The position numbers and the translations under genes were made by a program. Below the pieces are notes generated by a model. That model saw nothing but the letters and a program-made list of their open reading frames with translations, searched no databases and had not been told where the DNA came from. A stretch of DNA of 64,000 nucleotides from Candidatus Hadarchaeales archaeon. GTDB taxonomy: Archaea; Hadarchaeota; Hadarchaeia; Hadarchaeales; WYZ-LMO6. Below are positions 1 to 64,000 of the stretch, piece after piece; positions within the stretch are counted from its first letter, which is position 1, and each line of letters starts with the position of its first letter. Location: assembly GCA_038736355.1 (NCBI GenBank), contig JAVYML010000001.1, positions 180,908-244,907 on the forward strand. The letters are read 5' to 3'.

Positions 1-755
1 ACCCTCAGGTAACCGTGCTCCCAGAGCCATCTCACCTTCTCTTCCATCATCTCCTTCAGGAGGGAGGAAAGGGGTGAGTATTCCTGCGGTAGGGGGAGCC
101 TGCATGGAACTACTTCCACAGGATAAACGTAAGGACTCACATCAGCATCCCATTCCGTCCTGTACTCCACATGCTCTATTCCGAGGGCCCTGCAAATGGC
201 CTCCATCCTCTCCGGAGTGGAGCCCGGGGAGGCGGTGAGACCCAGGATGAGAGGATGCGGACACTCCTCGAGATACCTCTGGGCCACCAGCGTGTAGGCG
301 TAATCCTTCACCGCCCTATGGCACTCATCGAAAACCAAGAGGATGAACTCCCTTAGCCTCAACCTTCCGGCCTCTACGTCGTTCCTCACCACTTCGGGAG
401 TGGCGAAGAATACCCTTCCCTCCTTCCAGGCCCTCTCCCTTCTCTCCGGTTCCACCCTTCCCGTGAGCACCCTGAGCTCGGAGGGAAGGAGGCGGACGGA
501 GAGGACGAAGCTGTGGGCATGCTGAATCACCAGGGGGCGGGTGGGAGCCATGATCAGGATCTTCCCCCTCCTATAGCGGTGAAGGAGGTGGACGGCCACC
601 AAGACGAAGATCACCGTCTTGCCCAGCCCCGTAGGTAGGACTACCAGCGTGTTCCTTTTCACCGCTTCCCCCACTATTTCCTCCTGGTACTTCCTGTACC
701 TGAGGACCCCGGGTCTGAGCAGGGGATGCTCGAAGAACTCCTTCACTTCCTGCAT
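1..755 (-). CDS. hef: Hef-like DEAD/DEAH-box helicase (XPF/ERCC4-associated helicase), N-terminal part; C-terminus runs off window start
   Basis: Minus-strand translation from ATG at 755: MQEVKEFFEHPLLRPGVLRYRKYQEEIVGEAVKRNTLVVLPTGLGKTVIFVL... (Walker A PTGLGKT), later VFFATPEVVRNDVEAGRLRLREFILLVFDECHRAV (DECH box). Not in ORF track because it has no stop inside window. Confidence 0.7.
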   Translation of the reverse strand, partial: MQEVKEFFEHPLLRPGVLRYRKYQEEIVGEAVKRNTLVVLPTGLGKTVIFVLVAVHLLHRYRRGKILIMAPTRPLVIQHAHSFVLSVRLLPSELRVLTGRVEPERRERAWKEGRVFFATPEVVRNDVEAGRLRLREFILLVFDECHRAVKDYAYTLVAQRYLEECPHPLILGLTASPGSTPERMEAICRALGIEHVEYRTEWDADVSPYVYPVEVVPCRLPLPQEYSPLSSLLKEMMEEKVRWLWEHGYLR

Positions 756-1135
756 TTTCCCTTCCTCTCTAGCCAGGTGTCGAGGGGTTCCCCATCCCCC
801 CGCTCCAGCCTGTAGCTCTCACCCCCACTCTTCCTGAGTTTCCCCAACTCACAAACCAGCGGGGAAGTCCTGCGGAAACCAAAACAGAGAAGGGGTTTGG
901 CCCCCATTCCTTTGGCCTCCCTCTTCAGTTCCTCCACCTCTCGCAGGGGGATGTAGAGACGATCCCCCATGGTCTTCTTGCACGATACCAGGAACACGGG
1001 TTTTCCCCCCTTCGTGATGAGCAGATCGTAAACACCCAAGGAACTCCCCGATCTCTTCCATTCGTAACCCCAACGCTCGAACCTGTGGGCCACCCTGTAC
1101 TCCCACCTCGTCCCCCTGCTCTTCGGGGTCACCAT
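743..1135 (-). CDS. hjc: Holliday junction resolvase Hjc (archaeal PD-(D/E)xK nuclease)
   Basis: 130 aa; aligns to Pfu/Sso Hjc over the catalytic core (E..D..xK; here WEYR, YDLLITKGGKPVFLVSCKK, LYIPLREVEEL). Stop lies 9 nt upstream of the hef ATG, so the two genes look operonic. Confidence 0.6.
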   Translation of the reverse strand: MVTPKSRGTRWEYRVAHRFERWGYEWKRSGSSLGVYDLLITKGGKPVFLVSCKKTMGDRLYIPLREVEELKREAKGMGAKPLLCFGFRRTSPLVCELGKLRKSGGESYRLERGDGEPLDTWLERKGKCRK

Positions 1136-1156
1136 CTCTCAGAGTTTTCTCTTCTT

Positions 1157-1894
1157 CTATAAAGAAGGAAGCATCTCCGACAGGGTCACGAACTCAGCCC
1201 TTCTTCCCAACCAGAGAAGGAGCTCCCTGAGCCTGCGCAGGGAAACCTTACCCGTCGAAAACTTCAGGTCCCACCTCACCCCCTCCACCTCCACCGCTTC
1301 CCAAACATGGTAATCGAGCACGGTGAGGGGGAAATGACGCACACACCATCCCACGATCCTCCTCGAGAGGGAAAGGGGAAGACGGAGAATGGAAGAAGGT
1401 AGGGTGTTGGGGAACTCGGGGAGCTCGGGGAGCCTGAGTCCTGGATAGAACTTGTAGATCGCGAGGGAGGAATCGTAGGAATAACCCAAGCCCTTCACCT
1501 CCTCCAGCACTTGGGTAGTGGGCTTGAAGTTGGGGGCCCTGAAGCCCTTGGGCCTCCATCCCAGCCTCCTCATTTCCTCCGTGGCCTTCCTCACCCTCTC
1601 CCTTCCCTCCTCGGGGGAAAGGTGGTCCAGCCTCTCGTGCGAGAAGCCATGACATCCCACCTCTTCCCCCCTCATCTCCTTCGGAAGTTTCCTGGCGGCC
1701 TCGGCAGTACAGAAGAAGGTGGCCTTTACCCCCACTTCTTCCAGGAGTTCCAGGAGAGAGGGAAGACCTTCCTCCATTCCCCTCCAAGTGCTGAGGAAGG
1801 GAGGGGCATCTCCCTCCACATCCACCGTAAAGGCCACTTTCCTCAAGCGATCTCCTCGTAAAGACGAAGGGTTAACTCGGCCGTTTTTTCCCAA
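1157..1894 (-). CDS. polysaccharide deacetylase (NodB/CE4 family)
   Basis: 245 aa; NodB-like motifs TVDVEGD, HGFSHERL, RAPNF. Confidence 0.65.
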   Translation of the reverse strand: MGKNGRVNPSSLRGDRLRKVAFTVDVEGDAPPFLSTWRGMEEGLPSLLELLEEVGVKATFFCTAEAARKLPKEMRGEEVGCHGFSHERLDHLSPEEGRERVRKATEEMRRLGWRPKGFRAPNFKPTTQVLEEVKGLGYSYDSSLAIYKFYPGLRLPELPEFPNTLPSSILRLPLSLSRRIVGWCVRHFPLTVLDYHVWEAVEVEGVRWDLKFSTGKVSLRRLRELLLWLGRRAEFVTLSEMLPSL

Positions 1895-2949
1895 GTGAAT
1901 TTCCTAGCCGTTTCCAAGCCACCACGGCGGAGGTTCTTGATCAGTGCACTATCGGAAAGGAGCTTGAGGAGGACCTCCTTCAGGGAGGAAGGGTTGCCGG
2001 GTTCGAAGAAGAGGCAGTTGTAGCCCTCCCTGGCGAACTCTAGGATACCGCCAGCCCTGGGACAGACCACTGGTGTTCCCACCGCCATGGCCTCCACCGC
2101 CGCCAGACCGAAGGCCTCCAAAGAAGAGGGAAGGACAAAAACATCCGCACCCGCCATGAGCTTGGCCACCTCCGGATAGGGAAGGCGGCCGAGCATCTTT
2201 ACCCTACCCTTCAATCCCTCCCTCTCCACCTCCCTCCTCAACCTCCCCTCCTCCGGTCCTTCCCCTGCTATCACCAGCTTGACTCCGGGCACTTCCCTGC
2301 TCACTTCCTCGAAGGCTTTGAGGAGCAAGTAAGGTCCCTTCCTCTTCACCAACCTTATAGCCGTGGCCACCAACCTCTCTCCATCTCCCACACCCACCCT
2401 CCGCCTGAACTCCCTACCGTCCACTCCCTCATGGAAGAGGGAGAGATCCACACCGTTGGGGATTACCCTTATCTTCTCCTCCGGAACACCCAAGGAAAGA
2501 CAGAACTCCTTGGAAGCCCCGCTCACCGCCACCACCCTGCTTGCCCGCTTGAGGAAGGAGGAGAGGGGTAGGTAGGCGGCCTTCCAGAATCCGGAGGAGG
2601 AATGGACGGAATGACAAGTGAGGACGGAAGGTATTCCTTTCCCCCGAGCAAAACGGGAAGCCGCCAAGGCAAGGGAGGAATACATGTCCACTCCATGCAC
2701 CACCGAGAAGTCCCCCGAACGCAGATACCTCCGGAGCTCGGCGAAGGTGAAGGGGGAGAGGAAGCGATTTTTCACGGAAAAACCCTTCAAACCCCTCACC
2801 TCCACCCCCTCCCTCTCCTCCGCTCCTTCCCTCGTGAAGACCACCACCTCCACCCCCAGCTTGGAAAGGAAGGAACTCAGTTCAGCCGCATAGGTAGCCA
2901 CCCCTCCTGTCAGGGGAGGGTATTCATCACCCACGAGCGCCACCCTCAT
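1843..2949 (-). CDS. glycosyltransferase family 4 (GT-B fold)
   Basis: 368 aa; GT4 hallmark EAMAVGTPVV, N-term GGVATYAAEL, C-term E-x7-E region. Confidence 0.8.
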   Translation of the reverse strand: MRVALVGDEYPPLTGGVATYAAELSSFLSKLGVEVVVFTREGAEEREGVEVRGLKGFSVKNRFLSPFTFAELRRYLRSGDFSVVHGVDMYSSLALAASRFARGKGIPSVLTCHSVHSSSGFWKAAYLPLSSFLKRASRVVAVSGASKEFCLSLGVPEEKIRVIPNGVDLSLFHEGVDGREFRRRVGVGDGERLVATAIRLVKRKGPYLLLKAFEEVSREVPGVKLVIAGEGPEEGRLRREVEREGLKGRVKMLGRLPYPEVAKLMAGADVFVLPSSLEAFGLAAVEAMAVGTPVVCPRAGGILEFAREGYNCLFFEPGNPSSLKEVLLKLLSDSALIKNLRRGGLETARKFTWEKTAELTLRLYEEIA

Positions 2950-2978
2950 CTTCCGCCTCCCGAAGAGGAGAGGTGAAT

Positions 2979-4031
2979 TTAGCCTTTTTGACGTTTAAAG
3001 GAAGAAGGTCCTGCCAGACCGAGATAGGAAAGGGCCCCCGCCCCCACCAGCGTGCTCAGGAGGAGGGAAATGGTTCTCTCGAGCACCGTGGCCGCCACGG
3101 CCGTAGGCAGCGGCACCCTGAAGAAGGTGAAGACGGAGAGCATGGTGGCCTCCACCAGCACCAGCCCTCCCGGTAGGAAGGGGACTAGACCGGCTATGGT
3201 GGGGAGGGTGGTGGCCAGGAGGAGCATGGGGAGAGAGGGGTAGTATCCTAGGGAAAGGAAGATCAGGTAGAGCCTGAGGAGGTCCAAGGACCAGATGAAA
3301 AGGGAGAAGAGGAATAGGGAAAAAACACATCTCCAGTTGGAGAGCACGGAACTGGAGCTCCGGTACATCTCCCTAATGGAGGAGAATAAGTCCTTTTTCT
3401 TCCCCACCAACCTGCCCAAGCGATTCATCCATCTCCCCAACATCCTTGCCCCCACCTCCTTTTTCACCATTCCAAAGACTAGGGAAGGGGGGAAGAGGAG
3501 GAGGAAGAGCCATAGGAGGAAGAACCAGGGAAAGGAAAAGGGAAGGGAAACCCCAAACCAAAACCCGAACAGAAGGAAGGAAATCACGACGGGAAAATCG
3601 AAGAGATGATCCACCATCGTGGTGGAGATGGCGAAGGAATAGGGAATCCCCTTGAGCTTACCCAGCAAATAAACCCTTCCAAGGGGATCTGCTCCCCCCC
3701 TCAAGAAGGGGGTGATGTTGTTGATGAAGATGCTCCCCGAAAGGATCAAGTAGAGCTCTTTCAGGGTCACCCCAAAACCAAGATAGGAGAGGGAGACCCT
3801 CCATCTAAGGGCCCACAAGAAGATGCTTCCGAAGTATAGGGCCACCGCTGCCACAAACCATCGAATCCTCACCCTCCTGAGCATCCAAATCGCGGAGTAA
3901 AGGTCTTCCCTCCACCAAAGGAAGAGAAGGGAGAGGACCAGGAAGAGCAACAGGAAGAGGAGAACCCTTTTCCAGCTTTTTTTCATCCTCTCCATATTTA
4001 TCTCATCCCTAAAAACTGAAGAGTATGGCAT
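2979..4031 (-). CDS. polytopic membrane protein, flippase-like (lysyl-PG synthase TM-domain / UPF0104 family)
   Basis: 350 aa, about 8 predicted TM helices, conserved RxRW motifs (RVRIRWFVAAVALYFG, WALRWRVSL). Sits next to the GT4 gene. Confidence 0.5.
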   Translation of the reverse strand: MPYSSVFRDEINMERMKKSWKRVLLFLLLFLVLSLLFLWWREDLYSAIWMLRRVRIRWFVAAVALYFGSIFLWALRWRVSLSYLGFGVTLKELYLILSGSIFINNITPFLRGGADPLGRVYLLGKLKGIPYSFAISTTMVDHLFDFPVVISFLLFGFWFGVSLPFSFPWFFLLWLFLLLFPPSLVFGMVKKEVGARMLGRWMNRLGRLVGKKKDLFSSIREMYRSSSSVLSNWRCVFSLFLFSLFIWSLDLLRLYLIFLSLGYYPSLPMLLLATTLPTIAGLVPFLPGGLVLVEATMLSVFTFFRVPLPTAVAATVLERTISLLLSTLVGAGALSYLGLAGPSSFKRQKG

Positions 4032-5413
4032 CCGTTCTTTTCATTTACCCCCCCATAAGCTTCGAGGAGAGGAGTGCCCTCTCCGCCTACGCTCCTCCCC
4101 TGGGAATCCTCTACTTGGCCTCCATTCTCCAAAGGGCTGGACACAGGGTACAGGTGATAGATGCCGAGGCCGAGCACCTTTCCCTAAAGGAGCTGGGGGA
4201 AAGGATCGAGGAAGCAAGACCGGATGTGGTGGGCCTAACCTGTTTGACCCTTACGCTGGATTCATGCAAGAAGATCGTGAGGGAGGTCAAGAAGAGGTCC
4301 AAGGCCTACGTGGTGGTGGGCGGACCCCACATTTCCGTTTCCCCTCCCGAATACCTGAAGGAGATAGGGGCGGATGCCTATGTGATGGGGGAGGCGGAGG
4401 AAGAGATCCTCAGGATCGTGGAGGAAAGGCCCTCCGGGATCCTGCAGGTGAAGGAGCCCCAGGACCTCGATTCCCTCCCCCTTCCGGCCAGGGAATTGGT
4501 GAAACACGTCGAGTACGGCCAATTCTACGGAATGAAGATGATGGGGAAGATCACGGGAATCCTGACCTCGAGGGGATGTAGATACGGTTGCACCTACTGC
4601 AACCGTCCCAAGAAGCTTGGCTTCCGCTCCCGCTCTCCCCAGCAGATCTTGGAGGAGCTGAAGGTACTGGATAGGGAAGGTTTCGATTCCATCTGGATTG
4701 CCGACGACAACTTCACCAACGATCCCAAGAGGGTGATCAAGCTGGCGGACCTCATGAAGAGGGAGGGTTTGAAGTTCCACTTCTTCGGTCAGGCGAGGGT
4801 GGACACACCCAGCAAGGCCCTCTACAAGGCCATGAGGGAGATGGGGGTGCTGGCCCTGAGCTACGGTGTGGAGTCGGTGGTGCCCAAGGTGGTGAAATGG
4901 TATGGCAAAACCCCCCATCCCGAGCGCTGGCCCTACTACGTGAGGCGCACCCTAGACCTCTGCAAGGAATACGACATCATCTTCCTGGGAAGCCTGATCT
5001 TCGGGGCTCCCGTAGAGACCAAGGAGGACATGATACGCTCGATCGAATTCTTGGAGAAGGGGGGGGCGGACTTCATCAACGGAAACATCCTTCTCTACAT
5101 GGTGGGCTCGGCCATCTGGAACTGGGCTAGGAGGGAAGGAAAGCTGCGTCCGGACCAGTTCGTGGCCACCGCTCCCGAGCTGGGTCTCACCCCCTACTCG
5201 AAGGAGGAACTTCAGGAACTCTGCAACCGTTGCGCCGATTTCTCCAAGAGGGAGGGATGGAAGAGCGCCTTCAGGAAAATCCTGAGAAGGAAGGAGTTCG
5301 GGCTGATATGGATGGGTCTGAAGAAGTACGTGGGGGACTATCTGAAGATCAGGAAGGTCAGGAGGGAAATCTACGGGTATGGGTACGGAAAGAGATATAC
5401 CACCAGGATATGA
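4025..5413 (+). CDS. B12-binding domain radical SAM protein
   Basis: 462 aa; N-terminal B12-binding Rossmann region (VLFIYPP...GILYLASIL..VQVIDAE), radical SAM cluster motif SRGCRYGCTYCNRP. Confidence 0.8.
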   Translation: MASVLFIYPPISFEERSALSAYAPPLGILYLASILQRAGHRVQVIDAEAEHLSLKELGERIEEARPDVVGLTCLTLTLDSCKKIVREVKKRSKAYVVVGGPHISVSPPEYLKEIGADAYVMGEAEEEILRIVEERPSGILQVKEPQDLDSLPLPARELVKHVEYGQFYGMKMMGKITGILTSRGCRYGCTYCNRPKKLGFRSRSPQQILEELKVLDREGFDSIWIADDNFTNDPKRVIKLADLMKREGLKFHFFGQARVDTPSKALYKAMREMGVLALSYGVESVVPKVVKWYGKTPHPERWPYYVRRTLDLCKEYDIIFLGSLIFGAPVETKEDMIRSIEFLEKGGADFINGNILLYMVGSAIWNWARREGKLRPDQFVATAPELGLTPYSKEELQELCNRCADFSKREGWKSAFRKILRRKEFGLIWMGLKKYVGDYLKIRKVRREIYGYGYGKRYTTRI

Positions 5414-5422
5414 GGGGAAAGG

Positions 5423-5617
5423 GTGCCGATCAGCAGGGAACTCTTGAAGATCCTGGCCTGTCCCCTCTGCAAGGGAGAACTGAAGCTGAAGGGGGAGGAG
5501 CTGGTATGCAAAAAGTGTTCCCAGAGGTACCCCATCGTGGACGACATTCCCTACCTCCTTCCCCCGGAACTCATGCCCAGGAAGTTCAAGAGATCTAAAA
5601 CTCCACCTCGATCGTGA
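5423..5617 (+). CDS. Trm112-like small zinc-finger methyltransferase activator
   Basis: 64 aa; ILACPLCKGEL...LVCKKCSQRYPIVDDIPYLLP matches the Trm112/UPF0434 pattern. Confidence 0.7.
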   Translation: MPISRELLKILACPLCKGELKLKGEELVCKKCSQRYPIVDDIPYLLPPELMPRKFKRSKTPPRS

Positions 5618-6014
5618 TTTCCAGGGGAAGGGCCTTCCTGAGGAGGTTTACGAACTCCCTCGAGAGGTGAAGGGCGGCCCTATCCGCCCTCACCGCCAAA
5701 GTCCTCCCGCAGAGGAAGGAGCTCCTCCTCACCACCATGTCCGTCGGATGATCCAGGGAGAGGGAGGGATGTCCCCAGGCATGGACCTCCTCCACCCATC
5801 CCTCCACCTCCATCCTCACCACCACCCTCCCTCCCCTCCTTATTCCCTCCTTCACCCCCTCGCTCAAATCCCGGACGGACTTGTCCGCTCCCACGGCCAC
5901 GATGCAGTCCCCCCTTGGCCCCACCTCCTCCTCCCTCGTGATCATCAGGGTGGTGGGATGGAGGGCGGTGAGGAGCGGGTGTCCCCTCGCCCTAACCCTC
6001 TCCCTTTTTTTCAT
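5595..6014 (-). CDS. conserved archaeal hypothetical protein (DUF371-like)
   Basis: 139 aa; ALHPTTLMITREEEVGPRGDCIVAVGADKS resembles DUF371 proteins. Convergent 23-nt overlap with Trm112. Confidence 0.45.
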   Translation of the reverse strand: MKKRERVRARGHPLLTALHPTTLMITREEEVGPRGDCIVAVGADKSVRDLSEGVKEGIRRGGRVVVRMEVEGWVEEVHAWGHPSLSLDHPTDMVVRRSSFLCGRTLAVRADRAALHLSREFVNLLRKALPLEITIEVEF

Positions 6015-6071
6015 TTCCCTCCCTCATTTCTTGGGGGGATATTTCTGGATTTCGAGAAGGAAAGGGAGAGG

Positions 6072-6698
6072 ATGGTGGAAGAGCTGATCAGATGGGGTTA
6101 CCTCCGCACCCCTTCCATCATAGAGGCTTTCAGAAAGGTTCCGAGGGAGGAGTTCGTTCCTCCCTCCTTCAGGAAGCACGCCTACGAGGACCATCCCCTT
6201 TCGATAGGTTATGGACAGACCATCTCCGCTCCCAGCATGATAGCCCTGATGCTCGAGTCCCTGAAGGTGGAAAGGGGACAAAGGGTGCTGGAGGTAGGAA
6301 CGGGCTCCGGATACAACGCCGCCCTGCTCGCGGAACTGGTGGGGAGGGAGGGGAAGGTGGTTTCGATCGAGCGCATCCCCGCCCTCGCCTCCTTCGGGAG
6401 GGAGAACCTCAGGAAGACGGGATACGAGTGGGTGGAGGTGGTGGTGGGGGATGGCACCTGCGGCTATCCTCCCGGAGCCCCCTGGGACCGGATCCTCATC
6501 ACGGCCTGTTCCCCAGGCTTCCCTCCCCCCCTCCTAGAACAGCTGAAGGTGGGTGGAAGGATGGGGGCGCCCGTGGGGCATTTCTATGCCAGCCAGGTGT
6601 GGAAGGTGGCGGAGAAGACGGAGAGGGGAATAGAGGTGGAGAATTATTCACCCTGTTCCTTCGTCCCCCTGCTGGGGAAGTATGGATGGAAGGAGTAA
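6072..6698 (+). CDS. pcm: protein-L-isoaspartate O-methyltransferase
   Basis: SAM-MT motif VLEVGTGSGYNAALLA; PIMT motifs GYGQTISAP, ELIRWGYL. The ORF track extends it to 5667 through His/Pro-rich low-complexity sequence; the ATG at 6072 with an upstream GGAGAGG is the likely start. Confidence 0.85.
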   Translation: MVEELIRWGYLRTPSIIEAFRKVPREEFVPPSFRKHAYEDHPLSIGYGQTISAPSMIALMLESLKVERGQRVLEVGTGSGYNAALLAELVGREGKVVSIERIPALASFGRENLRKTGYEWVEVVVGDGTCGYPPGAPWDRILITACSPGFPPPLLEQLKVGGRMGAPVGHFYASQVWKVAEKTERGIEVENYSPCSFVPLLGKYGWKE

Positions 6699-6837
6699 AG
6701 GTCTTGGATCGAAGGAAGGAGACCCCCCAGATGATGAGATTCGGTTGTGGAAGCAGCCCCCCCATCACTTAGGGGCTGGAAGAACCCGAACGGAGGGGTA
6801 AGGGGGAATGGCTTCGAAGAAAAAGCGGGGAAATGGA

Positions 6838-7845
6838 CTAAAACCACTTCTCCAGGGAGCTCTGCCTTCCCTCCCTCCCCCTCAGGAGCTTCTGAATGCC
6901 CGACTGGACCCTGTCCTCGGAGAAATCATGTTCCTCGCAGAGGAACTCCTTTATCCCTTCCACATCGGGTTGGCCCCACTCTATCCTGTAGGTATCCGAA
7001 ACTTCTGGCTCAAGGAAAATCTTTCTGATCTCCTCGAAGTCCTCCACCCTCACCTCCTCCATCCCCTCCAAAGAACCGTACTTCTTCACGAGTTCCAGCG
7101 CCCTCTTGGGTCCTATCCCCTTCACCCCCTCGTTGAAATCCGTGCCCACCAGGATCCCCACATCCACCAACTGCTCCCTCGTGATCCCCAGTTCGGATAA
7201 AACCCTCTTAAGTTCCACCACCTCTGGCTTCACCTCGACATAGACGTCCTTGCCCGGAAGCTTCCTCCTCCCCGTGATGGCCAGATTCCTGACCAGAACG
7301 GGGGAACCGAAGAGGAGGCTGTCGAAGTCCTGACTCGCCACCGCCCAGGCATCCCCCCTCCTCACCAAATGGGCAGCTTGGGCCTCTCCCTCGGCGGGAG
7401 CCTGGACGAAGGGAACCCCCATCAATCTCAGCAGGTGCTTGGCATCCTCCACCACCTGCTCCTCCACCGTCGCCGCTTGGGCCGCATACCTTCTGGCCTC
7501 CTCCAGCCTTCCCTCCTTCAGGGCTCTCTCCCATTCCTCTGCAGCCTTTTCCCTCAACAACCTCCTTTCCTCCAGCGTCCTCCTCTTCAACTCGGGGGGC
7601 TTCCCATCGAAAACGTAAATGGGGTAGATCTCGGTCTCCAAAAGGTTGGCAGTACGGTAAAAGAGTCCCGAGAGATGGGAGGTGATCCTCCCCTTGGAAT
7701 CCCTGAGGGGTTCTCCATCCCTCTGCCTGATGATGGCCAAAAACTGGTAGAGGAAGTTCAGGGCATCCACCGCCACCCTTTTCCCCCTGAGCTCCTCCAG
7801 CTCCACTTCCGCTTTGGGGATGATGGGCCCAAGCTGAACTCCCAT
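6838..7845 (-). CDS. fen: flap endonuclease FEN-1
   Basis: 335 aa; MGVQLGPIIPK...VAVDALNFLYQFL...YVFDGKPPELK, and an H3TH region. Confidence 0.9.
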   Translation of the reverse strand: MGVQLGPIIPKAEVELEELRGKRVAVDALNFLYQFLAIIRQRDGEPLRDSKGRITSHLSGLFYRTANLLETEIYPIYVFDGKPPELKRRTLEERRLLREKAAEEWERALKEGRLEEARRYAAQAATVEEQVVEDAKHLLRLMGVPFVQAPAEGEAQAAHLVRRGDAWAVASQDFDSLLFGSPVLVRNLAITGRRKLPGKDVYVEVKPEVVELKRVLSELGITREQLVDVGILVGTDFNEGVKGIGPKRALELVKKYGSLEGMEEVRVEDFEEIRKIFLEPEVSDTYRIEWGQPDVEGIKEFLCEEHDFSEDRVQSGIQKLLRGREGRQSSLEKWF

Positions 7846-7893
7846 CTCCGAAGATTCGGAGGGTGGAGTTAAAAGCCAAGAGGGCTAGAGACG

Positions 7894-8454
7894 GTGATGG
7901 AAAGGATCAAACTGGAGGAAGTGGCAGAAGAAGAGGAAAGGGAAGACCTGGTGGTGGAACACGAGCTGAAGGGTGTGGAGCCTGAAATGATCGATTGGTT
8001 CTGGATCTACCTAACGGAGGGGGCCATGCAGGGCAGGGAGGAAGCGACTAGGAGATACAAGCTGTGGCATCCCAGGGACCATCTTTCCTTCGAGGGGGAA
8101 GAAGGGTGGATGATCCACAGGGTGGTGGAGAGGATCGGGGAAACCCTTCCCGTGGAGATGAGGATGAGGGTGGAGAATCCGGACGAAACACCCATTCCCC
8201 GCTCCACTTCCTATACACATGCCGTGGCCAGTTGTATTCTGGGAAAGAACGACAGACCCATAGGATGGGTCCTCCACGAATACGATCGAATGCCGGGAGG
8301 AACCAAAATGCGCTCCACCTTCAGACTTCCCAGAACCCTCCTTTCCATGGTCGGGGAAAACCTGCGGCGCCATTGTCTGGAGGAGATGGGGGAGTTCACG
8401 CATTTTCTTCCCAAACTCTACGGGGAAAGAAGGGAGTCAGGATTCCCCGGGTAG
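7894..8454 (+). CDS. hypothetical protein (possible metal-dependent hydrolase; distant PhlG-like WHPxDH motif)
   Basis: 186 aa, codon usage like its neighbours; [11 protein letters not shown] motif. No confident family assignment. Confidence 0.4.
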
Positions 8455-8667
8455 TTCCCTGAGTACGGTGATGGGACAAACACCCTTCTCGAACTCGTAG
8501 AGGGCTATTTCTACCGAGCTTTTGAGGTGCTTGGGAACTTCCACCAGTACGGGTGCCCCCATGGAAATCTGGAGGGCACGGGCCCCTATGATCCTCGCCT
8601 TTTCAAACTTGGTATATTTTCTTACGGTGAAAATGCCCAACCCCCCCTTCAAACCAACGGTTTGCAT
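8437..8667 (-). CDS. rpoK: DNA-directed RNA polymerase subunit K (Rpb6 homolog)
   Basis: 76 aa; [24 protein letters not shown] is the RpoK/Rpb6 signature. Confidence 0.8.
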
Positions 8668-10329
8668 TCAGAATTCAGGGGAGGGGGGGGAGCTCTCTCC
8701 CTTCTTCTCCTTTCCTTCCTTCTCCTTCTCCTCCGTCTTCACGGCCGCGATAACGTCGTCAATCCTCAAAATCATTTCCGCGGCTTCGCTTGCAGACTTA
8801 ATGGCCTGGAGCTTAACCCTGAGCGGCTCCACCACTCCCTTTTCCATCATGTCCATGATCTGCCCACTCACCACCTCTATTCCCTTATACTTCCCATCGG
8901 GTTTCTCATGCTCTGCACGGAGTTTCACCAAGATGTCGATGGGATCGAGACCGGCATTCTCCGCCAACGTCCTTGGGATGATTTCCAAGGCCTCGGCGAA
9001 GGCGTTTACGGCCAGGGCTTCCCTTCCGCCCAGCTCCTTGGAGTAGTCACGGAGTTCCTTCGCCAGCTCCATCTCACAGGCCCCTCCTCCTGGCAGGATC
9101 CTCCCATCCTCGAGGGCCACACAGGCCACAGAAACACCATCGTGTACGGCTCTCTCCAGCTCATCCACCACGTGCTCCGTGCCTCCCCTCACGAGAATGG
9201 TCACGGCCTTCGGGTCCTTGCATCCCTCCACGAACACCATTTCCTCCCCAGCCACCTTCCTTTCCTCCACCAACTCCGCCGAACCCAAATCGGAGGGACT
9301 CAGGTCCTTGAGGCTCATCACCACCCTTCCACCGGTGGCCTCCGCCAGCTTCTGCATGTCGGATTCCTTAACCCTCCTCACGGCCAAGATACCAGCCTTG
9401 GCCAGATAGTGCTGGGCCACATCGTCTATACCCTTCTGGCAGAGGACCACGTTGGCGCCCACCCTCTTCACCTGTTCCACCATATCGGCGAGCATCTTCC
9501 TCTCCTCATCCAAGAAGCTCTTCAGCTGCTCGGGGTCGGTGATGTTGATCTTCGCATCCGTCTCCGTCTTCTCCACCTCGAAGGCGCTGGCGATGAGGGC
9601 TATCTTGGCATTCTTCACCCTCTTGGGCATGCCCGGATGGACCACCTCCTTGTCAAGCACTATACCCTTCACCAGCTGGGAGTCGGAGGAAGAACCACCT
9701 ATCTTCTTCTCCAGCTTGATCTTGTCCCTATCCGCCTTGATCTTTCCGTTCTCCTCACGGGCTATCTGCCTAGCCGCTTCCACGATGAGGTTCACCAGCT
9801 TGTCCCCTTTGATCTCGGATCCCTTGCTACTTATGGAAGTGGCCACGATCTTCTTCAGCGTCTCCACATCATCCTTGGAAATCGGGCGGGCGATTTTCTG
9901 CAGGACCTCCTGAGCCTTGGCCGCGGCCTTCCTATAACCGCTGGCAATGACCGTGGCATGGATATCCTGATCCAGGAGTTCCTCCGCCTTCTTCAGTAGT
10001 TCCCCCGCCAACACCACGGCCGTGGTGGTCCCATCCCCCGCCTCATCCTCCTGGGTTTTCGCGATCTCCACCATCATCTTGGCGGCGGGGTGCTCCACAT
10101 CCATCTCCTTCAGGATGGTAACACCATCGTTGGTGATCGTGATGTCCCCCAGACTGTCCACCAACATCTTGTCCATCCCCCGCGGACCTAGGGTGGTGCG
10201 AATGGCCTCAGCTATTACCCTGGCTGCCATGATGTTCATGTGCTGGGCATCACGCCCCAAGTACCTGATGGCCTTCTCTGGAAGGACCAGTACGGGAGTA
10301 CCACCTAGTTGGGCCACCGGCGCTGCCAT
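8668..10329 (-). CDS. ths: thermosome subunit (group II chaperonin)
   Basis: 553 aa; [34 protein letters not shown]-terminal GGM-less acidic tail. Confidence 0.95.
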
Positions 10330-10441
10330 CTCACCACCTCACAAATTCTTAGAATCAATTAGTGTAGTTAGGGTTTCCCTATAAAAGATTTTCCCCTCGC
10401 CCAACCCCTTTCTATTTAAATTTCGGGAGGAAAGATGAAAC
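10330..10441. promoter_or_regulatory. divergent promoter region with two TATA-like boxes
   Basis: CCCTATAAAAG (10377-10387; reads TTTTATAGGG about 45 nt upstream of the thermosome ATG on the minus strand) and TATTTAAATTT (10413-10423) about 25 nt upstream of the GTG start at 10442, with GGGAGG just before the start. Confidence 0.45.
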
Positions 10442-11128
10442 GTGGACCTCCAAGCCCTCAAAAAGCTTAGCTACGGGTTATATGTACTGACTTCGAAAGA
10501 CGGGGAAAAGCTCAACGGACAGATCGCTAACACCGTTTTCCAAGTTACCTCCGAGCCCCCACAGGTAGTGGTCTCCGTGAACAAGAAAAACCTCACCCAC
10601 GAGTTCATCAAGAAAAGCAGGATTTTCGCCGTCTCCATCCTCTCCAAGGAAACCCCTCTGAAGTTCATAGGGCACTTCGGCTTCAAGTCCGGAAGGGAGA
10701 AAGACAAGTTCGCCGAGGTGAGGTACAAGATGGGGAAAACGGGGGCACCTCTCATACTAGACCACGCCCTTGCCCACATAGAGGCGGAGGTGGTGGGGGA
10801 GATGGATGCGGGCACCCACACCCTCTTCGTGGGGAAGGTGGTGGAGGCGGAAGTGGTGAGGGAGGGAGAACCCATGACCTACGCCCACTACCAAGAGGTG
10901 AAGGGTGGGACCACCCCCAAGACCGCGCCATCCTACGTGGAGAAACCGCCCGAGGTGAAGAAGATGGACAAGTACCGGTGCTCCGTCTGCGGGTACCTGT
11001 ACGATCCGGAGAAGGGAGATCCCGAGGGTGGTATACCACCTGGCACACCTTTCGAGATGTTACCTGAAGGATGGGTCTGCCCCGTATGTGGGGCGGATAA
11101 GTCCCTCTTCAGGAAGGTGGAGGTTTGA
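10442..11128 (+). CDS. flavin reductase-like (FMN split-barrel) domain fused to C-terminal rubredoxin
   Basis: 228 aa, GTG start; N-terminal flavin reductase fold ([22 protein letters not shown]); C-terminus CSVCGY...WVCPVCG rubredoxin. Confidence 0.8.
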
Positions 11129-12315
11129 TTCCCAGGGAGATAGCCCCTGGCGTCTACGCCGTGGGGGCAGTGGACTGGGAAAGGAGGCTGTTCGACGGCC
11201 TCATTCCCCTGCCACAAGGAACGAGCTACAACTCCTACCTGGTGAGGGGAAAAGGTGGAACGGTACTCCTGGACACGGTGGACCCTTCCAAGCGGGAGGT
11301 GCTGCTGGAGAACCTCCGGGAGCTTGAGGTGAAGGAGTTGAACTATGTAGTGGTCCATCACGCCGAGCAGGACCACTCGGGTTCCCTACCGGCGGTGCTC
11401 GAGGAGTATCCCGAAGCCAAAGTGCTGGCCCACCCCAAGGGCAAGGAACTATTGCAGCTCCTCCTCCATGTCCCCGGTGAGAGGGTGAGGGAGGTGGGGG
11501 ACGGGGAAATCCTATCGCTGGGAGACAAGACCTTGCAGTTCTTCCACGCCCCCTGGGTCCACTGGCCCGACACCATGTTCACTTACCTGAAGGAGGAGAG
11601 GATCCTCTTCACATGTGACTTCCTTGGCTCCCACCTAGCCACCTCCGCGCTCCAGGCCGATGAAGTAGAGGTTTACCCGGCGGCCAAGAGGTACTACGCC
11701 GAAATCATGATGCCCTTCAGGAGCCAGGTGAGGAAGAACCTGGAGAGGGTCAGAGAGCTGGAGGTGAGGCTCATCGCCCCCAGCCATGGGCCCCTACATT
11801 TCAACCCGGAGTTCATCCTCAGGGCCTACGAGGACTGGAGCTCCGACGCCTTGAAGAATGAGGTGGTCCTCCCTTACCTTTCCATGCACGGGAGCGTGAA
11901 GAGAATGGTGAAACACCTGACGGAAGCTCTGGTGAGGAGAGGAATCACCGTGAAGCCCTTCGACCTCACCGTCACGGATGTGGGTGAGCTGGCCATGGCG
12001 CTGGTGGACGCGACCACGCTCCTCGTGGGTTGCCCCACCGTTCTGGGTGGTCCCCATCCCGTGGTCCTTTACGCCGCCCAGCTGGTGGCCGCCCTACGCC
12101 CCAAGCTCAGGTTCTTCGGGGTGGTGGGCTCCTACGGGTGGGGAGGCAGGACGTTAGAGGTGCTCTCGGAGGTTCTCTCCAGAACGGGGGCGGAAGCCCT
12201 TCCACCCGTCATGATCAAGGGGTATCCCTCGGAAAAGGACCTGAAGGCCTTGGAGGAGCTGGCTGAGCTCGTCGCCAGCAGGCACCGCGGACTGGGGCTG
12301 GAGGTGAGCCGATGA
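11125..12315 (+). CDS. fprA: flavodiiron protein (metallo-beta-lactamase + flavodoxin; O2/NO reductase)
   Basis: 396 aa; di-iron ligand motif [11 protein letters not shown]; C-terminal flavodoxin-like domain. 4-nt overlap with the upstream gene. Confidence 0.85.
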
Positions 12316-12779
12316 ACCTGGAGGAGTTCATGAGGGAGATGGTGAGGAGGGAAGAGGAAATCGTGATCTCCCTCAGGGAGAGCCTGGGAAAGATTTCCCA
12401 CCCTGCCGTGAAGGGGGTGCTGGAGGGGATTTCCCTGGACTCCGTGAAGCATGGGCGCATGTACGAGGCCGCCCTGAAGCTCCTGCATGGGATGAGGGAA
12501 GAGGTGAAGGAGGAACAGCTCAGGGAGCAGGAGGAGCTCCTGAGGAAGCACCTGAGATGGGAGGAGGAGCTGTTGGAAAAAATAGATTCCATGCTGCCAG
12601 AGGTAAAGGATGAAAAGGTGAGGATGCTCCTGCAGGCCATCCGCGAGGACGAGAGGAGGCATCACCTCCTCCTGAAAAGGGTGATGGAACTCCTCGTGAG
12701 GAGGGAAACCGTAACTAGCGAAGATCTCTGGGATCTCCTCTGGAAGAACGTTCCCTTCCACGGTACCCCAGGAGGATGA
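12312..12779 (+). CDS. hypothetical helical protein, possibly ferritin-like/diiron four-helix bundle
   Basis: 155 aa; overlaps the fprA stop (ATGA). ExxH-like pairs ([26 protein letters not shown]). Assignment is weak. Confidence 0.35.
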
Positions 12780-14902
12780 CTCCCCTGAGGGGAAGCCACG
12801 CACACCACGGTGCGGGACACGCACACCATCCCGGTGACTTCAAGCGCAGGCTGCTGGTCTCCGTTGCCCTGACCCTACCCGTCCTCCTCCTCTCGGAGAT
12901 GATCCAGGAATGGGCTGGCTTCAGCCTGAGGATACCCCTGCACGAGGGCGTCATGCTGGTGCTCTCCGGTGTCATCTACTTCTACGGGGGCTGGCCCTTC
13001 CTGAAGGGACTGGCGGAAGAGGTGAGGGGGAGAAGACCGGGGATGATGACGCTGGTGGGGACTGCCCTCTCCGTGGCCTTCTTCTATTCTTCCCTCACCC
13101 TCCTCAGAGGGGGGGAGGACTTTTTCTGGGAGCTCGCCACGCTGGTGGACCTCATGTTGCTGGGGCACTGGATGGAGGCAAAGAGCCTGCTGGGGGCCTC
13201 GAGGGCCCTGGAGAAGCTCGCCAAACTGATGCCCGTCCAGGCCCACCTCCTCGTAGGGGAGGAAATCAGGGAGGTAGCCGTCTCAGAGCTCAAGAAGGGA
13301 GACCTGGTACTGGTCAGACCTGGGGAAAAGGTGCCTTCGGATGGAAGGGTGGTGGATGGACTTTCTTCCGTGAACGAGGCCCTTCTCACCGGGGAGTCCA
13401 GGCCGGTGCCCAAGCGACCCGGAGACAGGGTAATAGGGGGATCCCTCAACCTGGAGGGCGCCCTGAAGGTGGAGATCGAGAAAACTGGGGAGGAGAGCTA
13501 CGTGGGCAGGGTCATGGAGATGGTGAGGAGGGCACAGGAGAGCAAGAGCAGAACGCAGGAGCTGGCGGACAGGGCTGCGGCCCTCCTCTTCTACGTCGCC
13601 CTAGGAGTGGCCCTGCTCAGCTCCCTCTACTGGTACCTCTCGGGCAGACCCTCCTTCGCTTTCGAGAGAGCGGTGACCGTGATGGTGGTGGCCTGCCCGC
13701 ACGCGCTCGGTCTGGCCATCCCCCTGGTGGTCTCCCTCTCCACCTCCCTTACCGCCAGGAGGGGAATCCTGGTGAGGGAGAGGAGGGCCTTCGAGAACCT
13801 AAGGAAGGTGGGGGTGGTGGTCTTCGACAAAACGGGGACCCTCACCTCTGGAACCCTGGAGGTCTCGGATTACCTTTCCCTCCTCCCGGAGGGAGAACTC
13901 CTCTCCCTAACCGCAGGAGTGGAGAAAAATTCCGAGCACCCGATAGCGAAGGCACTCGTGGAGTTCGCCGAGAGGAAAGGAGTGAAGGTGCCGGAGGCGG
14001 AGGACTTCCAGGCCCTGCCAGGAAGAGGGGCAAGGGCCAGAGTGCTGGAGAAGGAAGTGTGGGTGGGAGGAGCTACCCTCCTGAGGGAAAGGGGGGTGGA
14101 GCCCCCGGAGGAGAAGGAGGAATGGAGGGGCAAGACGGTGGTCCACGTGGTGGTGGAGGGAAAGCCTGCTGGATCCTTCGCCCTCTCCGACAGGGTGAGG
14201 GAGGAATCGAAGGAAGCAGTGGAAAGGCTGAAGGAAAAGGGAATGAAGGTCATGATGATCACGGGTGACGGGGAGGAGGCTGCAAGGGAGGTGGCCAGAG
14301 AACTGGGGATAGAGGAGTACCGGGCCCAGGCTTCGCCGGAGGAGAAGGCCGCGTGGATAGAGGAGCTGAGGAAAAGGGGAGAGACCGTCGCCATGGTAGG
14401 GGACGGGGTGAACGACGCCCCCGCGCTGGTGGCGGCGGATGTGGGCATAGCCATAGGGGCGGGAACGGACGTGGCCGTGGAGAGCGCGGACCTCGTGCTG
14501 GTGAGGAACGACCCGCGAGACGTAGCCTACCTGATGGAGTTCTCCCAAAGGAGCTACTCCAAGATGGTTCAGAACCTCTGGTGGGCGGCAGGGTACAACG
14601 CCCTCACCATCCCCCTCGCCTCCGGTATGTTCCAGGGATGGGGCCTCACCCTCAGCCCGGCCGTGGGTGCGCTTCTGATGTCCCTGAGCACCATCGTGGT
14701 GGCCTTAAACACCCAAACCCTCAGGAGATACGAGCAGGAGGGGGTGGAAGAGACGTTCGTGGACCCCGTCTGCGGAATGGAGGTGGAGCCCTCGAGCGCT
14801 GCCGGTAAAGTGGAGTACAAGGGCAGGATGTTCTATTTCTGCTCCAAGCGGTGCGAGGAAACCTTCAGGAAGGATCCGGAGAAATACGCGAAGGGCGGTT
14901 AG
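12776..14902 (+). CDS. heavy-metal (copper) translocating P1B-type ATPase with N-terminal His-rich segment and C-terminal TRASH/YHS domain
   Basis: 708 aa; CPH ([11 protein letters not shown]), [17 protein letters not shown]; N-terminal [16 protein letters not shown]; C-terminal DPVCGMEV...[11 protein letters not shown] (TRASH). Confidence 0.9.
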
Positions 14903-14939
14903 CTGCAACCTAAATTAGGCTGCGGGAGGAGGAGAGAGG

Positions 14940-15482
14940 ATGACGGTGCTCGGAACCTTCCTCTCCTCCGTCTGGTTCATCCTCCCAGCCTACGCCGCCA
15001 ACATGACACCCGTGGTGGCGGGGGGAGGGAGGCCCATCGACGGGGGGAGGAAGTTCGTGGATGGGAAACCACTGCTGGGCCCGGGCAAGACCGTTCGGGG
15101 GTTCTGCTGGGGTCTTCTCGTGGGGTTCTGCGTGGGACTGGTACAGGCCCTCCTCCATTCCCCTCTCGAAACCCACCTCACCCTCCTCTTCGGAAGTCCC
15201 CTGGAAACGGTGTTGGGGGGTCTCCTGCTCTCCCTCGGCGCCATGGTGGGGGACCTGGCGGGAAGTTTCTTCAAGAGGAGGGCCGGGGTGGAGAGGGGAG
15301 AACCCTTTCCCCTGCTAGACCAGCTGGACTTCGTGATCGGGGCCCTCCTCCTCTCCCTTCCGCTGGTCCTGTCACGCCTCACGTGGGAAATCCTAGCCGT
15401 CCTCTTCCTCCTCACTCCCCCCCTCCACCTCCTCACCAATTACGCCGGGTACAGGATGGGTCTCAAGAACAGACCCTACTGA
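14940..15482 (+). CDS. carS: CDP-archaeol synthase
   Basis: 180 aa; ILPAYAANMTPVV..GGGRPIDGGRKFVDGKPLLGPGKTVRG matches CarS (DUF46). Confidence 0.8.
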   Translation: MTVLGTFLSSVWFILPAYAANMTPVVAGGGRPIDGGRKFVDGKPLLGPGKTVRGFCWGLLVGFCVGLVQALLHSPLETHLTLLFGSPLETVLGGLLLSLGAMVGDLAGSFFKRRAGVERGEPFPLLDQLDFVIGALLLSLPLVLSRLTWEILAVLFLLTPPLHLLTNYAGYRMGLKNRPY

Positions 15483-15513
15483 CATCCTTTTTAGGGGAAA
15501 GGAGAGGTAGGAT

Positions 15514-16089
15514 GTGGAAGGGTTCCTCCATTTGAGTTGGGGGGAAGTCCAGCTCCTTTGTGAAAGACTTTCCAAGAAGATCGTTGAAGCGGGATACCGT
15601 CCAGACCTCATAGTGGCGGTGAGTAGAGGGGGCTTCCCGGTAGGCAGGATCCTTTGCGACCTGCTGGGAGTGGAGGAGCTGGCCTCAGTACAGGTGAAGT
15701 ACTATAGGGGGCCCGGGGAAACGGGGAAGAAACCCGAACTCCTACATCCTCCCAACGTCAAGATGGAAGGGAGGAAGGTGCTGGTGGTGGACGACGTGGC
15801 GGACACAGGACATTCTTTGGCCTTCATCCGCGACCTCTTCTCGGGAAAGGGTGAGGCGGGGTTCAGGGTAGCCACCCTTCACTACAAGCCCTGGAGTATC
15901 TTCAAACCCGACTTCTACGTGGAAGAGGTGAGGGAATGGGTGGTCTATCCCTGGGAGGTGAGGGAAACCATTCTGAAGCTGGTCCAGAGGCTCAGGGGGG
16001 AAGGAAAGGGGGAAGGGGAGATAATCTCGATCCTGGAGGGATGGGGCTTCGAAAGGGGTGAAGTGGAGGAGGTAGTGAAGGGTATTTAA
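15514..16089 (+). CDS. purine phosphoribosyltransferase (type I PRTase)
   Basis: 191 aa; PRPP-binding VLVVDDVADTGHSL. Confidence 0.8.
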   Translation: MEGFLHLSWGEVQLLCERLSKKIVEAGYRPDLIVAVSRGGFPVGRILCDLLGVEELASVQVKYYRGPGETGKKPELLHPPNVKMEGRKVLVVDDVADTGHSLAFIRDLFSGKGEAGFRVATLHYKPWSIFKPDFYVEEVREWVVYPWEVRETILKLVQRLRGEGKGEGEIISILEGWGFERGEVEEVVKGI

Positions 16090-16113
16090 CGGGGCACTGA
16101 ACACTTCTCAGGG

Positions 16114-16284
16114 ATGGGGAGGCTAACGGAAACTTGCGAACTCTGCGGGGGCACCACTTCCGAGCTCCGCCGCTGTCGCATCTGTGGCACGGCGGTATGC
16201 CTCAGGTGTTACTCCCCGGAAAGCGGGTTGTGCAAGAAATGCCTCTCCAAGGGATTGTGGGTGGAAAGGGAAGAAGAGGAGTGA
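16114..16284 (+). CDS. small double zinc-ribbon protein (8 Cys), unlisted in ORF track
   Basis: ATG at 16114; translation MGRLTETCELCGGTTSELRRCRICGTAVCLRCYSPESGLCKKCLSKGLWVEREEEE (56 aa), four CxxC pairs. Stop lies 6 nt before the Toprim gene. Confidence 0.5.
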   Translation: MGRLTETCELCGGTTSELRRCRICGTAVCLRCYSPESGLCKKCLSKGLWVEREEEE

Positions 16285-16290
16285 GCCGAA

Positions 16291-16680
16291 GTGAGGGAGG
16301 AAACCCTAGAAGAGCTCGAAGAAGTGTTACGGGAGCTCAGGATGGAAATTCGGGATGGAACACCCATACTGGTGGAGGGGAGGAGGGATAGGGAGGCCCT
16401 TCTCTCCCTGGGTATCGAAGGGAGGATTGTACACCTGAACAGGAACGGGAGTTTGTTGGAACGGCTGGAGGGGTTGGGAGGATACGAGAGGGTGGTGGTG
16501 CTCACGGACTTCGACCGAGAGGGGGAGGAACTCGCTCTGAGATGTTCCAAATACCTCAGGTTAATGGGGGTGGAGCCCCTCCTCGAACCTAGGGAGAAAC
16601 TGAAGAAACTGCTGAGGAAGGAAGTGAAGGATGTGGAGGGAATGGTCCATCTCCTCCGGTTCCTACGCGAAAAGGGATGA
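16291..16680 (+). CDS. small Toprim-domain protein
   Basis: 129 aa; ILVEGRRDREAL...VVVLTDFDREGEEL is the Toprim E / DxD signature. Confidence 0.6.
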   Translation: MREETLEELEEVLRELRMEIRDGTPILVEGRRDREALLSLGIEGRIVHLNRNGSLLERLEGLGGYERVVVLTDFDREGEELALRCSKYLRLMGVEPLLEPREKLKKLLRKEVKDVEGMVHLLRFLREKG

Positions 16681-16683
16681 ACC

Positions 16684-17118
16684 TTGCCCCCCCTCTGGCT
16701 CTTCCCCCTCCTCTCAGCCTTCCCCTTCTTCGAGGGCAGGTACGCCCTTCCCCTCGCCATCCTCTGGGGTCTCTCCCCCCTCACCGCCTACTTCCTCTGC
16801 ACCCTTCCCAACCTAGCCGTCATCCCGGCCATCCTGCTTGCCCTGGAGAGGATGGTACCTCCCCTGAGGAGGAGGTGGGAATGGGTGGACAACTTCTTCA
16901 GGCTGATGGTCAGGAAAAAACTCAGGAAAAAGCACTTCCTCGCCCTCTTCACCTTCGTCTCCCTACCCCTTCCAGGAACCGGGGCCTACACCGGAACGAT
17001 CCTAGCCTTCATGCTCGGGATGAGGGGATGGAAACCCGCTCTCACCGTGGCCCTGGGAGTGCTCACTGCCAATGCCCTAACCGCCCTCCCCGCCACCGGT
17101 CTCTCCCTCTGGCTTTAA
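16684..17118 (+). CDS. small multidrug-export-like membrane protein (Sm_multidrug_ex family)
   Basis: 144 aa, 4 TM; conserved LPLPGTGAYTG motif. Confidence 0.55.
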   Translation: MPPLWLFPLLSAFPFFEGRYALPLAILWGLSPLTAYFLCTLPNLAVIPAILLALERMVPPLRRRWEWVDNFFRLMVRKKLRKKHFLALFTFVSLPLPGTGAYTGTILAFMLGMRGWKPALTVALGVLTANALTALPATGLSLWL

Positions 17119-18195
17119 CCTGCCCCTCCCGTACTTGTACTCGATGGCACAGGAACCCTCCGAAGAAACCATGCACGGTCCCACCGGGCTCCTGGGTGTA
17201 CAGACCTTCCCGAAGAGGGGACAATCGGGGGGATCGAGGAGACCCCTCAGCACCCTGTCGCACCTGCAGGAGGGATGGGGCTTGAACTCCCTTCCCTCCA
17301 GCTCCTTCAGCTCGTCCTCGTACCTCTTCCTGGCATCATACTCTTCGAATTCCTCCTTGAGGGCCATGCCAGACTTCGGAATCACGGGAAAGCCCCTCCA
17401 GTCCAGATCGAAGGGCTCGAAAACTTCCTCCATTACCCTGAGTGCCTTCACATTGCCCTCCGGTCTCACCGAGCGTGTGTATTCATTTTTGACCCCCACT
17501 TCCCCCTTTTGGATCATCCTCGCCAGGAGGTAAACCCCCATCAACAGGTCGAGGGGTTCGAAACCCGCCACCACCTGGGGGATTCCGTACTTCTCCGCTA
17601 TCTCCTCGTAGGGCTTGGTACCTATCACGGTGGAAACATGCCCCGGTTCTATCAGCCCCTGAATCTTGGTCTCACCCATCTCCAGGAGGGCCTTGATAGC
17701 CGGGGGGATGTAACGATGACAGCAAAGGATGGAGAAGTTAGGGGGAGGTCTTCGGAGGAGGGTGACGGCCGTGGAAGGGGCGGTGGTTTCGAAACCTATG
17801 GCCAAGAAAACCACCTCCTTCTTCGTTTTCTCCGCAAGTCCCACCGCATCCCTGATGCTGTAAACCACTCTCACCTCTGCCCCCTCTCCCCTGAGCCCCG
17901 CGAGCGAACCACTTTCCCCCGGCACTCCCACCATATCCCCAAAAGTTGCCACCACCTTTCCCTTCCTTGCCAGCAAGAGGGCCTCCTCTATCTCCCTCTG
18001 GGTGGTCACACAAACGGGACATCCTGGTCCCTGCCTTATCTTGATCCCACAGGGTTCCAGAAGGCGATCCAAACCGTACCTCACGAGGGTATCCTGGTGG
18101 GTCCCGCACACGTGCATCAGGAAGAGGTTCAACCCCATCTTCCTGAGTTCCCCCACGATCCTGCTCGCGGTCTCCCTATCCCTGAACCTGAACAT
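17077..18195 (-). CDS. hypD: [NiFe]-hydrogenase maturation factor HypD
   Basis: 372 aa; CGTHQ, GPGCPVCVT, C-terminal CxxC...CPVC motifs. Confidence 0.9.
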   Translation of the reverse strand: MFRFRDRETASRIVGELRKMGLNLFLMHVCGTHQDTLVRYGLDRLLEPCGIKIRQGPGCPVCVTTQREIEEALLLARKGKVVATFGDMVGVPGESGSLAGLRGEGAEVRVVYSIRDAVGLAEKTKKEVVFLAIGFETTAPSTAVTLLRRPPPNFSILCCHRYIPPAIKALLEMGETKIQGLIEPGHVSTVIGTKPYEEIAEKYGIPQVVAGFEPLDLLMGVYLLARMIQKGEVGVKNEYTRSVRPEGNVKALRVMEEVFEPFDLDWRGFPVIPKSGMALKEEFEEYDARKRYEDELKELEGREFKPHPSCRCDRVLRGLLDPPDCPLFGKVCTPRSPVGPCMVSSEGSCAIEYKYGRGRLKPEGETGGGEGG

Positions 18196-18197
18196 GC

Positions 18198-18416
18198 TCA
18201 GCCCTGCGAGAGGAGTTCCTGCCAGAGCCTCAGGCTCTCCCTCGCCTCCTCCTCGTCTAAGACTTGGATGGCAAAACCGGCATGGACGATCACGTACTGC
18301 CCCACCTCCACCTCCACGAGGGAGATGTCCACTTCCCTCAGGGTGCCATCCCCGAAGTCCACCTTGGCGAGCTCACCCTTCTTCTCCACCACCCTCGCCG
18401 GAATGGCCAGACACAT
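18198..18416 (-). CDS. hypC: [NiFe]-hydrogenase maturation factor HypC
   Basis: 72 aa; starts MCLAIP. Confidence 0.9.
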   Translation of the reverse strand: MCLAIPARVVEKKGELAKVDFGDGTLREVDISLVEVEVGQYVIVHAGFAIQVLDEEEARESLRLWQELLSQG

Positions 18417-18917
18417 CTACCTTCCCTCCCCTTCCCCGCATAAATCCCTCAGCACGAGGGAGAGGGTATCGGCCAGCCTCTCGGCCGCCTCCTCCAGCTC
18501 CCTGGTCATTCCTTCCCCGAAATCCGTATCCCCGGGCTGGACACAGAGGAGGGCCACTTTGCATCCCACCACTTCCCTCACGTATTCGCAGAAGATCCTG
18601 AGGGGGAGGAGATGCGTGGAAACGGTTTCTACGGGTAGCTCTTCCGAAGTCAAGAACCTGCTTTCCCCCGGTCTCAGCCCCAAGAGGGCTGCGTCCACGA
18701 GGAGGAGATGGCTGGGCCTGACCCTCTCCACCTCCTCCAAGAAATTCTCCGCCACCGTTTCGCATTCCAGCAATTCCACCCCCTTTCCCACCCTTCCTTC
18801 CATCTTCCTCACAACCTCCAGTCCCACCGCGTCGTCCTTTCTGAGGGGATTACCTATTCCCATCACCATGGCCTTTCTGCAACCCGCAAACCATTCCCTG
18901 AGCTCCCTCTCCATCAT
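18417..18917 (-). CDS. hydrogenase maturation endopeptidase (HycI/HyaD family)
   Basis: 166 aa; MGIGNPLRKDDAVG motif. Confidence 0.85.
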   Translation of the reverse strand: MMERELREWFAGCRKAMVMGIGNPLRKDDAVGLEVVRKMEGRVGKGVELLECETVAENFLEEVERVRPSHLLLVDAALLGLRPGESRFLTSEELPVETVSTHLLPLRIFCEYVREVVGCKVALLCVQPGDTDFGEGMTRELEEAAERLADTLSLVLRDLCGEGEGR

Positions 18918-18947
18918 AGAAGGGGGTAGGAAGGAAGGAAAAGACTT

Positions 18948-20405
18948 TCAGGGTCTCTTGAGGGTGTAAAGGAGGTTGCGGTCCTTATCGTAGATCTTTA
19001 CCTCTAGGGGCATCTTGCCCAGGGCGAAGTGGGTGGCACAGGCGTAGCAGGGATCGTAGGCCCTGAAGGCCATTTCAATCATGTTCAAGATCCCATCCGT
19101 GACCTTCCCTCCAGAAATGAGGGCCTTGGCAGCATCCCTTATGGACATGCAGATGGGAGCCACATTGTTGGTGGTGGCCACGATGAGGTTGGCCTTCTTG
19201 ATCAAACCTTCCTCCGTGAGTTGGTAGTGATGGTACAGGGTCCCCCTGGCCGCCTCCACTACCCCCACACCTTCCCCTGGAGTCCCCACCGGATTCCTCA
19301 CTTCCTTGCTGGTGATCTCAGGATCCTGGGCAAGCTCCAGTGCCCTCTCGCAGGCATAGAGGAGCTCTATCAGCCTGGCCCAGTGGAAGGCCAGGGTGGA
19401 GTGTACGGGTTTTCCTCCCAGCGTTTCGTACATCCTCTCGTACTCCTGCTGGGCAAGGGGTGTGGCCATCCCATCGGCGGCATTTAACCTTGCCAGTGGA
19501 CCCACTCTGTAAATACCGCTGTCGGGACCGTCCACCAATCCCTTCCACCCCACCTTCTTCAAGTAGGTGAACTTCACGTAAGTCCACTCCTCCACGTGCT
19601 CCCCTATCACATCCAGGTACTGGGATGGTGCAAACTTTACAAACTCCCTGCCATTGGGATCCACCACCCTGATCTTCCCGTCGTAGAAGTTCACGCGGTT
19701 CTTCTCATCGACCAATCCCATGTAGTAGGTCCTCAGGGTGTAGGCATCACTCTTTATCAGCTCCACGTATTTCTGGTTCTTCAAAACGACCTGATCGAAG
19801 ATCTGGAGGGCCTTTTGGGCAAAGTCCACGCAGGACCTGGCCATCTTCTCTATTTCCTTCCTCTCTTCCTCGCTCAAGGGTTTGCTCACCCCTCCGGGCA
19901 AGCCGCACACGGGATGGGTGGCCTTTCCACCCAGGATGGCCGTAATCCTCTGACCATAGGCCCTGTGTTTGATCACTTCCTTCCCCACTTCCAGCCCCAC
20001 CTTCTTGATCACTCCCAGGATGTTCCTCTCGGCCGGTGGAGCATCCGGACCCACCACGAAGTCTGGTCCCCCTAGATAGAAGAAGTGCAGGGTGTGGTCG
20101 TAGATGTAATAACCCGAATAGATCAGCTCCCTGAGCTTCTTGGCCGCGGGCGGCGGATCCACGTGGAAGGCTGCATCCAGGGCCTTCGTGGAGGCCATGT
20201 GGTGGGCCACCGGACAGACACCACAGATCCTGGAGGTGATTTGTGGCATCAGTTCCGCCCTTCTTCCCTCACAGAAACGCTCGAAGCCCCTCAGCTCTGG
20301 AACCTGGAGGTAAGCGTTTGCCACGTCACCCTTCTCGTCCAAGAAAATCGAGATCTTTCCGTGGCCTTCGAGTCTGGTGATGGGATCTATGGTGATGACC
20401 TTCAT
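18948..20405 (-). CDS. [NiFe]-hydrogenase large subunit (cytoplasmic group 3-like)
   Basis: 485 aa; N-terminal RLEGHGKI...RICGVCPVAHH; C-terminal DPCYACATH followed by a cleavable tail. Confidence 0.9.
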   Translation of the reverse strand: MKVITIDPITRLEGHGKISIFLDEKGDVANAYLQVPELRGFERFCEGRRAELMPQITSRICGVCPVAHHMASTKALDAAFHVDPPPAAKKLRELIYSGYYIYDHTLHFFYLGGPDFVVGPDAPPAERNILGVIKKVGLEVGKEVIKHRAYGQRITAILGGKATHPVCGLPGGVSKPLSEEERKEIEKMARSCVDFAQKALQIFDQVVLKNQKYVELIKSDAYTLRTYYMGLVDEKNRVNFYDGKIRVVDPNGREFVKFAPSQYLDVIGEHVEEWTYVKFTYLKKVGWKGLVDGPDSGIYRVGPLARLNAADGMATPLAQQEYERMYETLGGKPVHSTLAFHWARLIELLYACERALELAQDPEITSKEVRNPVGTPGEGVGVVEAARGTLYHHYQLTEEGLIKKANLIVATTNNVAPICMSIRDAAKALISGGKVTDGILNMIEMAFRAYDPCYACATHFALGKMPLEVKIYDKDRNLLYTLKRP

Positions 20406-21394
20406 TTCTTCTTCACCCTCCTTCCCAGCACGGAAGCCGGTAGGGTATACATGTAGAAGGTTCCCACGGGATCCACTATCTGATCCACCAACTTCTGGGG
20501 ATCATACCCTGCCTCTCTTTCCCCCTCCACCCCGAGAATGGAGGAAAGGGCGCTGATCATGGCCGCCCCCTGGTCAACCTCATTGGGGCAGGGACCATGG
20601 CATCCGGTGCACGGCATGTTGCCGTTTAAGCACCTGGCCTCGCACCCACCCCTAGTAGCCGGACCCATGCAGATGATACCCTGGGCGAGGAAACACTTCT
20701 CCGGATCCAGCTCTACCTCGTAAGGTCTTTTCACCTGAGAAATCGAGAGTTTCTCGGGCTTCGTCTTGTTCCTAGGACACTCATCACATACAGACTTCAG
20801 GGGAGCCAGTACCGACCCCCTCGGTGGGAGTTCACCCTTGGCTATGGCCTCCACCGCCTTCAGGATGAGGTTGGGAGGAGGCGGGCAACCGGGGAGGTAG
20901 TAATCTACCTCCACCGTTTGATCCAGGGTTTTGACCGTGTCGTAAAACTCCGGAAGCTTCAGCTCACCCTCCTTTACCCTGGTGGAAGTCTTGGGGACTA
21001 TTCGCTGGGGATTCTCGGTGGAGGGGGATTCCAGATAGGCCCTCGCAAAGATCTCCTCCCTGTCCGCCAAGTTGGCGAGACCAGGGACTCCTCCGGTGTA
21101 GGAACAGGCCCCAAAGGCCACCAACACCTTTGACTTTTTCCTGAGGAGCTTCGCCAGGTGCTCCTGCTCTTCCGTCCTCACAGCTCCGTTGAAGAAGCAA
21201 ACGTCTATGAAGCCATCGGGCATGGCTTCTACATCCTTGTACTTCACATCGAGGGCCACAGGCCAAAAGACGATGTCGGCCAACTCCACCACATCAAGAA
21301 TTTTTTCATCGATATCCAGAACCCCTATCTCACAACCCCCACAACTGGCCGCCCAGTAGAAGGCAAACTTCAATTTCTGCTTCGGCTTGGCCAT
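20402..21394 (-). CDS. [NiFe]-hydrogenase small subunit with extra C-terminal [4Fe-4S] region, no Tat signal (MvhG-like)
   Basis: 330 aa; FYWAASCGGCEI proximal cluster motif; C-terminal Cys-rich CDECP.../CMGPATRGGCEARCLNGNMPCTGCHGPCP. Confidence 0.85.
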   Translation of the reverse strand: MAKPKQKLKFAFYWAASCGGCEIGVLDIDEKILDVVELADIVFWPVALDVKYKDVEAMPDGFIDVCFFNGAVRTEEQEHLAKLLRKKSKVLVAFGACSYTGGVPGLANLADREEIFARAYLESPSTENPQRIVPKTSTRVKEGELKLPEFYDTVKTLDQTVEVDYYLPGCPPPPNLILKAVEAIAKGELPPRGSVLAPLKSVCDECPRNKTKPEKLSISQVKRPYEVELDPEKCFLAQGIICMGPATRGGCEARCLNGNMPCTGCHGPCPNEVDQGAAMISALSSILGVEGEREAGYDPQKLVDQIVDPVGTFYMYTLPASVLGRRVKKK

Positions 21395-21457
21395 CCCTAT
21401 CCCCGTCCAATTTTAACGCAAATTTTTGCTAATCCTTCTTTTAAACTTTATGGTAGG

Positions 21458-22453
21458 TCAGGAGATGTCGTTCATGTAAAGCAGCTTGTTCTGGGGGAGG
21501 TAGGTAATGGTCATGGCATCCCCTATCACCAAGGGATCTTTCATCTCGAACTCCAGCACATCCCCAGGGGAGAAGTCGATCCACGTCTCTCCCCGTACCC
21601 ACATCCTGAGATTTCTGATCCTGTGCTCGGTGTTATCCCCACCCGCCCTAGCCCCCCAGCCGAAGAGACTCTTTCCCTTCCTGTTGGCCGCCTTGTAATC
21701 AATGTACCTAATCCTGTTATCCAAGCGGTTGTCCAGGTACATCTCTATGACCATTCCATCGAAAACGATCCTGGCTTCGTGCCACCGGTTATCATTGATG
21801 GAGTGCATGTTGTCCGCCGCCAGTCTTTCCCCTCCATACCAAACCTCCAGCTTATCGCTGTTTTCGTTGTAAGCGAACACGTACCCCCCGGCTGGGGGCC
21901 AATTCTCGTTCTCGGGAGTAACACCACAATAGGCGTAAAACCATGTCGAACCCTCTCCCCGACCTCCCCCTGCCCAGAATTGAAATTCCACCACGAAACT
22001 GGAGGGGGGTGGGGACAAAGTGTACTCCAGTTGTCCGTTCTCTCTGGCGGAAAGGGTGAGCCTAACCCATCGGTTCTCCGGAAGATAGAGGGCACTGCGC
22101 TTGAGGACCCCCAAAGGTGGGGAGTCCATGTCCTCGTAAATGAGATACTCAGCCCTTTTGCCATTGAGGCGTGGATAAAGGGCTTCCACTTCCCTTCCGC
22201 TCTTCTTCACCACCAAATCCCCCCAGTAGAAGGCCCCGTCCCTTATGAGGAAGGCGTTCCTTATGATGTCTCCCCCTAAGTGGTGGATGACCAGTCTTTG
22301 GCTTCTCCATTCAAATCCATCCACACCCAGCTTGGCATCTAGAGTCCTCACTGAAAAGCTCACCCCACCCAGAACCACGATGACCGCCGTTGCGATGGAA
22401 AAGACTATGGCGATGAGGATGATCTCCGCGATGAGGGGGGAGACTCCCTTCAC
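21458..22453 (-). CDS. type IV pilin-like (class III signal peptide) protein with ConA/LamG-like beta-sandwich domain
   Basis: 331 aa; N-terminus MKGVSPLIAEIILIAIVFSIATAVIVV is an archaeal prepilin-type signal; C-terminal WHEARIVFDGMVIEMYLDNRL-type lectin/LamG pattern. Confidence 0.55.
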   Translation of the reverse strand: MKGVSPLIAEIILIAIVFSIATAVIVVLGGVSFSVRTLDAKLGVDGFEWRSQRLVIHHLGGDIIRNAFLIRDGAFYWGDLVVKKSGREVEALYPRLNGKRAEYLIYEDMDSPPLGVLKRSALYLPENRWVRLTLSARENGQLEYTLSPPPSSFVVEFQFWAGGGRGEGSTWFYAYCGVTPENENWPPAGGYVFAYNENSDKLEVWYGGERLAADNMHSINDNRWHEARIVFDGMVIEMYLDNRLDNRIRYIDYKAANRKGKSLFGWGARAGGDNTEHRIRNLRMWVRGETWIDFSPGDVLEFEMKDPLVIGDAMTITYLPQNKLLYMNDIS

Positions 22454-22512
22454 ATTTATCCTTTCTCTCGCCCGATTAGAAGTTTTTTATAGGGGAAGTC
22501 TATATACAAACG

Positions 22513-24228
22513 ATGGTTACCTACAGTGACCGTCCATGGATTAAAATTTATGAGCAAATAGGTCTTCCCTATAAATTCGACTATCCCAAGATACCACTTT
22601 TCGAACTCATCGATCGGGCGGCTGCGGAGTATCCCGAAAGCAAAGCCATGGTGTACTTCGATAGGGAGTATACCTATGCCCAGTTGAAGTCCTACACGGA
22701 TCGGCTGGCCACGGCCCTTAGCAAGAAGATGGGGATAAAGAAGGGGGATGTGGTGGGAGTACAGCTCTTCAACTCTCCCCAGTTCATCATAGGAGTCTAC
22801 GGTTCCTTAAAGGCCGGGGCCATTGTAGCCCTCATGAGCCCCCTCCTCCCCACCCCGGAGTTGGAGTACGAGATCAGCACTTCTGGCGCTAGGGTGGTCA
22901 TTACCGACGAGTCCAGAGTGGAGGAAATAAAGGCCATGAAACACCGCACCAAGCTGGAACAAATCATTGTTACCTCCGTGAAGGATTTCTCTCCCTCGGA
23001 AGATCCCGTGCCTCCGAAGGTGGAAGGAGCCATCCAACTGCGCCAACTCCTCTCGGAAACGGAAGCGGACCCGCCCAAGCTGGAAATAGATCCGGTAGAA
23101 GATGTTGCCCTCCTCTTCTTCACCGGGGGTTCCACCGGCATTCCCAAGGGGGTGATGCTCACCCACTACAACCTCACCACCAACATCGTCCAAACCTTCG
23201 GTCCTACGGCGGCAGGTATGCTGGAACCGAACAAAGGAAACTTTTCGGTGATGGGATGTCTGCCCTTCTTCCACATTTATGGTTTCACTTGCGCCATGAA
23301 CGTGGCCCTTTATTGGGCGGGATGCCTCCTGCTCGTTCCCGATGCCAGAGATACGAAGATGATTTACGAGCTACTGGTAAAATACCGTCCCCTTTTGATG
23401 CCCGGGGTTCCTACCCAATTCATGAGGTTGCTCCAAGAAAAGAATGTGGACCTTTCCGAACTGAAGGGATGTGTACCCTATAGCGGTGCTGCTGCCCTTC
23501 CCCCAGAGGTTTCCAAACAATTTGAGGAGAAAGCGGGTGTATTGGTCAGCGAGGGTTATGGGCTTTCGGAAGCCAGTCCCGTCACCCATTCCAACTTCGT
23601 GGCCATCCTCAAGGGTGCGGGGATCGATCTTGGGTTACCGGTAAAGCTGGGATCCATAGGCATACCCGTGCCCGATACGGATGTTAAAATAGTGGACATA
23701 GAAACGGGGACGAAGGAAATGCCCGTGGGGGAGCCAGGGGAAATGATCATCAAAGGACCACAGATAATGAAGGGTTACTGGCCCACCCCGGGCAGTGGTT
23801 TAAGGGATGGATGGCTGTATACGGGGGATGTGGCGAAGATGGACGAAGATGGCTACTTCTACATCGTCGACCGCACGAAAGACATGATCAACGTCTCGGG
23901 TTTGAAGGTCTATGGAAGGGTGGTGGACGATGTTCTCTACGAACATCCGGCTGTGGCCAAGGCAGCTGCTGTGGGCATACCCGATCCCGAGCGCCCCGGA
24001 AGCGAAAGGGTGAAGGCCTTCATCGAACTAAAGGAAGGATACGAACCCAGCGAGGAGCTGAAGGAGGATATTCTCAGACATTGTAGGGAGAGGCTTCCGC
24101 CCTACGCCGTCCCCAAATTCATAGAATTCAGGAAGGAACTTCCCCTTACCGTTACAGAGAAGGTTTTCAAACGGAAGCTCAGGGAAGAAGAAATAGAGAA
24201 GATGAAGAAGGCTGGGCTCCTTAAGTAA
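22513..24228 (+). CDS. AMP-dependent acyl-CoA synthetase/ligase
   Basis: 571 aa; AMP-binding motif FFTGGSTGIPKGVMLTHYN, YGLSE, GWLYTGDV. TATA-like TTTTTTATAGGGG sits about 40 nt upstream. Confidence 0.9.
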   Translation: MVTYSDRPWIKIYEQIGLPYKFDYPKIPLFELIDRAAAEYPESKAMVYFDREYTYAQLKSYTDRLATALSKKMGIKKGDVVGVQLFNSPQFIIGVYGSLKAGAIVALMSPLLPTPELEYEISTSGARVVITDESRVEEIKAMKHRTKLEQIIVTSVKDFSPSEDPVPPKVEGAIQLRQLLSETEADPPKLEIDPVEDVALLFFTGGSTGIPKGVMLTHYNLTTNIVQTFGPTAAGMLEPNKGNFSVMGCLPFFHIYGFTCAMNVALYWAGCLLLVPDARDTKMIYELLVKYRPLLMPGVPTQFMRLLQEKNVDLSELKGCVPYSGAAALPPEVSKQFEEKAGVLVSEGYGLSEASPVTHSNFVAILKGAGIDLGLPVKLGSIGIPVPDTDVKIVDIETGTKEMPVGEPGEMIIKGPQIMKGYWPTPGSGLRDGWLYTGDVAKMDEDGYFYIVDRTKDMINVSGLKVYGRVVDDVLYEHPAVAKAAAVGIPDPERPGSERVKAFIELKEGYEPSEELKEDILRHCRERLPPYAVPKFIEFRKELPLTVTEKVFKRKLREEEIEKMKKAGLLK

Positions 24229-24246
24229 AAAAAGAAAGAAAAAAGT

Positions 24247-24818
24247 TCAAACGTATTCGTCCACGAAGATCGTTGGCACTTGTGAAGCGATCTTTCCCAT
24301 CTGTTGCGTCGCCTTGATGTACCTCATCACCTTGCTCATGTCTCCCTGGAGTTTCATCTTGCCAGTGAGCACCAGCTTGGTGGCATCGCTCTCGGCCTTC
24401 GCCAGCTTCTTCCAAGAATCGTAAGAACCTATCAGTTTGAAGCCCACCTGCACCTCGTTGGGATCCTTCAGCAGGCGCATACCCGTGCACTTCCCATCCT
24501 TGAGCCCGACGTACACATAGATGGTCTTCCCTTTCAGGTATTCCTTCATGACGGCCTTGAATTCCTCCTGGATTTTCTTGGCCTCCTCAAAGGTAATTCC
24601 TGCCTTTTCCGCGAGCTGCTTGATTTCCGCATCAGACATCGTTTCCGCCTTCTGCAACTTTTCCACGGGGACCTCGTCTATCTGGAAGATGAAATCTCCG
24701 TTCCATCCCACGCCCCATCCCTTGCCAGCCTCGGCCATTACCGGATCGCTGTTAAGTCTTTTGACATATTCCTCGTTCCAAGCTTGGGTTCCAAAAGCCA
24801 ACTTTGTCATTCTCATCC
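24247..24818 (-). CDS. SCP2 sterol-carrier-like domain protein (paralog A)
   Basis: Start taken at MRMTKLAFGTQAW (ATG 24818); the track ORF extends to 25077 through an unlikely His/Gly-rich extension. Shares GKGWGVGWNGDFIFQID...LTGKMKLQGDMSKVMRYIKATQ with paralog B. Confidence 0.6.
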
Positions 24819-24908
24819 CCCTTTTAGGCTTCCTACACCTCCATAAATACCCTTCGGGACTCCCCTCTGGAACTTCAAGGGAAAAAAGAAAAAAGGGAAA
24901 AACTATGT

Positions 24909-25406
24909 TTAGACCATCTCGTCCAAGAATTCCGTCGGAATCTGTGAAGCGATCTTTCCCATGAGCTGCGTCGCCTTGATGTACCTCATCACCTTGCTCA
25001 TGTCTCCCTGGAGTTTCATCTTGCCAGTGAGCACCAGCTTGGTGGCGTCTGCTTCTCCCTTCGCCAGCTTCTTCCAAGATTCATAGTCTCCTATTAGCTT
25101 GAAACCGGCTTGCACTTCGTTGGGATTCTTAATGACCTTCGCACCCGTACACTTCCCATCCTTCAGACCTATCCAAGTATATACCGTGGTACCAGAGACA
25201 TACTTCTCCATCATTTCCTTCATGTACTTCTTCAGATCCCCTTCGGGCAGTTGCTCTATTTTCTCCACTGGCACCTTGTCTATCTGGAAGATGAAATCTC
25301 CGTTCCATCCCACGCCCCATCCCTTGCCTGCTTCTTCCAGTTCTTTGCTCTCATTCAGTTTCTTGACATATTCCTCGAGCCATTCAGGTGTCGGAAAAGG
25401 TACCAT
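24909..25406 (-). CDS. SCP2 sterol-carrier-like domain protein (paralog B)
   Basis: 165 aa; two exactly identical DNA tracts of about 80 nt and 52 nt shared with paralog A (24305-24384 vs 24967-25046; 24676-24727 vs 25278-25328). Confidence 0.6.
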   Translation of the reverse strand: MVPFPTPEWLEEYVKKLNESKELEEAGKGWGVGWNGDFIFQIDKVPVEKIEQLPEGDLKKYMKEMMEKYVSGTTVYTWIGLKDGKCTGAKVIKNPNEVQAGFKLIGDYESWKKLAKGEADATKLVLTGKMKLQGDMSKVMRYIKATQLMGKIASQIPTEFLDEMV

Positions 25407-25469
25407 TCGTCCACCTCTTTTTTTGGTTTACACTTTTCTTTCAGTCCATCCTCTATAAAACCTTTCCCT

Positions 25470-26078
25470 TCAAACTTTCTCTTTAACCAAAAGTTTGGGA
25501 AGGAGTTTCATGAGGGGCGCAAGCCTCATCGCGTCTGCTACCTTACCTTCCACCTTGTATCTACCCATTAAAGCACCCCAGATGGGATCCACCTTTCCCG
25601 TCAGGAGCCCCATCAAATCCGCGGTAGAGGCAAAGACGGTGAGATCTGCCATCATCGCTCCCCTTCCACCCCCAGACAGTTTTCCCTCACTCACCTTGAA
25701 GTGACCAACCATGGGAGAATCCGTTGCTTTGAAGTTCACAATGAGAGTTTTCATTTCCTCTAGCTTTTTCCTGATCTCGGGATCCTCCTCAGCCAAAACC
25801 CCCAATCCTTCCCAAAGCACATCCAGAAATCTGGAGGAGGCTTGAGGTACTTCCCTCACAAAGCTCGCCAAATCCAGCGTTTCCATCTTCTCCACCATCT
25901 TGGAGAGGAGATCGGGAACGGCCCTCAGGAATTCCCTCACCCCTACGCTCTGAATGGTATCCATCAAAAAGGAAAGACTAGACTTCAGTTCTTCCTCTGA
26001 TAGAGTTAGGGCCCCTTCCACCACCGATCTGAGGTCCTCCCCCACTCTCTCCGATAGGATTAATTGGCGCCTCCTCAT
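25470..26078 (-). CDS. helical N-domain + C-terminal SCP2-like domain protein
   Basis: 202 aa; C-terminus GKLSGGGRGAMMADLTVFASTADLMGLLTGKVDPIWGALMGRYKVEGK is SCP2-like. Confidence 0.5.
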   Translation of the reverse strand: MRRRQLILSERVGEDLRSVVEGALTLSEEELKSSLSFLMDTIQSVGVREFLRAVPDLLSKMVEKMETLDLASFVREVPQASSRFLDVLWEGLGVLAEEDPEIRKKLEEMKTLIVNFKATDSPMVGHFKVSEGKLSGGGRGAMMADLTVFASTADLMGLLTGKVDPIWGALMGRYKVEGKVADAMRLAPLMKLLPKLLVKEKV

Positions 26079-27302
26079 TTTATCGTTGTGGAAAAAGGTA
26101 GATTGGGAGCCTCGCTGATGTATGCTGCCATCTTTGCCGGAGGGGGAATCATAGGTTCGCTTGCCTCCTCCTTTTTCCTCATGATGGAAGACCTAGGAAC
26201 CAATCCACTGGGAATGGGCTTTCTAGCCATCGCCCCCCTTTTGGGTCTTTCCCTGCTCGGTCTCTCCCTGATGCTCTGGTGGAAAAGACTCGTCACGAAA
26301 GAAGGTTTTGGAAGGATGGTGGCCTTGCTCATGGCTGGCACCGCCCTAGCTGGTCTCTCCTGCCCTCTAAAGAATTTCTGGCTCCTAGGAGCCTCCAGAA
26401 TCCTTCTCGGAACCTGCTCTATGGGACTCGTCCTCCTCCTCCTGGTGCTGAGCCTAGAGTGGTTCATGGAAAGACTCAACCTCATGGTACTCATGGGCAT
26501 CCTCTCCCTGCTCCTCGGCACACTCTTCTCATCCTTCTTTGGTTCCCTTATCACCCATCTGCTTGGAGGCTGGGAGAAACTCCCCCTCTTTTTGGGATTG
26601 CTCGCAGGGGGATGTTTTCTCCTCTGGCTCCTCCTCGGACCCTTCCTCCCTCCCCTCCCAGATGGGGGCCATACAACAACCGAAACCTTTCAAACCCTCA
26701 AGAATCCTTCCCTTTTCTATTCTTCCCTTATGCTCTACACCCTTCTGGCCTACCTGGGAGTCTTCTCCTTCATCTTCGTGAAACTTCCAGGGAGCTGGGA
26801 ACTGGCCCTTTTGAGTAAGGAGATGATCTTTTCCCTTCCCTTCTATTTGGCAGCGGCAGCCCACTCCCTTCTGGTGGTCCTCGCCTCTCCCCTCTTCCTC
26901 TCCCTCGCCTCCGAAAAGAAGAGGAGAAGATCCATGTGTCTGATCTCGGGCTTACTCTCACCCCTTTTCGGTCTCCTAACCTTCAACCTACCCTTTTCAG
27001 ATGGCTGGATGATCCTCATCCTAGAAAGCATAACGCTGGCCCTCCTCCAACTCTCCATCCTTCTCCCCCTCTGGATTCTCCTGTTGCAGGAACTGCCCGG
27101 CGTGAGTCTAGAAAACTTCATCCCCTCCATGGGCGGCATCCTTTTCCTTTCTGGAGCCATGGGGGGCTCAGCCACCCTAATCCTGGGATGGGCTCTTTTC
27201 CAAAGCTGGTCAACCTTTCGGATGGTGATCAACCTACTCGTCCTGAGCTGGGGGGCCAGCGCCCTAGGCGGATATTTCCTCACTAGGGAAGGAATAGAGT
27301 AA
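26064..27302 (+). CDS. polytopic membrane transporter (MFS-like)
   Basis: 412 aa, about 12 hydrophobic helices; the true start may be the internal MYAAIFAGGG. Confidence 0.5.
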   Translation: MAPPHFIVVEKGRLGASLMYAAIFAGGGIIGSLASSFFLMMEDLGTNPLGMGFLAIAPLLGLSLLGLSLMLWWKRLVTKEGFGRMVALLMAGTALAGLSCPLKNFWLLGASRILLGTCSMGLVLLLLVLSLEWFMERLNLMVLMGILSLLLGTLFSSFFGSLITHLLGGWEKLPLFLGLLAGGCFLLWLLLGPFLPPLPDGGHTTTETFQTLKNPSLFYSSLMLYTLLAYLGVFSFIFVKLPGSWELALLSKEMIFSLPFYLAAAAHSLLVVLASPLFLSLASEKKRRRSMCLISGLLSPLFGLLTFNLPFSDGWMILILESITLALLQLSILLPLWILLLQELPGVSLENFIPSMGGILFLSGAMGGSATLILGWALFQSWSTFRMVINLLVLSWGASALGGYFLTREGIE

Positions 27303-27334
27303 ACTTTTTTTTATCCCACCGCAAAGAAACTACG
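27303..27334 (+). promoter_or_regulatory. TATA-like box (TTTTTTTTTATCCC) immediately upstream of aor; the transcript is probably leaderless
   Basis: AT-rich hexamer run 20-30 nt before the ATG at 27335 in an otherwise GC-rich context. Confidence 0.4.
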
Positions 27335-29191
27335 TTGCCCGGATATATGGGGAAGCTCCTGAGGGTGGATCTCTCCCACGGAAAGATAGTGGAAGAAGAG
27401 GTCAAAGAAACTGAAGTGAGAAAGTTTTTGGGTTGCAGGGGTCTGGGGGCCCGCTATCTCTTCGAAGTCAGAAAGGGAGCAGATCCCCTGGGACCCGAGA
27501 ACAAACTCATTTTCATGACAGGTCTTCTCACGGGAACAGGCTTTCCTACCGCTGGAAGATACGATGTGGTTTCCAAATCTCCTCAGACGGGTTTTTACGG
27601 TCATGCCAACTCCGCCGGTTTTTGGGGAGTGGACTTCAAGCGCACGGGTTTCGATGGCATCATCTTTGAGGGGATTTCTCCTAACCCCGTCTACCTGTTC
27701 GTGGAGGACGGGAGGGCTGAACTGAGGGATGCCAAGCATCTTTGGGGCAAGGGTGTGCATGAAACCACCAGAATGTTGAAGGAGGAGCTGGGTGAGAGGG
27801 TCAACGTGGCAGCCATAGGGCCTGCGGGGGAGAACTTGGTCAGGTATGCTTCCATCCTCAACGATTACAACAGGGCCGCGGGGAGATGCGGCATGGGGAC
27901 AGTGATGGGCTCCAAAAAGCTCAAGGCCGTTGCCGTGAGGGGAACGAAAAAAGTGGAAGTGGCAGACCCAGACAGGTTGAAGGAGCTGACCAAGGAAGTC
28001 ATAGAGTTGGCCGGTCAAAACATGTTGAAGACCAGTCTGGAAACCTTTGGAACCAACTCGGGCTTCGATTTGGTAAACGCCATGGGTGGAATGCCCACGA
28101 GGAACTGGCAGGAAGGAGTCTTCCCCGCTGGGGAAAAGATCAACGGACCTGCCCTTTCCGACAAGGTCTTGGTGGGAACCAAAGGATGTTATGTCTGCCC
28201 CATCCATTGCGCCAGACTCTCGGAGGTGAAAAGTGGACCCTACGCCTGCAAGACGGAGGGACCGGAGTACGAATCGGTTGGGGCCTTGGGATCCATGTGC
28301 GGGGTGGATAGCATGGAAGCCATCACCTATGCCCACCACCTGTGCAACGATTATGGGATGGACACGATAAGCACGGGAAGCACGATCGCCTTCGCCATGG
28401 AATGTTTTGAGAAGGGCATCCTGACGAAGGAGGATACTGGCGGTTTGGAGCTGAGGTTCGGTGATGCCGATACCATGGTAAAACTGGTACACCTGATAGC
28501 CCGCAGGGAAGGAATAGGGAACCTTCTAGCCGAAGGAACGAAGAGGATGTCGGAGAAACTGGGGAAGGGATCGGAGAGGTTCGCCATGCACTCGAAGGGA
28601 CTGGAGTTCGCGGCCTATGATCCAAGGGCGGCCAAAATCGTGGGGCTCGCCTATGCCACCTCCAACAGGGGAGGATGCCACATCAATGCCTACGTCCAGC
28701 TTCAAGCCTTCATAGGAGCCCCACAGCCCCTGCTTCCCGAAGACATAAGAGAACCCTTCTTCGATCCCCTCTCGGAAGACCCCATTTTGGGAAGGGTGGT
28801 GAAGGAAACTGAGGATGCCTATGCCTTCGTGGAGGCACTTGGGATGTGCAAGTTTCTGGGCTGGATGATAACCGCCGACAAGGTGGTGGAAGCCGTGGTG
28901 GCTGCTACGGGATGGAAGGATTTCGATGAAAGGGAACTGAGGAGATGTGGGGAAAGGATCTACAACTTGGAGAGGATGTTCAACGTGAGGGAAGGTTTGA
29001 ACCGTTCCCACGATTCCCTACCCAAGCGGCTACTGGAAGAACCCCACCCCTCCGGACCGGCCGCTGGACAGGTGGTACATCTGGAGCCCATGCTCGATGC
29101 CTATTATCAATACCGTGGATGGGACAGGAACGGCATACCCACCAAGGAAAAGCTGGCGGAGCTCGACCTCCTAGACCTTCCGATGGCCTGA
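27335..29191 (+). CDS. aor: tungsten-containing aldehyde:ferredoxin oxidoreductase
   Basis: 618 aa; N-terminal MGKLLRVDLSHGKIVEEEV...FLGCRGLGARYLF, AOR_N plus catalytic domains with the pterin-binding motif region. Confidence 0.9.
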   Translation: MPGYMGKLLRVDLSHGKIVEEEVKETEVRKFLGCRGLGARYLFEVRKGADPLGPENKLIFMTGLLTGTGFPTAGRYDVVSKSPQTGFYGHANSAGFWGVDFKRTGFDGIIFEGISPNPVYLFVEDGRAELRDAKHLWGKGVHETTRMLKEELGERVNVAAIGPAGENLVRYASILNDYNRAAGRCGMGTVMGSKKLKAVAVRGTKKVEVADPDRLKELTKEVIELAGQNMLKTSLETFGTNSGFDLVNAMGGMPTRNWQEGVFPAGEKINGPALSDKVLVGTKGCYVCPIHCARLSEVKSGPYACKTEGPEYESVGALGSMCGVDSMEAITYAHHLCNDYGMDTISTGSTIAFAMECFEKGILTKEDTGGLELRFGDADTMVKLVHLIARREGIGNLLAEGTKRMSEKLGKGSERFAMHSKGLEFAAYDPRAAKIVGLAYATSNRGGCHINAYVQLQAFIGAPQPLLPEDIREPFFDPLSEDPILGRVVKETEDAYAFVEALGMCKFLGWMITADKVVEAVVAATGWKDFDERELRRCGERIYNLERMFNVREGLNRSHDSLPKRLLEEPHPSGPAAGQVVHLEPMLDAYYQYRGWDRNGIPTKEKLAELDLLDLPMA

Positions 29192-29200
29192 GGGAAGAGG

Positions 29201-31117
29201 ATGAATCCCTTTCCCGTTCTCTTTTCCCCTATTTCCATAGGTAGGATGGTGGTGAGGAATCGCATCGTGATGCCCGCCCTCACCACCGGCTATGCCTTTG
29301 GGGAGGTCACGGACCAGCTCAAGCACTATTTCGAGGCCAGGGCAAAGGGAGGAGCAGGTCTCATCGTGGTGGGAATAGCCGCCGTGGAAAAGGGAACGGA
29401 ATACGTGATCTCTGCCTCCGACGACTCCTACATCCCCGGTCTGAGGGAACTGGCGGAGACCATCCACGCCCACGGGGCCAAGACCGCCCTCCAGCTTTGG
29501 CATCCAGGAAGGTATGAGTTCGTGGAGATCACGGGGAGGGAACCCGTCTCTGCCTCCGACGTCCCTCCCCCCATCTTCAGTAGGGTGAAGCCCAGGGCCC
29601 TCACCGTTCCGGAAATCAAGAGGATAGAGGAGGAGTTCGCACAGGCGGCGGGGAGGGCGAAGGAAGCTGGCTTCGATGCGGTGGAATTCATAGGTTCAGC
29701 AGGCTATTTGATAAGCCAGTTCCTCTCCCCCGTCACCAACAGACGCACCGACGAATACGGTGGATCCTTGGAAAACAGGATGAGGTTCCTCCTCGAAATC
29801 GTGGAGCTGACCAAGGAAGTGGTGGGAAAGGACTTCCCGCTGATGTGCCGCCTCTCCGGGGACGAACTCATCCCGGGAGGGAATACGCTTTCCGAGATGA
29901 AAATAGTGGCCAGGAAGCTGGCGGAAGTGGGCATTTCCGCCATCAACGTTACCGCGGGATGGCATGAATCGAGGGTTCCCATGATCACCATGGAGGTCCC
30001 GAGGGGAGGATACGTGTACCTGGCGGAGGGTATCAAAGAAGCCCTGAAGGGAACGGAGGTGAGGGTGGCGGCCAGTAACCGCATCAACGAGCCCTTCCTA
30101 GCCGAAAGGATCCTGAGGGAGGGAAAGGCGGATTTGATCTCCATGGGAAGGGCACTGGTAGCCGATCCCGAGTTCCCCAGGAAGGCACAAGAGGGAAGGG
30201 TGGAGGACATCGTCACCTGCGTGGCCTGCTGTCAGGGTTGTTTCGACAGGCTCTTCGAGGGAAGGCCCCTAACGTGCATGGTCAACCCTGGTGTGGGAAG
30301 GGAGGCCGAAGTGAAGGTGGAACCGGCGGTCAAGAAGAAAAGGGTGCTGGTCGTGGGGGGAGGACCGGGAGGACTGAAGGTGGCGGAAATGGCCGCCCTC
30401 AGAGGCCATCAAGTCATCCTCTGCGAGGAAGATGGGGAGCTGGGAGGACAGCTCAACTTGGCTTCCATCACACCAGGAAGGGAGGAACTGGGAACGGTGG
30501 TAAGGGAACTGGCCCTCCATGCCAAGAAGGCTGGAGTGGAAATAAGGCTGAGAACGAAGGTGGATGCCGACATGGTGGAGGAAATAGAACCGGATGCCGT
30601 GGTATTGGCCACCGGTGCTCTGCCCATCGTTCCTTCTTTCCCCGGCGTTGACCTTCCCCACGTAGTACAGGCTTGGGAGGTTTTGAAGGGGAGGGAAGTG
30701 GGAAAGAGGGTGGTGGTAGTGGGAGGAGGAGGGGTGGGATGCTATACTGCCCATTACCTCTCTTCCAGGGGAAGGGAAGTGACTCTTCTGGAAATGCTGG
30801 AGAAAGTGGCTGGTGATGTTGGTATCACCACCCGTTGGATCCTGAGGGAGAACCTGAAGAAGGGAGGCGTGAGGATCTTCACTTCCACCAAAGTGAAGGA
30901 AATCCGCCCCGAAGGGGTGGTGGCCACGAGAGGGGAGGTGGAAGAGGTTTTCCCAGCGGACTCGGTGGTGCTGGCCGTGGGGTCCAGACCCAACTCGGGT
31001 TTGGTCGAGGAACTGAGGGACAAAGTGGAGGAACTTTACCTAGTGGGGGACTGCCTCCAACCCAGAAAGGCCTTGGATGCCATTCGCGAAGGGTGGGAGG
31101 TGGGTCTCAAGCTCTAG
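29201..31117 (+). CDS. Old-Yellow-Enzyme-like FMN oxidoreductase fused to FAD/NAD(P)-binding domain (2,4-dienoyl-CoA reductase / NADH oxidase family)
   Basis: 638 aa; OYE TIM-barrel N-terminus (FSPISIGRMVVRNRIVMPAL, HAHGAK..QLWHPGR); C-terminal dinucleotide motifs VLVVGGGPGGLKVAE and VVVVGGGGVGCYTA. Confidence 0.85.
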   Translation: MNPFPVLFSPISIGRMVVRNRIVMPALTTGYAFGEVTDQLKHYFEARAKGGAGLIVVGIAAVEKGTEYVISASDDSYIPGLRELAETIHAHGAKTALQLWHPGRYEFVEITGREPVSASDVPPPIFSRVKPRALTVPEIKRIEEEFAQAAGRAKEAGFDAVEFIGSAGYLISQFLSPVTNRRTDEYGGSLENRMRFLLEIVELTKEVVGKDFPLMCRLSGDELIPGGNTLSEMKIVARKLAEVGISAINVTAGWHESRVPMITMEVPRGGYVYLAEGIKEALKGTEVRVAASNRINEPFLAERILREGKADLISMGRALVADPEFPRKAQEGRVEDIVTCVACCQGCFDRLFEGRPLTCMVNPGVGREAEVKVEPAVKKKRVLVVGGGPGGLKVAEMAALRGHQVILCEEDGELGGQLNLASITPGREELGTVVRELALHAKKAGVEIRLRTKVDADMVEEIEPDAVVLATGALPIVPSFPGVDLPHVVQAWEVLKGREVGKRVVVVGGGGVGCYTAHYLSSRGREVTLLEMLEKVAGDVGITTRWILRENLKKGGVRIFTSTKVKEIRPEGVVATRGEVEEVFPADSVVLAVGSRPNSGLVEELRDKVEELYLVGDCLQPRKALDAIREGWEVGLKL

Positions 31118-32285
31118 CCCTCCCCACCTTCGAAAGAGCAGCGGAGAAAAGGGAAATCGCGCAGAAAATGGCTCCCAAGAAGAGGAAGGCTGGATCGTAA
31201 CCTCGCTTGGAAAGGGGACTGAAAAGGGCCACGGTGATCACGAGGCCTCCGAGGTTGCCCGAGGTGAGGATCACACCCGAAGCACCACCACTGTATTTGG
31301 GTCCTATCTCCGGCAGGAGGGGAGGATAGGCCAACAGGAGGGGAGGAACACCTCCCGCCATCACACCTCCCACGAACACCAGCAACCAAGTGGAAAAACC
31401 ATAGGCCTCAAGCCAAGCCAAGAAGAGGAGGGGGCCGGAGAGGAGGGAACAGAGAATGAGGAAGGCCCTGAACTTTCCCGTTCGGTCCGCCAGGGGAGGC
31501 CATATCAGGTTTCCCACCACCATTCCCACCACGGCAAGGGCGGAAAGGGCTCCTGCCTCCCCGGCCCCTACCCCAAAAACTTCCTGAACGGCGTGGGTCA
31601 AACCACCCGTGTAGGAAACGAAGGCTCCGAGGAAAAGGAACTGGGAAAAAGCGAGCAACCAGACGTTGCGACTCCTCATGGCGTGGGATAGGCTTTCCTT
31701 TAAAGGTACACCCCTATGCCCACCCGTGGGTGGTTCTCTCGCGAAGAAAAACCAGAAAAGGGAGGAGAAGAACATTCCCATTCCCGTACAGAAGAAGGCC
31801 CATCTCCAAGAGGGAAAGAGGGCACCCGTGAAGAGTCCCGCGGAGATTCCTAGCCCCATCGAACTCACGTATATTCCTGAGGCCGATCCCGTTTCCCCTT
31901 CGGGGAACCATTCCCCCACCATCTTGGGAAGGTTGGGTACCACCAAACCCATCGAAGCACCTACCAGAAAAGTTAGGAACCAGAGGAGGAGGAAACTCTG
32001 GGAAAGGGCCCTAGCCGTTGCCACCACCGAGCCCAGCAGGATGCCCGCGAGAACCGTTCTCCTCACCCCGAGCTTATCCCCCACTGCCCCTCCCGGTATG
32101 CTGCTCAAGGCTGCTGCCAGCGTAGGGGCGGTGAGGAGGAGGTAAAGGTGATCCGTGGAAAGGCCTAAGGAAGAGGAAAGCTCTTCCTCCAAGGGAGGAA
32201 GGATGTACCAGCTGTAGTTTACGAAGAAGATCAAAAGCCATGCCAGCGTTAGGATGACCCATCTGTATGGAGAGGCTTTCAACAT
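31107..32285 (-). CDS. MFS transporter
   Basis: 392 aa, 12 TM, MFS-like GDKLGVRR loop motif. Convergent 11-nt overlap with the upstream gene. Confidence 0.7.
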   Translation of the reverse strand: MLKASPYRWVILTLAWLLIFFVNYSWYILPPLEEELSSSLGLSTDHLYLLLTAPTLAAALSSIPGGAVGDKLGVRRTVLAGILLGSVVATARALSQSFLLLWFLTFLVGASMGLVVPNLPKMVGEWFPEGETGSASGIYVSSMGLGISAGLFTGALFPSWRWAFFCTGMGMFFSSLFWFFFAREPPTGGHRGVPLKESLSHAMRSRNVWLLAFSQFLFLGAFVSYTGGLTHAVQEVFGVGAGEAGALSALAVVGMVVGNLIWPPLADRTGKFRAFLILCSLLSGPLLFLAWLEAYGFSTWLLVFVGGVMAGGVPPLLLAYPPLLPEIGPKYSGGASGVILTSGNLGGLVITVALFSPLSKRGYDPAFLFLGAIFCAISLFSAALSKVGRARA

Positions 32286-32329
32286 TATCCGTGGATCTAC
32301 CTCCTTTTATCCCATGCCCCCGGAAGTAG

Positions 32330-32701
32330 TTGGGGATGAAATCCTTCAGGTACAAGCAAGTAATGGTCGTAAGGGAAGATCTGTCCATGAGTAGGGGAAA
32401 GCTTGCCGCCCAAGTAGCACATGGGGCCGTGCTTGGAGCGGAGGAATGTAGGAAAAAGAAGGAGGAATGGTTCAGGGGATGGATGGAGGAAGGACAGAAA
32501 AAGGTGGTGGTTTCGGTTCCTGGGGAAAACGAGTTGAGGGAACTCTTCAGGGAGGCAAAGGAGCTCGGATTGCCCGCGGGACTGGTGGAGGATGCCGGAC
32601 TTACCGAACTTCCTCCTGGAACGGTCACAGTGCTGGCCGTCGGACCGGCACCCTCCGAGTTGGTGGACAGGGTCACGGGAAAACTGCCCCTCTTGAGGTG
32701 A
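32330..32701 (+). CDS. pth2: peptidyl-tRNA hydrolase, archaeal type
   Basis: 123 aa; KQVMVVREDLSMSRGKLAAQVAHGAV. Confidence 0.9.
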   Translation: MGMKSFRYKQVMVVREDLSMSRGKLAAQVAHGAVLGAEECRKKKEEWFRGWMEEGQKKVVVSVPGENELRELFREAKELGLPAGLVEDAGLTELPPGTVTVLAVGPAPSELVDRVTGKLPLLR

Positions 32702-32704
32702 AGG

Positions 32705-33652
32705 ATGAAGCTGAGCGAAGTGGGGGAAAGGGAACTCCTCAAAGAGGTGAGGAGGCTCTTTCCCCAAGCCCCCTGGGTGGAGGTGGGGATAGGGGACGAT
32801 GGAGCCGTCCTCAAACCCATGAAGGAGAAACTGGTGGTCTGTTCCGACATGCTCACTTCCAGCAGTGACCTCCCCAAGGGGATCGACCTCTTCTATCTGG
32901 GCTGGAAGGCGGTGATTTCCAATCTCAGCGATTTGGCTGGCATGGGGGCTAGACCCATCGCCCTCCTCTTCTCCCTCGGTTTCCCCTCCGAGTTGGAAAG
33001 GAGGGAGGCGGAGAGGGTGCTGAGGGGAATAAAAGAGGCCTCTTCCCTTTACGGGGTACCCGTAGTGGGGGGGGATTTCAGTGGGTGCGAAGAGGTGGTG
33101 GTGAGTGGGACGGGAATAGGCGCCGTGAAAAGGGCCCTGCTGAGGAAGGGGGCTTCACCCGGTGACCTCCTCGCCCTAACGGGGGAGGTGGGAAAGGCGG
33201 CTGCCGGCCTGGAGATCCTACGAAAGCGGAAAAGGGGATATACCGAACTCGTGAGAAGCTTCCTCCAACCCAGGGCAAGGGTAAAGGAGGGGAGGGTGCT
33301 GGCAGAAGGAGGGGCGACCTCGGCCATCGATCTCTCGGATGGTCTGGCCCAAGCCCTCTGGAGGCTGGAGGAAGAGAGCAGGGTGAGGCTGGTGGTGGAC
33401 TCCCTCCCCCTCTCTCCCCTCCTGAAGGAATTCTGTGAGGAAGAAGGCCTTTCCCCCCTGGATTTCGCCCTCTATGGTGGAGAGGATTTCGAGCTCCTCT
33501 TCACCCTTCCCCCCGTGCGCTGGAGATCCGTGAGGAGGATGCTCGAAGGGATGGGGTGCCAGGCCCATCTACTCGGAAGGGTGGAAAGGGGGAGGGGGGT
33601 CTTCTTGGGAAAGGAAAAACTTCCCGACAGGGGATACGAGCACTACCGCTAA
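32705..33652 (+). CDS. thiL: thiamine-monophosphate kinase (AIR-synthase-related fold)
   Basis: 315 aa; ERELLKEV...GIGDDGAVL; PurM-like N- and C-domains. Confidence 0.8.
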   Translation: MKLSEVGERELLKEVRRLFPQAPWVEVGIGDDGAVLKPMKEKLVVCSDMLTSSSDLPKGIDLFYLGWKAVISNLSDLAGMGARPIALLFSLGFPSELERREAERVLRGIKEASSLYGVPVVGGDFSGCEEVVVSGTGIGAVKRALLRKGASPGDLLALTGEVGKAAAGLEILRKRKRGYTELVRSFLQPRARVKEGRVLAEGGATSAIDLSDGLAQALWRLEEESRVRLVVDSLPLSPLLKEFCEEEGLSPLDFALYGGEDFELLFTLPPVRWRSVRRMLEGMGCQAHLLGRVERGRGVFLGKEKLPDRGYEHYR

Positions 33653-34539
33653 AAGACCCGACGCCAGCTTTTCCTATAGACCGCCCTGTACTTTCCGTGC
33701 TTTCTGGGTCTGCCGCGAGGAGGGGTGAAGCCCCTCCTGCAATCCGGACAGAGGAGGATGGGTCCGTCCTCGAACTCGTAGAGGGAAATGAAGGGGGAAG
33801 AACATATGAAACACTCCCTTCCCAAGGAATCGAGCTCCTCCTGGAGCATCTTCAAAGCCCCAGGAACCTCACGGATGGAGGGAACCACCGCGTCCGCTTC
33901 CGCCTGTTTGGGGGTGTGTGGGCTCAGGAGGACGAAGCGCATTCCCACTCCCTTGGCCCCCTTTCCATCTATTTCTGGACGATCCCCCACATGCACGGCC
34001 CTTTCCGGAGGAACTTCTAGTTCCCTGAGGGCCCTGAGGAAGATCTCCGGATGGGGCTTGCGATAACCTACCTCACCCGAAACCAGGATGGTCCTGAAGT
34101 ATTTTCCCAGGCCCCTTTCCACCAAGAACTCCTTCGGAGCGGGACTCATGGAGTTGGAAATGGCTCCCAACCTGTAGGAGTTTGCCAGCTCCTCCACCAC
34201 CCTCTTCGCTCCCCTCTTCAGCCGACGGGGGAAGGAAGAGAGGTAGAGGGAAAGCATCCTTTCCAGCAACTCCTCCTCCGGTTTCACCCCCACCGCGAAG
34301 AGCTGGAGGGAGGAAAACTCTTGAAAGGACATCTCCAGGCCCTTCTCCCTCCTGAGCCTCAACTGGAGGAGGGCCTGGGAGGTGGCCCTTTTCCATTCCT
34401 CCTCCCTTACCGCGAAACCAAGGGAGGAGAGATGGGAAAGAACCCTCTTGGCATAAAGTCCGTGATCGGGTTTTCCTTCCGCCAGCGTTCCTCCCACGTC
34501 GAAGGTAATGGCCTCTATACCCCCTTCAGCCTTTTCCAT
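33649..34539 (-). CDS. HAD-superfamily hydrolase with C-terminal zinc-ribbon and basic tail
   Basis: Start taken at MEKAEGGIEAITFDVGGTL (HAD motif I) at 34539; the track's N-extension (MGVRNRG...) is Gly/Arg-rich and implausible. C-terminus CFICSS...CPDCRRG. Confidence 0.65.
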   Translation of the reverse strand: MEKAEGGIEAITFDVGGTLAEGKPDHGLYAKRVLSHLSSLGFAVREEEWKRATSQALLQLRLRREKGLEMSFQEFSSLQLFAVGVKPEEELLERMLSLYLSSFPRRLKRGAKRVVEELANSYRLGAISNSMSPAPKEFLVERGLGKYFRTILVSGEVGYRKPHPEIFLRALRELEVPPERAVHVGDRPEIDGKGAKGVGMRFVLLSPHTPKQAEADAVVPSIREVPGALKMLQEELDSLGRECFICSSPFISLYEFEDGPILLCPDCRRGFTPPRGRPRKHGKYRAVYRKSWRRVF

Positions 34540-35246
34540 AGCTCGTAGGCCCTCTCGTATCCCTTTTCGAGCACGAGGTCGACGAACCTCAGATGCTCCC
34601 TCACCAGTTCCCTCACTTCTTCCTCCTCCAGCTTTCTTCCCCCAAACATCTCCTCCCTCATCCTCCCCAGGAGGAGATCCAGGGGCCTGCAGGGGGGATC
34701 CACCGTTCTCACCTCGGTTTCGAACCCCCATTCCGAAAGGAGGCGGACGAGTTCGGGGGTAGCATCCAGGCAGGCGTTCTCTTCTCCAGCCTTCGAGGCT
34801 ATGAAATCGGCCTCGAGTTCAGCCACCTGAAGCCTGTTTTGTATTTCCCTCCTGAGCACCTCCTTCCATTCGGTCGTCGCTATCCTCCCCAGTTTCGCTC
34901 TGATGGTCAGACGCAGGAGGGCCAAGGCCGTTTCCCTTGAAAGCCTGTAGGAGGAGAGGTCCCTGTAACCGAAGACCTTGATCTTCCTTCCCCTCAAGAC
35001 CCCCAGCAACCCCTCAAGGGCCCTCAGTTCCTGGAGATCCTCGGGTATCATCACTTTTCCTCTCCTCTCCATTTCCTCCACCACCTTTTCAGGATCCTCC
35101 CCCCCGATCATCCTGCCCACGTACTCCGTGTGGTCCATCGGGAGATCGAGGAAGAGGCACTCGCAGGAAGGGGGGAGCATGAGCCCTGCCCTCCCCTTCG
35201 AGGAGCGCGTCTCGGCCGTTACCAGGACTTCCATCCTCCTGGCCAA
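34515..35246 (-). CDS. hypothetical protein
   Basis: 243 aa, protein-like composition and codon usage. Sits between the radical SAM gene and the HAD gene; no family recognised. Confidence 0.4.
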   Translation of the reverse strand: MARRMEVLVTAETRSSKGRAGLMLPPSCECLFLDLPMDHTEYVGRMIGGEDPEKVVEEMERRGKVMIPEDLQELRALEGLLGVLRGRKIKVFGYRDLSSYRLSRETALALLRLTIRAKLGRIATTEWKEVLRREIQNRLQVAELEADFIASKAGEENACLDATPELVRLLSEWGFETEVRTVDPPCRPLDLLLGRMREEMFGGRKLEEEEVRELVREHLRFVDLVLEKGYERAYELWKRLKGV

Positions 35247-35265
35247 GTTCTCCCCAATTTTTCTC

Positions 35266-36312
35266 TCACTTCCTTCCCAAAAAGGTTGGAAGCTTCCCCA
35301 CCAGGGGGATCTCCCTCCCGCAGCGCGGACACCTCCTTCCCTTCAGCCTGCATTCCTTCAGGGAAAGACCGAAACGCCTGAGGAGGAGCTCCCCGCAGGA
35401 AGGACAGTAGGTATTTTCGTACCTGTGTCCGGGAACGTTTCCCACATATACAAAATCCACCCCCTCCCTCACCGCCAGCTCCCGTGCCCTTTCCAGGGTG
35501 GAGACGGGTGTGGGTGGAACGGTGAACCTGAAGGAGGGATAGTAGGCGGTGAAATGCAGGGGTGTCTCCGGTCCTGCCTCCTTCAGGTGGCGACGGATTA
35601 AGGAAAGCAACTGGTCCTCCCCATCGTTCAGTCCCGGAATGATGAGGTTCACGACCTCCACGTGTAGGCCCAACCTCCTGGCCAAGCCCACATTCCTCCA
35701 GACCTTTTCCACATCCGCTCCGCAGTACTTTCTCACGACCTCTCCATCCCCCTTTACGTCTATGTTGATGGCGTCCAGTCCCGCATCCGCCAAGGCCCTC
35801 AGGGCCTCTTCGGTCATGTATCCGTTGCTCACAAAGGTGTTGTACAGTCCCCTTTTCCTCGCCAGCGGAAAGACCTCCAGGGCCCATTCGAAGAGGAGGG
35901 TAGGTTCGTTGAAGGAGAGGGAGGTTCCCTCGCATCCCTCCCTCAGGGTGAGTTCTACGAACTCCTCCGGACTCAGGTAGTTGGCCCTTTCAGGCTTGGG
36001 TTTACTCTTGGAAAGGGTCCAGTTCTGACACCATCCGCAGGTGAAGTTGCATCCCCAAGTTCCCACCGTGAGGGCCACGGACCCCGGCCAGAAGTGGTAG
36101 AAGGGTTTCTTCTCTATGGGATTGGCCGAAAGGGAAGAAATATCACCGTAGACGAGCGTCCTGAGTTCTCCATCCATGTTCTTCCTCGTCCCGCAAAAGC
36201 CCTCCTTTCCCTCCCCTATCTCGCACCTCCTCTCGCAAAGCCCGCACCTTACCCTGTTCCCTTCAAGCTTTTCCCAAAGGAGGGCCCTTCTTACGGTGGG
36301 AAGGGACTCCAT
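35266..36312 (-). CDS. AmmeMemoRadiSam-system-type radical SAM enzyme (PFL-activase-like) with C-terminal zinc ribbon
   Basis: Start taken at MESLPTVRRALLWEKLEGNRVRCGLCERRCEI; motifs GTWGCNFTCGWCQN and N-terminal CGLCERRC; C-terminal CPSCG...CPRCG. The start at 36375 in the ORF track would overlap the tRNA-Asp gene. Confidence 0.8.
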   Translation of the reverse strand: MESLPTVRRALLWEKLEGNRVRCGLCERRCEIGEGKEGFCGTRKNMDGELRTLVYGDISSLSANPIEKKPFYHFWPGSVALTVGTWGCNFTCGWCQNWTLSKSKPKPERANYLSPEEFVELTLREGCEGTSLSFNEPTLLFEWALEVFPLARKRGLYNTFVSNGYMTEEALRALADAGLDAINIDVKGDGEVVRKYCGADVEKVWRNVGLARRLGLHVEVVNLIIPGLNDGEDQLLSLIRRHLKEAGPETPLHFTAYYPSFRFTVPPTPVSTLERARELAVREGVDFVYVGNVPGHRYENTYCPSCGELLLRRFGLSLKECRLKGRRCPRCGREIPLVGKLPTFLGRK

Positions 36313-36342
36313 CCCCTTACTTGGAGGATGGAGTATAAGCAG

Positions 36343-36448
36343 TGGCGCCCTGGCCGGGATTTGAACCCGGGGCACAGGCTCGACAGGCCTGTATGTTTGG
36401 TCTCGGGAACTCCTCGCCCCCGATTAGACCGGGCTACACCACCAGGGC
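36343..36448 (-). tRNA. tRNA-Asp(GUC) with about 28-nt insertion (non-canonical intron) in the D-loop; CCA encoded
   Basis: Minus strand: GCCCTGG-TG-GTGT-[AGCCCGGTCTAATCGGGGGCGAGGAGTTCCCGAGACCAA]-ACAT-A-CAGGC-CTGTCGA-GCCTG-TGCC-CCGGG-TTCAAAT-CCCGG-CCAGGGC-G-CCA. All stems pair; the anticodon loop is CTGTCGA (GUC). The insertion folds as GGTCT/AGACC + CGGG/CCCG helices with an AAT bulge. Confidence 0.7.
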
Positions 36449-36512
36449 GCCAAACTTCCTTCCTCCACGCGATTAAAGAAATTTTCCCGCCCGGGATTGG
36501 CCTTTGGCCAAA

Positions 36513-36638
36513 GGTGGTTGGCGGCGTCCTGGAGTTCCCGTCCGCTTCCGCAGGACAGTACAGTCCAGATCGCTGGCGGGCTTAACTTCCGGGATCGAAC
36601 GAGACCGGGTGTTTCCCCGCCGCTATGGCCGCCAACCA
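36513..36638 (-). rRNA. rrf: 5S ribosomal RNA
   Basis: Minus strand GGTTGGCGGCCATAGCGGCGGGGAAACACCCGGTCTCGTTCGATCCCGGAAGTTAAGCCCGCCAGCG...GGACGCCGCCAACC; universal 5S loop-C/helix-III motif CCCGGAAGTTAAGCC and a complementary helix I. Confidence 0.85.
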
Positions 36639-36671
36639 AAAGGAAATGGGGGGAGAGTTATTTTAGCTTTG

Positions 36672-36923
36672 CTAAGGCTCCATCTCCACCTTCACGAGTT
36701 CCCTCAGCTTTTCCGGATGGTTGGAGCTGAGATGTCTTAGGGCGATGGAGAAGAGAACCAGATCCTTGGCGAAGGAGGGATCCTGCCAGCTCACCTCCCT
36801 GAGTAGCCCCAGTGCTTCCGAGAGTTGCCTTTTCACTTCCTCAGGCAACTCTTGGATCCAGGAAAGCTGGGAACCCCTGAAAAGCACCTCACCACAAATC
36901 CCACACTTCACGACCACTTCCAT
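36672..36923 (-). CDS. small hypothetical protein with N-terminal CxxC
   Basis: 83 aa; MEVVVKCGICGE...; sits directly upstream of 5S on the same strand. Coding status is uncertain. Confidence 0.3.
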   Translation of the reverse strand: MEVVVKCGICGEVLFRGSQLSWIQELPEEVKRQLSEALGLLREVSWQDPSFAKDLVLFSIALRHLSSNHPEKLRELVKVEMEP

Positions 36924-36971
36924 TCCTTTACCTTAGTTGACCCTCCTTTAATTACCCAGCTCAAACCATCG

Positions 36972-38087
36972 ATGTTGGTGAGACTCAAAATAACGAAAAT
37001 GGGGGAAGAAGGGGAAGGACTGGCGGAATGGGAGGGAAGGGAGATAAGGGTGCTCAACGCCCTCCCAGGAGAGGAGGTGGAGGCGGAGTTCCTCACGAGG
37101 GGGAAGACCCCCATAGCCGTGGCAAAGGAAATCCTCTCCCCCTCCCCCGATAGGAGAGAACCTCCCTGTCCCCTTTTTCCCCGTTGTGGGGGATGCCAGT
37201 TCCAGCACCTCAAGTATCCCAAACAACTCGAGCTCAAGAGGAGAAGGATCGAAAAAGTCCTGGGGGAAAGGGTGGAACCACCCATAAGCAGGGGTGAACT
37301 GGGCTACAGAAACCATGCCAGACTAACGGCTAGAAGGGGGGAAGTGGGCTTCGTGAACAAGTTCACCCACGAGTTCGTAAGGGTGGACCGCTGTCTCCTC
37401 ATGTCCCCTCTCATAAACGAGTTGCTTTCCAAAGTGCAGGGGAGGTGCTTCAGCACCATGGCTTCCATCAGGGTAGGAATAAGGACGGGAGAATACCTCA
37501 TCCAGCCCGACCTCTTCTTACAGGATCTGCCCACCGGACAGTCCTTTTATCACGAGATCCTGCTGGGAAGGAGGTTCAGGATTTCGGCTTCTTCCTTTTT
37601 CCAGACCAACACTGAAGGTGCGGAGGAGATGGTGAGGATGGTGAGGGAATGGGTGGGAAGCGCCGGAAAAGTGGTGGATGCTTATGCCGGGGTCGGGGTT
37701 TTCGCCGCCCTCCTTTCGGACCTCGCCTCGGAGGTCTTGGCAATAGAGGTCTCATCCTCCGCCGAAAAGGATGCGCTGCACAACCTAGGAGGATTACCCA
37801 ATGTGAAGTTCGTGAAGGGAAGAGTGGAGGAGATACTTCCGCTGGAAAACGTGGATGTTCTCCTTTTGGACCCTCCCAGGGAGGGATGCTCCGGGAGGGT
37901 CATAGAAGCCATCAACCTCTCTCCCCCCAGGAGAATCGTTTACGTCTCCTGTAACCCCACGACCCTGGGGAGGGATCTGGCCAAATTGAAGGGCTTCATC
38001 CTCGAGAAGGTCCAGCCCATAGACCTCTTTGCCCAGACCAAACATGTGGAATGCTTGGCCCTCTTGAGGAGGGAGGACCTACCCTAG
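36972..38087 (+). CDS. TRAM-domain RNA (uracil-5)-methyltransferase (RlmD/TrmA family)
   Basis: ATG at 36972 (MLVRLKITKMGEEGEG is the TRAM start); Cys cluster CPLFPRCGGCQFQH; SAM motifs VVDAYAGVGVFA, DVLLLDPPREG. The track start at 36825 is a TTG. Confidence 0.8.
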   Translation: MLVRLKITKMGEEGEGLAEWEGREIRVLNALPGEEVEAEFLTRGKTPIAVAKEILSPSPDRREPPCPLFPRCGGCQFQHLKYPKQLELKRRRIEKVLGERVEPPISRGELGYRNHARLTARRGEVGFVNKFTHEFVRVDRCLLMSPLINELLSKVQGRCFSTMASIRVGIRTGEYLIQPDLFLQDLPTGQSFYHEILLGRRFRISASSFFQTNTEGAEEMVRMVREWVGSAGKVVDAYAGVGVFAALLSDLASEVLAIEVSSSAEKDALHNLGGLPNVKFVKGRVEEILPLENVDVLLLDPPREGCSGRVIEAINLSPPRRIVYVSCNPTTLGRDLAKLKGFILEKVQPIDLFAQTKHVECLALLRREDLP

Positions 38088-38169
38088 CGGATCGGCTACT
38101 CCTCCCAAGACCAGACTAGAAAATGGCTTTGGGAGAAGGACCTTTCCATCTGGCTCCGAAACCTTTGAT

Positions 38170-38260
38170 TGGTCCCGCGGGGGAGATTTGAACTCCCGAC
38201 TTGCCGGTCTCGGCCTTGGGTCTACAGCCGGCCGCTCTAACCAGGCTGAGCTACCGCGGG
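38170..38260 (-). tRNA. tRNA-Tyr(GUA) with 13-nt canonical (37/38) intron; C1:G72; CCA encoded
   Basis: Minus strand CCCGCGG-TA-GCTC-AGCCTGGTTA-GAGC-G-GCCGG-CTGTAG[ACCCAAGGCCGAG]A-CCGGC-AAGTC-GGGAG-TTCAAAT-CTCCC-CCGCGGG-A-CCA. The C1:G72 pair is the archaeal/eukaryal Tyr identity element. Confidence 0.8.
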
Positions 38261-38294
38261 ACCTATTTTTCCTTGGACCTTTCCAGATAAATCC

Positions 38295-39401
38295 CTAACC
38301 CACCAAACCCGCCAATCTCCTGAGGGCCTTCAACTTTTCCTCCCTGTCCACCTTGGCCTCTTGGAGGGTGAGCTGCAGGAACTCCACCACCTCATCGTAA
38401 TGCTTTCTGTTGATGGGATAGGGCACACCATCCTTTCCACCCACGGTAAAGGAATACCTCACGGGATCCTTCCAGGAGGGTGGTTTACCATAAATGAGGG
38501 TGGAAAGGAGGGCCAAGGCCCTGACGGTCTTAGGTCCCACTCCCCTGATGGCTACCAGTTCTTCGTAATCCTTGGGATCCACCTCCCTAACCCTCCTCAG
38601 CACGGAGAGGGTCTCCCTCGTAAGCCTCGAGATGCCATGTTCTCGGGGCATGATGAGCCTCGCCCTTTGGGGAAGACCGAGGTATTCGTCCAGGGAAGAC
38701 TGTTCCGCTTCCCTGCTCAGGGCGAGGAGATCCTGGGGATCCTGTTTTGCCAGCTCCAAACTCCCTTTCCTTGCCCCCTCGCTCTCCCTCGCCGTCATGT
38801 CGAGTACCACCTCCTCCCTCTTCTCCCCCGCTATTCCCGAGTGGGGTTCCTCCACGAAGCTCTTCACCACCTCCGAGACCCAGTGGTACCTACGGGCCCA
38901 TCTCTCCCTCATCCCCTGCTGGACCACCGCCCAGTCTCCGTCCTCCGTGAGGATGAAGCTGTGATGGTAGAGCTGATAGCCATCCTGCACGCAGGCGTTG
39001 TCCACTTTAGCCGCCATCTTACTGGCGTACTTGAGTCTTTGGACTCGGTCCGAACTCAAAGAGAAGAGTTCGGAAGCCCTTTCGATCTCCTCTGGTGTTT
39101 TGCGAGAAACTTTGCCCTTCCCCCCACAGACCAGGATACCAAGCTCCCCCGTTTTCAGGGCCTCTTTCAGCGCCCCTGTGAGGGTGGTAGTCAGACCGGA
39201 GGAGTGGTAGTCGAATCCCACCGCACAACCGAAGGATTGGAAGAAAAAAGGATCGGCCATCCTCCTCAAGAACTCCCTCTTCCCGTACTCCATCAGGATG
39301 ACTTCCGTCACCGCCCTGGAGAGTTTGACCATCCTTTTGAAAAGCCAAGCTGGACACTCTCCGGAATGTAGGGGCAACTCGGTGATTCCAACCCTTTTCA
39401 T
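38295..39401 (-). CDS. DUF763-family protein with helix-hairpin-helix motif
   Basis: 368 aa; N-terminal GITELPLHSGECPAWLF (DUF763-like); HhH AIRGVGPKTVRALALL. An AT-rich TTTATTTTTTTAAAG box lies upstream. Confidence 0.55.
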   Translation of the reverse strand: MKRVGITELPLHSGECPAWLFKRMVKLSRAVTEVILMEYGKREFLRRMADPFFFQSFGCAVGFDYHSSGLTTTLTGALKEALKTGELGILVCGGKGKVSRKTPEEIERASELFSLSSDRVQRLKYASKMAAKVDNACVQDGYQLYHHSFILTEDGDWAVVQQGMRERWARRYHWVSEVVKSFVEEPHSGIAGEKREEVVLDMTARESEGARKGSLELAKQDPQDLLALSREAEQSSLDEYLGLPQRARLIMPREHGISRLTRETLSVLRRVREVDPKDYEELVAIRGVGPKTVRALALLSTLIYGKPPSWKDPVRYSFTVGGKDGVPYPINRKHYDEVVEFLQLTLQEAKVDREEKLKALRRLAGLVG

Positions 39402-39505
39402 CCCATGAGGTTTCGGGCTCTTTCCTTATTATGGTACCATCTTTAAAAAAATAAAAACAGGAACCGCTAACCCAGCAGGAAGAAAAGCCTCCTTTCCCGG
39501 AGCCT

Positions 39506-39721
39506 TCACTTGAGTAGGTAATACCCGGCGGCCTTCTCCCTCGCCACCCTCTTGGCATATCCCTTGTTCACGAGCTCCATCAGGGAATTGTTAACCATCC
39601 CCTTCGGAAGCTTCGCCGCTCTCATCACGTCGTCGGCAGTCTTCAGGGTGTTGGGAGAAGTGGCGCCGAGTTTTTTGAGCGCCTCATACACCTTCTGGGC
39701 ATTCGCTGACAGTCCCTCCAA
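39506..39721 (-). CDS. small winged-helix DNA-binding protein
   Basis: 71 aa; helix-turn-helix pattern KLPKGMVNNSLMELVNKGYAKR. Confidence 0.5.
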   Translation of the reverse strand: MEGLSANAQKVYEALKKLGATSPNTLKTADDVMRAAKLPKGMVNNSLMELVNKGYAKRVAREKAAGYYLLK

Positions 39722-39761
39722 ATTTTCACCCTTTTAGGATGTTCACCCTTTCCTTTTTAAC

Positions 39762-40637
39762 CTATCGTTCTATCTCCAGACTCATGTCCACGGCCAGCGC
39801 CCTAAAGGTCATGTAGCTGGAGGAAAGAACATCCACCCCCGTTCTGGCATATTCCTGCAGGTTTTCGGGGGTAATTCCACCCGAAACCTCCACGATAACC
39901 CTTTCCCTCAACCCGGCCTTCTTCAACTCCTCCACCGCCCTCTTCACCTCGGAGGGGGAAACGTTGTCCAACATCACGATGTCCGCTCCCGCCTTGGCCG
40001 CTTCCAGGGCCTGCTCCGCCGTCGTGACCTCCACTTCTACTTTTTTCGTAAAGCTCGCCCCTTCCCTAACCTTCCTTACCGCCTCCGTTATGGAATCCAC
40101 TAACTGGAGGTGGTCCTTCTTCACCAGCACCCCATCGTCCAGTCTCCACCTATGGGGGTCCCCACCACCCACCACCACTGCCCTCTTGTCGAAATAAGTG
40201 AGGAGGGGAAGGGTTTTCCTGGTGGCTGCTACCCTCACCTTTGGTGCCACCCGCCTTGCCAGCTCTACCATTTTCCTGGCCGCAGTGGCCACCCCACTCA
40301 TGCGCATGAGGAGGTTGAGGGCGATTCTCTCGGCCTTCAGCACCCCTTGGGCCGGGCCCTCCACTTCCATCACCACATCTCCCGGTTCCAGTTCCTCACC
40401 ATCTTCCTTCGACTTCAGCGTCCTCACCCCCATTTCCTCGAAGGCTATCCTCGCCTCCTGAACCCCTGCCAAGATCCCCTTCTCCTTACATACTATCCTT
40501 GCCCTGATCACCTTCTTCGGGTCAACCAAGATTTCGGTGGTGAGATCCCCAAAGCTCAGGTCCTCCGCCAGCATCTGTCTGATCTTTTCCCTCACGTACG
40601 GATTGAGACCCGAACCCTTTGGAAGGGCGTTCAACAC
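39762..40637 (-). CDS. nadC: nicotinate-nucleotide pyrophosphorylase (quinolinate PRTase)
   Basis: 291 aa; QPRTase N- and C-domains (DLTTEIL..., ATRKTLPLL, GADIVMLDN). Confidence 0.85.
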   Translation of the reverse strand: MLNALPKGSGLNPYVREKIRQMLAEDLSFGDLTTEILVDPKKVIRARIVCKEKGILAGVQEARIAFEEMGVRTLKSKEDGEELEPGDVVMEVEGPAQGVLKAERIALNLLMRMSGVATAARKMVELARRVAPKVRVAATRKTLPLLTYFDKRAVVVGGGDPHRWRLDDGVLVKKDHLQLVDSITEAVRKVREGASFTKKVEVEVTTAEQALEAAKAGADIVMLDNVSPSEVKRAVEELKKAGLRERVIVEVSGGITPENLQEYARTGVDVLSSSYMTFRALAVDMSLEIER

Positions 40638-40664
40638 CCGCTTTTCTTCCCTCTGGATTTAATT

Positions 40665-41429
40665 TTACCGTTGTTCCTCCAGCCACTCCTCTATGGGGGA
40701 GGGCCAAGGGGAAGGAGAGGGCAGCCTCTTCCCCTCCAGCAGTTGGAGGGGGGGAAGCCTTCCCATTGCCCCCACCTTCCCACCGTAAAGGATCAGGCAG
40801 CCCCTTATCCCCTCTATTTCCTTCGCCTTCTCCAGTCCCTTCCCTATTCCTTCCTCCGCTTCCCCCTTCACCTCGTTACAAATGGAGGTGGCTGCTGCAT
40901 CCGAAAGGGAGGCTTCATCCGAAACCACCGTTACCGCTTCCGCCCATCCCAAACTGAGGGAAGGTCCCACCTTCCCCGAACTCGTGCAAACACCAGCTGG
41001 AAGCTCCCCGGGACCCAGGGCAAGGGCTATCCTGCCCGAGAGGGGATGCCCCCCTGCGAAAATCCCCACCAGGAACCTCCTCCTCCCGTCGAGCGCTATA
41101 TCCCCTCCGTTTTCCACCACCACGTTGATCCCTCCCGCTTCCTTCGCCCCCTCCAAAGCCAGCTGGGCTATTGCCCCCGCCACCGAGGCGAAAGGACCAA
41201 CACCCGCCGCTTCTCCCGCCCTCACCATCAACTCCACCACCCTTGGCAGCTTCTCACCCGGGAAGGAAAGGGGCTCAAGGGAATACCTGAACTCGGGATG
41301 AGTTATCATGAACCTCTCTATGTCCCTCCTCGCCCTGAAGGCGGCGTGCACGGCGGCCTTGGCCACCTCGTGGGTATCGGCCTTCACCAGAAGCCTAGTT
41401 TCCTTATAGGACCAAGTGAGGGAAATCAT
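40665..41429 (-). CDS. conserved archaeal protein (UPF0280 / ApbE-related fold?)
   Basis: 254 aa; Gly/Ala-rich core GVGPFASVAGAIAQLALEGAKEAG. Family call is tentative. Confidence 0.45.
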   Translation of the reverse strand: MISLTWSYKETRLLVKADTHEVAKAAVHAAFRARRDIERFMITHPEFRYSLEPLSFPGEKLPRVVELMVRAGEAAGVGPFASVAGAIAQLALEGAKEAGGINVVVENGGDIALDGRRRFLVGIFAGGHPLSGRIALALGPGELPAGVCTSSGKVGPSLSLGWAEAVTVVSDEASLSDAAATSICNEVKGEAEEGIGKGLEKAKEIEGIRGCLILYGGKVGAMGRLPPLQLLEGKRLPSPSPWPSPIEEWLEEQR

Positions 41430-41836
41430 TCGAAGCTCCTTACCGTGATAGCCCTCACCGGACAGGCAGGAACGCAGACCTCACAGCAAACACACTTCTC
41501 CTCTTCCACCTGAAGGGAGTAGTCCTTTCCCAACCTGAGGGCCTGCGTAGGACAGAGGGAAATGCAGGCCCCACAGTCAAAACATTTTTCCCTATCCACC
41601 CTGATCGCCTTCCTCACCTCCACCGCTTCCACTCCCTTCTTCCTGAAGAGGGCCATCATCCTCTCCACCTGCTCCGGAGGAGCATCCACCCCTATGAGGA
41701 TCTCCCCTCCCCTCGCCCCTATGCTGGAGTAAAGGATGTTGGCCAGAATCCCCGTCTCCAGAAGAACGGAGGCGAAGACGGGCTCCTCCGCCATCTCCGC
41801 TGGGTACCTCAAAAGGATCTTTTTCTTCATCACCAC
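41426..41836 (-). CDS. NIL-domain + 2x[4Fe-4S] ferredoxin-domain protein
   Basis: 136 aa; NIL-like N-terminus (VFASVLLETGILANILYSSIG); CFDCGACISLCP and CVCCEVCVPACP. Confidence 0.7.
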   Translation of the reverse strand: MVMKKKILLRYPAEMAEEPVFASVLLETGILANILYSSIGARGGEILIGVDAPPEQVERMMALFRKKGVEAVEVRKAIRVDREKCFDCGACISLCPTQALRLGKDYSLQVEEEKCVCCEVCVPACPVRAITVRSFE

Positions 41837-41880
41837 ACTCTTTCCCTCTGGTTAAATATTTCCCCCTCCCGAGTAGGGGG

Positions 41881-43089
41881 ATGGGAGCCCCTGCTCCGGA
41901 GCGTCTCTCCCGATACAGGAAGCTCGAAAGGGAGTTCGGGAGGGAGGGAATCATCAACCTGAACCCCATTCAGAGGGGAGGCATCCTCACCCCCGAAGCC
42001 AGAAGGGCCTTGATGGAGTTCGGTGACGGATACTCTGTCTGCGACTGGTGCCCACCCAAGACCCCAAGGCTGGATCGAATCGAAAAACCACCCATTGCAG
42101 ACTTCCTCGAGGACCTGGCGGAGTTTCTCCACTTGAAGGTGGCAAGGGTGGTTACGAGGTGCAGGGAAGGAAAATTCATCGCCTTTTCCTCCCTGGCCTC
42201 ACCGGGGGACTGGGTGGTGGTGGACAGTCTTGCCCACTACTCCACTTACCTCGCCGCCGAACTCGCCCATCTGAAGGTGAGGGAGGTTCCCCATTCGGGC
42301 CCTCCGGAGTTCAGGATTTCCCCCGAAGCCTACGGGGAGACAATAGAGAGGATAAAAAGGGAAACGGGAAAGCCCCCCGCCCTCGTCCTCCTCACCCATG
42401 TGGATTCCTTCTATGGCAACCTAGCACCGGCGGAAGAGGTGGGAAAGCTCTGCCAAGAACAGGGTATCCCCTTTCTCCTGAATGCCGCCTACACCGCAGG
42501 GGTGATGCCCGTGGATGGGGAGAAGTTGGGGGCGGATGTCCTGGTGAGTAGTGGACACAAAAGTTGGGCTGCCAGCGCACCCACGGGTATCCTGGCCCTA
42601 GGGGAAGGAGTAGCGGAGAGGGTCCTTCGAAGATCCGAGATCAAGGGGGACTGGAGCGGCAGGTCCTTCCCGGAGAAGGAGCTGGCCCTTTTGGGATGTA
42701 CGGTAATGGGAGCACCCCTCGTTACTCTCATGGCCTCTTTTCCCCATGTGGTGGAAAGGGTGAGGGGCTGGGAGGAGGAGGTGAAGAAGGCAAGGTATCT
42801 CGTGGGGGAGCTGGAAAGGATAGAGGGAACAAGACAACTGGGAGAAAGACCCAAGAGGCACACACTGGTACAAATGGAATCTGAGGGTTTCTACAAAGTT
42901 TCCCAGAAGCATCGCAGAAGGGGTTTCTTCCTCTACGAGGAGCTGAGGGAAAGGGGAATCGTGGGAATCCAACCGGGGCTCACGAGGCACTTCAAGCTCA
43001 ACACGTACGGGCTCAAATGGGAAGAGGTGAAGTTCGTGGCGGAAAGCTTCTTGGAAATAGCCAAAAAATATGGCCTTGCCATCACCTAA
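41881..43089 (+). CDS. PLP-dependent fold-type-I enzyme, probable Sep-tRNA:Cys-tRNA synthase (SepCysS)
   Basis: 402 aa; INLNPIQRGGILTPEA N-terminal motif and SSGHKSWAASAPTGIL (PLP-Lys) resemble SepCysS. A cysteine-desulfurase-like alternative is not excluded. Confidence 0.55.
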   Translation: MGAPAPERLSRYRKLEREFGREGIINLNPIQRGGILTPEARRALMEFGDGYSVCDWCPPKTPRLDRIEKPPIADFLEDLAEFLHLKVARVVTRCREGKFIAFSSLASPGDWVVVDSLAHYSTYLAAELAHLKVREVPHSGPPEFRISPEAYGETIERIKRETGKPPALVLLTHVDSFYGNLAPAEEVGKLCQEQGIPFLLNAAYTAGVMPVDGEKLGADVLVSSGHKSWAASAPTGILALGEGVAERVLRRSEIKGDWSGRSFPEKELALLGCTVMGAPLVTLMASFPHVVERVRGWEEEVKKARYLVGELERIEGTRQLGERPKRHTLVQMESEGFYKVSQKHRRRGFFLYEELRERGIVGIQPGLTRHFKLNTYGLKWEEVKFVAESFLEIAKKYGLAIT

Positions 43090-43919
43090 GTGCCCACGAG
43101 GAGGATTTCTACAAGGTCCCTGAGCCTCATGATGGCGGAAAGGGCGGCGAGATAGCTCGTCTTCGGGTTGCCGGGGGAGGGGATGTTCCTCGCTATCGTT
43201 ATCATTTCTCCTGCCTCCCCCACCACCCTCAACTCGTGCACGTTCTTGTCCAAAGAGGGATCCGCTATGATCTTCACCTTCAATTTGTCGAAGCCTATTC
43301 CTGCCAAAGCCAGGGTGGCGGCGATGTTCACGCTTTCCGGAAAGGCCTTGACTGCCTCCCTCGCCGTCCCCTCGAAGACCACCGTTGGTTCCCTCACCCT
43401 CGAGAGATCCATTCCCCTTTCCCTCAGATAGGGACTGTAGGAGAGGGCAACGGGTGGTTTCCTCGTGATGAGCTGTGCCTCCTTAATACCCACGAGCTGT
43501 GCGGCCTTAACCCCATCCACCCCCAAGATGGATCCGGAAGGAAGATGGATCCTGCTTCCCCCCTTCCTCGCTGCTTCCAGTAGTCTTTTGAGCAACCCCT
43601 CATCGGCAAGGGCACCCACGCTCATCACCATTAAATCCTTTCCCGCTTCTAGGATGCGCTCTCCGTATTCAGCCACGGCGGCTTGGGAGGCTGCTTCCAC
43701 TACCACGTTGGTCCCGGGATCGGAAAGGATCTCCTGCAGGTCTCCCGCCACCCTGAACCCCAGCTCTGAAGCCAACTTCCTGCTTTTCTCCCCATCCCTG
43801 TCGAAAAGGAATCTCAATTCCACCCTTCCCGCCCTTCCTTCCTTGATTGCCCTAGCCAAGACACTCCCTATTTCCCCACATCCTATGAGGGAAACTCCAA
43901 GGTACTTAGAAGAGACCAA
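43086..43919 (-). CDS. nadX: L-aspartate dehydrogenase
   Basis: 277 aa; Rossmann N-terminus VSLIGCGEIGS, DUF108 core. Confidence 0.8.
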   Translation of the reverse strand: MVSSKYLGVSLIGCGEIGSVLARAIKEGRAGRVELRFLFDRDGEKSRKLASELGFRVAGDLQEILSDPGTNVVVEAASQAAVAEYGERILEAGKDLMVMSVGALADEGLLKRLLEAARKGGSRIHLPSGSILGVDGVKAAQLVGIKEAQLITRKPPVALSYSPYLRERGMDLSRVREPTVVFEGTAREAVKAFPESVNIAATLALAGIGFDKLKVKIIADPSLDKNVHELRVVGEAGEMITIARNIPSPGNPKTSYLAALSAIMRLRDLVEILLVGT

Positions 43920-44647
43920 AGCCCCTCACCTTCATCCTTCTATCTATCCTTCTTTAATCCTACCGTTTTGAAGGAAACGGGCTTTTCTAGGAAAAAGCGC
44001 CGAGAGAGCAGGGGTAAGGAAGGGATCCTCTTGCACCCCAGTACCACAAAACCCGACATGGACGAAACCGGAGAATATAAGGGCAATCTTCAGGATAGCC
44101 GAAACCTTCTAAGATTTCTGGCGAGAAGGATTGAGCCCCTTCTCCAACCGGAGTTTTCTTCGGTGGACTCCAAAGGGATCCCGACGAACTCCTACGGCAG
44201 GAAGAGGAGGGTCCTGGGGTAGAGAGGAAGAAGGTTTTCAAGCTCTGCGCTCGTCGGCTGCTCTCTTGAAGAGCCCTTTTCATCAAGCCTCTGTAACGGG
44301 AGAAAGTTGGCAAGACCTCACGCAGGTCGGATGCTGCTCGAAGCGACGGAAGACCACTTCTTGCGGACTCCACTTACGATCATCTCTCTCCCAGGCTTGC
44401 CAAGGACCGCGCGGGCTTGGGGATGGTTGGAAGCTTAGACCTGAACTTATAGACTGAAAAAGGTTGCGGAGGGGCTTTGCAACCAGATACCTTCCAAGGA
44501 TAAGATACCAGGCTCCTCACGCTCAGGAGTGCTCCATTCTCCTGATGGCCGTTGGGGGCTGCCAAGAACAAAATTAGAGGCTTGCTCAAACTAGCCCTAA
44601 ACTAATTTTTCGACAGACCTTTAAATTTAAATACCCCTGAAAGAGTT

Positions 44648-47600
44648 TTGTTTGTGCAAGCAAGAATTAAAAATGATAAGCTGAGCATCCTTTTTGCATT
44701 ACTTTTAATATCGCTTCTCTCCCTCTCTTCTCTGTTCTTGACTCTGTCCTCTGTGAGAACGGTTTCCGCATCTCCGGACCCACATGCTCCGATATACATA
44801 GAGGGGGATGGAAATTTCAAACCGGCAAACGGCGTTCGCAGTGGTTCTGGAACCAAAACCGATCCCTACATCATCGAGAACTGGGAAATCGATGCTTCCA
44901 ACGCCCACGGGATCCACATTAAAAACACCACCGCGTATTTCGTGATCAGAAATGTGCTGGTTGAGAACGGGAAGACTACTTACCATGGGATTTTTCTGGA
45001 AAATGTGGTCAACGGCAGGATCGAAAACGTGGTGAGCCGGAAAAACTCTAGAGGCATCTTTCTCTCTTACTCCAACAACATCCGCCTCTCAACCAACACC
45101 GTGGAGAACAACAAATACGGCATCTATCTCTACTGCTCCTCCAGAAACGAACTCTGGAACAATATCGTGAGGTACAACGAAAATGGCAACATCTATCTCC
45201 TCTCCTCCAACAACAACACCTTCTTCTCCCCCAACACCGCGGGAAACGGCAGATACGGCATCTACCTCCACTCCTCCGACAACAACACCTTCCTCGGCAG
45301 CACCGTGGAGAACAACAGATACGGCATCTATCTCTACCACTCCTCCAGAAACGAACTCTTGAACAATATCGTGAGGTACAACGAAAATGGCAACATCTAC
45401 CTCATCTCCTCCAACAACAACACCTTCTCCCACAACACGGTGAGGAATGGCGGGAGCATTTATCTCGACTTCTCCGACAACAACACCTTCTCAACCAATA
45501 CCGTGGAGAACACCTTCATAGGTATCCACCTCCACTCCTCCGACAACAACACCTTCTCAACCAATACCGTGGAGAACAACACCTACGGCATCTATCTAGA
45601 CAATTCCGGCAACAACACCCTCGCTAATAACACCGTGAAAAACAACCGGGGACATGGCATCCGTCTCGACTCCTCCGACAACAACATCCTCACCAACAAC
45701 ACCGTGGAGAACAGCGAGGAGGGCATCTACTTCCGCTCCTCCGACAACAACACCCTCACCAACAACACCATGAAAAACAACTGGTCGGAGGGCATCTATC
45801 TATACAACTCCGACAACAACACCCTCACCAACAACACCGTGGGAAACAACGGGTCGAAGGGAATCTATCTCAACTCCTCCGACAACAACACCTTCTCAAC
45901 CAATACCGTGGAGAACAACGCCCGTGGCATTTATCTCTATTACTCCTACAGAAACACCCTCTCAAACAACAAGGTGGAGAATAACTCTACAGGTATCTAT
46001 CTCGACTCCTCTGACAACAACACCCTCACCAACAACACCGTGGGAAACAACGGATCGGAGGGCATCTACCTCCGCTCCTCCGACAACAATACCCTCACCA
46101 ACAACAGGGTGGAGAACAACTTTATGGGTGTCTACCTCGTAGGCTCCTCTAATATCACAATGGACAACAACGTAATGAGGTCCAATCGCTGTAACTTCCT
46201 GGTATTCGGTGATAAGCTCTCGCACTTCATCCACGACATCGACAATACTAACACCGTGAACGGGAAGCCAGTCCTCTACTTAACCGGGACCGAGAACAAC
46301 CTCGTGATAAATCAGGATAACCGGGTAGGCTGGCTGGGTGTGGTAAATTCCAACAACATACAGGTGGAGAACCTCGTGGTCGAGACTGTTATGCTTGCGT
46401 TCACGCACAACACCAGGGTAGAGAATGTGATCGTCGAGAACTCATTAGTTGGCATCTATCTCTTCTCCTCCTCCAACAACTTCCTCTTAAATAACACCGT
46501 GGGGAACAACATGGAGGAAGGCATCCATCTCCACTCCTCCCACAACAACATCCTCTCAAACAACATCGTGAGGAACAACCAGTTGGGAATTGGAGTTGAG
46601 AATGGCAATCTGTTGGTTATTTCCCACAACGTTATTGAGAACAACTTGATCCGGGATATCGAATTTGATGGAAAAAATTCGGTTTTTGAGGCCAACGTCT
46701 ATACAACAGCAAGAGGCATTCCCCATATACATTCAGTTTGTGTTACAGACATCACGCAGACATCCGCAACGATAACCTGGGCTACCGATAAGAACTCAAC
46801 AAGTGTTGTCGAATACGGCCCAACAGCGGCATACGGATACACGGCCACGGACGGTGTGACGACCAACCATCGGGTGGACCTCTCCAACCTTTCACCCGGA
46901 ACCTATCACTTCCGCGTCCTTTCAACCGACAGCGAAAACAACCTCGAGATATCGGGGGACTTCACCTTCACGACGATTTCCCTACCAACATCCATAACGC
47001 TCGAACCATCCTCCTTCTCCCTGGTCTCAGGAGGTTCCAGGGAGATAACGGCCATCCTGAGGGACAACGGGGGAAACCCACTTTCCGGAAAGACGATATC
47101 GTGGAGCACAACCGCTGGAACAATAACCCAGACAAGCATGACGGACAATCTTGGGAGGGCAACCGCAACCTTCACGGCTCCCGTCGTCACGCAAATGGAG
47201 AATGTGACGATTACGGCAACCTTCGCGGGGGATGCCGGCTACGGGGGGAGTCAGGAAAATGCCTTATGTACGGTCTCTCCCGTTCCCTCCACCCCAACAA
47301 CCTTGACGGTTTCACCGTCAAGTTTCACCGTCAGAGTTGGCGGAAGGATAACCCTAACCGCAATCCTCTTGGATAACGCTGGAAATCCGCTCCCAGGAAA
47401 GCAGATAGTTTGGAGCACGACTTCCGGTTCGATTGAACCTATGATAGGTCTCACGGACAACCACGGGAGGATGGAGGTAACGTTTTTCGCACCATCGGTC
47501 AGCGGGTCCGTTGAAATCGGAGTTATTTTCCAGGGAGATTCAGTGCATGCCAGAAGCCAGGCGATAGGTGTGGGTACCGTGTCCCAGCCTCGACCGGGGA

Positions 47601-47680
47601 CCAGGCCATGGATTCCGGTAGCTGTGATCGTCATCATAGTCCTCCCCACTGTTTTCTTTTTCCTCAGGAGAAAGAGGTAA
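44648..47680 (+). CDS. large secreted/membrane-anchored surface protein: signal peptide, about 20 parallel beta-helix (PbH1) repeats rich in N-x-S/T sequons, FN3 domain, two Big-like Ig domains, C-terminal TM anchor + RRKR
   Basis: 1010 aa; N-terminus MFVQARIKNDKLSILFALLLISLLSL...; 22-aa repeats SSDNNTFSTNTVENNxxGIYLxx; FN3 SATITWATDKNSTSVVEYGPT; Ig-like LTVSPSSFTVRVGGRITLTAILLDNAGNPLPGKQIVWSTT; C-terminus PRPGTRPWIPVAVIVIIVLPTVFFFLRRKR. Lower GC than its neighbours; TTG/GTG start. Confidence 0.85.
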   Translation: MFVQARIKNDKLSILFALLLISLLSLSSLFLTLSSVRTVSASPDPHAPIYIEGDGNFKPANGVRSGSGTKTDPYIIENWEIDASNAHGIHIKNTTAYFVIRNVLVENGKTTYHGIFLENVVNGRIENVVSRKNSRGIFLSYSNNIRLSTNTVENNKYGIYLYCSSRNELWNNIVRYNENGNIYLLSSNNNTFFSPNTAGNGRYGIYLHSSDNNTFLGSTVENNRYGIYLYHSSRNELLNNIVRYNENGNIYLISSNNNTFSHNTVRNGGSIYLDFSDNNTFSTNTVENTFIGIHLHSSDNNTFSTNTVENNTYGIYLDNSGNNTLANNTVKNNRGHGIRLDSSDNNILTNNTVENSEEGIYFRSSDNNTLTNNTMKNNWSEGIYLYNSDNNTLTNNTVGNNGSKGIYLNSSDNNTFSTNTVENNARGIYLYYSYRNTLSNNKVENNSTGIYLDSSDNNTLTNNTVGNNGSEGIYLRSSDNNTLTNNRVENNFMGVYLVGSSNITMDNNVMRSNRCNFLVFGDKLSHFIHDIDNTNTVNGKPVLYLTGTENNLVINQDNRVGWLGVVNSNNIQVENLVVETVMLAFTHNTRVENVIVENSLVGIYLFSSSNNFLLNNTVGNNMEEGIHLHSSHNNILSNNIVRNNQLGIGVENGNLLVISHNVIENNLIRDIEFDGKNSVFEANVYTTARGIPHIHSVCVTDITQTSATITWATDKNSTSVVEYGPTAAYGYTATDGVTTNHRVDLSNLSPGTYHFRVLSTDSENNLEISGDFTFTTISLPTSITLEPSSFSLVSGGSREITAILRDNGGNPLSGKTISWSTTAGTITQTSMTDNLGRATATFTAPVVTQMENVTITATFAGDAGYGGSQENALCTVSPVPSTPTTLTVSPSSFTVRVGGRITLTAILLDNAGNPLPGKQIVWSTTSGSIEPMIGLTDNHGRMEVTFFAPSVSGSVEIGVIFQGDSVHARSQAIGVGTVSQPRPGTRPWIPVAVIVIIVLPTVFFFLRRKR
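45060..46150 (+). repeat. in-frame tandem 66-nt coding repeats (beta-helix rungs), several copies near-identical at the DNA level
   Basis: Recurrent ctcctccgacaacaacaccttctcaaccaataccgtggagaacaac and ...ccctcaccaacaacaccgtgg... units. Confidence 0.75.
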
Positions 47681-48186
47681 GGATGAAAATTGAAAGACCT
47701 CAAAAACAGTTTTTAACACTGACTGGATGATGGACTGAAGAGAATTACACGAAAAGGGAAATGATAAAAACACATTCGAGTCTGGCGTGACGATTTTTTA
47801 CGAAATTCATTTTGACAAAATCCGAAGAGGCTGAAGCTTTTATAAGGGCGATACCCCTCGATACAGAAGCGGAGCTTGAAAGGAGGTCTATTTTGAGGTA
47901 CCGTTTCGGGTAGCTTTTGAAAATTTAGACGAAAGGGTGAATTGGGTGATGTTGCTAGGCTGTATACTAAAATCCAAGGGAGGGACCGTGGGCTCAAAAG
48001 GGGGAAGTGGGACTCAACCTGAGGATCTGTGCTGAGATTGATGGCAGGGCAGGATACGGGAGCGAGTTAGCCGTTCTACCTCTCAAAATACGTCCTTTTT
48101 TCCTGAGAATCGAGGCGGAAAGTCTGAGCTCGAAGGAAACGAATAAAAAAAGCTGATTCAAAATAGGAAGGGTACAGAGGGAAAAG

Positions 48187-50502
48187 ATGGGTCTGTACAT
48201 CCAAAGGCTGGAGGAACTGGGAAAGGAAGACTTGCCCAAAGTAGGGGGAAAGGCCGCCAACCTGGGGGAAATGTATAACGCGGGACTACCCGTTCCCTAC
48301 GCCTTCGTGATAAACACCAGGGCCTACCAGGAGTTCGTGGAGAAAAACGGCCTCTGGAAGAAGATCAGGGAAATCCTCACGAATACGGACGTGGACAATC
48401 CCTCGGAACTGGAGAAGAACACCGAAAGGCTCCGTTCCATGATAGAGAGTTCGCCCATTCCTCCCGAGATAAAGGAGGAAATCCTTGAGGAGTACAGAGA
48501 ACTCTCGAAGAGGTTCGGGAAGGAAGAAGAATACGTGGCGGTGAGGAGCTCCGCCACGGCTGAGGATGTCCCAGATGCCTCCTTTGCCGGGCAGCAACTT
48601 ACCCTCCTCAACATCAAAGGGGAAGAGGAACTGCTGGAAGCCGTGAAGAAGTGTTGGGCTTCCCTCTTCACCTCCCGAGCAACCTTCTATAGGGCCAAGA
48701 AGGGTTTCGAACACGAAAAGGTGCTCATCGCCCTCGTGGTGCAAAAACAGCTGGGGATGCTGCGGGAAGAGGAATACCTACAGGGAAAGTACAAGGCCGG
48801 AGTGGGTTTCACCCTCCACCCCTCGACTGGGGATAGGAACAAAATCGTGGTGGAGGCCTCTTGGGGTCAGGGAGAAGCCGTGGTTTCAGGATTGGTGACA
48901 CCCGATACCTACGTTTTGGATAAAAAAACGGGGAAGGTGGTGGAGAAGCACATCTCCTTCAAATCCAGAATGGCCGTGGTCTCCCCCGATGGTGGCCTGA
49001 GGAAGAGGGAGGTACCGGAGGGGATGGCCGAAGGGGAATGTCTGACTGAGGAGGAACTCAAGCAACTCTGGGAACTCGCCCTAAAGTTGGAGAACCACTA
49101 TCGCACCCCCCAGGACTTCGAATGGGCGAGTGAGAACGGCAGGGTTTTCCTGCTCCAAACCAGGCCCGTGACCGTCTTCTACGAGGAGAGGGCGATGGAG
49201 GTGGAAGTAAAGCATCCTCCCCTCCTGAAGGGCCTTCCCGCTTCACCCGGGGCGGCCATAGGAACCGTGAGGATCGTGAGGAGTCCGAGGGAGGCCTCCG
49301 AGAAACTCAAGAGGGGAGAAATCTTGGTCACGGAAATGACTTCTCCGGACTGGGTACCTTACATGAAGATAGCCTCCGGCATCATCACCTCCGAGGGAGG
49401 GATTACCTCCCATGCCGCCATCGTCTCGAGGGAACTGGGGATCCCATGCATCGTGGGGGCAAAGGATGCCCTGAAGGTCCTCTCCGATGGAATGGTGATC
49501 ACGCTCGATTCCAGGAAGGGGCTAGTCTATGCGGGTGAAATCCCCGAACTGATCGCGAGGGAAAAGGCCCTAGAAGTATCACCGGAGGAAGTGAGGGGAC
49601 TCAAGACCAAGACCAAGATCCTGATGAACTTGGGCGAACCGGACGAGATAGGGAGGTACAAGGACCTCCCCTTCGAAGGCATAGGACTGATGAGGGTAGA
49701 GTTCATCATAGCCAGCTGGGTGGGAAAACATCCCAATTATCTGTTGGAAGAGGGTAAGGGGGAGGTCTACACCGAAAAGCTGGCCGAGGGAATAGCGAGG
49801 GTGGCGGAGGCCATCTATCCCAGGTTCGTGGTGGTCAGGTTCTCCGATTTCAAAACCAACGAATACAGGGAACTGGAGGGTGGGGAGAAGTACGAACCCA
49901 TGGAGGCCAACCCCATGCTCGGCTGGAGGGGGGTTTCCCGCTACATCAGTCCCCAGTTCGAACAGTCCTTCAGGCTGGAGTGCAGGGCCATCAAGAAAGT
50001 GAGGGAAAGGGGACTGGACAACGTTTGGGTAATGCTTCCCTTCGTGCGCACCGTTTGGGAAGTGGAGAGGTGTTTGCAAATCATGAGGGAGGAAGGACTG
50101 GAAAGGGGGGAGAACTTCAAGGTCTGGTTGATGGCGGAGGTTCCAAGCATCGTCTTCCTGGCGGAGGAATTCTCCAAGTTGTGTGATGGCTTCAGCATAG
50201 GGAGCAACGATCTAACCCAGCTGGTCTTGGGTGTGGATAGGGACTCCGGGATCTTGGCCAACATGGGATATTTCGACGAGAGGAACGAGGCCGTGAAGAG
50301 GGCGATCGAGGAACTGATAAGGAAGGCCCATGCAAATGGGGTGACGGTCTCCATCTGTGGTCAGGCCCCCAGTGTTTATCCGGAGTTCACGGAATTCCTG
50401 GTGAGGTGTGGAATAGACAGCATTTCCGTCAACCCAGATACCGTGGCCAAAACCAAGCTCCTGGTATATCAGGTGGAAGAGAAGTTGAAGTCCGAAAAAT
50501 GA
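48187..50502 (+). CDS. ppsA: phosphoenolpyruvate synthase (pyruvate, water dikinase)
   Basis: 771 aa; N-terminal ATP-grasp KVGGKAANLGEM; phospho-His domain ITSEGGITSHAAIVSRELGIPCIVG; C-terminal PEP-utilising TIM barrel. Confidence 0.9.
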   Translation: MGLYIQRLEELGKEDLPKVGGKAANLGEMYNAGLPVPYAFVINTRAYQEFVEKNGLWKKIREILTNTDVDNPSELEKNTERLRSMIESSPIPPEIKEEILEEYRELSKRFGKEEEYVAVRSSATAEDVPDASFAGQQLTLLNIKGEEELLEAVKKCWASLFTSRATFYRAKKGFEHEKVLIALVVQKQLGMLREEEYLQGKYKAGVGFTLHPSTGDRNKIVVEASWGQGEAVVSGLVTPDTYVLDKKTGKVVEKHISFKSRMAVVSPDGGLRKREVPEGMAEGECLTEEELKQLWELALKLENHYRTPQDFEWASENGRVFLLQTRPVTVFYEERAMEVEVKHPPLLKGLPASPGAAIGTVRIVRSPREASEKLKRGEILVTEMTSPDWVPYMKIASGIITSEGGITSHAAIVSRELGIPCIVGAKDALKVLSDGMVITLDSRKGLVYAGEIPELIAREKALEVSPEEVRGLKTKTKILMNLGEPDEIGRYKDLPFEGIGLMRVEFIIASWVGKHPNYLLEEGKGEVYTEKLAEGIARVAEAIYPRFVVVRFSDFKTNEYRELEGGEKYEPMEANPMLGWRGVSRYISPQFEQSFRLECRAIKKVRERGLDNVWVMLPFVRTVWEVERCLQIMREEGLERGENFKVWLMAEVPSIVFLAEEFSKLCDGFSIGSNDLTQLVLGVDRDSGILANMGYFDERNEAVKRAIEELIRKAHANGVTVSICGQAPSVYPEFTEFLVRCGIDSISVNPDTVAKTKLLVYQVEEKLKSEK

Positions 50503-51362
50503 GCCCGGAATACCTCAGCGTAAAACCAGGCTTCGGGGGCTTAGAGGGGACCTATGAGGAGGCTAAGGTCGTCTTCCTCGGTATTCCCCTCGATTCCACC
50601 TCTTCCTATAGGAGCGGAGCCCGTTTTGGACCTTCGAGGATAAGGGAGGCCTCCCTCAACCTGGAGACCCATTTGATGTCCTTGGGGGTGGAGCTGGCCG
50701 AAAAGGGGGGGATAGCCGATCTGGGGGACCTCCTCCTCTCCTCCGAACTCCAAGAGGACGGGAAAAGGATAAAGGAAGCCGTGGAAGAGCTGGTGGAGGA
50801 GGGAAAAATACCCGCCCTCCTAGGAGGGGAACATACCCTCACCCTCTTTTCCCTGCAGGCCTTTGGGGACGTGTACGTCCTGCAGCTGGACGCCCACCGC
50901 GACCTCAGGGAAGAGTACCTGGGCAGCAGGATCAACCATGCCACGGTGATGAGGAGGGTACTGGATCATCTTAGTCCCAAGAAGTTGATCCAGCTGGGAG
51001 TGAGGTCCTCCTCCTCGGAGGAGGCGGAATTCGGGAAAAGGGAAGGAATAAGGTATTACACTTCCGAAAGGCTCATGGAGGGGGGCAGGGAGGTCCTGGA
51101 GGAGGTGAGGAAAGAGGTTGGATCTTCCCCCGTTTATCTAACCCTCGATATGGATGTTCTCGATCCTGCCTTCGCCCCCGCCGTCTCCACACCCGAACCG
51201 GGAGGCTTGACCACCATCGACCTCCTGAGGATCCTCAGGGGGCTGAAGGGATTGGACATAAGGGGTTTCGACGTGGTGGAGGTAGTCCCACCCTTCGACT
51301 CCGGTCAGACGGCCTTTGCGGCCGCCAGGGCCATCTACGAGCTGCTCGGAATCCTCCTCTAG
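50499..51362 (+). CDS. speB: agmatinase / arginase-family ureohydrolase
   Basis: ATG at 50499 overlaps the ppsA stop (ATGA); Mn-binding motifs [25 protein letters not shown]. The track start at 50406 is an N-extension. Confidence 0.85.
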
Positions 51363-51865
51363 CCCGTCTTCTCAACCACCATTCTCCACCTGAGGGGGAG
51401 CTTGCTCTTGGCCCTCTCGAGGGCCTCCTTGGCCAGGGGAAGGAACTGTTCCGGGACCCTAACCGTCATCAACTTCTGCTCCGGTTTGACCCTAGCTGCC
51501 GTACCTATCGGCCTTCCGAAGGCCAGGCGCATGCCCTCGGAGACCCTGTCCGCCCCCGCCCCCAAAGCCATCGGATGATCCCTCAGGATCTGGTGGGGGT
51601 AGAGGCGGATCTTGAAATGATAGTTGTTCCTTCCCACCTTCGTTTCCAGTAGACGGTTGGCGGCCATCCTGGCCGCCTCCAAGGCATTGTGCCTGATTTG
51701 CCCCTGTTCCTGGGCCACCAACGAGACCTCCACGGGGAAGTTACCGTTCGGATTCCCCATGTCGAAGAAGGTGATACGTGAGCCCGGTACGCCGTCCACG
51801 AACTCTCTCCTCGTGTAGGCCGGACCGCTAAAGTACCTGTAGCACTTTCCAGGCTTGAGGGGCAT
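51359..51865 (-). CDS. rpl10e: 50S ribosomal protein L10e (uL16)
   Basis: 168 aa; [22 protein letters not shown].... Confidence 0.9.
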
Positions 51866-51900
51866 GTTCTCTCCTCACTTTTCTCCGAATCGCTTAAAGC

Positions 51901-52014
51901 TTATCCCCCGATCTTCCTCTGCCTGAGTCTCCTGAGCTTCCTCCTCATGCGCTTCCTTACCCATTTCCAGCGCATTCTTCCCTTTTTCTTCCACTTCCTG
52001 GGTCTTTTCCCCAT
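51901..52014 (-). CDS. rpl41e: 50S ribosomal protein L41e (unlisted small ORF)
   Basis: Minus-strand ATG at 52014: [37 protein letters not shown] (37 aa). Close match to the archaeal L41e pattern [24 protein letters not shown].... Confidence 0.7.
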
Positions 52015-52044
52015 GGAGATCCTCCCCTTTTTCTCCTTCAGAAA

Positions 52045-53160
52045 TTAAAAAGTAGGATAAATCTCATGCAGGAGTCTCTCCACCTTGGACCTTACCTCCT
52101 TCCTCCTTTCCTCCAGCTCCCTCAAAAAGTCCTTGGCCCTCTCCACCATTCCCTCCTTGCATTCTCCACAGATGATTTCCCCCTTCTCGCACCTTTCCTT
52201 CAACTCCAAGAGCTCCTTGTCCTCAGGCATGAAGTGGTACATACAGAGCTCGTATACCAGACACTTGGAAGGTTCCCCCCCCTTCTCCCTCTGCTCCCTG
52301 GCGGTCGGTCTTCCCCCCGTAAGGGCATCCCAAATCTTTCTCTCCCAAACCTCTGGGGGATCGGTGAGGAAAAGGGCCGAGTCCGGCCTACTGCTGGACA
52401 TCTTTCCCCCGAAGAGATCCCTCATCAACCTATGATAGGTGGAGGAAGGGGGAAGGAAACCATATTCTTCGGAAAATTTGGCCGCCACATCCCTCGCCAA
52501 TCTCAGATGCGGATCCTGATCCACACCCACGGGAACCACCGTGGGTCTGGGACCCCCAAACTTCTCCAGCTGGGGATGGAGGATGTCCGCCACATCTATC
52601 ATGGGATAGTAGAGATGGGAGAGATGTGTCTCTCCAGAAAAGCCGTAGATGGCCCTCACTTCGCTGAAGTTCACCTTCCTGGCCAGGCTGTAGGCCAAAC
52701 CCTGCACTTCCTGGCTCCTGGACTGGAAGTACACCCTGCACCTCTCCAATTCTAGGCCCAAAGCCTCGCAGTTCAACAAATATTCCTCAAACGCTATCTC
52801 CCTACCCTTCTCGTACGGGATGCCCCTAGCGGAGAAGGCCTCCATATCCGCTATGCAAAGGAAGATCTCCCCTCCCTTCCTTTGATACCAGACGAGCTGA
52901 TCCACCACCATCTTGTGCCCCAGATGCATCTTTCCACTCGGCATGAGCCCCGTCATGACCGCATACCTTCCGTTTCCAATCATCCTCTCGAGGACCCTTT
53001 CGAAGTCCCGATGTCCGAAGATTACTCCCCTCCTCATCAGGTGGAGGGGATCGGGGATTCTAGGGAGGAGTTCCTCCAAGGGTCTTATCCCGAATTCCTG
53101 CATGAGTCTGGAGTAGTCTTCGGGTAATCCCGTTCCCCAAGGATCCAGTTTCTCTGGCAT
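52045..53160 (-). CDS. trpS: tryptophanyl-tRNA synthetase (archaeal type)
   Basis: 371 aa; HIGH-type SGKMHLGH; KMSSS variant of KMSKS (typical of archaeal TrpRS). Confidence 0.85.
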   Translation of the reverse strand: MPEKLDPWGTGLPEDYSRLMQEFGIRPLEELLPRIPDPLHLMRRGVIFGHRDFERVLERMIGNGRYAVMTGLMPSGKMHLGHKMVVDQLVWYQRKGGEIFLCIADMEAFSARGIPYEKGREIAFEEYLLNCEALGLELERCRVYFQSRSQEVQGLAYSLARKVNFSEVRAIYGFSGETHLSHLYYPMIDVADILHPQLEKFGGPRPTVVPVGVDQDPHLRLARDVAAKFSEEYGFLPPSSTYHRLMRDLFGGKMSSSRPDSALFLTDPPEVWERKIWDALTGGRPTAREQREKGGEPSKCLVYELCMYHFMPEDKELLELKERCEKGEIICGECKEGMVERAKDFLRELEERRKEVRSKVERLLHEIYPTF

Positions 53161-53693
53161 TACGGTTTTTCCCTCCTGAGGGAGTAATAGGTCACATCCC
53201 CCTCATCGTCCACCACTGCAAAGAGCATGGTCTTCCTAACGGAGTGGGCCAGCCTCACCGCCCTCGCCAGCTCCGGGGGGGAGAGTCTTATTCCTTCCTT
53301 AATGGCATGCACCAAATACTTCGAATGGGCTTCCCCAGGTCTCTCCCCCCTATCGTAAACCCTGAAGTGGGCCCCAAACTTGAGCCCCGTTTTTACCACG
53401 TATCCCCTCGAGCGCAGGTCGGAATAAACGGCATACTTCAGCACCAGTTCCGGATCCAGTTTCGAGAACCTCTTACAAAGCTCCTCCCAGCCCAGCGGTT
53501 TCCCCGACTTTCCATCCACCGCTTCCGCCTTTCCATTCTCCACCAGATAGAGGACTTCCAGAGGGGAGAGCTGTAACTTGCCTCCGCTCAGGGGCTTTCC
53601 AAAGGCCCCCTTTTGGTAAAGCTGGTTGGCCTGGGCTTCCTCGAACACCATCCCCCTATCCCTGTATATTTTTACCTTCACCGGGGGCTCCAT
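53160..53693 (-). CDS. endA: tRNA-splicing endonuclease catalytic subunit
   Basis: 177 aa; YSDLRSRGYVVKTGLKFGAHFRVY...HSKYLVH catalytic motif region. Confidence 0.9.
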   Translation of the reverse strand: MEPPVKVKIYRDRGMVFEEAQANQLYQKGAFGKPLSGGKLQLSPLEVLYLVENGKAEAVDGKSGKPLGWEELCKRFSKLDPELVLKYAVYSDLRSRGYVVKTGLKFGAHFRVYDRGERPGEAHSKYLVHAIKEGIRLSPPELARAVRLAHSVRKTMLFAVVDDEGDVTYYSLRREKP

Positions 53694-53734
53694 CCCATCC
53701 CACCTGGAGCCTCATCTAAAAAAAAGGAGGATGC

Positions 53735-55927
53735 TCAATCCATGAATTCCTCCGGTTTAGGCACCTCCAGCTTCAGACCCTTCCTCTTCCTAGTATTGGC
53801 TATAACCTGGGCCTGGAGTTCTGGGGATAACCTTTCAAAGCGCTCGAATTCCGTAGCCCAAATCGCCCTTCCCTCCGTCTCCGAACGCATCTCGGCCGCC
53901 AGACCAAAGGAATTGGCCACGGGAAGGAGGGCCCTTATGACGGTTACCGCTTCCCCTTCCGGCTCCATGGCGATGATCCTCCCCCTCCTCCCCTGGATCA
54001 CCTTGATCGCCCCTCCCATGAACTCCGTTGGAACGCGCACCTCCAGCCTGAAGAGGGGTTCAAGGATCACGGGATTCGCCATGAGGATGCAGGCTTGGAT
54101 GGGTCGCCTCACCGCGGGTATGATCTGGGCTGGACCCCTATGTACGGAGTCCTCGTGGAGCATGGCATCGTTCACTATCACCTTGACCCCTCTCAGGGGT
54201 TCCCTCATGACTGGACCCTCGTTACAAACCTGCGTGAAGGCCTCCCTGATGTAGTCCTCCACCTCCCCCATGTACTGGACCCCTTTCGTCATGTCCACGA
54301 GGATGTTCCCCCCAACGACCGCCATTACCCCCTTGGCCGCATCGGCGCTCCATCCCAGCTTCCTGAGGATGGAAGCCCTCTCCTTCGGATCCTGCTTGTC
54401 CGTGACCTTCTTCTCGTCTATGGCCTTCAGTACCTCCGGCTCCAAGGGTTCCACACTGATTTGGAACCTGTTGTGCTTGTTGGGCGACTTCCCCTCCACC
54501 GGTCCTGCCTTCCCCGTGATGGTTTCCCTGTAAACTACCAGGGGCTCTGAGGTCTTGACCTCCAAGCCTGCCTCCTTCAACTTGTACTGGACGATTTCCA
54601 AGTGTACCTCCCCCATTCCCGAGATGAGGTATTCACCCGTCTCCTCGTTGATCTTGACCCTCACGTTGGGATCTTCCCTAGCTATCTTGTTGAGTTGGTT
54701 GACCAGCTTGGGAAGATCCTGGAAGTTCTTGGGTTCAATGGCCAAGGTAACCACGGGCTCGCTTATGTATCTAAGTTCCTCAAAACCCGCTGCCCCCTCC
54801 GCCCCCGTCTCCACGAGGGTCTCACCCACTACTGCCTCCTTCATCCCTATCACGGCCGCTATGTTTCCAGCCGGCACCTTTTCCACAATTTCCCTCTTCG
54901 GACCGATGTAGATCCCCACCTGTTGGATGCGCGCCTCCTGCTTAGCACCCACCAGCCTCACGGTCTTACCCTTCTCCACCGTCCCGGAAAAGACCCTTCC
55001 CGTGGAGATCACGCCTGCCTGTTCATCCACGATGATGTCGGTGATGACCATGCAGATCTTTCCATTGGGATCGCAAGAGAGCATGGCCCTTCCCAACTCG
55101 CTGTTCAAATCCCCTTTCCAAAGGATGGGGATGCGGAGCTTCTGAGCCTCGATGGGATTGGGAAGGTGCCTCACCACCATGTCCAAAACCACCTCATAAA
55201 CGGGTGTGCGCTTGGCAAGCTCCTCCCTCTTGCCCTCCTTCGAGGCCTCCAACACATCCTTGAAGGTGATGTTCTTCTTCTTCATCTGGGGAACGGAGAG
55301 AGCCCATTTCTCCTTTGCCGAACCAAAGGCCACCGACCCCTCCTCCACCCTCACCTGCCATTTTTCGGCAAGCTCCTTTGGGGCATACTTCCTTATGAGC
55401 TCGTTGAACTGGGCGATGAGTTTTGCCAGTCTAGCCTGGATGGCCTCTGGAGGTAGTTTGAGCTCGTCTATCAGCCTGTCCACTTTGTTTATGAAGAGAA
55501 CGGGTTTGGTGTACTCCTGCAGGGCCTGCCTGACCACCGTCTCCGTCTGGGGCATGATTCCCTCCACCGCGTCCATTACCACGATCACACCATCGATGGC
55601 CCTGAGGGCCCTGGTAACGTCGCCCGTGAAGTCCACATGACCGGGGGTATCCAAGAGGTTGATCAGGTATTCCCCATCCTCCAGCTCATGTACCAAGCTC
55701 ACGGCAGAGGTTTGTACGGTGATACCCCTCTGCTGCTCTATTTCCAAGAAATCGGTGAAGAGCTGCTCCCCTGCCAGTTCGAAGCTTATGATACCCGAAG
55801 CCGCCACCAGGGAATCGGTAAGGGTGGTTTTTCCGTGATCGACATGAGCCACTATCCCAATGTTCCTCACCCTGGTGGTTTCCCACATGAGCTTTTCCAC
55901 TTCTGAGACGTGCTTGTACCTGTGCAT
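53735..55927 (-). CDS. fusA: translation elongation factor 2 (aEF-2)
   Basis: 730 aa; G1 AHVDHGKTTL; domains II-V; diphthamide-loop region. Confidence 0.95.
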   Translation of the reverse strand: MHRYKHVSEVEKLMWETTRVRNIGIVAHVDHGKTTLTDSLVAASGIISFELAGEQLFTDFLEIEQQRGITVQTSAVSLVHELEDGEYLINLLDTPGHVDFTGDVTRALRAIDGVIVVMDAVEGIMPQTETVVRQALQEYTKPVLFINKVDRLIDELKLPPEAIQARLAKLIAQFNELIRKYAPKELAEKWQVRVEEGSVAFGSAKEKWALSVPQMKKKNITFKDVLEASKEGKREELAKRTPVYEVVLDMVVRHLPNPIEAQKLRIPILWKGDLNSELGRAMLSCDPNGKICMVITDIIVDEQAGVISTGRVFSGTVEKGKTVRLVGAKQEARIQQVGIYIGPKREIVEKVPAGNIAAVIGMKEAVVGETLVETGAEGAAGFEELRYISEPVVTLAIEPKNFQDLPKLVNQLNKIAREDPNVRVKINEETGEYLISGMGEVHLEIVQYKLKEAGLEVKTSEPLVVYRETITGKAGPVEGKSPNKHNRFQISVEPLEPEVLKAIDEKKVTDKQDPKERASILRKLGWSADAAKGVMAVVGGNILVDMTKGVQYMGEVEDYIREAFTQVCNEGPVMREPLRGVKVIVNDAMLHEDSVHRGPAQIIPAVRRPIQACILMANPVILEPLFRLEVRVPTEFMGGAIKVIQGRRGRIIAMEPEGEAVTVIRALLPVANSFGLAAEMRSETEGRAIWATEFERFERLSPELQAQVIANTRKRKGLKLEVPKPEEFMD

Positions 55928-55951
55928 GTTTCCACCTTTGCAACCTTACCC

Positions 55952-57133
55952 CTAGACGGGAATAAATAACTTGTTTGACTCTATTTCCTCCTCCTTTGTG
56001 GGGGGAGGGAAGTCCTTGGGAAGGTCCTTTCCCTGCCCTATCCCTATCGTGTTGCCTATTCCGGCCACTATCACCCAATCCCCAGGCTTGGTCCTCTCCC
56101 TCACGGCCCTCTTCACCCTCTCCACCGTCTCATCCGCGGCCTTGGCAATCCTGCTGTTCATCTGGGTGATGGCCTCCCTGAAGGATTCCTTGATCACGAT
56201 CGCATCCAGCGGGATGCGGTGCTTCACGGCCACCTGTTCTATCTTGTACTTTTCGGTGGGAGGTCCCCCTATGGCTGCACCCACCCCCTCGATCACCTCC
56301 CCGCTCTTCTCCCCCTCTAGCTTCAGAGCAGCATCCACCATGATGATCCTAGCTATCTTCCTCTTCTTGACCAGCTTGCTTATGAGCTCCCCGGGCTTAC
56401 CCACCCTCCCACCGGGTCCTTTGGCCTTCACCACCAATAGCTTTCTTCCCTCGAACTCCACCTCACCCACCACCGTATCCTCCACCAGCTCCTTCACCTT
56501 GGCCCCATCGAAGAGTTTGGCCGCCACCAGGGCTCCCACCCCGTCCCCGATGGGCTTTCCCTCGGAAAACACCTTGGTGGCATCCCTGTAGGCCTTCGCG
56601 TACTCCTTGAAGATGGGCATATACATCTGGATGGCCATCGCCAACTGATAGCTCCTCGTCTTTTCGGCAAGGAGGAGGAAGTGCCTGACTATCCTGTAGA
56701 GGTAGTGGGTGGCCATCGCCCCCTCTATCACCATCTCCAGCGTGGCCGCCTCCTCGGGATCGGCCTTGGGAGCGAAACGGGCCACCGCATCCTCGAACCT
56801 TTTCTTCCTAACATCCAAGATGTGATCGAGTCTCTGGATGACCCCCACGGGATCCTCGGATACGGGCTCTATCGCGAAGAACTCCAGGAAGTTTCCCAGT
56901 TCCTCCTCCAAATCCCTCTTGGTCCTTCCATGCTTCTGGAGGGAAAGAAGGGCTATCCTCTTGGTCTCCTTTGCCCACTCCTCCAGCTCCTTCACCGATT
57001 TCCTCACCTTGGAGAGGAGGAGGCTGGATTGCATGGACATGAGCTGGGGAGTCAGATAGCTCCACAGGACCCCGAAGATGAAGAACATCAACATCCAGAG
57101 CAGCAGGCTATCCACTCCCGCATCCCAAGGCAT
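55952..57133 (-). CDS. conserved archaeal membrane-anchored protein (DUF1512-like?)
   Basis: Likely start MPWDAGVDSLLLWMLMFFIFGVLW (one N-terminal TM), which avoids overlap with nrdJ; the track extends to 57211. Family call is tentative. Confidence 0.45.
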   Translation of the reverse strand: MPWDAGVDSLLLWMLMFFIFGVLWSYLTPQLMSMQSSLLLSKVRKSVKELEEWAKETKRIALLSLQKHGRTKRDLEEELGNFLEFFAIEPVSEDPVGVIQRLDHILDVRKKRFEDAVARFAPKADPEEAATLEMVIEGAMATHYLYRIVRHFLLLAEKTRSYQLAMAIQMYMPIFKEYAKAYRDATKVFSEGKPIGDGVGALVAAKLFDGAKVKELVEDTVVGEVEFEGRKLLVVKAKGPGGRVGKPGELISKLVKKRKIARIIMVDAALKLEGEKSGEVIEGVGAAIGGPPTEKYKIEQVAVKHRIPLDAIVIKESFREAITQMNSRIAKAADETVERVKRAVRERTKPGDWVIVAGIGNTIGIGQGKDLPKDFPPPTKEEEIESNKLFIPV

Positions 57134-57167
57134 CTTCTCTTTTTCTCCTTCCACCCCTAAAACCTTG

Positions 57168-60100
57168 CTAGCCGGGGAAAGGACAGGTCCTCGTGGGGCA
57201 TCCCCCCGCATACTCCGCTTCGGCCGCCACGAACTTCGCCTCCCTTCCTATGTAAAGCACCTGCTCCGGTTTGCTCCCATAGCGGAAAATCGTTACCCCC
57301 TTGCACTTGAGTCTCCAAGCTAGCTCGTAAACCCTTTCCACCTCCTCCACGGTGGCTTCAGAAGGAAGGTTGACGGTCTTCGAAACAGCGTTGTCGGTGT
57401 ATTTCTGGAAGGCGGCCTGCATCCTCACATGCCACTCGGGGGGGATGTCCAAGGCAGTGACAAAGATCCTCCTGAGGTCCTCCGGAACCCCTTCCACCCC
57501 GCGGAGGGATCCGGTCTTGGCTATTTCTTCGAGAAGCTTCGCACTGTAAAAACCCCTTTCCTTGGCCATGAGCTCGAAGAGGGGATGGATTTCGAAGAGC
57601 TTCCTTCCCCCCAGCACCTTCCTAATGAAAGAGAGGGCGAAGATGGGTTCTATCCCGGAAGAACATCCGGCGATGATGCTTATGCTCCCCGTCGGGGCTA
57701 TGGTGGTCACGGTGGCGTTCCGCATGGCCCCATACCTATCCTTCCAGATGCTCCTTTCGAAGTTGGGGAAGGAACCGCGCTTTTCGGCCAATTCCACCGA
57801 CTTCTTGCGTGCTTCTTCCGAGATGAAGCGCATCAATTTCTCCGCCAGCCTCAGTGCCTCCTCCGAATTGTAGGGGATACCCAATTTGATCAGCATATCG
57901 GCAAAACCCATGACCCCCAATCCTATCTTCCTGTTGGCCTTGGTGATTTCCTCTATCTCCCTGAGCGGGTACCTGTTGGCATCTATGACGTTGTCCAGGA
58001 AGTGAACGGCGCTTCTCACCGTCTTTCCCAGTTTCTCCCAGTTCACTTCTTTCCCCTCCACCATCCTCGAAAGGTTGATGGAGCCCAGGTTGCAGGATTC
58101 GTAGGGCAGGAGGGGCTGTTCCCCACAGTTATGCACACAGAAGCCGTTGGCATCGAAGAGGTTCACACCCGGGACCCTAACATCGAAGACCTCTTCTCGA
58201 CCCTTGAAGACAAGGCTTTCTACGGTGGCCAGGAAGCGTCCCCCCTCCATCCCCCCCTTGTAAAGGCTGAGAAGACGTTCCAAGCGTTCCCTTTTCTTCG
58301 GGTCTCCAAAGCCTATTTTCCGGGCGAAAACGAGGAGATCTTCCCCGGAAATAACCAGCTCGCGCACCCTTCCTTTGCGGATTTTCGAATATATCCCGAA
58401 CCTGAGGAGAATGCGCTGTACTGCCCTCAAAATCTCCAAGTTGCTCTGCACCAATCTCACACTAACACCCTTCCGTTTACTTCCCCGAACCGAACCATTG
58501 ACATCGAACAGTCCCCTAACCAAGCCCCTACAGAAGGCCGAAGAGGCCTTTTCCATCGGAACGGTGATCCTCCTTTCTCCTGGCCTCAGCCCCATTTCCC
58601 TCGCAAGTTTCTCCAAGGAATCTGATCCGTTGGGCAGTTTCTTCATACGGGCGTGGGTAAGGTCCTCCACCCTTCCCTCCTTCCCGTCGCCCAAGAAGAG
58701 ACCCACCAAATAGCCTTCCTCGAAGGTGAATTTTCCCTCCCAAGAAGTCACAACCCGGTTGCGGTTCAAAAGTACCTTATCCCCCCTCTCCAGTTTTCCC
58801 GCCGGTACCCACTCCATTTCCCTCGCGCATCCCGTCCTTCCCTTGACCCTGAGAACGGGATGATCCCATGTAAGACAAACCTCGAACCCTTCCCTCGTAA
58901 TCAGCCTGTAAACCGGCCTCACTCCAGTCCTGAAGAATCCCTCCTCCGTAGTTTCCCACTTCCCCCCATTCGCCACGACCACGAACTTTTTCCCGATGAG
59001 GTCCCTTACCTGTCTAGGTCCCTCTTCTGTCATGACCCAAGTGTAGACGGGCACACATGGGTTGGTAGCCTCTATCCTACCCACTCCAGGCGTGGGGTTG
59101 TGGCGGTTGATTTCGTCTATGAAGATCACTCCGGGATCTCCGCTCGCCCAGGCGGACTCTGCCATCAACTTCCAAACGCTCCTAGCCCTCAGTTTCTCCA
59201 CCCTCTCCCCGTTCCTGGGATTGATGAGCCAGTATTCCCCGTCCTCTTCCACCTTTTCCATGAACTCGTCCGTGACGGAGACGGAGAGGTTGAAGTTCTG
59301 TAGAAAGGTGTAATCCCTCTTACAGGTGATGAACTCCAGGATATCTGGATGGTCCACCCTAAGAATCCCCATCATGGCACCCCTTCTCCTCCCTCCCGCC
59401 TTGATGACCTCAGTTGTGATGTCGAAGATCCTCATGAAGCTTACCGGTCCCGAGGCCACACCCATCGTCGATTTCACCAGGTCCCCTTTGGGTCTGAGCC
59501 TGGAGAAGTCGAACCCCACACCCCCACCGCTCTTCTCTATGATGGCCATGTTCCTCACGGCCGTGAGAATACTTTCGAGGGAGTCTTCCACAGGAAGGAC
59601 GAAACAGGCGGAGAGCTGCCCCATTTCTGTCCCTGCGTTGAAGAGGGTAGGGGAATTGGGAAGGAACTCCAAACGCGCCATCATTCCGTAAAAGATTCGC
59701 TCGCTCTCCTCAGGATCCTCACCGTAGTTTCTATCTACCCCAGCTACGGCCTTCGCCACCCTTGAAAACATCTGCTGGGGTGTCTCGACGACTCTTCCCG
59801 TCTCATCCCTCAAAAGGTATCTACTGCGGAGGACCTCCAGGGCATTGACCGTAAGCTTGGGCTCGGGAATCCCGAGGCTCTGTCTCAACCTCCTTATCTC
59901 CTCTTTCTTCTCCCTGTACGATTGATATTCCTCCGCCACCCTTTCATAACCCCTCCTCCTCAGAACCTCCACAACCGCATCTTGGGCATCCTCCACGGAG
60001 GGTATCCTTTCCCTGAACCTCTCCTCCAGCATCCTTACCACCTCCCTGGTAACCTCCTCTGCTTTTTCCCCATCCTCCTGCTCCACGGCTATGAAGGCCC

Positions 60101-60191
60101 TATGAACGGCGTCCCTGATTTTGCTGGGATCGAAATCTACCAGCCTTCCGTCCCTCTTTTTTATCTTCTGAATTGGCATATCCAAAATCAT
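57168..60191 (-). CDS. nrdJ: ribonucleotide reductase, class II (adenosylcobalamin-dependent, NrdJ-like) with N-terminal ATP-cone and one intein
   Basis: 1007 aa; ATP-cone [16 protein letters not shown]; catalytic ATNP^[intein]^[19 protein letters not shown]; C-terminal Cys pair. Confidence 0.9.
58128..59057 (-). mobile_element. intein (310 aa) with LAGLIDADG homing-endonuclease domain inserted in the RNR active-site motif
   Basis: Begins Cys (NP|CVPVYT...), ends ...FCVHN|CGEQ; the C at +1 is the RNR cysteine of the NPCGEQ motif. LAGLIDADG blocks [13 protein letters not shown] and [12 protein letters not shown]. Boundary codons were verified on the sequence. Confidence 0.85.
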
Positions 60192-60246
60192 TCGTTCAGG
60201 TAACCCTAAAAACTGATGTACAGCTTTTTTTTTGTCCCCCTTCCAG

Positions 60247-60769
60247 GTTGAAAGGGTTGGGAAAGGTTTACCTCTTCACGGGAACGGGGCCGGGGAAAAC
60301 CACGAGTGCCCTGGGGCTGGCCCTGAGGGCGGTAGGCCAGGGGAAGAAGGTCGTGATCGTCCAGTTCCTCAAATGGTGGAAGAACACAGGGGAGTATAAG
60401 ATAAGGGAGAGGCTTTCCCCCCACTATGAGATCTACCAATTCGGAAGGAAAGGTTGGATGAAGAAGGAAGAGCTTGGTGAAGAGGACAGAGAACTTGTGA
60501 GGAAGGGACTGGAGTTCGCAGAAAGAATCGCCAAGGAAAAAAAGCCCGATCTCCTCATCCTCGATGAGCTGAACTTAGTGGCTGGATGGAAACTGGTGGG
60601 GATGGAAGAAATACTCAAGCTCCTGGATAACCTGCCCAAGAAAACGGATGTGGTCCTCACGGGAAGGTACGCACCCAAAGGGCTGAGGGAGAAGGCGGAT
60701 GTGGTGGTGGAAATAAGGGAAATCAAAATCCCCGAGCCCTTCCAAGCAAAGAAGGGTATCCAGTACTGA
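60247..60769 (+). CDS. cobA: cob(I)yrinic acid a,c-diamide / cob(I)alamin adenosyltransferase (CobA/CobO family)
   Basis: P-loop FTGTGPGKTTSALGLALRAVGQG, VVIVQFLK. The track start at 60173 is a TTG that would overlap nrdJ; the probable start is the TTG at 60247 (LKGLGKVY). Confidence 0.7.
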
Positions 60770-60777
60770 AAGGCTGG

Positions 60778-60987
60778 TTACTTCAACAGGCCCAATTCCT
60801 TCAACTGCTTTACCAATAAGTAGAGAACGCAGGTATTGGTCTTGACCTCCGAGTTCCTAGCCAATTCCTCCAGAAGTTCCTTTATGGTGGGAGGAAGGTA
60901 CACCACCAGTTTTTGGTTCTTGGGCTCTAGAAAAACCTCTTCGATCGAAACGGGCTGACGTTTAGAGGGTTTCTTGAACCTCATCAC
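60778..60987 (-). CDS. small ribbon-helix-helix (CopG-like) DNA-binding protein
   Basis: 69 aa; beta-strand KLVVYLPPTIKELLEELA followed by two helices. Confidence 0.45.
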   Translation of the reverse strand: MMRFKKPSKRQPVSIEEVFLEPKNQKLVVYLPPTIKELLEELARNSEVKTNTCVLYLLVKQLKELGLLK

Positions 60988-61097
60988 TTAGACTGGAGTT
61001 CCCCTCATAAAACATTCTTCCAACCAACAACGGATACGTTTTCGACTATATCTTCGTTCCAGGATGGTATTTTACCAACTAAAAGGGGAAGAAAGAT

Positions 61098-62960
61098 GTG
61101 GCCGAGGATTACCGAAGATGGGAAAGAAGGGTGAAGGGCAAATTTGGACCCATCAAGACCGGCGCCGTTTTAATCCTCTTTATCCTCCTCACAATCTCCT
61201 CGGGTTGGCTCTGGCTTCGCAGTCCTGGAAGGGAGGTACCCGCTCAGGGATTGATTAAGTTTTCCTCCGAAGCTGAATTTTTCCAGTACCTCTCCAAGTC
61301 ACAGGAATGGCTCAGCGGCTACTGGAGGATGGGGGGGTATCTCTTGGGGAAAACTCCTCTCTCACCCATCAGGGTCCTCGAAGGTAGTGGGGAGAGGGAG
61401 GAGGCCTCCAGAATCTCCGAAACCACGATACAAGTGAAGGGCATAGACGAGCCCGACATCGTGAAGACCAACGGTAGACACCTCTACTTCTCTGGCTACT
61501 GGAGCACGAAAATCATAAGGGCCTTTCCTCCCTCTGAACTTTCGGTGGTCTCCAGACTGGAGAGGAATGGAGAACTGCTCCTTCTGGAGAACCTGTTGAT
61601 CCTCCTCTCCCACGAGGGAATCACCGGCTACGACGTGTCCGATCCCTCCTCCCCAAGAGAACTCTGGAACGTGGAATTGAAAGCTGACCTAGTCTCAGCA
61701 CGTCTTTACCGGGGTAGGATTTATCTAGTCACCAGTACTCCGCTGGGAAGTCCAGTGTCCCTTCCCCTGCAGCCCCTTAAAGCCAAAGATACCGAGGTGC
61801 TGGTGAAAGCCACCGACATCTACCATCCACCCATTCCCATACCCGTGGACTCAGTCTACACGGCCTTTATCTTGAATCCGAGGGAGGGTAGAGTGGAGAA
61901 GAGCGTGAGCTTTGTGGGATACTCAGGCGCCTCGGTGGTCTACATGTCAAGGACTTCCCTCTACCTCGCCTACACTTCCTCTGCCTCGCTCGTCGAGACG
62001 TACTATCACTTCCTCTCCGGATGCCCAGACCTTGTTCCCGCGAACCTCATGAGGAAGGTGGAAAGGCTCATGGGTTACGATCTCAGCGATGCTGCCAAGA
62101 TGGTGGAGCTCGAGGTCCTGCTCTCCTCAGTAGACCTTCCCTGGGAAGAGCTGTGGAAAAGATGGGAAGGATATGTGGCTGAGAGGAAGAGGGAGCTCGA
62201 GACCACCCACATAGTGAAGATAGCGCTGGAAAACTTTGAAATCGTGGCCCAGGCCGAAGTTCCTGGAAGGCTGCTCAACCAGTTCTCTCTGGACGAGGAG
62301 GGCGGGTACCTGCGCCTCGCCACCACCGTGGAACCCTGGATGTTCCGATGGAAGGGGGAAAGCACCAACGACGTGTATGTCTTAGACCATGAACTGAAGG
62401 TGGTTGGCTCCCTTACGGATCTAGGTTCGGGGGAAGAAATCTATGCCGTGAGGTTCATAGGGGATAAGGGATACGTAGTAACCTTTAGGGAAACTGATCC
62501 CCTGCATGTGATCGACCTCTCCCATCCCTCCAAACCGGAAGTGGTGGGTGAGCTGAAGGTGCCTGGCTATTCTTCTTATCTACACCCCATAAACGATAAC
62601 CTCCTACTGGGAATAGGAAGGGAAAACTGGAAGGTGAAGGTCTCCCTCTTCGACCTCTCCTCCCCCTCCCAACCCATAGAGCTAGACAAGCTCCTCTTGG
62701 AGGAGTACTGGTCAGAGATCCTTGAAACGCACCACGCCTTCCTCCTAGACCCCGACCATGAGGTCTTCTTTCTACCGGCCTTTGGAAAGGGGTATGTGAT
62801 TTCCTATGGAGAAAAAGATTTGGAAGTGGTGAGGGTGGTGGAAAACCGTGCCGTGAGGAGAGCCGTCTATCTAGAGGACTACCTTTACGTGATTTCCGAA
62901 GAGAACCTAACCGTACTCAACGAGAGGACCTGGGAAATCGTGAACGAAATCGAGCTCTGA
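61098..62960 (+). CDS. membrane-anchored secreted beta-propeller protein (Beta_propel / PF09826-like)
   Basis: 620 aa, GTG start, N-terminal TM (AVLILFILLTISSGWLWL); C-terminal signature ETDPLHVIDLSHPSKPEVVGELKVPGYSSYLHPINDNLLLGIG. Confidence 0.65.
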   Translation: MAEDYRRWERRVKGKFGPIKTGAVLILFILLTISSGWLWLRSPGREVPAQGLIKFSSEAEFFQYLSKSQEWLSGYWRMGGYLLGKTPLSPIRVLEGSGEREEASRISETTIQVKGIDEPDIVKTNGRHLYFSGYWSTKIIRAFPPSELSVVSRLERNGELLLLENLLILLSHEGITGYDVSDPSSPRELWNVELKADLVSARLYRGRIYLVTSTPLGSPVSLPLQPLKAKDTEVLVKATDIYHPPIPIPVDSVYTAFILNPREGRVEKSVSFVGYSGASVVYMSRTSLYLAYTSSASLVETYYHFLSGCPDLVPANLMRKVERLMGYDLSDAAKMVELEVLLSSVDLPWEELWKRWEGYVAERKRELETTHIVKIALENFEIVAQAEVPGRLLNQFSLDEEGGYLRLATTVEPWMFRWKGESTNDVYVLDHELKVVGSLTDLGSGEEIYAVRFIGDKGYVVTFRETDPLHVIDLSHPSKPEVVGELKVPGYSSYLHPINDNLLLGIGRENWKVKVSLFDLSSPSQPIELDKLLLEEYWSEILETHHAFLLDPDHEVFFLPAFGKGYVISYGEKDLEVVRVVENRAVRRAVYLEDYLYVISEENLTVLNERTWEIVNEIEL

Positions 62961-62966
62961 TTCGAA

Positions 62967-63821
62967 CTACTCGAAGACGATGGTCTTGTTCTCGTAAACC
63001 AGCAGTCTCCTCTCACAGTAAAGCCTCACCGCCTCGCTCAGGAGAATCTTCTCCAAGTTCTCGCTCTTCCTCACCAAGTCGGAAAGGGAATCCTTGTGGG
63101 AAATCCTGACCACATCCTGCTGAATGATGGGGCCCTCGTCCACTTCTTCGTTCACGAAATGAACCGTGGCACCTATGAGCTTCACCCCCCGTTTATAGGC
63201 CTGGGTGAAGGGATCCTTTCCAGGAAAGGCGGGAAGGAAGGAGGGATGCACGCTTATGATCTTGTTCCTGAATTCCTGTACGAAAAGAGGGGAAAGGATT
63301 TTTCCATAGCGAGCCAGCACTACCAGCTCCACTCCCTTTTCTTTGAGGAGGGCTATCTGCTTCCTTTCCCCTTCCTCCCTCTTGTTCAAATCGACAGGAA
63401 TGTACTGGAAGGGAACACCGAACATCCTAGCCACTTCCTCTCCATCTGGTTTGTCCCCTATGACGATGGGGATATCGCACTTCAACCTTCCCTCCTTCCA
63501 CCTCGCCAGCAGGTCGTAGAGACAATGCAGGTATCGGGAGACCATGATCCCCACCCTCGGCCTCTCCGAGCTGAAATGGACCTCCCATTCTGCTTTCAGC
63601 TCCGAAGCCAGTGGATGGAGGGCTTCCCTTATCTTCTCCTTGGGAAGGGCGAAATCCTCGAGCGTCCACTCCACCCTGGCGAAATACCTCCCGAATCCCT
63701 CATCCACATGCTGATCGAAATGAACGATGTTTCCACCGTTCTTCCAGATGAAGGTGGAAATCTTGGCGTCTATCCCCTTGGCATCCGGACAGGAGAGGAG
63801 GAGGATGGCAGTTTCCATCAC
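62967..63821 (-). CDS. purU: formyltetrahydrofolate deformylase
   Basis: 284 aa; N-terminal ACT domain, formyl-transferase core (ISVHPSFLPAFPG, HFVNEEVDEGPII). Confidence 0.9.
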   Translation of the reverse strand: MMETAILLLSCPDAKGIDAKISTFIWKNGGNIVHFDQHVDEGFGRYFARVEWTLEDFALPKEKIREALHPLASELKAEWEVHFSSERPRVGIMVSRYLHCLYDLLARWKEGRLKCDIPIVIGDKPDGEEVARMFGVPFQYIPVDLNKREEGERKQIALLKEKGVELVVLARYGKILSPLFVQEFRNKIISVHPSFLPAFPGKDPFTQAYKRGVKLIGATVHFVNEEVDEGPIIQQDVVRISHKDSLSDLVRKSENLEKILLSEAVRLYCERRLLVYENKTIVFE

Positions 63822-63930
63822 CCTAACTGAGGACCCACGATTAAACCCCTTTCGGTTTCAGAACTCAGTTCATCCCGTCAATCTACCATGTGATAACTCC
63901 GTGATTGAAAGGCTCTATGACTTTGTCCTC

Positions 63931-64000
63931 TTAGGAGGGCTTTAGATTCAAAAGCTTTCCAACCCTTTCGAACTCCTCCAACACCCTTTTATCCCCCCTC
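63931..64000 (-). CDS. 3' end of an unidentified CDS (runs off window end)
   Basis: Minus-strand frame reads ...GDKRVLEEFERVGKLLNLKPS* with the stop at 63931-63933. Confidence 0.3.
   Translation of the reverse strand, partial: RGDKRVLEEFERVGKLLNLKPS

Follow-up and report, generated by a model that had tools for sequence, protein, structure and literature searches.

A gene pair encoding an eight-cysteine mini-protein and a stand-alone Toprim protein in a conserved gene block of Hadarchaeota

Genes and signals at the locus

Two small open reading frames lie head to tail on the forward strand at positions 16114 to 16680 of the window, i.e., the entire 64,000-nucleotide stretch of Hadarchaeales DNA analyzed in this study. 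The first (16114 to 16284, with ATG at 16114 and TGA at 16282 to 16284 in the ORF listing) encodes a mini-protein of 56 amino acids, referred to here as the Zn protein, and the second (16291 to 16680) encodes a stand-alone Toprim protein of 129 amino acids, which starts with GTG at 16291 after a spacer of 6 nt. Both ORFs and the gap between them are present where an earlier note on this DNA had placed them. The pair is part of a same-strand run of genes in the order CarS, PRT, Zn, Toprim, and Sm_multidrug_ex. The gene for the CDP-archaeol synthase (CarS-like; 14940 to 15482, forward strand) was assigned by Pfam on syntenic loci and by phmmer mapping across loci. The gene for a purine-type phosphoribosyltransferase (PRT; 15514 to 16089, forward strand; Pfam Pribosyltran, 2.6e-20) ends 24 nt before the Zn gene, and that for the Sm_multidrug_ex membrane protein (16684 to 17118, forward strand; Pfam PF06695, 5.2e-28) starts 3 nt after the Toprim gene. 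The closest NCBIfam model for the PRT of the window is xanthine PRTase, with a score under the cut-off. In the neighbourhood map, other clades have the PRT gene in the opposite orientation, located before the Zn gene in some cases and after the Toprim gene in others, and the Sm_multidrug_ex gene is syntenic in most Hadarchaeota loci. Farther out, a forward-strand gene for a P-type metal ATPase with a C-terminal YHS domain (12776 to 14902) and reverse-strand genes for HypD, HypC, a HycI-type protease, and the [NiFe] hydrogenase large subunit (17077 to 20405) are syntenic in related Hadarchaeales contigs. A search of Rfam over 14500 to 18000 gave chance-level matches only.

A TATA-like element, GGTATTTAAC, is located at 16081 to 16090 on the forward strand, approximately 31 nt upstream of the ATG of the Zn gene, where it overlaps the stop codon of the PRT gene. 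Among 74 distinct upstream sequences, GGTATTTAAC occurs at -31 in the clade of the window, and most other Hadarchaeota loci have AACNTTTAATC at -37 to -40. On the basis of its consensus match, GGTATTTAAC is a candidate archaeal promoter of the Zn-Toprim bicistron. A TATA-like box at a fixed distance is found upstream of the Zn gene only. The Shine-Dalgarno-like motif GAGGAGTGA (16276 to 16284, forward strand) is embedded in the last codons and the stop codon of the Zn gene, 6 nt before the GTG of the Toprim gene, and its position suggests that translation of the two genes may be coupled. The Zn-to-Toprim spacers are mostly about -4 to 56 nt (one of 73) in length, and the short spacers of other loci carry the Shine-Dalgarno-like motifs GAGGT, GGAG, and GGTGG. 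Spacers of this length are too short to leave room for a promoter between the genes; together with these motifs and the TATA-like box upstream of the Zn gene, they point to a single transcript. One clade (L034, L148, L151, L156, and L157) has a 40-nt spacer that contains the perfect palindrome TTGTTACACGTGTAACAA, which might bind a protein or form a hairpin that modulates Toprim expression. At 16282 to 16293 of the window, and also in L013 and L102, the Zn and Toprim ORFs share one frame, separated by TGA and two codons, so that read-through would yield a fusion protein. Stop-codon read-through and a recent gene split were both considered and set aside, since the shared frame is not kept in most other loci and is thus probably coincidental.

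The eight-cysteine mini-protein

The cysteines of the Zn protein are located at positions 8, 11, 21, 24, 29, 32, 40, and 43, i.e., CxxC-x9-CxxC-x4-CxxC-x7-CxxC, and two of the four CxxC pairs have the form CxxCG (CELCG at 8 to 12 and CRICG at 21 to 25). The motif C(K/R)(K/R)CLxKGLWV of the C-terminal helix is kept in the family and is followed by an acidic tail. The ORF was found in 104 copies among all fetched loci, with 82 distinct 150-nt cores, for which the median dN/dS is 0.19 (596 unsaturated pairs) and the mean difference is 0.70 at synonymous versus 0.22 at non-synonymous sites. By these measures of the coding sequence, the small ORF is a real gene under purifying selection, and the doubt raised beforehand as to whether it is conserved is answered by the 82 nucleotide variants. 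Seven cysteines as well as Gly47, Leu48, and Trp49 are invariant in the alignment of the core family. The sixth ligand position is occupied by Cys, Asp, or His and by nothing else, as would be expected if this residue binds a metal. Members of the Candidatus Hadarchaeum clade (L028, L045, and L048; P0069 to P0071, P0073, and P0082) have Asp as this ligand, with CSRDF in place of CSRCF. The distant relative P0090 has His as the sixth ligand and carries the module in two tandem copies; its 136-residue neighbour was checked as a candidate Toprim protein and is not one.

The single protein and a profile of 14 sequences, used as queries, retrieved 23 clusters at E below 1e-19, and all of those with a named source are from Hadarchaeota. 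As judged from these searches, the family is restricted to this phylum and constitutes its own subfamily of a known fold class. The exact 56-residue protein is already in GenBank (MEM0358547.1), where it is named "orotate phosphoribosyltransferase"; the earlier description of it as unannotated therefore needs amending, although its eight cysteines are as described. No PRT-family model in Pfam or NCBIfam matches the Zn protein, so the GenBank name has no domain support. A relative fused to a PRTase was considered as the origin of the name and was rejected; there is no NCBIfam or Pfam link, and no fusion occurs among the profile matches. P0068, which is 76% identical to the Zn protein, bears the JGI name "ribosomal protein L40E", likewise without support from domain searches.

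The structure model of the Zn protein (pLDDT 81.9) consists of short hairpins and a C-terminal helix that begins at the last CxxC. The protein models as a binuclear, cross-braced finger of the FYVE/AN1/RING-like type and not as two zinc ribbons, so that the label "double zinc ribbon" given in the earlier note is probably the wrong one. Superpositions indicate that Cys8, Cys11, Cys29, and Cys32 most likely hold one zinc ion and Cys21, Cys24, Cys40, and Cys43 the other. The Zn protein of the window passes no Pfam cut-off. Its best match is Prok-RING_2 (PF14445; 21.1 bits against a cut-off of 22.4), which is matched at E up to 0.1 by 5 of 22 family members (best, 7.4e-5), and weaker matches are to the C1, ZZ, FYVE, AN1, and B-box fingers. 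The best profile match in the PDB is the AN1 finger of Cuz1, which is not significant (E = 0.096).

The eight ligands of FYVE domains are arranged in four pairs as a cross-brace and are accompanied by a C-terminal helix, and the model of the Zn protein has the same arrangement. The phosphoinositide-binding motifs of FYVE domains (WxxD, R(R/K)HHCR, and RVC) are absent from the Zn protein, which has ELRRCRICG where FYVE has RRHHCRxCG, at a position that is variable in the Zn family; the Pfam FYVE model gives E = 0.35 and 11.4 bits, below its cut-off of 27.8. The first six ligands align to those of the Cuz1 AN1 finger, whereas the last ligands of AN1 (HxxxxxHxC) are replaced by CxxC after 7 residues. 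Accordingly, the AN1 pattern C-x2-C-x9-12-C-x1-2-C-x4-C-x2-H-x5-H-x-C does not occur in the Zn protein, which scores 10.8 bits with Pfam zf-AN1 (cut-off, 27.9). Compared with both FYVE and AN1, the Zn protein is a stand-alone archaeal protein of 56 residues with its own GLW helix motif. A profile of the family searched against 1.84 billion representatives gave 69 matches, most of which are stand-alone proteins of 44 to 70 residues with eight cysteines; a few are larger proteins that pass the Pfam cut-offs for FYVE or zf-AN1, and none of the 69 contains a Toprim or PRT domain. Distant relatives are located beside unrelated genes, namely those for a phosphoribosyltransferase (L163) and an RNA ligase (L167), and the gene of P0097, a distant relative, lies 1 nt upstream of a PRT gene.

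In size and motif layout, to which the likeness is confined, the Zn protein resembles the archaeal C(P)XCG mini-proteins of Haloferax, e.g., HVO_2753 and HVO_0758, which are stand-alone proteins of fewer than 70 residues with two CxxCG and two CxxC pairs (PMC11241148, PMC10716476). The definition of these mini-proteins (PMC11241148) covers the Zn protein, and dozens of them with diverse roles are present in Haloferax (PMC11241148, PMC10716476). Unlike them, the Zn family is confined to Hadarchaeota. A literature search on archaeal FYVE-like small proteins retrieved nothing relevant.

The Toprim protein and its family

The 129-residue protein scores above the Pfam cut-offs for both Toprim (26.8 bits against 23.1) and Toprim_4 (26.0 bits against 25), and its assignment to Toprim in the earlier note is thus upheld by HMM. 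It is 100% identical to GenBank proteins from metagenome-assembled genomes. The catalytic Glu29 is encoded at 16375 to 16377, and Asp73 and Asp75 of the DxD motif are encoded at 16507 to 16509 and 16513 to 16515, respectively. Glu29, Asp33, Asp73, Asp75, and Gly78 are invariant in 40 Toprim sequences with identities down to 32%, and Glu116 is kept in at least 90% of the 40. Since the Glu and DxD residues are invariant, catalysis is probably retained, and the active site is predicted to keep its catalytic capacity. The AlphaFold2 model (pLDDT 91.9) has a four-stranded core; with the Glu motif, the DxD motif, and the alpha/beta core, the protein is a member of the Toprim superfamily.

A profile of the Toprim protein matched PDB entry 1T6T (4.5e-18), RNase M5 (1.1e-4), a small Toprim protein of Geobacillus (1.2e-4), and DnaG (5.9e-3). 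The match to 1T6T, a "putative protein" of Aquifex aeolicus, extends over the full length of the Hadarchaeota Toprim protein. Five NCBIfam models of PRK04017, named "hypothetical protein", match at E = 3e-24 and remain below their cut-offs (the best at 85 versus 129 bits). Because the scores lie under every PRK04017 sub-model cut-off, the Hadarchaeota Toprim proteins probably form a separate branch, and an upstream Zn gene occurs only in this branch. The Toprim half of the pair probably adds a new branch to a family that is known but uncharacterised, and the zinc half is an undescribed subfamily. Relatives of the Toprim protein carry JGI names such as RNase M5, riboflavin-pathway reductase, and dTMP kinase, none of which is supported by domain searches. 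No paper on archaeal small Toprim proteins or COG1658, and no member with a demonstrated activity, was found in a literature search.

The hallmark of RNase M5 is the uL18-dependent double-strand cleavage of the 5S rRNA precursor. By profile, this bacterial 5S rRNA maturase (PDB 6TG6 and 6TPQ) is the closest characterised enzyme, and in this respect the "RNase M5-like" nucleic-acid-processing module of the earlier note is a fair description of the Toprim half. The similarity is confined to the Toprim core (profile positions 24 to 91), the C-terminal domain of RNase M5 is absent from the 129-residue protein, and no RNase M5 model is among its NCBIfam matches at E up to 1. The partners also differ, i.e., a ribosomal protein for RNase M5 and a zinc-finger gene beside the Toprim gene here.

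Combinations of a zinc module and a Toprim domain are common, as in DnaG, T7 gp4, and RecR, and the earlier note had compared the pair with a split mini-primase. The Zn protein would then stand for the zinc-binding domain of DnaG, and the Toprim protein would polymerise primers; in locus L164, moreover, the pair is followed by a gene for a DnaG-like protein of 376 residues. This analogy does not hold up, and we consider it highly improbable. The zinc module of DnaG is a single-zinc CHC2 ribbon, whereas the Zn protein models as a binuclear cross-brace of the FYVE/AN1-like type on a separate polypeptide; zf-CHC2 gave no match at E up to 1 with the Zn protein of the window or at E up to 0.1 with 22 family members, and there is no zinc-ribbon signal. 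DnaG also has a primase N-terminal subdomain, which forms the active-site cleft together with Toprim, and a helicase-binding domain. The 129-residue protein has neither and consists only of the core and flanking helices; it starts only 25 residues before the Glu motif, and Pfam gives matches of the Toprim type only. DnaG, RecR, and RNase M5 match it equally well. No fused Zn-Toprim protein that might represent an ancestor is present among the 69 profile matches from 1.84 billion representatives, and in most archaea the Toprim family has no Zn partner at all.

The small Toprim family is widespread, occurring in many archaeal phyla and in Aquifex. Outside Hadarchaeota, we inspected 40 loci (from Methanothrix, Methanocella, GoM-Arc1, Bathyarchaeia, Nitrososphaeria, Thermoplasmata, Iainarchaeum, and Mnemosynella), and the Zn gene was found in none of the 40. 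It had been allowed beforehand that the Toprim protein might belong to a known family that functions without a Zn partner; this is half the case, as the PRK04017/1T6T family lacks the Zn gene in all of these loci and in basal Hadarchaeota. The Toprim gene is preceded on its own strand by a DUF167/YggU gene in 28 of these loci (L056, L058, L060 to L063, L065 to L071, L073 to L077, L080, L084, L085, L087 to L090, L093, L094, and L096; mostly at approximately 2500 to 3000 in each), which belong to Methanothrix, Methanocella, GoM-Arc1, Thermoplasmata, Iainarchaeum, and Mnemosynella. The DUF167 gene adjoins Toprim directly in 26 of the 28, ending within about 150 nt, and is located approximately 0.7 to 1.3 kb upstream in L069 and L085. 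DUF167 was found neither in any Hadarchaeota locus nor in the 64-kb window. From its recurrence, DUF167-Toprim looks like a conserved undescribed gene pair, and a literature search on DUF167 plus Toprim retrieved nothing relevant. The small Toprim gene of Bathyarchaeia and Nitrososphaeria is directly preceded by a gene for a class-I Tyr/Trp-tRNA synthetase (L057, L078, L079, L081, L082, L083, L092, and L095), which ends 17 to 24 nt before Toprim (163 nt in L081); a match to Pfam tRNA-synt_1b confirms this assignment in L057, L078, and L081. The gene that precedes Toprim in L091 encodes an Endo_dU endonuclease. These arrangements suggest that the small Toprim family typically has a small co-expressed partner, and co-expression with such a partner or with a translation gene leans toward RNA substrates.

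Gene order in Hadarchaeota and a proposed function

An alignment of 10 Toprim sequences was scanned over one genome per GTDB species, and Zn matches were located by HMM. Among the 40 Hadarchaeota species loci, the Zn gene is directly upstream on the same strand in 32, absent from 7, and cut off in 1; it is therefore adjacent in 32 of the 39 loci that can be judged. When metagenomes were scanned in the reverse direction, with the Zn alignment as the query, 61 loci were obtained, in which the Toprim gene is directly downstream in 45, no Toprim gene is present within 2.5 kb on either strand in 15, and 1 is cut off (i.e., 45 of 60 judgeable loci). The tight same-strand pairing that the earlier note had pointed out in this DNA is thus conserved. 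In the 15 Zn-only loci, the Zn gene is still located beside CarS and a divergent PRT gene. In one sub-lineage (L112, L114 to L122, L127, L129, L141, and L144), CarS, the divergent PRT gene, and Zn are kept and the Toprim slot is occupied by unrelated genes, such as one for a 379-residue, beta-helix-like secreted protein in L120 and a convergent metallo-beta-lactamase-like gene in L141. In one lineage, comprising L164 (2501 to 4166; GCA_038861785.1) as well as L165 and L166, CarS, PRT, Zn, and the small Toprim gene are followed by the gene for a 376-residue Toprim_4 protein, which has the size of archaeal DnaG, so that two Toprim genes stand back to back.

The unit of conservation is a phylum-wide block of CarS, PRT, Zn, Toprim, PRT, and Sm_multidrug_ex, of which the Zn-to-Toprim junction is the most constant part, though not an obligate one. 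The order, strand, and short spacer of the two genes are kept throughout a clade whose Toprim proteins are as little as approximately 40% identical, and the junction persists where PRT is located downstream of Toprim on the other strand (L011, L015, L023, and others). In a neighbour-joining tree of the Toprim proteins, the Zn-linked genes form one large clade, the Zn-less Hadarchaeota genes are basal, and two Zn-less leaves are nested; this pattern suggests one gain, long retention, and few later uncouplings. The Zn-Toprim pair is best read not as a split primase but as a lineage-specific extension of an archaeal Toprim family that is itself widespread. Operonic pairing of this kind was not described in the literature searched.

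The block is conserved throughout the phylum and is functionally mixed, comprising lipid, purine-salvage, and membrane genes, and the adjacency of Zn and Toprim may therefore reflect inherited gene order and not function. The two proteins would then be independent neighbours, the Zn protein being a free-standing regulator or protein-binding adaptor that was inserted into an ancient gene block and shares its transcript with Toprim. We regard this account as possible, if on the unlikely side. Each gene is found without the other in the same conserved neighbourhood (15 Zn-only and 7 Toprim-only loci), the wider eight-cysteine superfamily consists of stand-alone proteins of 44 to 70 residues in varied contexts, and the dozens of Haloferax C(P)XCG mini-proteins with their diverse roles offer a parallel (PMC11241148, PMC10716476). 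On the other hand, the Zn-Toprim order, strand, and spacer have outlasted rearrangements that moved the other neighbours, and the spacer is too short to hold a promoter for Toprim alone.

Another candidate partner for the Zn protein is the neighbouring PRT, with which it might work as a regulatory or nucleic-acid-binding module while the Toprim protein is a bystander. In ComF proteins, a zinc finger is fused to a PRT domain. Nearly all Zn genes have a PRT gene at a distance of about 0.5 kb or less, the divergent neighbour in the Zn-only loci is a PRT gene, the distant relative P0097 lies 1 nt upstream of one, and the GenBank name of the Zn protein is that of a PRT. This name has no domain match behind it, however, and the Zn protein matches no PRT-family model. 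In many loci (L015, L023, L027 to L030, and L036), moreover, CarS is directly upstream of Zn and the sole PRT gene lies beyond Toprim on the other strand, and no Zn-PRT fusion is found among the profile matches. A partnership with PRT is therefore improbable.

The reading that we prefer, to which we assign a probability of roughly 0.4, is that the two genes are co-expressed and encode a nuclease or nickase that depends on metal, together with a zinc-finger accessory subunit specific to the clade. The Zn and Toprim genes would be expressed as a bicistronic unit in one large Hadarchaeota clade. The Toprim protein would most likely cut or nick nucleic acid in a Mg2+-dependent manner via the metal site of Glu29 and Asp73-x-Asp75, with RNA as the more likely substrate. 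The Zn protein would most likely bind two zinc ions in a FYVE/AN1-like cross-brace and may serve as an adaptor or substrate-recognition partner that makes contact via its GLW helix, which is basic and conserved. In this it would correspond to the DUF167 protein of other archaea, which may have such a role and the gene of which occupies the equivalent upstream position. Both genes are real, conserved, and tightly linked, and the catalytic residues of the Toprim protein are intact; it is the zinc binding, the Zn-Toprim interaction, the nuclease activity, and the substrate that we infer. A broader proposal, which we consider speculative and unlikely as it stands, is that the archaeal small Toprim proteins are two-component nucleases, the specificity of which is conferred by a small partner encoded separately in the upstream slot. 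This partner would be DUF167 in Methanosarcinia, Methanocellales, Thermoplasmata, and Iainarchaeota, and in one Hadarchaeota clade a FYVE/AN1-like two-zinc mini-protein would have taken its place.

Nothing in these results overturns the current understanding, and their value is therefore that of a lead and not of a surprise. The GenBank name of the Zn protein needs to be corrected, and the protein is a well-conserved, phylum-restricted addition to the little-studied zinc-finger mini-proteins of archaea. A crystal structure of a small stand-alone Toprim protein has been available since 2004, yet no function has been assigned to these proteins; a consistent, small, co-expressed partner would offer a concrete two-protein system to express and assay, and the links of the family to a zinc finger, DUF167, and a tRNA synthetase gene point toward RNA metabolism. 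If the two-component reading is true, it would provide a function for three uncharacterised families at once, and a eukaryote-style, FYVE-like finger would serve as the subunit of an RNase in an archaeon.

Follow-up and report, generated by a model that had tools for sequence, protein, structure and literature searches.

A prepilin-like protein with a nested lectin-like domain in a Hadarchaeales archaeon

Streptococcus sanguinis PilC joins a pilin moiety to an Ig-like module and a ConA-like lectin module; the lectin module binds glycans, and the protein is a minor pilus subunit modelled at the tip (PMC9934059, PMC8179133). Other modular pilins containing PF13385 have been catalogued in bacteria by Raynaud et al. 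(PMC9934059, PMC8179133). The 331-residue protein described here, encoded by a Candidatus Hadarchaeales archaeon from a hot spring, resembles these bacterial proteins in that a small pilin moiety with a class III signal carries a module of the ConA-like superfamily. It thus has both parts of a modular pilin as defined by Raynaud et al. (2021), namely a pilin module and a module that is not specific to pilus biology. It differs from PilC in its archaeal origin, in being of the Pilin_N type, and in lacking the bacterial IPR012902 motif. The topology also differs, in that the present module is nested in a loop of the pilin head whereas the bacterial one is grafted onto the C-terminus via a linker. 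The module itself is L-type-lectin-like and belongs to an unannotated family, whereas that of PilC has been compared with galectin-7, and glycan binding is documented for PilC whereas we only infer it for the archaeal protein.

Among archaeal systems, the Haloferax volcanii PilA adhesion pilins and the Pilin_N family (PF07790, formerly DUF1628), with the cryo-EM structure 8fj5, are a close match, and the protein described here is related to the euryarchaeal pilins of the Pilin_N type. The Sulfolobales pilin UpsA mediates cell-cell contact through species-specific recognition of S-layer N-glycans (PMC7064770). It is likewise an archaeal type IV pilin with an exposed glycan-recognising region, a property that would also apply to the present protein, but recognition in UpsA is attributed to a variable region of the pilin itself rather than in an inserted lectin-fold domain, and the two are likened here by description only. 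The Sulfolobus bindosome is comparable in that its large extracellular binding proteins bear a prepilin-type signal and depend on a PilB/PilC-type system, yet the fold of its subunits is that of solute-binding proteins and they lack a pilin head, whereas a true pilin head is present here. For the inserted module, the known comparators are L-type lectins: the mannose-bound legume-lectin-like domain of Methanocaldococcus jannaschii (7elv/7exo), ERGIC-53, VIP36, Emp46/47p and peanut lectin. Identity to these lectins is 10-17%, and the family of the inserted domain differs from them in lacking an ~11-residue metal loop; the copy studied here also has Gly at the position aligned with the GAD aspartate. 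As for the host lineage, one study of alkane-degrading Hadarchaeota states that no type IV pilin PilA is encoded in them (PMC11297162).

Prepilin signal and split pilin head

The gene spans positions 21458..22453 on the minus strand of the 64-kb stretch of DNA analysed here (the window), with a GTG start codon at 22453 and a stop codon at 21458-21460; the 13 open codons upstream of the GTG contain no alternative start. That the gene is real follows from eight clusters of homologues, 331-345 aa in length, which align with it end to end at 55-99% identity. The three clusters for which a source is named are all from Hadarchaeales. The exact sequence is also present on a Logan contig of 57 kb, and five NCBI MAG assemblies contain a 99% variant of it. 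A candidate archaeal TATA box, TATAAAAAA, can be read at 22483..22491 (minus strand), its centre ~34 nt upstream of the GTG. This putative promoter element would lie inside the 59-bp spacer that separates the gene from a divergent acyl-CoA ligase gene.

The N-terminus, MKG-VSPLIAEIILIAIVFSIATAVIVVLGG, has the features of a class III signal: its leader is short and charged and ends in [KRDE][GA], and a hydrophobic helix of ~20 residues comes directly after it. The leader, as read from the sequence, is M-K-G (residues 1-3; 22445..22453, minus strand), and cleavage by a prepilin peptidase is predicted after Gly3, at KG/VS. Orthologues carry VERG, MEKG, VGRG or ...RDKKG at the same position. Characterised archaeal pilins are cut at KG/QV in Methanococcus EpdB-D and at RA/VS or DA/VS in Haloferax PilA1-6, junctions of the same kind as that of the window protein (PMC4371748). 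Hydropathy, conservation and the structural model together define the hydrophobic N-terminal helix of the mature pilin as residues 4-29, VSPLIAEIILIAIVFSIATAVIVVLG (22367..22444, minus strand). It falls within the sole hydrophobic segment of the protein, residues ~1-38 (Kyte-Doolittle; maximum KD19 3.04 at residue 11), and a helix is modelled over residues 6-23. A search of all six frames of the window for the class-III-type N-terminus pattern returned a single match, the pilin gene, and a relaxed pattern gave the same result. Family models come close to their thresholds: Pilin_N (PF07790) matches residues 2-66 with 25.0 bits against a curated cut-off of 25.2, and NCBIfam TIGR02537 scores 17.2 against a cut-off of 20, its match beginning at residue 2. 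The orthologue P0006 (in precomputed data) and neighbouring small pilins carry PF07790 matches. The class III signal proposed in the initial annotation is therefore borne out by a motif unique in the window, by the only hydrophobic segment of the protein and by the near-threshold matches to Pilin_N and TIGR02537.

Comparison with small pilins reveals how the rest of the chain is built. In BLASTP searches, residues 2-102 of the window protein match residues 9-115 of the 159-aa pilin P0099 (44% identity, E 4e-20), and residues 287-330 match residues 115-158 of the same protein (48% identity, E 1e-11). In P0099 these halves adjoin directly, and in the window protein ~184 residues separate them. 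A multiple alignment shows the same split match with P0102 (204 aa) and with a 166-aa pilin encoded beside the orthologue at locus L006. Because the halves are contiguous in the small pilins, the window protein amounts to an entire small pilin into whose head a foreign domain has been inserted at a single point. In other words, it is an ordinary pilin of ~155 aa with a lectin-like domain nested in one head loop. The first half of the head, assigned from BLASTP, alignment and modelled strands, comprises residues 30-102 (22148..22366, minus strand) and consists of beta strands; the second, assigned from BLASTP to P0099, comprises residues 287-331 (21461..21595, minus strand), has four beta strands and ends in ...DFSPGDVLEFEMKDPLVIGDAMTITYLPQNKLLYMNDIS. 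Between them, residues 103-286 (184 aa; 21596..22147, minus strand) form a ConA-like, L-type-lectin-like beta-sandwich. The protein had initially been read as a lectin-like domain over its remaining ~290 residues rather than as a minimal pilin. The domain is indeed present, but it extends over residues ~103-286 only, and what flanks it is a normal pilin head (residues 30-102 plus 287-331), so the contrast with a pilin falls away.

Modelling is consistent with this division. In the model of P0099, the insertion point at residue 115 lies where there is little structure, between strands 90-94 and 118-122. The best match of the modelled head of a small pilin of this kind is the Haloferax volcanii type IV pilus subunit, and a beta-sandwich head, as in the filament-forming archaeal pilins, is found. 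As modelled, the head formed by residues 30-102 and 287-331 is Ig-like.

These features point to a modular archaeal type IV pilin, probably a minor and adhesive one, as the likely identity of the protein; the earlier suggestion of an adhesive or minor pilin thus stands as a candidate assignment. A second explanation retains the class III signal and dispenses with a long pilus. The protein would be processed by the peptidase and retained at the cell envelope, either through its helix or as part of a short pseudopilus, capturing a polymer or another substrate in the manner of a bindosome. Non-pilin substrate-binding proteins of archaea do use class III signals and need a PilB/PilC-type system of their own (PMC4371748), and the pilin gene stands alone in the window among metabolic genes. 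Bindosome subunits are, however, solute-binding proteins that have acquired a signal, whereas the window protein has a complete pilin head, and no solute-binding-protein family or fold was found in it by family models or fold comparison. A distant orthologue, moreover, sits in a locus of pilin and PilB/PilC genes (below). The bindosome-like explanation is for these reasons unlikely.

If the protein is a pilin, its place in the filament has to be considered. Most likely it would be a low-abundance subunit, minor and possibly located at the tip. This assignment is favoured because the same or related genomes encode several pilins of ~140-170 aa that are better candidates for the major subunit, and because the bulky modular pilins of characterised bacteria are minor and modelled at the tip (PMC8179133, PMC9934059). 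The converse, a dedicated filament built mainly from this protein and decorated over its entire surface with lectin-like domains, is quite improbable. Conservation among the orthologues, expressed as mean pairwise identity, is highest in the helix (92%), lower in the C-terminal half of the head (80%) and lowest in the inserted domain (64%); the first two values are those expected of a subunit with many packing contacts, and the gene has its own putative promoter. Against a major role stand the same-fold small pilins of the same genomes and the minor, tip-modelled status of the characterised modular pilins. Counting against the pilin reading itself are the family scores short of their cut-offs, the absence of pilB, pilC and peptidase genes from the window, and the size of the insertion, since 184 aa in the head might not fit into the body of a filament.

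The inserted domain and its putative ligand site

Searching 1.84 billion cluster representatives with a profile of nine orthologues yielded 645 matches, nearly all of them restricted to profile positions ~103-289, with E-values down to 3e-62. The proteins that host this domain family vary widely in size, up to 6,061 aa. The domain often comes after DUF2341, and it also occurs in giant surface proteins. Members of this wider family are called "hypothetical protein" or are unnamed. One of them, P0025, has a tail-fibre-like N-terminus according to PHROGs, a database in which the window protein itself has no match.

An AlphaFold2 model of the whole window protein has a mean pLDDT of 79.6 and a pTM of 0.75, with values mostly >85 in the inserted domain. 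The domain has the jelly-roll fold of legume lectins, and Foldseek agrees on a lectin-like fold. By sequence, a whole-protein profile searched against the PDB yielded only insignificant matches to a LamG motif. A domain-only profile, built from 30 diverse copies of the inserted domain, matched 7elv/7exo at E 1.3e-5 with nearly the whole domain covered; its matches to the LamG domains of neurexin, laminin and SHBG were confined to ~35 residues around a WH...(I/V)...(Y)(V)DG motif. The ConA-like beta-sandwich foreseen in the initial annotation is accordingly upheld by structure prediction, fold search and the profile match to 7elv/7exo. Its description as LamG-like holds for the local WH...DG motif, but the closest solved relative, by both fold and profile, is an L-type (legume-like) lectin.

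When 30 members were scanned singly against Pfam (E <= 0.01), PF06439 matched 20/30, PF18483 14/30 and PF13385 13/30, the best PF18483 match having an E-value of 4.6e-8. For the window protein, none of the L-type lectin models PF18483, PF00139 and PF03388 was reported. The Laminin_G_3 model (PF13385), proposed earlier as a check, does match, but with 21.5 bits it remains under its cut-off of 27.6 and covers residues 188-285 only; PF02210 scores 15.3 against a cut-off of 22.9. Since thresholds for LamG, L-type lectin and DUF1080 are all missed, the inserted domain is filed at the level of the ConA-like clan. It is closest to the L-type lectins, and no Pfam model is dedicated to it. The clan also includes enzymes, and the inserted domain could in principle be a surface-displayed glycoside hydrolase or lyase, or a 3-keto-disaccharide hydrolase of the DUF1080 type, instead of a binding module. 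This is very improbable. PF06439, the DUF1080/3-keto-disaccharide hydrolase model, matches the largest number of the 30 family members scanned, and the window protein scores below its cut-off.

An HMM alignment of the family with 7elv pairs GADA with GADG, GGY with LGYGG, and GFGARTGG..N.H with GFTGGTGGAKN. These three motifs fall where legume lectins have their sugar-binding loops. In addition, 7elv has a segment of ~11 residues (wlndfdapatt), flanked in the alignment by VEVD and DHIAID, with no counterpart in the family profile; in legume lectins this segment is the metal-binding loop. It is precisely where the family is best conserved that the window copy deviates from the consensus: it has G168 where 24/29 members have D, N196 where 24/29 have D, N198 where 25/29 have Y or F, A270 where 24/29 have T, and T275 where 23/29 have N. 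At the first of these it reads GEG where 7elv, like the 24/29 members, reads GAD. The window copy accordingly lacks both the Asp that binds sugar in the GAD(G) loop and the loop that binds Ca/Mn. GAD is kept in the orthologues P0002, P0003, P0007 and P0008, and DEY also in P0002, P0003 and P0008; the ancestral pilin probably carried the usual site of the family. With conserved acidic residues replaced and the metal loop absent, carbohydrate binding by the window protein may be altered or lost and its specificity changed, to judge from these substitutions. The proposal of a sugar-binding appendage thus keeps its lectin-like fold but loses, in this copy, the conserved acidic residues of the family at the sugar- and metal-loop positions.

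Genomic neighbourhood and pilus machinery

The pilin gene is transcribed divergently from a gene for a long-chain acyl-CoA ligase (22513-24228), across the 59-bp spacer. Downstream, after a 63-bp gap and on the same strand, come genes for the small and large subunits of a [NiFe] hydrogenase, HycI, HypC and HypD. The same gene order appears in every traced contig of the closer homologues, in which the whole neighbourhood of ~17 kb is collinear. A "large adhesin island", which the pilin was thought to complement, finds no support in the window. The long ORFs scanned encode housekeeping enzymes (PEP/pyruvate dikinase-type, EF-2 and ribonucleotide reductase), one beta-helix protein with a Sec signal and one beta-propeller protein (Beta_propel; 61098-62960). 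The beta-helix protein, with NosD and Big_1 matches (44648-47680), is the only large surface-type protein nearby; it lies 22 kb away, and its signal is of the Sec type, not class III. A tRNA scan of the window found no tRNA genes.

The setting changes at the loci of the most divergent orthologue, P0008 (55% identity; L006, L007 and L009). The acyl-CoA ligase neighbour is kept there, 79-81% identical, and the hydrogenase is replaced by a gene for a pilin of 166-172 aa, next to the lectin-pilin gene, and, in convergent orientation, by the genes of a T2SSF platform (623 aa) and a T2SSE ATPase (652 aa). Upstream of the latter pair lie genes for MinD-like and KaiC-like ATPases, two radical-SAM proteins and a third pilin-like protein. 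Pilus machinery also accompanies the hydrogenase-adjacent form of the gene, in other parts of the genome. Assemblies GCA_038851755.1 and GCA_038849165.1, which carry the hydrogenase-adjacent orthologue P0007, have on other contigs a machinery locus with a PilB3_N+T2SSE ATPase and T2SSF, together with a glycosyltransferase, a 146-aa pilin-like protein, and radical SAM, KaiC-like and ParA-like proteins. In both there is also a pilin cluster, which encodes four small pilins of 140-168 aa, a protein of 263 aa and two DUF2341 proteins with class III signals; the DUF2341 protein of 577 aa includes a copy of the same lectin-like domain (37% identity, E 8e-32).

The window itself contains no prepilin peptidase gene and no pilB or pilC gene; tblastn with the T2SSF, ATPase and small pilin of L006 matched only the pilin gene. 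The suggestion to look for pilB/pilC loci was rewarded outside the window, beside the 55%-identical orthologue and on other contigs of sister genomes. All five T2SSF clusters traced are in other assemblies, those that could be placed being from sister species, and none was traced to an assembly of the window's own species. Location of archaeal pilin genes away from the ATPase/TadC module is common (PMC4858521).

That the protein serves the [NiFe] hydrogenase encoded directly downstream on the same strand, as an accessory or an anchor, is scarcely credible: although the order pilin-small-large-HycI-HypC-HypD is kept in all traced contigs of six clusters of homologues, of which P0001, P0004, P0005, P0007 and the window's own are named, with a gap of 63 bp, the ~17-kb collinearity of those genomes makes the adjacency little informative, a TTTAAAAG element lies between the pilin and hydrogenase genes, and the distant orthologue, with the same acyl-CoA ligase neighbour, has pilus genes in place of the hydrogenase. 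The small subunit, moreover, begins MAKPKQKLKFAFYWAAS with no twin-arginine motif seen, and its best families, below cut-off, are cytoplasmic F420-non-reducing (Vhu/Mvh-type) hydrogenases; the hydrogenase subunits are thus apparently cytoplasmic, and a secreted pilin-type protein would not meet them. A hydrogenase link was rejected on the ground that the adjacency is confined to collinear close relatives and broken in the distant orthologue.

Proposed role and significance

The modular, adhesive pilin favoured here can be given a tentative assembly pathway. The preprotein would enter the membrane via its N-terminal hydrophobic segment, and a prepilin peptidase of the PibD/FlaK type would remove the three-residue leader (MKG/VSP...). 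Pulling the helix from the membrane and building it into a pilus would then fall to a PilB-type ATPase and a PilC/TadC-type platform whose genes lie elsewhere in the genome; assembly in trans by PilB3-like and TadC-like machinery is proposed because sister genomes encode it. The architecture suggests that the bulky inserted domain would be displayed on the exterior of the filament, where it may bind a ligand, probably a surface glycan, a polymer or another cell.

A more specific version of this proposal is speculative and rather doubtful. In it, the pilin with its nested domain, drawn from an unnamed ConA-like family common to giant surface and tail-fibre-like proteins, would be a specific recognition device for partner cells, for the organism's own glycans or for mineral or polymer surfaces, and the site in the window lineage would have been re-tooled (D168G, D196N, Y198N, T270A, N275T) towards a different and possibly non-carbohydrate ligand. 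If true, this would be the first archaeal "insertion-type" modular pilin and would provide a handle on the attachment of uncultured subsurface and hot-spring archaea to surfaces or partners.

What is new is the archaeal host of this combination, the nested rather than appended topology, and the unannotated family of the inserted domain. Hadarchaeales are known almost exclusively from metagenomes, and little is known of their cell surface. At least some of them encode a full type IV pilus toolkit, with a PilB3-like ATPase, a TadC/PilC platform and several small pilins, and they have at least two class-III-signal proteins that bear the same lectin-like domain. That domain marks a sizeable family, of 645 cluster representatives, that current Pfam models miss. 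The nested architecture carries the idea of the modular pilin from bacteria to archaea, with the modules joined in a different way. The protein is an archaeal counterpart of the bacterial modular pilins, one that leaves current understanding in place and adds a useful annotation.

Gene neighborhoods in the window

The pilin gene (window 21458-22453, minus strand) lies between two metabolic gene groups. Directly downstream of it is a [NiFe] hydrogenase operon (17077-21394, minus strand) that encodes the small subunit (20402-21394), the large subunit (18948-20405), a HycI protease (18417-18917), and HypC and HypD (17077-18195), all on the minus strand. The top NCBIfam matches of the two subunits are the F420-non-reducing Vhu/Mvh-type G and A families, at scores far under the equivalog cut-offs (211.6 versus 450 and 449.8 versus 800 bits, respectively). 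No MvhD/Hdr-type partner was noticed adjoining the operon. On its other side, the pilin gene adjoins a cluster (22513-31117) conserved across Hadarchaeales, which contains a long-chain acyl-CoA ligase, two or three SCP2-domain proteins, an MFS transporter, an aldehyde:ferredoxin oxidoreductase, and an OYE/2,4-dienoyl-CoA-reductase-like Fe-S flavoenzyme with a BaiCD/FadH-type top NCBIfam match. This gene content suggests a role in lipid or fatty-acid metabolism. Farther along the window, a ribonucleotide reductase large subunit with an ATP-cone and barrel (57168-60191, minus strand) is split by an intein carrying a LAGLIDADG homing-endonuclease domain (residues ~418-688).

The initial annotation linked the pilin to a large adhesin island, by which it presumably meant a 1,010-aa secreted protein (44648-47680, plus strand). 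This protein combines a Sec-type signal (...SSVRTVSA|SPDP) with right-handed beta-helix/NosD repeats, a purple-acid-phosphatase-N-like domain, and Big_1/invasin Ig domains. Its gene may have been acquired horizontally, given that the GC content of the window is at its lowest here (0.495 for 44-48 kb, versus ~0.56 elsewhere).

A conserved pilus-assembly locus in Hadarchaeales

The pilus-assembly locus of Hadarchaeales is conserved and somewhat unusual in gene content. In related genomes (L009 1136-9872, L018 2762-10833, L019, L020, L021, L023, and L025), it encodes a GT2 glycosyltransferase, a KaiC-like ATPase, a ParA/MinD-like ATPase, a PilB3_N+T2SSE ATPase, T2SSF, and one or two radical-SAM proteins of ~440 aa, along with a pilin-like protein of 146-167 aa whose junction (..FPG|ISP.. 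or ..LPE|VSP..) is non-canonical. The locus is immediately followed by a thermosome gene in most genomes; in sister genomes, this gene comes right after T2SSF (L018 10920-12563). The thermosome gene of the window (8668-10329, minus strand) has other neighbors, one encoding a 228-aa protein and the other an ODP/metallo-beta-lactamase-like protein, and tblastn detected no T2SSF remnant there. It may be the orthologue of the sister-genome thermosome, with the pilus genes lost or relocated, or it may be a paralogue.

A 2024 study of alkane-degrading Hadarchaeota (Ca. Melinoarchaeum) stated that these organisms do not encode the type IV pilin PilA (PMC11297162). The Hadarchaeales loci analyzed here encode many archaeal-type pilins and a PilB/PilC pair. 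The absence stated in that study may stem from the use of bacterial PilA models in the search, or it may mark a real difference between lineages.

The inserted domain and its recruitment

The domain inserted in the pilin head (residues 103-286, window 21596-22147; homologous proteins P0009-P0157) belongs to a well-conserved family of 645 representatives at 50% clustering, with the consensus ...YEDM..P.GTL...A.YD..N.WVRLT...G.LEY...F.FW.GGG.GADA.W.Y.Y..TP..ED..GGY...YDEY.D.IQ...G......DNS.WH......IY.DG...I.Y.D..R...G..FGWGARTGG.NNEHRIRN.... No Pfam model reached its cut-off on the window copy, and proteins containing the domain are without a name or "hypothetical" across all sources. The family also occurs in giant multidomain proteins of up to 6,061 aa, often C-terminal to DUF2341; the N-terminus of one other member is tail-fibre-like.

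Four genes of a pilin cluster on contigs L027 (361-7435; sister genome GCA_038849165.1) and L028 encode small Pilin_N-type pilins (148, 155, 140, and 168 aa). Three further genes of the cluster encode class-III-signal proteins, one of 263 aa and two, of 593 and 577 aa, with DUF2341. The lectin-like domain of the window protein is also present in the 577-aa protein, which shows that prepilin-type proteins of one genome acquired this domain on at least two occasions.

Follow-up and report, generated by a model that had tools for sequence, protein, structure and literature searches.

An SCP2 carrier subfamily tied to alcohol and aldehyde oxidation, and a Hadarchaeal cluster that may feed hydrophobic aldehydes and acids into beta-oxidation

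The grouping of an acyl-CoA synthetase, three SCP2 lipid-carrier proteins, a tungsten aldehyde oxidoreductase, a flavoenzyme, and two permeases in a thermophilic Hadarchaeon raises the question of whether these genes serve one pathway and which substrates would enter it. A sequence-only reading had proposed an uptake, activation, and redox module for long-chain acids, enoyl- or dienoyl-CoAs, and aldehydes. All eight genes were found at or very close to the coordinates it gave, and every domain call in its gene set (synthetase, three SCP2 proteins, transporter, aldehyde oxidoreductase, OYE-type reductase with a FAD/NAD domain, and MFS protein) was confirmed by HMM. The same gene order recurred in at least six further Hadarchaeales assemblies and the arrangement is therefore no chance one-off. 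The functional side of that reading was borne out in part. The interpretation favored here, to which we give an even chance, is that the cluster is a carrier-assisted feeder of poorly soluble aliphatic aldehydes and acids, in which a hydrophobic aldehyde would be converted to the acid and then the acyl-CoA for beta-oxidation. Neither beta-oxidation genes nor an alcohol dehydrogenase (ADH) were identified in the window, i.e., the whole 64-kb stretch of DNA that was analyzed.

The three carriers are encoded on the minus strand as SCP2b (24247..24801; 184 aa), SCP2a (24909..25406; 165 aa), and SCP2c (25470..26045, the ORF extending to 26078; 191 aa), with PF02036 scores of 40.2, 42.2, and 38.1 bits (residues 96-191 in SCP2c) against a gathering score of 21.3. 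SCP2a was the reference member of a subfamily of ~165 aa proteins bearing the WNGDFIFQ, LKDGKC, and GDMSKVMRY motifs and comprising 450 clusters at 50% identity (E<=1e-10). Its AlphaFold2 model (pLDDT 93.7) had the SCP2 fold, and a Foldseek search against the PDB ranked Thermus SCP2 (1WFR/2CX7) best, followed by UbiJ-SCP2, yeast and human SCP2, and the C-terminal domains of alkylsulfatases, with the SCP2 domain of MFE-2 also among the best matches, at sequence identities of 10-22% to the solved SCP2 structures. SCP2b was a paralog of SCP2a (68% identity) with an additional helical insertion of ~22 aa, had an ortholog (P0014) in the JZ-2 Hadarchaeales MAG, and was flanked by a T-run after the stop codon and a TATTTAT box upstream. 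SCP2c combined a helical N-terminal part of ~95 aa with a C-terminal SCP2 domain that aligned with the SCP2a family (hhalign E 4.8e-5) and most likely starts at GTG 26045, since its homologs begin with MGEDL or MSEDL; this long form was restricted to Cerberiarchaeaceae-type loci (the window, L005/L013, L014, and L015). The suggestion that SCP2 trios are unusual was overstated, as a Dehalococcoidales locus carried three copies in tandem and two copies occurred at several other loci. The carriers would accommodate the hydrophobic compound, either substrate or product, inside their tunnel and shuttle it between the membrane and the soluble enzymes.

Two of these enzymes have their nearest copies in the SCP2 cluster of Bathyarchaeia. 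The AMP-forming, FadD-like acyl-CoA synthetase (ACS; 22513..24228, plus strand; 571 aa; PF00501 298 bits and PF13193 70 bits) would activate the acid to the acyl-CoA and shared 52-57% identity with the SCP2-adjacent ACS of Bathyarchaeia and 69% with that of locus L018. Its ten best NCBIfam models were all long-chain-fatty-acid-CoA ligases, each scoring under its equivalog cut-off; the earlier label "long-chain" was a guess. The best PDB matches were the fatty-acyl/feruloyl-CoA synthetase 8WEU/8WEV, 4-coumarate ligase, and Archaeoglobus fulgidus FadD-1 (3G7S), and the presence of feruloyl- and coumaroyl-CoA ligases among them counts against the feeder interpretation with regard to chain length and aliphatic character. 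The tungsten-type aldehyde:ferredoxin oxidoreductase (AOR; 27335..29191, plus strand; 618 aa; PF02730 266 bits and PF01314 484 bits) was closest to AOR sensu stricto, with a full-length match to the Pyrococcus furiosus enzyme (1AOR, 528 bits) and 529 bits to 9MQX, while FOR, WOR5, and BamB scored lower. It retained the Fe-S cysteine motif GCYVCPIHC plus GMCKF, was 60-61% identical to the Bathyarchaeial AOR adjoining SCP2, ADH, and ACS, and would oxidize aldehydes to carboxylic acids with reduction of ferredoxin.

The third enzyme is an Fe-S flavoenzyme (29201..31117, plus strand; 638 aa; PF00724 249 bits and Pyr_redox_2 PF07992 126 bits) composed of an OYE-type FMN barrel, a CxxCxxxCx11C cluster motif, and a FAD/NAD(P) domain, a three-module architecture shared with Escherichia coli FadH (1PS9), 2-naphthoyl-CoA reductase (NCR; 6QKG), and clostridial enoate reductases. 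Full-length scores were nearly equal for FadH (413 bits) and NCR (411 bits), compared to 175-194 bits for TMADH and histamine dehydrogenase; the C-terminal domain aligned continuously with NCR and in two pieces with FadH, and FadH residues Tyr166 and His252 were kept while Glu164 was replaced by Ala. The enzyme scored under the cut-offs of BaiCD, mycofactocin-OYE, and BilR and reached no curated equivalog cut-off, and with this dual similarity and the missing Glu164 the previous dienoyl-CoA assignment proved a guess. It would saturate a conjugated C=C bond in 2-enals, 2-enoates, or (di)enoyl-CoAs. The polytopic transporter of the sequence-only reading, MFS1 (26118..27302 with the ORF from 26064, plus strand; ~394 aa), fits an MFS identity, its orthologs being pre-annotated as MFS_1 (PF07690), but is divergent, with an MFS_1 score of 32.8 bits just under the gathering score of 33.4 and 10 hydrophobic segments (two overlapping) in a crude hydropathy scan; its start is most likely ATG 26118. 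MFS2 (31107..32285, minus strand; 392 aa; MFS_1 150.9 bits) is an organic-anion-type permease whose best NCBIfam subfamilies, each far short of its cut-off, were galactonate, phosphoglycerate, oxalate:formate, and aromatic-acid transporters. Both permeases may carry an anion, as substrate or product, across the membrane; MFS permeases are not known as the customary importers of long-chain fatty acids, which counts against the feeder interpretation.

The cluster is predicted to form four to six transcription units and not one, which counts against the feeder interpretation. MFS1-AOR-OYE, with MFS1 first and gaps of 32 bp (MFS1-AOR) and 9 bp (AOR-OYE), looks like the sole operon-like group, in which the flavoenzyme would be co-transcribed with AOR. 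AT-rich boxes resembling promoters, or T-run terminators, mark the ACS, three SCP2, and MFS2 genes individually, including a TTTTTATA box situated 21-28 nt before the ACS ATG. MFS2 is convergent with the OYE gene, with an 11-bp overlap, and in relatives a PTH2 housekeeping gene is divergent from MFS2. In the 72-bp spacer between the divergent SCP2c and MFS1 genes (26046..26117) lie two AT-rich boxes of TATA-like character (GATAAAATG / AATTAATCC on the minus strand), conserved in loci L005 and L014 and partly in L001, that may act as promoters.

Synteny within the family says little alone, because the whole 20-kb region including housekeeping genes is collinear in close relatives, and the main new result comes from comparison across lineages, in which the SCP2 subfamily was tied to alcohol and aldehyde oxidation. 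Among 47 subfamily loci from Hadarchaeota, Bathyarchaeia, Methanoliparia, Halobacteria, Asgard archaea, Smithellaceae, and Cryosericota, 32 had an Fe-ADH at a distance of up to 1 kb, 30 had an AOR at up to 3.5 kb, and 12 had an ACS at up to 2 kb, and several of the remaining loci were cut by contig ends; these counts are not independent samples as the loci were collected with two sequence patterns and are phylogenetically clustered (~15 Syntrophia-like). ADH was the most conserved partner. Gene order varied by lineage, from ACAD< SCP2> FeADH> ACS< AOR< thiolase< in Bathyarchaeia to AOR< FeADH< SCP2> in Methanolliviera, AOR< DUF362< SCP2> FeADH> in Jordarchaeia, and SCP2> FeADH> AOR> MoaD> c6> ThiF in bacteria, with Halobacteria holding a set of ACAD, CoA-transferase, SDR, SCP2, Zn-ADH, and ACS, and patatin-like and alpha/beta hydrolases among the Smithellaceae neighbors. 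The SCP2-adjacent AORs were of two types with a mutual identity of only 37-42%. Fusion proteins joined SCP2 to Fe-ADH (P0299), to the N-terminal domain of Zn-ADH (P0321), and to a VAO-type FAD oxidase (P0271). The Cryosericum and Smithellaceae operons shared ~81% nucleotide identity confined to the operon boundaries, and a bacterial SCP2-ADH-AOR operon has been transferred between phyla as one block. The linkage of SCP2, ACS, and AOR in the original proposal therefore stands, recurring in distant archaea and bacteria in varied orders and accompanied by ADH fusions, whereas AOR linkage of the OYE enzyme, MFS1, and MFS2 was seen only in this Hadarchaeal family (Cerberiarchaeaceae type) and the OYE homologs in A. 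fulgidus and Bathyarchaeia had unrelated neighbors.

The host lineage likewise agrees with that proposal. The window was collinear with Hadesarchaea WYZ-LMO6 and two other Hadarchaeales MAGs at ~80% nucleotide identity, placing the source organism by sequence with the WYZ-LMO6 / Ca. Cerberiarchaeaceae lineage, close kin of alkane-eating Hadarchaeota. Acr, complete beta-oxidation, and fadD have been reported for Ca. Cerberiarchaeaceae (PMC10811742), the combination of Acr and beta-oxidation for this family alone among Hadarchaeota, and the family has been described as oxidizing both alkanes and fatty acids; a lack of CoA-thioester enzymes elsewhere in the genome is very unlikely for this reason. 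The more distant S4B3_HD70 MAG kept MFS1-SCP2c-SCP2a-ACS while the region past the adjacent pilin-like gene differed. Its name follows a pattern used for MAGs from a hexadecane-degrading culture.

Separate transcription and the family-restricted joining of AOR with OYE and MFS genes would also suit two unrelated units lying side by side, with MFS1-AOR-OYE (plus MFS2) serving as a general detoxification system or electron sink for enals and other reactive aldehydes and the SCP2 and ACS genes as a separate lipid-handling set. Adjacency is uninformative in the collinear close relatives, and AOR enzymes are broad-range, with many copies of unknown role in Asgard archaea (PMC11291895). We consider this unlikely, as AOR occurs near SCP2 in 30/47 loci from many lineages in varied orders and as two divergent types, the SCP2c-MFS1 spacer is short and conserved, and MFS1-SCP2c-SCP2a-ACS persists in S4B3_HD70. 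Import and conversion of cinnamate-, coumarate-, or phenylacetaldehyde-type compounds by an aromatic/phenylpropanoid route is quite unlikely; it would have AOR acting on aromatic aldehydes, ACS as an aryl-acid-CoA ligase, OYE as an enoate (cinnamate) or aryl-CoA reductase, and MFS2 as an aromatic-acid symporter. The feruloyl-CoA synthetase and 4-coumarate ligase matches of ACS, the full-length alignment of the OYE enzyme with NCR, and the closest ACS and AOR relatives residing in Bathyarchaeia point in this direction, as do weak matches of MFS2 to aromatic-acid/H+ symporter, MhpT, and PcaK models, although the latter fall far under the cut-offs. Against this route, the ten best ACS models are all fatty-acid ligases, SCP2 in Bathyarchaeia and Halobacteria lies beside acyl-CoA dehydrogenase, thiolase, and CoA-transferase and not benzoyl-CoA-pathway genes, and the Smithellaceae neighbors include patatin-like and alpha/beta hydrolases.

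The oxidative direction of the feeder route could also be questioned, since AOR-type enzymes are reversible and in other anaerobes AOR together with ADH reduces acids to alcohols. With a [NiFe] hydrogenase 1-3 kb upstream and an OYE partner that is a reductase by family, AOR might use reduced ferredoxin (e.g., from H2 or CO oxidation) to turn fatty acids into aldehydes that OYE/ADH reduce onward, as an electron sink or for fatty alcohols with the products carried by SCP2. This is improbable given the nearby ACS and the acyl-CoA dehydrogenase and thiolase in Bathyarchaeia and Halobacteria, which fit catabolism, and given the described lifestyle of the host family. The lipid ligand of the SCP2 subfamily being only inferred, and ADH plus AOR being a known pair for ethanol oxidation, a short-chain (ethanol/acetaldehyde type) module as in syntrophic ethanol oxidizers would cast SCP2 in a non-lipid role such as an ADH/AOR assembly or docking factor. 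A C2 route with AOR has been proposed for Ca. Ethanoperedens. Such a module is nevertheless very improbable, as the close structural matches of SCP2a are all lipid binders, ACS resembles fatty-acid and not acetate ligases, and the fusion of SCP2 to three unrelated alcohol-oxidizing folds suggests substrate delivery over assembly of a single enzyme.

The feeder interpretation has partial counterparts in known systems. In peroxisomal beta-oxidation, eukaryotic SCP2/SCPx, MFE-2, and HSDL2-type proteins couple an SCP2 lipid module physically or genetically to dehydrogenases and CoA-thioester enzymes, and dehydrogenase fusions occur in the prokaryotic subfamily too; the carriers considered here are in contrast free-standing, multi-copy, and prokaryotic, and the partners of the subfamily are Fe- or Zn-ADH, tungsten AOR, and an AMP-forming ligase instead of thiolase or hydratase. 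The bacterial alkylsulfatases SdsA1 and Pisa1, whose C-terminal SCP2-like domains were significant structural matches of SCP2a, release a fatty alcohol, and their SCP2 domain has a presumed role in recruiting substrates with long aliphatic chains. The Hadarchaeal cluster differs in having no metallo-beta-lactamase sulfatase domain, a carrier that is a separate protein, and an anaerobic pathway context (AOR and ferredoxin). AOR operons with MoaD/ThiF-like maturation genes are matched by the bacterial SCP2 operons, in which AOR is followed by ThiS/MoaD- and ThiF-like genes, whereas the Hadarchaeal AOR has no adjoining MoaD/ThiF and is grouped with MFS and the OYE-type reductase in the predicted operon. 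Aor and FadD are candidate enzymes in the proposed, unproven route from alkyl-CoM to acyl-CoA of Acr-using archaea (Ca. Ethanoperedens, Ca. Cerberiarchaeum, and Ca. Methanoliparia), which shares host lineage and enzymes with the present cluster, but the papers on this route list the enzymes without genomic linkage or mention of SCP2 carriers, and no description of SCP2 as a partner of AOR was found in the searched literature.

The SCP2 subfamily was found in Methanoliparia, Bathyarchaeota BA2, WYZ-LMO6, and the HD70 MAG, and the module is not Acr-specific because it also occurs in Smithellaceae, Cryosericota, and Halobacteria, organisms without Acr. As the family lies directly beside ADH in most other lineages, the general module would run from alcohol to aldehyde, acid, and acyl-CoA, and the Hadarchaeal version either lost the ADH or always lacked it, and gained the reductase, permeases, and extra carriers. 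The cluster probably channels oily aldehydes and acids toward the breakdown of fatty acids, since its carrier family recurs beside alcohol- and aldehyde-oxidizing enzymes in distant anaerobes.

The acyl-CoA synthetase, lipid-carrier, permease, and oxidoreductase genes that the sequence-only reading had listed at 22513-32285 were all recovered by ORF listing and HMM scans. In gene order these were ACS (22513-24228, plus strand; AMP-binding PF00501 298 bits and AMP-binding_C PF13193 70 bits), the minus-strand carriers SCP2b (24247-24801; PF02036 40.2 bits), SCP2a (24909-25406; 42.2 bits), and SCP2c (25470-26078; 38.1 bits, with the domain in the C-terminal half), the plus-strand genes MFS1 (26064-27302), AOR (27335-29191), and OYE-FAD (29201-31117; Oxidored_FMN 249 bits and Pyr_redox_2 126 bits), and MFS2 on the minus strand (31107-32285). 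The start of SCP2c is probably the GTG at 26045, because SCP2c homologues begin with MGEDL or MSEDL, and that of MFS1 is probably the ATG at 26118. ACS and SCP2b converged across 18 bp, SCP2b/SCP2a (107 bp) and SCP2a/SCP2c (63 bp) shared a strand, SCP2c and MFS1 diverged from a 72-bp spacer, MFS1/AOR (32 bp) and AOR/OYE (9 bp) again shared a strand, and OYE and MFS2 converged with an 11-bp overlap (-11 bp). From this arrangement, MFS1-AOR-OYE looks like the sole operon-like unit in the cluster.

Several spacers contained AT-rich boxes that we read as putative promoter elements, including a TTTTTATA box 21-28 nt 5' of the ACS ATG identified by sequence reading, a coding-strand TATTTAT box preceded by a long T-run in the SCP2a-SCP2b spacer and a TTTTATA box in the SCP2c-SCP2a spacer (both read by eye), and two boxes in the 72-bp divergent SCP2c/MFS1 spacer that were kept in the two closest genomes. 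A scan for sigma-70 promoters and intrinsic terminators gave counts at or below the shuffled expectation, using bacterial-type models that are not applicable to archaea. The G+C content dipped to ~0.49-0.50 at window positions 24001-26000 and 44001-48000 versus ~0.55-0.59 elsewhere; the first dip spanned the SCP2 genes (0.49-0.52 per gene), and both may reflect a foreign origin or merely amino-acid composition. The second dip covered a 1010-aa NosD/beta-helix plus Big_1 surface-type protein (44648-47680).

All three SCP2 calls held, with the proteins scoring 38.1-42.2 bits against the PF02036 gathering score of 21.3. The AlphaFold2 model of SCP2a, the copy modelled, was confident (pLDDT 93.7) and Foldseek against the PDB returned the Thermus SCP2 structures 1WFR/2CX7 at the top (E 7e-9, roughly 1e-8; target-normalised TM 0.75-0.80), with the next 40 PDB matches all being SCP2 domains. 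These were ranked as UbiJ-SCP2, then yeast, insect, and human SCP2 and the MFE-2 SCP2-like domain, followed lower in order by A. fulgidus AF1534 and then alkylsulfatase SCP2 domains, and SCP2a is accordingly modelled with the alpha/beta SCP2 fold. SCP2-assisted lipid catabolism is known in peroxisomes (SCPx, MFE-2), and alkylsulfatases are known to carry SCP2 domains. SCP2a and SCP2b were 68% identical, differing by a ~22-aa insertion in SCP2b, and the subfamily alignment contained invariant Trp9, Asn18, Gly36, Phe40, Leu81, Gly84, Cys86, Trp111, Leu132, and Gly134. Cys86 of SCP2a (window 24909-25406), within the motif LKDGKC, was invariant in 24 of 24 aligned members from Hadarchaeota to Asgard archaea, and may serve a structural, ligand-facing, or redox role. 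An exhaustive profile search identified 450 clusters at 50% identity (E<=1e-10) among 1.84 billion representatives, placing SCP2a by sequence in a specific, moderately sized subfamily with archaeal homologues in Hadarchaeales, Bathyarchaeia, Halobacteria, and Asgard.

The neighbourhoods of this subfamily were compared by scanning one genome per species with an alignment (A2), adding metagenome contexts, clustering the neighbouring ORFs, annotating cluster representatives with Pfam, and re-scoring gene presence by tblastn. Of 47 loci, 32 had an iron-type alcohol dehydrogenase (Fe-ADH) no more than 1 kb from the SCP2 gene, 30 had an AOR within 3.5 kb, and 12 had an AMP-forming ligase (ACS) within 2 kb, in a phylogenetically clustered set whose choice of relatives is biased by the two peptide patterns used to find it (A2, narrower than alignment A1) and in which several loci without a partner gene stop at a contig edge. 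Gene orders (arrowheads marking strand) included ACAD< SCP2> FeADH> ACS< AOR< thiolase< in Bathyarchaeia, where ACAD is acyl-CoA dehydrogenase; ACAD< SCP2> ACS> in Bathyarchaeota BA2; AOR< FeADH< SCP2> in Ca. Methanolliviera; SCP2> FeADH> AOR> in a second Hadarchaeota lineage (locus L023); AOR< DUF362< SCP2> FeADH> in Jordarchaeia and Freyarchaeota; and ACAD, CoA-transferase, SDR, SCP2, Zn-ADH, and ligase genes in Halobacteria. The order SCP2> FeADH> AOR> ThiS/MoaD> c6> ThiF was found in Smithellaceae/Syntrophaceae, Cryosericota, Nitrospiraceae, Dehalococcoidales, and others, and patatin-like and alpha/beta hydrolases were often close by in the bacterial operons. The SCP2 gene of Ca. Methanoliparum was not beside ADH or AOR and had thiolase, DUF35, SDR, and 3-hydroxyacyl-CoA dehydrogenase genes 6-8 kb off, and the neighbours of the Prometh- and Hodarchaeota copies were unrelated. 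An SCP2-ADH/AOR/ACS module, its genes a few kb apart and in differing orders, is conserved in unrelated lineages, and the window's version has AOR and ACS but lacks an ADH.

The SCP2-adjacent AORs were of two types with a mutual identity of only 37-42%. Members of the subfamily also appear fused to an Fe-ADH (protein P0299, 717 aa), a VAO/cytokinin-dehydrogenase-type FAD oxidase (P0271, 621 aa), and a Zn-ADH N-terminal domain (P0321, 283 aa, probably truncated); these three are candidate fusions, with merged gene calls as the alternative. The bacterial operon was ~81% identical at the nucleotide level between Cryosericum and a Smithellaceae MAG solely inside the operon limits (L037:9982-15311 versus L036 and L040), which indicates that the SCP2-ADH-AOR operon probably moved as a block between phyla (Cryosericota/Smithellaceae). 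The two AOR types, the candidate fusions, and the block transfer together strengthen the link of SCP2 to ADH and AOR. The same operon, SCP2 > Fe-ADH > AOR > ThiS/MoaD-like > 122-aa protein > ThiF-like, also occurred across loci L029-L050. Its conserved 122-aa protein, c6, was encoded between the MoaD-like and ThiF-like genes at L034:13825-14193 with 13 orthologues (alignment A3), had a hydrophobic, Lys-rich N-terminus (MKFTFLLFILYLKLKK), gave no Pfam match, and as a further SCP2 reached an hhalign probability of just 14% with a weak likeness to the SCP2 C-terminal half. SCP2 trios had been regarded as unusual, and a Dehalococcoidales MAG with three tandem subfamily copies (L048:8963-10408) showed that the trio is not unique to Hadarchaeota. 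This bacterial trio came after a pair of ACS genes plus an ABC transporter and was followed by an Fe-ADH and AOR.

The AOR of the cluster was full length, with AFOR_N matching at 266 bits over profile positions 1-199/199 and AFOR_C at 484 bits over 2-385/385. It scored 528 bits with 1AOR versus 374 with FOR, 291 with WOR5, and 233 with BamB, and only 36.5 bits with the GAPOR_Arch model, which by sequence makes AOR sensu stricto its nearest type, ahead of FOR, GAPOR, WOR5, and BamB. GCYVCPIHC and GMCKF, read by eye in the translation, resemble the CxxCxxxC...C pattern of PfAOR and putatively supply the four Cys ligands of the 4Fe-4S cluster. The protein is predicted to be a tungsten aldehyde:ferredoxin oxidoreductase. 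The top NCBIfam models for ACS were fatty-acid ligases only, all far under their equivalog cut-offs, and it reached no curated FadD equivalog cut-off (433.9 versus 1116 for the best, PRK06710, and 327 versus 884 for PRK08974 FadD); its sequence assigns it to the FadD-type ligase family, the scores setting neither equivalence nor chain length. Against the roughly 12 transmembrane helices typical of the major facilitator superfamily, a crude hydropathy count gave nine hydrophobic segments for MFS2, which matched MFS_1 at 150.9 bits; MFS1 scored 32.8 bits versus a gathering score of 33.4, had 10 segments with two overlapping in the same crude scan, and its orthologues carry a pre-existing MFS_1 annotation. 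The copies most similar to the window's ACS (52-57% identity) and AOR (60-61%) were those of Bathyarchaeial SCP2 clusters, a likeness that fits the published idea that Ca. Cerberiarchaeaceae acquired catabolic genes from Bathyarchaeia (PMC10811742).

The OYE enzyme combined PF00724, PF07992, and a CxxCxxxCx11C 4Fe-4S motif in a FadH-type architecture, and its CVACCQGC...C aligned with the FadH cluster motif. Of the catalytic residues of E. coli FadH, which we take to be Glu164, Tyr166, and His252, the latter two were kept and Glu164 was replaced by Ala (GSAGYLI versus GSEGYLI). Over the full length, FadH (413 bits) and 2-naphthoyl-CoA reductase (NCR, 6QKG; 411 bits) scored alike, with trimethylamine dehydrogenase (TMADH) and histamine dehydrogenase far lower. 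The 2,4-dienoyl-CoA-reductase architecture named in the sequence-only reading was confirmed. Identity with FadH was rejected because Glu164 is Ala and the NCR score equals that of FadH. BaiCD (564 versus 825), mycofactocin OYE_2 (561 versus 793), and BilR (482 versus 750) were likewise rejected by scores under the curated cut-offs, and the protein is classed from its sequence as a FadH/enoate-reductase-type Fe-S flavoenzyme. Homologues with 51-68% identity occurred in Bathyarchaeia, Archaeoglobus ("NoxB"), Methanoliparia, and Nezhaarchaeota. No AOR or SCP2 gene was near the homologues in the two contexts examined, A. fulgidus (L060) and a Bathyarchaeia-like contig (L061), and the AOR-OYE adjacency is for this reason considered lineage-specific.

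The OYE protein was 100% identical to a protein (P0096) of several "Candidatus Hadarchaeales archaeon" assemblies that keep the MFS-AOR-OYE-MFS-PTH2-AIRS-HAD order, and the window was collinear at ~80% nucleotide identity with a Hadesarchaea WYZ-LMO6 contig over 6.7 kb and with 20.5 kb each of the MAGs JZ-2_bin146 and S1_Bin_384_1. The name Ca. Cerberiarchaeaceae has been given to this GTDB family (WYZ-LMO6), which is described as alone among Hadarchaeota families in having Acr together with complete beta-oxidation and the Wood-Ljungdahl pathway (PMC10811742). An MFS1-SCP2c-SCP2a-ACS arrangement was found at a contig end of MAG S4B3_HD70, the name of which matches the pattern of hexadecane 70 °C culture MAGs. 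Among the loci compared, SCP2c, MFS1, MFS2, and OYE stood beside SCP2 or AOR only in the Ca. Cerberiarchaeaceae-type family. No Fe-ADH was detected in the window by tblastn, and no beta-oxidation, thiolase/DUF35, or Acr genes were present within its 64 kb.

The rest of the window held housekeeping genes, a [NiFe] hydrogenase, pilin-like genes, and an intein-bearing ribonucleotide reductase (RNR). The hydrogenase small (20402-21394) and large (18948-20405) subunit genes were on the minus strand just upstream of the cluster, followed by a 564-aa opposite-strand ORF without a Pfam match (17275-18969), in place of which the relative L005 had HycI, HypC, and HypD. Further ORFs without a Pfam match were located at 12312-12779, 16677-17285, 43987-44373, and 40110-41513 (plus strand), the last of which (467 aa) overlapped a 136-aa minus-strand ORF (41426-41836) and is perhaps spurious. 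The RNR large subunit (57168-60191, minus strand; 1007 aa) was split by an intein that includes a homing-endonuclease domain of the LAGLIDADG type. The minus strand also carried a 5S rRNA gene standing alone (36516-36636) and an 88-nt tRNA-like match (38173-38260); the latter, with 56.6 bits in Rfam and no ARAGORN call, could be an archaeal tRNA of unusual form, for instance one with an intron. A flavin reductase-rubredoxin fusion followed by an ODP-type metallo-beta-lactamase-fold protein (10442-12315, plus strand) looks like a pair for oxygen or nitric-oxide detoxification in an anaerobe.

The conversion of alkyl-CoM or long-chain alcohols and aldehydes to acyl-CoA in alkane-oxidising archaea is unsettled, and AOR and FadD have been proposed for the step from alkyl-CoM to acyl-CoA without genomic linkage (PMC10811742; PMC11297162; PMC10322722). 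For the cluster, the best-supported reading, to which we give an even chance of being correct, is a carrier-assisted route by which aldehydes and acids of low solubility enter beta-oxidation. We infer for this route the ligand, chain length, and direction as well as the reductase substrate and transporter role: the SCP2 proteins would hold a hydrophobic molecule, AOR would turn an aldehyde into an acid, the ligase would form its CoA thioester, the OYE reductase would handle conjugated double bonds, and the MFS permeases would transport an anion. In other lineages, the predicted module begins one step earlier at the alcohol dehydrogenase, and a module for short-chain alcohols is a rival to the carrier-assisted route, as is a pathway running in the reductive, electron-sink direction. 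Aromatic or phenylpropanoid handling is a further rival; the best solved relatives of ACS were a mixture of fatty-acyl, feruloyl, and coumaroyl ligases, and a long-chain preference is accordingly tentative. The genes might also form two neighbouring, unrelated units, one being the operon-like MFS1-AOR-OYE stretch; the window and two related loci (L013 and L014) share the layout ACS> <SCP2b <SCP2a <SCP2c | MFS1> AOR> OYE> <MFS2.

A more specific proposal, which we regard as quite improbable, is that the cluster constitutes the missing post-Acr route with the flavoenzyme perhaps cleaving alkyl-S-CoM. The Fe-S flavoenzyme encoded next to AOR would be the candidate for freeing the hexadecyl-CoM alkyl group as a fatty aldehyde, in a reaction resembling those of trimethylamine and histamine dehydrogenase, to which it is distantly related, except that a C-S rather than a C-N bond would be cleaved. 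The aldehyde would then be bound by SCP2, oxidised to the acid by AOR, and converted to acyl-CoA by the FadD-like ligase. The proposal is unlikely because the SCP2-ADH-AOR module is widespread among organisms that lack Acr, the flavoenzyme is far nearer FadH/NCR than TMADH, the MFS permease is first in the operon and suggests an external substrate, and published data for Ca. Alkanophaga show only moderate aor expression.

Every part of the cluster belongs to a known family. The open-access literature search returned no paper pairing SCP2 with aldehyde ferredoxin oxidoreductase and no description of the SCP2-ADH-AOR companionship, and among the matches listed SCP2 was not paired with Methanoliparia, Smithella, alkyl-CoM, or archaeal beta-oxidation; the supplements of two Hadarchaeota culture papers contained nothing relevant to expression of the cluster. 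Here, AOR and a FadD-like ACS share one neighbourhood with dedicated lipid carriers in a lineage that is near kin of cultured hexadecane oxidisers, providing a concrete and testable gene set. More broadly, this SCP2 family widely accompanies ADHs and AORs among anaerobes, archaeal and bacterial alike, sometimes apparently fused to a dehydrogenase, and by analogy suggests that anaerobes, much like peroxisomes, may use SCP2 carriers to overcome the insolubility of fatty alcohols and aldehydes.

Follow-up and report, generated by a model that had tools for sequence, protein, structure and literature searches.

A predicted 28-nt intron with a relaxed bulge-helix-bulge motif at the 3′ edge of the D-loop in the tRNA-Asp(GUC) gene of a Hadarchaeales archaeon

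The 64-kb stretch of DNA analysed here (the window) comes from an uncultured hot-spring archaeon of the Hadarchaeales and carries on its minus strand the complete precursor of a tRNA-Asp(GUC) gene, 106 nt long from G1 to the encoded CCA. The Hadarchaeota are the Hadesarchaea, formerly known as the euryarchaeal SAGMEG group. An initial annotation of the locus had described a tRNA with intact stems and a GUC anticodon, in which 39 nt separate the two halves of the D-stem. Both statements were borne out by direct reading, as every arm is legible on the minus strand from 36448 to 36343 (Table 1) and the distance from GUGU to ACAU is exactly 39 nt. Identical 106-nt copies of the tRNA occur in five MAG/SRA contigs, and the same tRNA sequence is present in the GTDB species representative "Candidatus Hadarchaeales archaeon JZ-2_201705_bins_146". 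The DUF763 protein adjoining the tRNA recurs in identical form on several MAG contigs of NCBI and in an SRA assembly, all of which have the identical 106-nt tRNA gene.

The 5S rRNA gene was identified by Rfam on the same strand, 67 nt upstream of the tRNA, confirming the 5S rRNA-tRNA-Asp arrangement that had been annotated. A 5S-tRNA-Asp operon is also found in Thermococcales. The spacer between the two genes holds a TATA-like box about 25–30 nt upstream of G1, and a CTTTAA or CTTAAA box was found at equal distance in all Hadarchaeota tRNA-Asp loci, even in those without a 5S gene directly upstream; the CTTTAA box is therefore a putative promoter of tRNA-Asp. Comparison of related loci showed that 5S followed by tRNA-Asp is the conserved order throughout the phylum, whether the intron is present or not. 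The combination of intron and gene order is thus not unusual for this lineage, the more so since an abundance of disrupted tRNA genes had already been reported for Hadesarchaea (Kaneta 2018, PMC5829648).

Table 1. Features of the tRNA-Asp locus and of related genes in the window. Positions are those of the window; cleavage sites, the promoter and the folded elements are predictions.
Feature	Position	Strand	Description and basis
tRNA-Asp(GUC) gene, complete precursor	36343..36448	minus	106 nt, G1 to encoded CCA
5′ exon	36425..36448	minus	tRNA positions 1-21: acceptor 5′ strand, U8 G9, GUGU, D-loop AGCCCGGUCUA
Intron, 28 nt	36424..36397	minus	AUCGGGGGCGAGGAGUUCCCGAGACCAA; Sprinzl 21/22; pre-tRNA positions 25-52; exact indel relative to orthologs
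3′ exon	36343..36396	minus	ACAU, anticodon arm, variable loop, T arm, acceptor 3′ strand, G73, CCA
Acceptor stem		minus	GCCCUGG/CCAGGGC; sequence read directly
U8 G9		minus	between acceptor and D-stem; sequence read directly
D-stem		minus	GUGU/ACAU; sequence read directly
Anticodon arm	GUC at 36384..36382	minus	CAGGC-CUGUCGA-GCCUG; sequence read directly
Variable loop		minus	4 nt; sequence read directly
T arm		minus	CCGGG-UUCAAAU-CCCGG; sequence read directly
Discriminator		minus	G73, followed by encoded CCA; sequence read directly
Central helix H, 5′ strand GGUC	36427..36430	minus	exon G18 G19 U20 C20a; pairs with GACC in the unconstrained MFE
5′ bulge UAA	36424..36426	minus	3 nt, unpaired in the MFE; predicted splice site UA↓A
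Inner helix h′	36403..36423	minus	8 bp, UCGGGGGC / GUUCCCGA, loop GAGGA; folds
Central helix H, 3′ strand GACC	36399..36402	minus	3′ end of intron; folds
Unpaired AAA	36396..36398	minus	predicted splice site AA↓A; last A becomes A22
Putative archaeal promoter of tRNA-Asp	36473..36490	minus	purine-rich GGGAAAA, then CTTTAA TATA-like box, inside the 5S-tRNA spacer
5S rRNA gene	36516..36636	minus	Rfam RF00001, 98.1 bits
tRNA-Tyr(GUA) gene	38170..38260		13-nt anticodon-loop intron at 37/38; 1.7 kb from tRNA-Asp
endA, tRNA-splicing endonuclease	53160..53693	minus	177 aa; Pfam PF01974 and PF02778

The initial annotation had proposed a non-canonical intron in the D-loop, and had named ARAGORN and folding of the insertion among the means of checking it. 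ARAGORN, which handles anticodon-loop introns only, called no gene at the locus, either by default or with the intron option (-i). When the 28 nt of the proposed intron were removed in silico, it returned a clean tRNA-Asp(gtc), a perfect 78-nt cloverleaf with the 11-nt D-loop AGCCCGGUCUA. The Rfam tRNA model matched the unspliced locus only partially, at 22.2 bits, which is below the 29-bit cut-off. Over the whole window, Rfam reported the 5S rRNA and the tRNA-Tyr only, whether the gathering cut-off or E ≤ 0.5 was applied, and a threshold of E ≤ 10 yielded the partial 22-bit tRNA match and a spurious mascRNA match. A search of the window for hidden tRNAs with the T-loop motif GGTTCRAATCC gave no further candidates above chance.

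Owing to flanking A residues, the boundary of the intron is ambiguous by sequence between 20b/21 and 22/23. According to the bulge-helix-bulge rule, the two sites are 4 bp apart and the cut falls after the second bulge nucleotide (PMC4090602), which would place cleavage at UA↓A and AA↓A. When metagenomes were scanned with a pattern tolerating 0–30 extra bases, both intron-bearing and intron-less genes were recovered, the latter on at least ten contigs. The intron-less orthologs have the D-arm GGUGU-AGCCCGGUCUA-ACAU, exactly the predicted splice product, and the cut sites derived from the rule reproduce exactly their junction. The results support the central claim of the initial annotation, since both the product of the 28-nt deletion and its junction agree with those of genes that lack the insert. 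Those of the intron-less orthologs that were scanned with the Rfam tRNA model scored 52–55 bits. In four of them (L038, L039, L042 and L050) the stretch corresponding to the 5′ exon is identical to that of the window gene, and in the four loci in which the upstream DNA was checked (L038, L039, L041 and L042) a 5S rRNA gene lies 30–45 nt upstream of the tRNA, i.e. in the same slot as in the window. Between lineages that share only about 60–75% identity in EndA the exons do not differ, which indicates purifying selection.

Folding of the D-loop region with RNAfold located the UAA bulge and the unpaired AAA; the structure (−18.2 kcal/mol, z = −2.8) contained the GGUC/GACC helix, the UAA bulge and an 8-bp stem, with CAU coming after the AAA on the 3′ side. 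The motif is HBh′, consisting of a central helix, one clean bulge and an inner helix: H has 4 bp, the bulge has 3 nt, and the second site lies three unpaired nucleotides past H on the other strand. A strict canonical hBHBh′ motif has an outer helix h, by which the second 3-nt bulge is closed, and lies at position 37/38, whereas here the position is 21/22 and h is absent. The motif is a relaxed one because this outer helix is missing and the AAA faces 5–6 unpaired D-loop bases (U13/A14 to C17a) with no adjacent pairing partner. For want of h, an asymmetric internal loop, rather than a clean bulge, holds the 3′ site. There was no alternative fold adjacent to the AAA in which AGCCC would provide an outer helix and thereby a strict hBHBh′ motif.

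These folds also bear on the structure proposed in the initial annotation, in which the extra nucleotides formed a GGUCU/AGACC and CGGG/CCCG hairpin with an AAU bulge, labelled BHL or hBH. The hairpin itself was recovered by RNAfold, but the annotated register does not match the splice product. It pairs the same bases in another way, with U10-A33 in place of U13-A33, and the productive register is the 4-bp GGUC/GACC helix with the UAA bulge. Moreover, the extra nucleotides do not make up the lower helix, as its 5′ strand is exon G18 G19 U20 C20a, and the 3′ cut is predicted in the AAA following GACC and not in the hairpin loop, so that the class is HBh′. If the annotated register were productive with a 4-bp helix, it would give a 13-nt D-loop (…GGUCUAAA), which is absent from all orthologs; a cut in the loop, as in a BHL motif, would leave CCCGAGACCAA, about 12 extra nucleotides, in the D-loop, whereas the intron-less orthologs are without all 28 nt. 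We also considered a group I intron, whose core exceeds about 200 nt with P3-P9 as compared with the 28 nt of the insert, and for which Rfam gave no intron match. A C/D-box guide RNA was rejected as well, 28 nt being too short and Rfam giving no match.

The conservation of the motif was examined in 11 distinct Hadarchaeota versions of the intron, with inserts of 28, 30 or 31 nt. Two collection scans were carried out with search patterns that left the bulge, the AAA and the hairpin unspecified; two bacterial matches from the genome scan were unrelated, one being an assembly artefact with NN and the other a tRNA with a long variable arm. All 11 variants fold alike without constraints: in each, a lower helix involving G18/G19 is joined through a 3-nt bulge to a stacked hairpin, and the UAA register can be imposed at a cost of no more than 0.3 kcal/mol relative to the MFE. 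The helix-bulge-helix architecture was thus present in 11 of 11 natural variants, as against 13 of 3300 shuffled inserts, and the search pattern is expected 0.00 times in shuffles of the window. All 11 variants agree in GGUC, in the UAA bulge, in the first U-A pair of h′ and in the AAA. The intron strand of H reads GACC, GGCC or GACU among the relatives, always with the pairing kept. The h′ hairpin is 6–9 bp long, and all of its pairs are Watson-Crick or G-U in every variant, with compensatory changes on both sides at pairs 3 (GC/CG/UG/AU), 5 (GC/GU/AU), 6 (GC/GU/AU) and 8 (CG/UA/GC). The pairs were counted per sequence from independent folds and without a covariance model, since the MAFFT alignment places the intron gaps at odds with the hairpin. 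The covariation supports the predicted folding of the precursor into HBh′.

In our proposed mechanism, transcription of the gene probably starts at the TATA box that it has for itself in the spacer behind the 5S gene. In the precursor, G18 G19 U20 C20a would pair with the GACC at the 3′ end of the intron to form the 4-bp central helix, flanked by the UAA bulge and the 8-bp intron hairpin on one side and by the unpaired AAA on the other. EndA would then cut at UA↓A and AA↓A, as judged from the geometry and the orthologs, after which an RtcB-type ligase would join the halves and the 28-nt intron would be released, probably as a circle. The predicted exon junction is GGUCUA joined to ACAUACAGG, i.e. 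...GCCCGGUCUA followed by ACAUACAGGCC..., and that of the circular intron is ...GAGACCAA followed by AUCGGGGG... The product would have the ordinary 11-nt D-loop AGCCCGGUCUA, with G18 and G19 freed for the elbow contact with the T-loop. These two residues contact the T-loop in all canonical tRNAs, and helix H sequesters them in the precursor, so intron removal would be needed.

We weighed against this mechanism the possibility of a pseudogene, in which an insertion of 28 nt has inactivated this copy of tRNA-Asp while the functional gene lies elsewhere in the genome. Neither Rfam at the gathering cut-off nor ARAGORN calls the gene, and our search for another tRNA-Asp copy covered the 64-kb window, both of which would agree with a pseudogene. 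However, the gene occupies the orthologous slot behind the 5S rRNA, as do the intron-less tRNA-Asp genes of relatives, and a conserved TATA-like box lies upstream of it. Its exons are identical across divergent lineages, the insert varies only in ways that keep the pairing, and it is flanked by exactly the geometry of the splicing endonuclease. We therefore regard inactivation as highly improbable. Retention of the 28 nt, which would give a mature tRNA with an enlarged D-arm and an extra hairpin, appears even a little less probable: at −18 kcal/mol the extra hairpin is stable, but the helix would withhold G18/G19 from the T-loop contacts of canonical tRNAs, sister lineages with identical exons are entirely without the insert, and conservation falls on the 4-bp spacing and the 3-nt bulge, the geometry recognised by the endonuclease, rather than on any one hairpin sequence. 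Accumulated evidence from folds and orthologs thus makes it very probable that the locus is a functional tRNA-Asp(GUC) gene with a 28-nt endonuclease-dependent intron of the bulge-helix-bulge type at the 3′ edge of the D-loop, the splicing itself being deduced.

A Pfam scan of 57 ORFs in the window revealed a splicing endonuclease gene, endA, about 17 kb from the tRNA-Asp and immediately upstream of the gene for a class-I W/Y aminoacyl-tRNA synthetase. No RtcB gene was found among these 57 ORFs, which represent 64 kb of the genome. The EndA protein bears the name "tRNA-intron lyase [Candidatus Hadarchaeales archaeon]" in NCBI. It aligned end-to-end with the homotetrameric M. jannaschii enzyme 1A79 (residues 12–177 on 9–171, E = 1.7e-35) with three one-residue gaps, and its best-scoring PDB match overall was the M. 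kandleri fused alpha-beta protein 5X89 (E = 1.3e-47). With 177 residues, an N- and a C-terminal domain, the conserved catalytic triad Tyr113/His123/Lys154 and an acidic L10 loop (DDEGD, as compared with DADGD in M. jannaschii), the polypeptide has the features of the alpha4 type. The alignments showed neither a CSL, where the A. pernix alpha subunit has nine extra residues, nor an ASL insertion, and the Tyr-His loop has nine residues in both the window EndA and M. jannaschii, versus 14 in ARMAN-2. At the CSL/ASL site, the segment GKPLSGGK is conserved in Hadarchaeota and common to the eight close relatives aligned; it is two residues longer than in M. jannaschii and contains two Lys. In enzymes with these loops, Lys44 of the CSL and Lys161 of the ASL reach the bulge phosphate. 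The best 120 homologs are single proteins of 156–223 aa, nearly all of 177–182 aa, and many of them are named Hadarchaeota or Hadesarchaea.

The EndA encoded in the window thus looks like the "strict" homotetramer type, and this is the least ordinary element of the finding. Relaxed motifs are reported to be removed efficiently only by (alpha-beta)2, epsilon2 or loop-insertion enzymes (PMC6379350). The Hadesarchaea enzyme (YNP_N21) was classed as alpha4 after a genome search (Kaneta 2018, PMC5829648). The same study scores the Hadesarchaea EndA as bearing an "L3" loop, linked to a marked rise in disrupted tRNA genes (Kaneta 2018, PMC5829648). This L3 call contrasts with the window EndA, in which no insertion relative to M. 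jannaschii was seen.

We infer that the EndA of the window could by itself suffice for removal of the intron. It is also conceivable that the intron is genuine but is cut by a composite (alpha-beta)2 enzyme as in M. kandleri, formed by the window EndA and an unseen beta paralog. The M. kandleri fused alpha-beta protein is the top PDB match, relaxed motifs are tied to (alpha-beta)2 and epsilon2 (PMC6379350), and our view of EndA is limited to 64 kb of the genome. On the other hand, the window EndA has both the triad and the acidic L10, as would be expected of a subunit filling both roles, the published genome search assigned Hadesarchaea to alpha4 (PMC5829648) and the best 120 homologs are all single proteins, so we consider a composite enzyme unlikely, though by no means negligible. 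A hidden beta subunit would alter the enzyme, not the intron. More tentatively, and with somewhat less than even confidence, we propose that the 177-aa EndA is the only splicing endonuclease of the Hadarchaeales and nonetheless excises relaxed HBh′ introns at 21/22 in the D-loop as well as, among sister lineages, at 68/69 in the acceptor stem.

The initial annotation had considered D-loop introns rare outside Thermoproteales and Korarchaeota. This is outdated, as such introns have been published for M. kandleri tRNA-Glu and A. pernix tRNA-Thr (PMC5829648), and our own scans found D-arm introns of tRNA-Asp in Hadarchaeota, Asgard and DPANN MAGs. The M. kandleri tRNA-Glu has an HBh′ D-loop intron at 20b/21 that is supported by RNA-seq and has been studied biochemically; it is spliced in vitro by the A. 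pernix enzyme, which also splices efficiently the D-loop intron of A. pernix pre-tRNA-Thr (PMC5829648). The M. kandleri intron resembles that of the window in its HBh′ class, in its location at the 3′ edge of the D-loop to within one nucleotide, and in its host, a non-crenarchaeal, formerly 'euryarchaeal' hyperthermophile whose EndA is likewise without CSL and ASL. It differs in that the tRNA is Glu and not Asp, the enzyme is (alpha-beta)2 and not alpha4-looking, and the tRNA-Glu gene also has a canonical intron, whereas the window tRNA-Asp has none; in addition, it is backed by RNA-seq, whereas the window intron is known from sequence.

In Crenarchaeota, non-canonical tRNA introns occur at 20/21, 22/23 and other positions (PMC4090602; Marck & Grosjean 2003, Sugahara 2008). 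Those of Thermoproteales and of A. pernix tRNA-Thr share with the window intron the short length, the hBH or HBh′ motifs and the location outside 37/38, including the D-arm. Multiple-intron tRNAs occur in Crenarchaeota and likewise in those Hadarchaeota relatives that have a second intron at 68/69. The endonucleases of the crenarchaeal hosts, however, are of the (alpha-beta)2 kind and carry the Crenarchaea-specific loop (Lys44), which is absent from the window EndA. The canonical hBHBh′ intron at 37/38, represented in the window by that of tRNA-Tyr, belongs to the same enzyme system and has the same 4-bp helix between 3-nt bulges cut after the second nucleotide, but it is located in the anticodon loop and not in the D-loop, and it has the outer helix missing here.

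Our genome scan detected D-arm introns of tRNA-Asp outside Hadarchaeota in Asgard (Promethearchaeota) and DPANN/Heimdall MAGs (L009, L020, L033; L006, L016, L018, L019). These genes share with the window the tRNA-Asp, the mature D-loop AGCCCGGUCUA and an HBh′-type motif built on the G18/G19 region, but those introns are about 32 nt long, AT-rich and unrelated in sequence to the window intron. Many Promethearchaeota MAGs have H = CGGU/GCCG, bulges CUU and AAA and a cut at 20b/21; the 3′ site AAA is thus as in the window, whereas the helix is shifted by one nucleotide. One Asgard locus without the D-loop intron confirmed the junction. In the DPANN/Heimdall genes the intron is instead at 24/25, with H = CUAU/GUAG. 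As a weaker corollary, the occurrence of a tRNA-Asp D-loop intron in both Hadarchaeota and Asgard, at positions within 1 nt of each other, would suggest that the intron is ancient or else that insertion at this site is strongly favoured. Asgard EndAs have been reported to have an L1 loop (PMC5829648), and the share of intron-bearing tRNA genes can exceed 90% in Asgard genomes (PMC11291895).

The locus combines an insert that is an exact indel, a covarying motif and an EndA gene in the same genome, and it is a new case in a lineage already flagged for disrupted tRNAs. As the gene is missed by ARAGORN and by Rfam at its gathering cut-off, at which the Rfam tRNA model reported none of the intron-bearing relatives either, tRNA-Asp may be counted as missing from Hadarchaeota MAGs; such genes can be found by means of the conserved motif GGUC-UAA-hairpin-GRCY-AAA. 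The D-loop intron and the second, acceptor-stem intron come and go independently among close relatives while the exons remain constant, which makes these genes a natural series for intron gain and loss. The presence of a conserved relaxed intron and a strict-looking EndA in one window offers a test case for the substrate breadth of EndA. If the strict-looking EndA is indeed the sole enzyme, it would provide a natural exception to the rule by which relaxed motifs call for (alpha-beta)2, epsilon2 or loop-bearing enzymes, and the GKPLSGGK segment or the basic RGE(R/K)PGE Tyr-His loop would be a candidate for the minimal specificity determinant.

The window encodes a tRNA-splicing endonuclease (EndA) that aligned collinearly with the strict homotetrameric (α4) enzyme of M. 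jannaschii, and the alignment showed neither of the loop insertions linked to broad substrate specificity, CSL or ASL. At the CSL/ASL site, the sequence GKPLSGGK was kept in eight aligned close relatives, most of them named as Hadarchaeota. When the bulge-helix-bulge (BHB) motif of the tRNA-Tyr gene was read by hand, it was found to have two AGA bulges, a U33-C mismatch in the central helix, and an inner helix of only approximately 1 bp. Thus, because of the mismatch and the short inner helix, the canonical intron of the window is imperfect, too.

Features of the window other than the tRNA-Asp and 5S rRNA genes
Feature	Position	Strand	Remark
AMP-binding acyl-CoA synthetase gene	22513..24228		adjoins SCP2 genes
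Three tandem SCP2 sterol-carrier-like genes	24247..26078	-	
Aldehyde:ferredoxin oxidoreductase gene	27347..29191		
Oxidored_FMN/Pyr_redox_2 oxidoreductase gene	29201..31117		
Peptidyl-tRNA hydrolase PTH2 gene	32336..32701		
Radical-SAM protein ORF	35266..36375	-	downstream of tRNA-Asp; mechanical ORF, GTG start
A-rich segment + CTTTAA box	36473..36490	-	putative promoter, ~25-30 nt 5' of tRNA-Asp
tRNA (uracil-5-)-methyltransferase family gene	36972..38087	+	between tRNA-Asp and tRNA-Tyr genes
tRNA-Tyr(GUA) gene	38170..38260	-	13-nt intron, canonical site
Class-I W/Y aminoacyl-tRNA synthetase gene	52045..53160		endA directly upstream
endA, tRNA-splicing endonuclease	53160..53693	-	177 aa
Ribonucleotide reductase large subunit	57168..60191	-	intein-interrupted

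The A-rich segment and CTTTAA box were conserved at every Hadarchaeota tRNA-Asp locus, in the window and at the equivalent position among the loci L010–L062, and were present even within the 5S-tRNA spacer. Judging from these sequences, tRNA-Asp probably has a promoter of its own, and its co-transcription with the 5S rRNA is probably not required. The order 5S rRNA to tRNA-Asp was maintained throughout Hadarchaeota with a gap ranging from approximately 30 nt to approximately 1.7 kb, which in some species accommodates a protein gene (L010, L012, L021, L025, and L029 were compared with the window, L013, L027, L031, L038–L042, L048, and L051).

The radical-SAM ORF, when read from its GTG start, overlaps the 3' end of tRNA-Asp. 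The true start is likely the ATG at 36312, which is preceded by GGGGA and lies 30 nt past the tRNA-Asp CCA; the GTG-start ORF is a possible source of mis-annotation across an unrecognised tRNA-Asp. Elsewhere in the window, the intein of the ribonucleotide reductase contains a LAGLIDADG homing-endonuclease domain (PF14528, PF14890). Both oxidoreductase genes lie approximately 1.3-3 kb from the SCP2 genes, on the side opposite to the acyl-CoA synthetase, and are separated from them by an MFS-transporter gene.

In many Hadarchaeota-like tRNA-Asp genes, the acceptor stem was interrupted at 68/69 by a second, 18-22-nt non-canonical insert (L021, L027, L037, L043, L045, L046, L048, L053, L055, L056, and L059), with the layout CCA, A..hairpin..G(C/U)CGA(U/C), GGGC on the 3' acceptor strand. 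The D-loop intron was variably present alongside it, both being found in L021, L027, and L048. The tRNA-Asp gene of the window has no 68/69 insert. An intron at 24/25, within the 3' D-stem strand, was found in L006, L007, L016, and L018 (Aenigmatarchaeota and uncultured archaea) and in L019 (Heimdallarchaeota), where the central helix (H) is CUAU/GUAG and the bulges are CAA and AAU. In the L016 fold, the anticodon-stem strand can also pair to give an outer helix, which would bring the motif near a strict BHB.

The genome scan gave two bacterial matches, both of which were rejected as relatives of the D-loop-intron genes: L015 (Acutalibacteraceae) is a long-variable-arm tRNA matching the pattern by chance, and L008 (Dormiibacterota), a tRNA-Asp with an internal duplication flanking an NN gap, is probably an assembly artefact.

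Asgard tRNA-Asp genes (L009, L011, L014, L020, L022, L023, L026, L028, L030, and L032–L036, titled as Promethearchaeota and Hodarchaeota MAGs or untitled 'uncultured archaeon' records) carried an AT-rich intron of approximately 32 nt at 20b/21, a site shifted upstream by 1 nt relative to that in Hadarchaeota, with H being CGGU/GCCG and followed by a 3' AAA. The Asgard gene L017 was without a D-loop intron, but its variable/T region carries an insert. The predicted mature D-loops of the Asgard and Hadarchaeota tRNAs are identical. The tRNA-Asp intron of the two groups may be ancient and common to both, or else the position may be a preferred insertion site.
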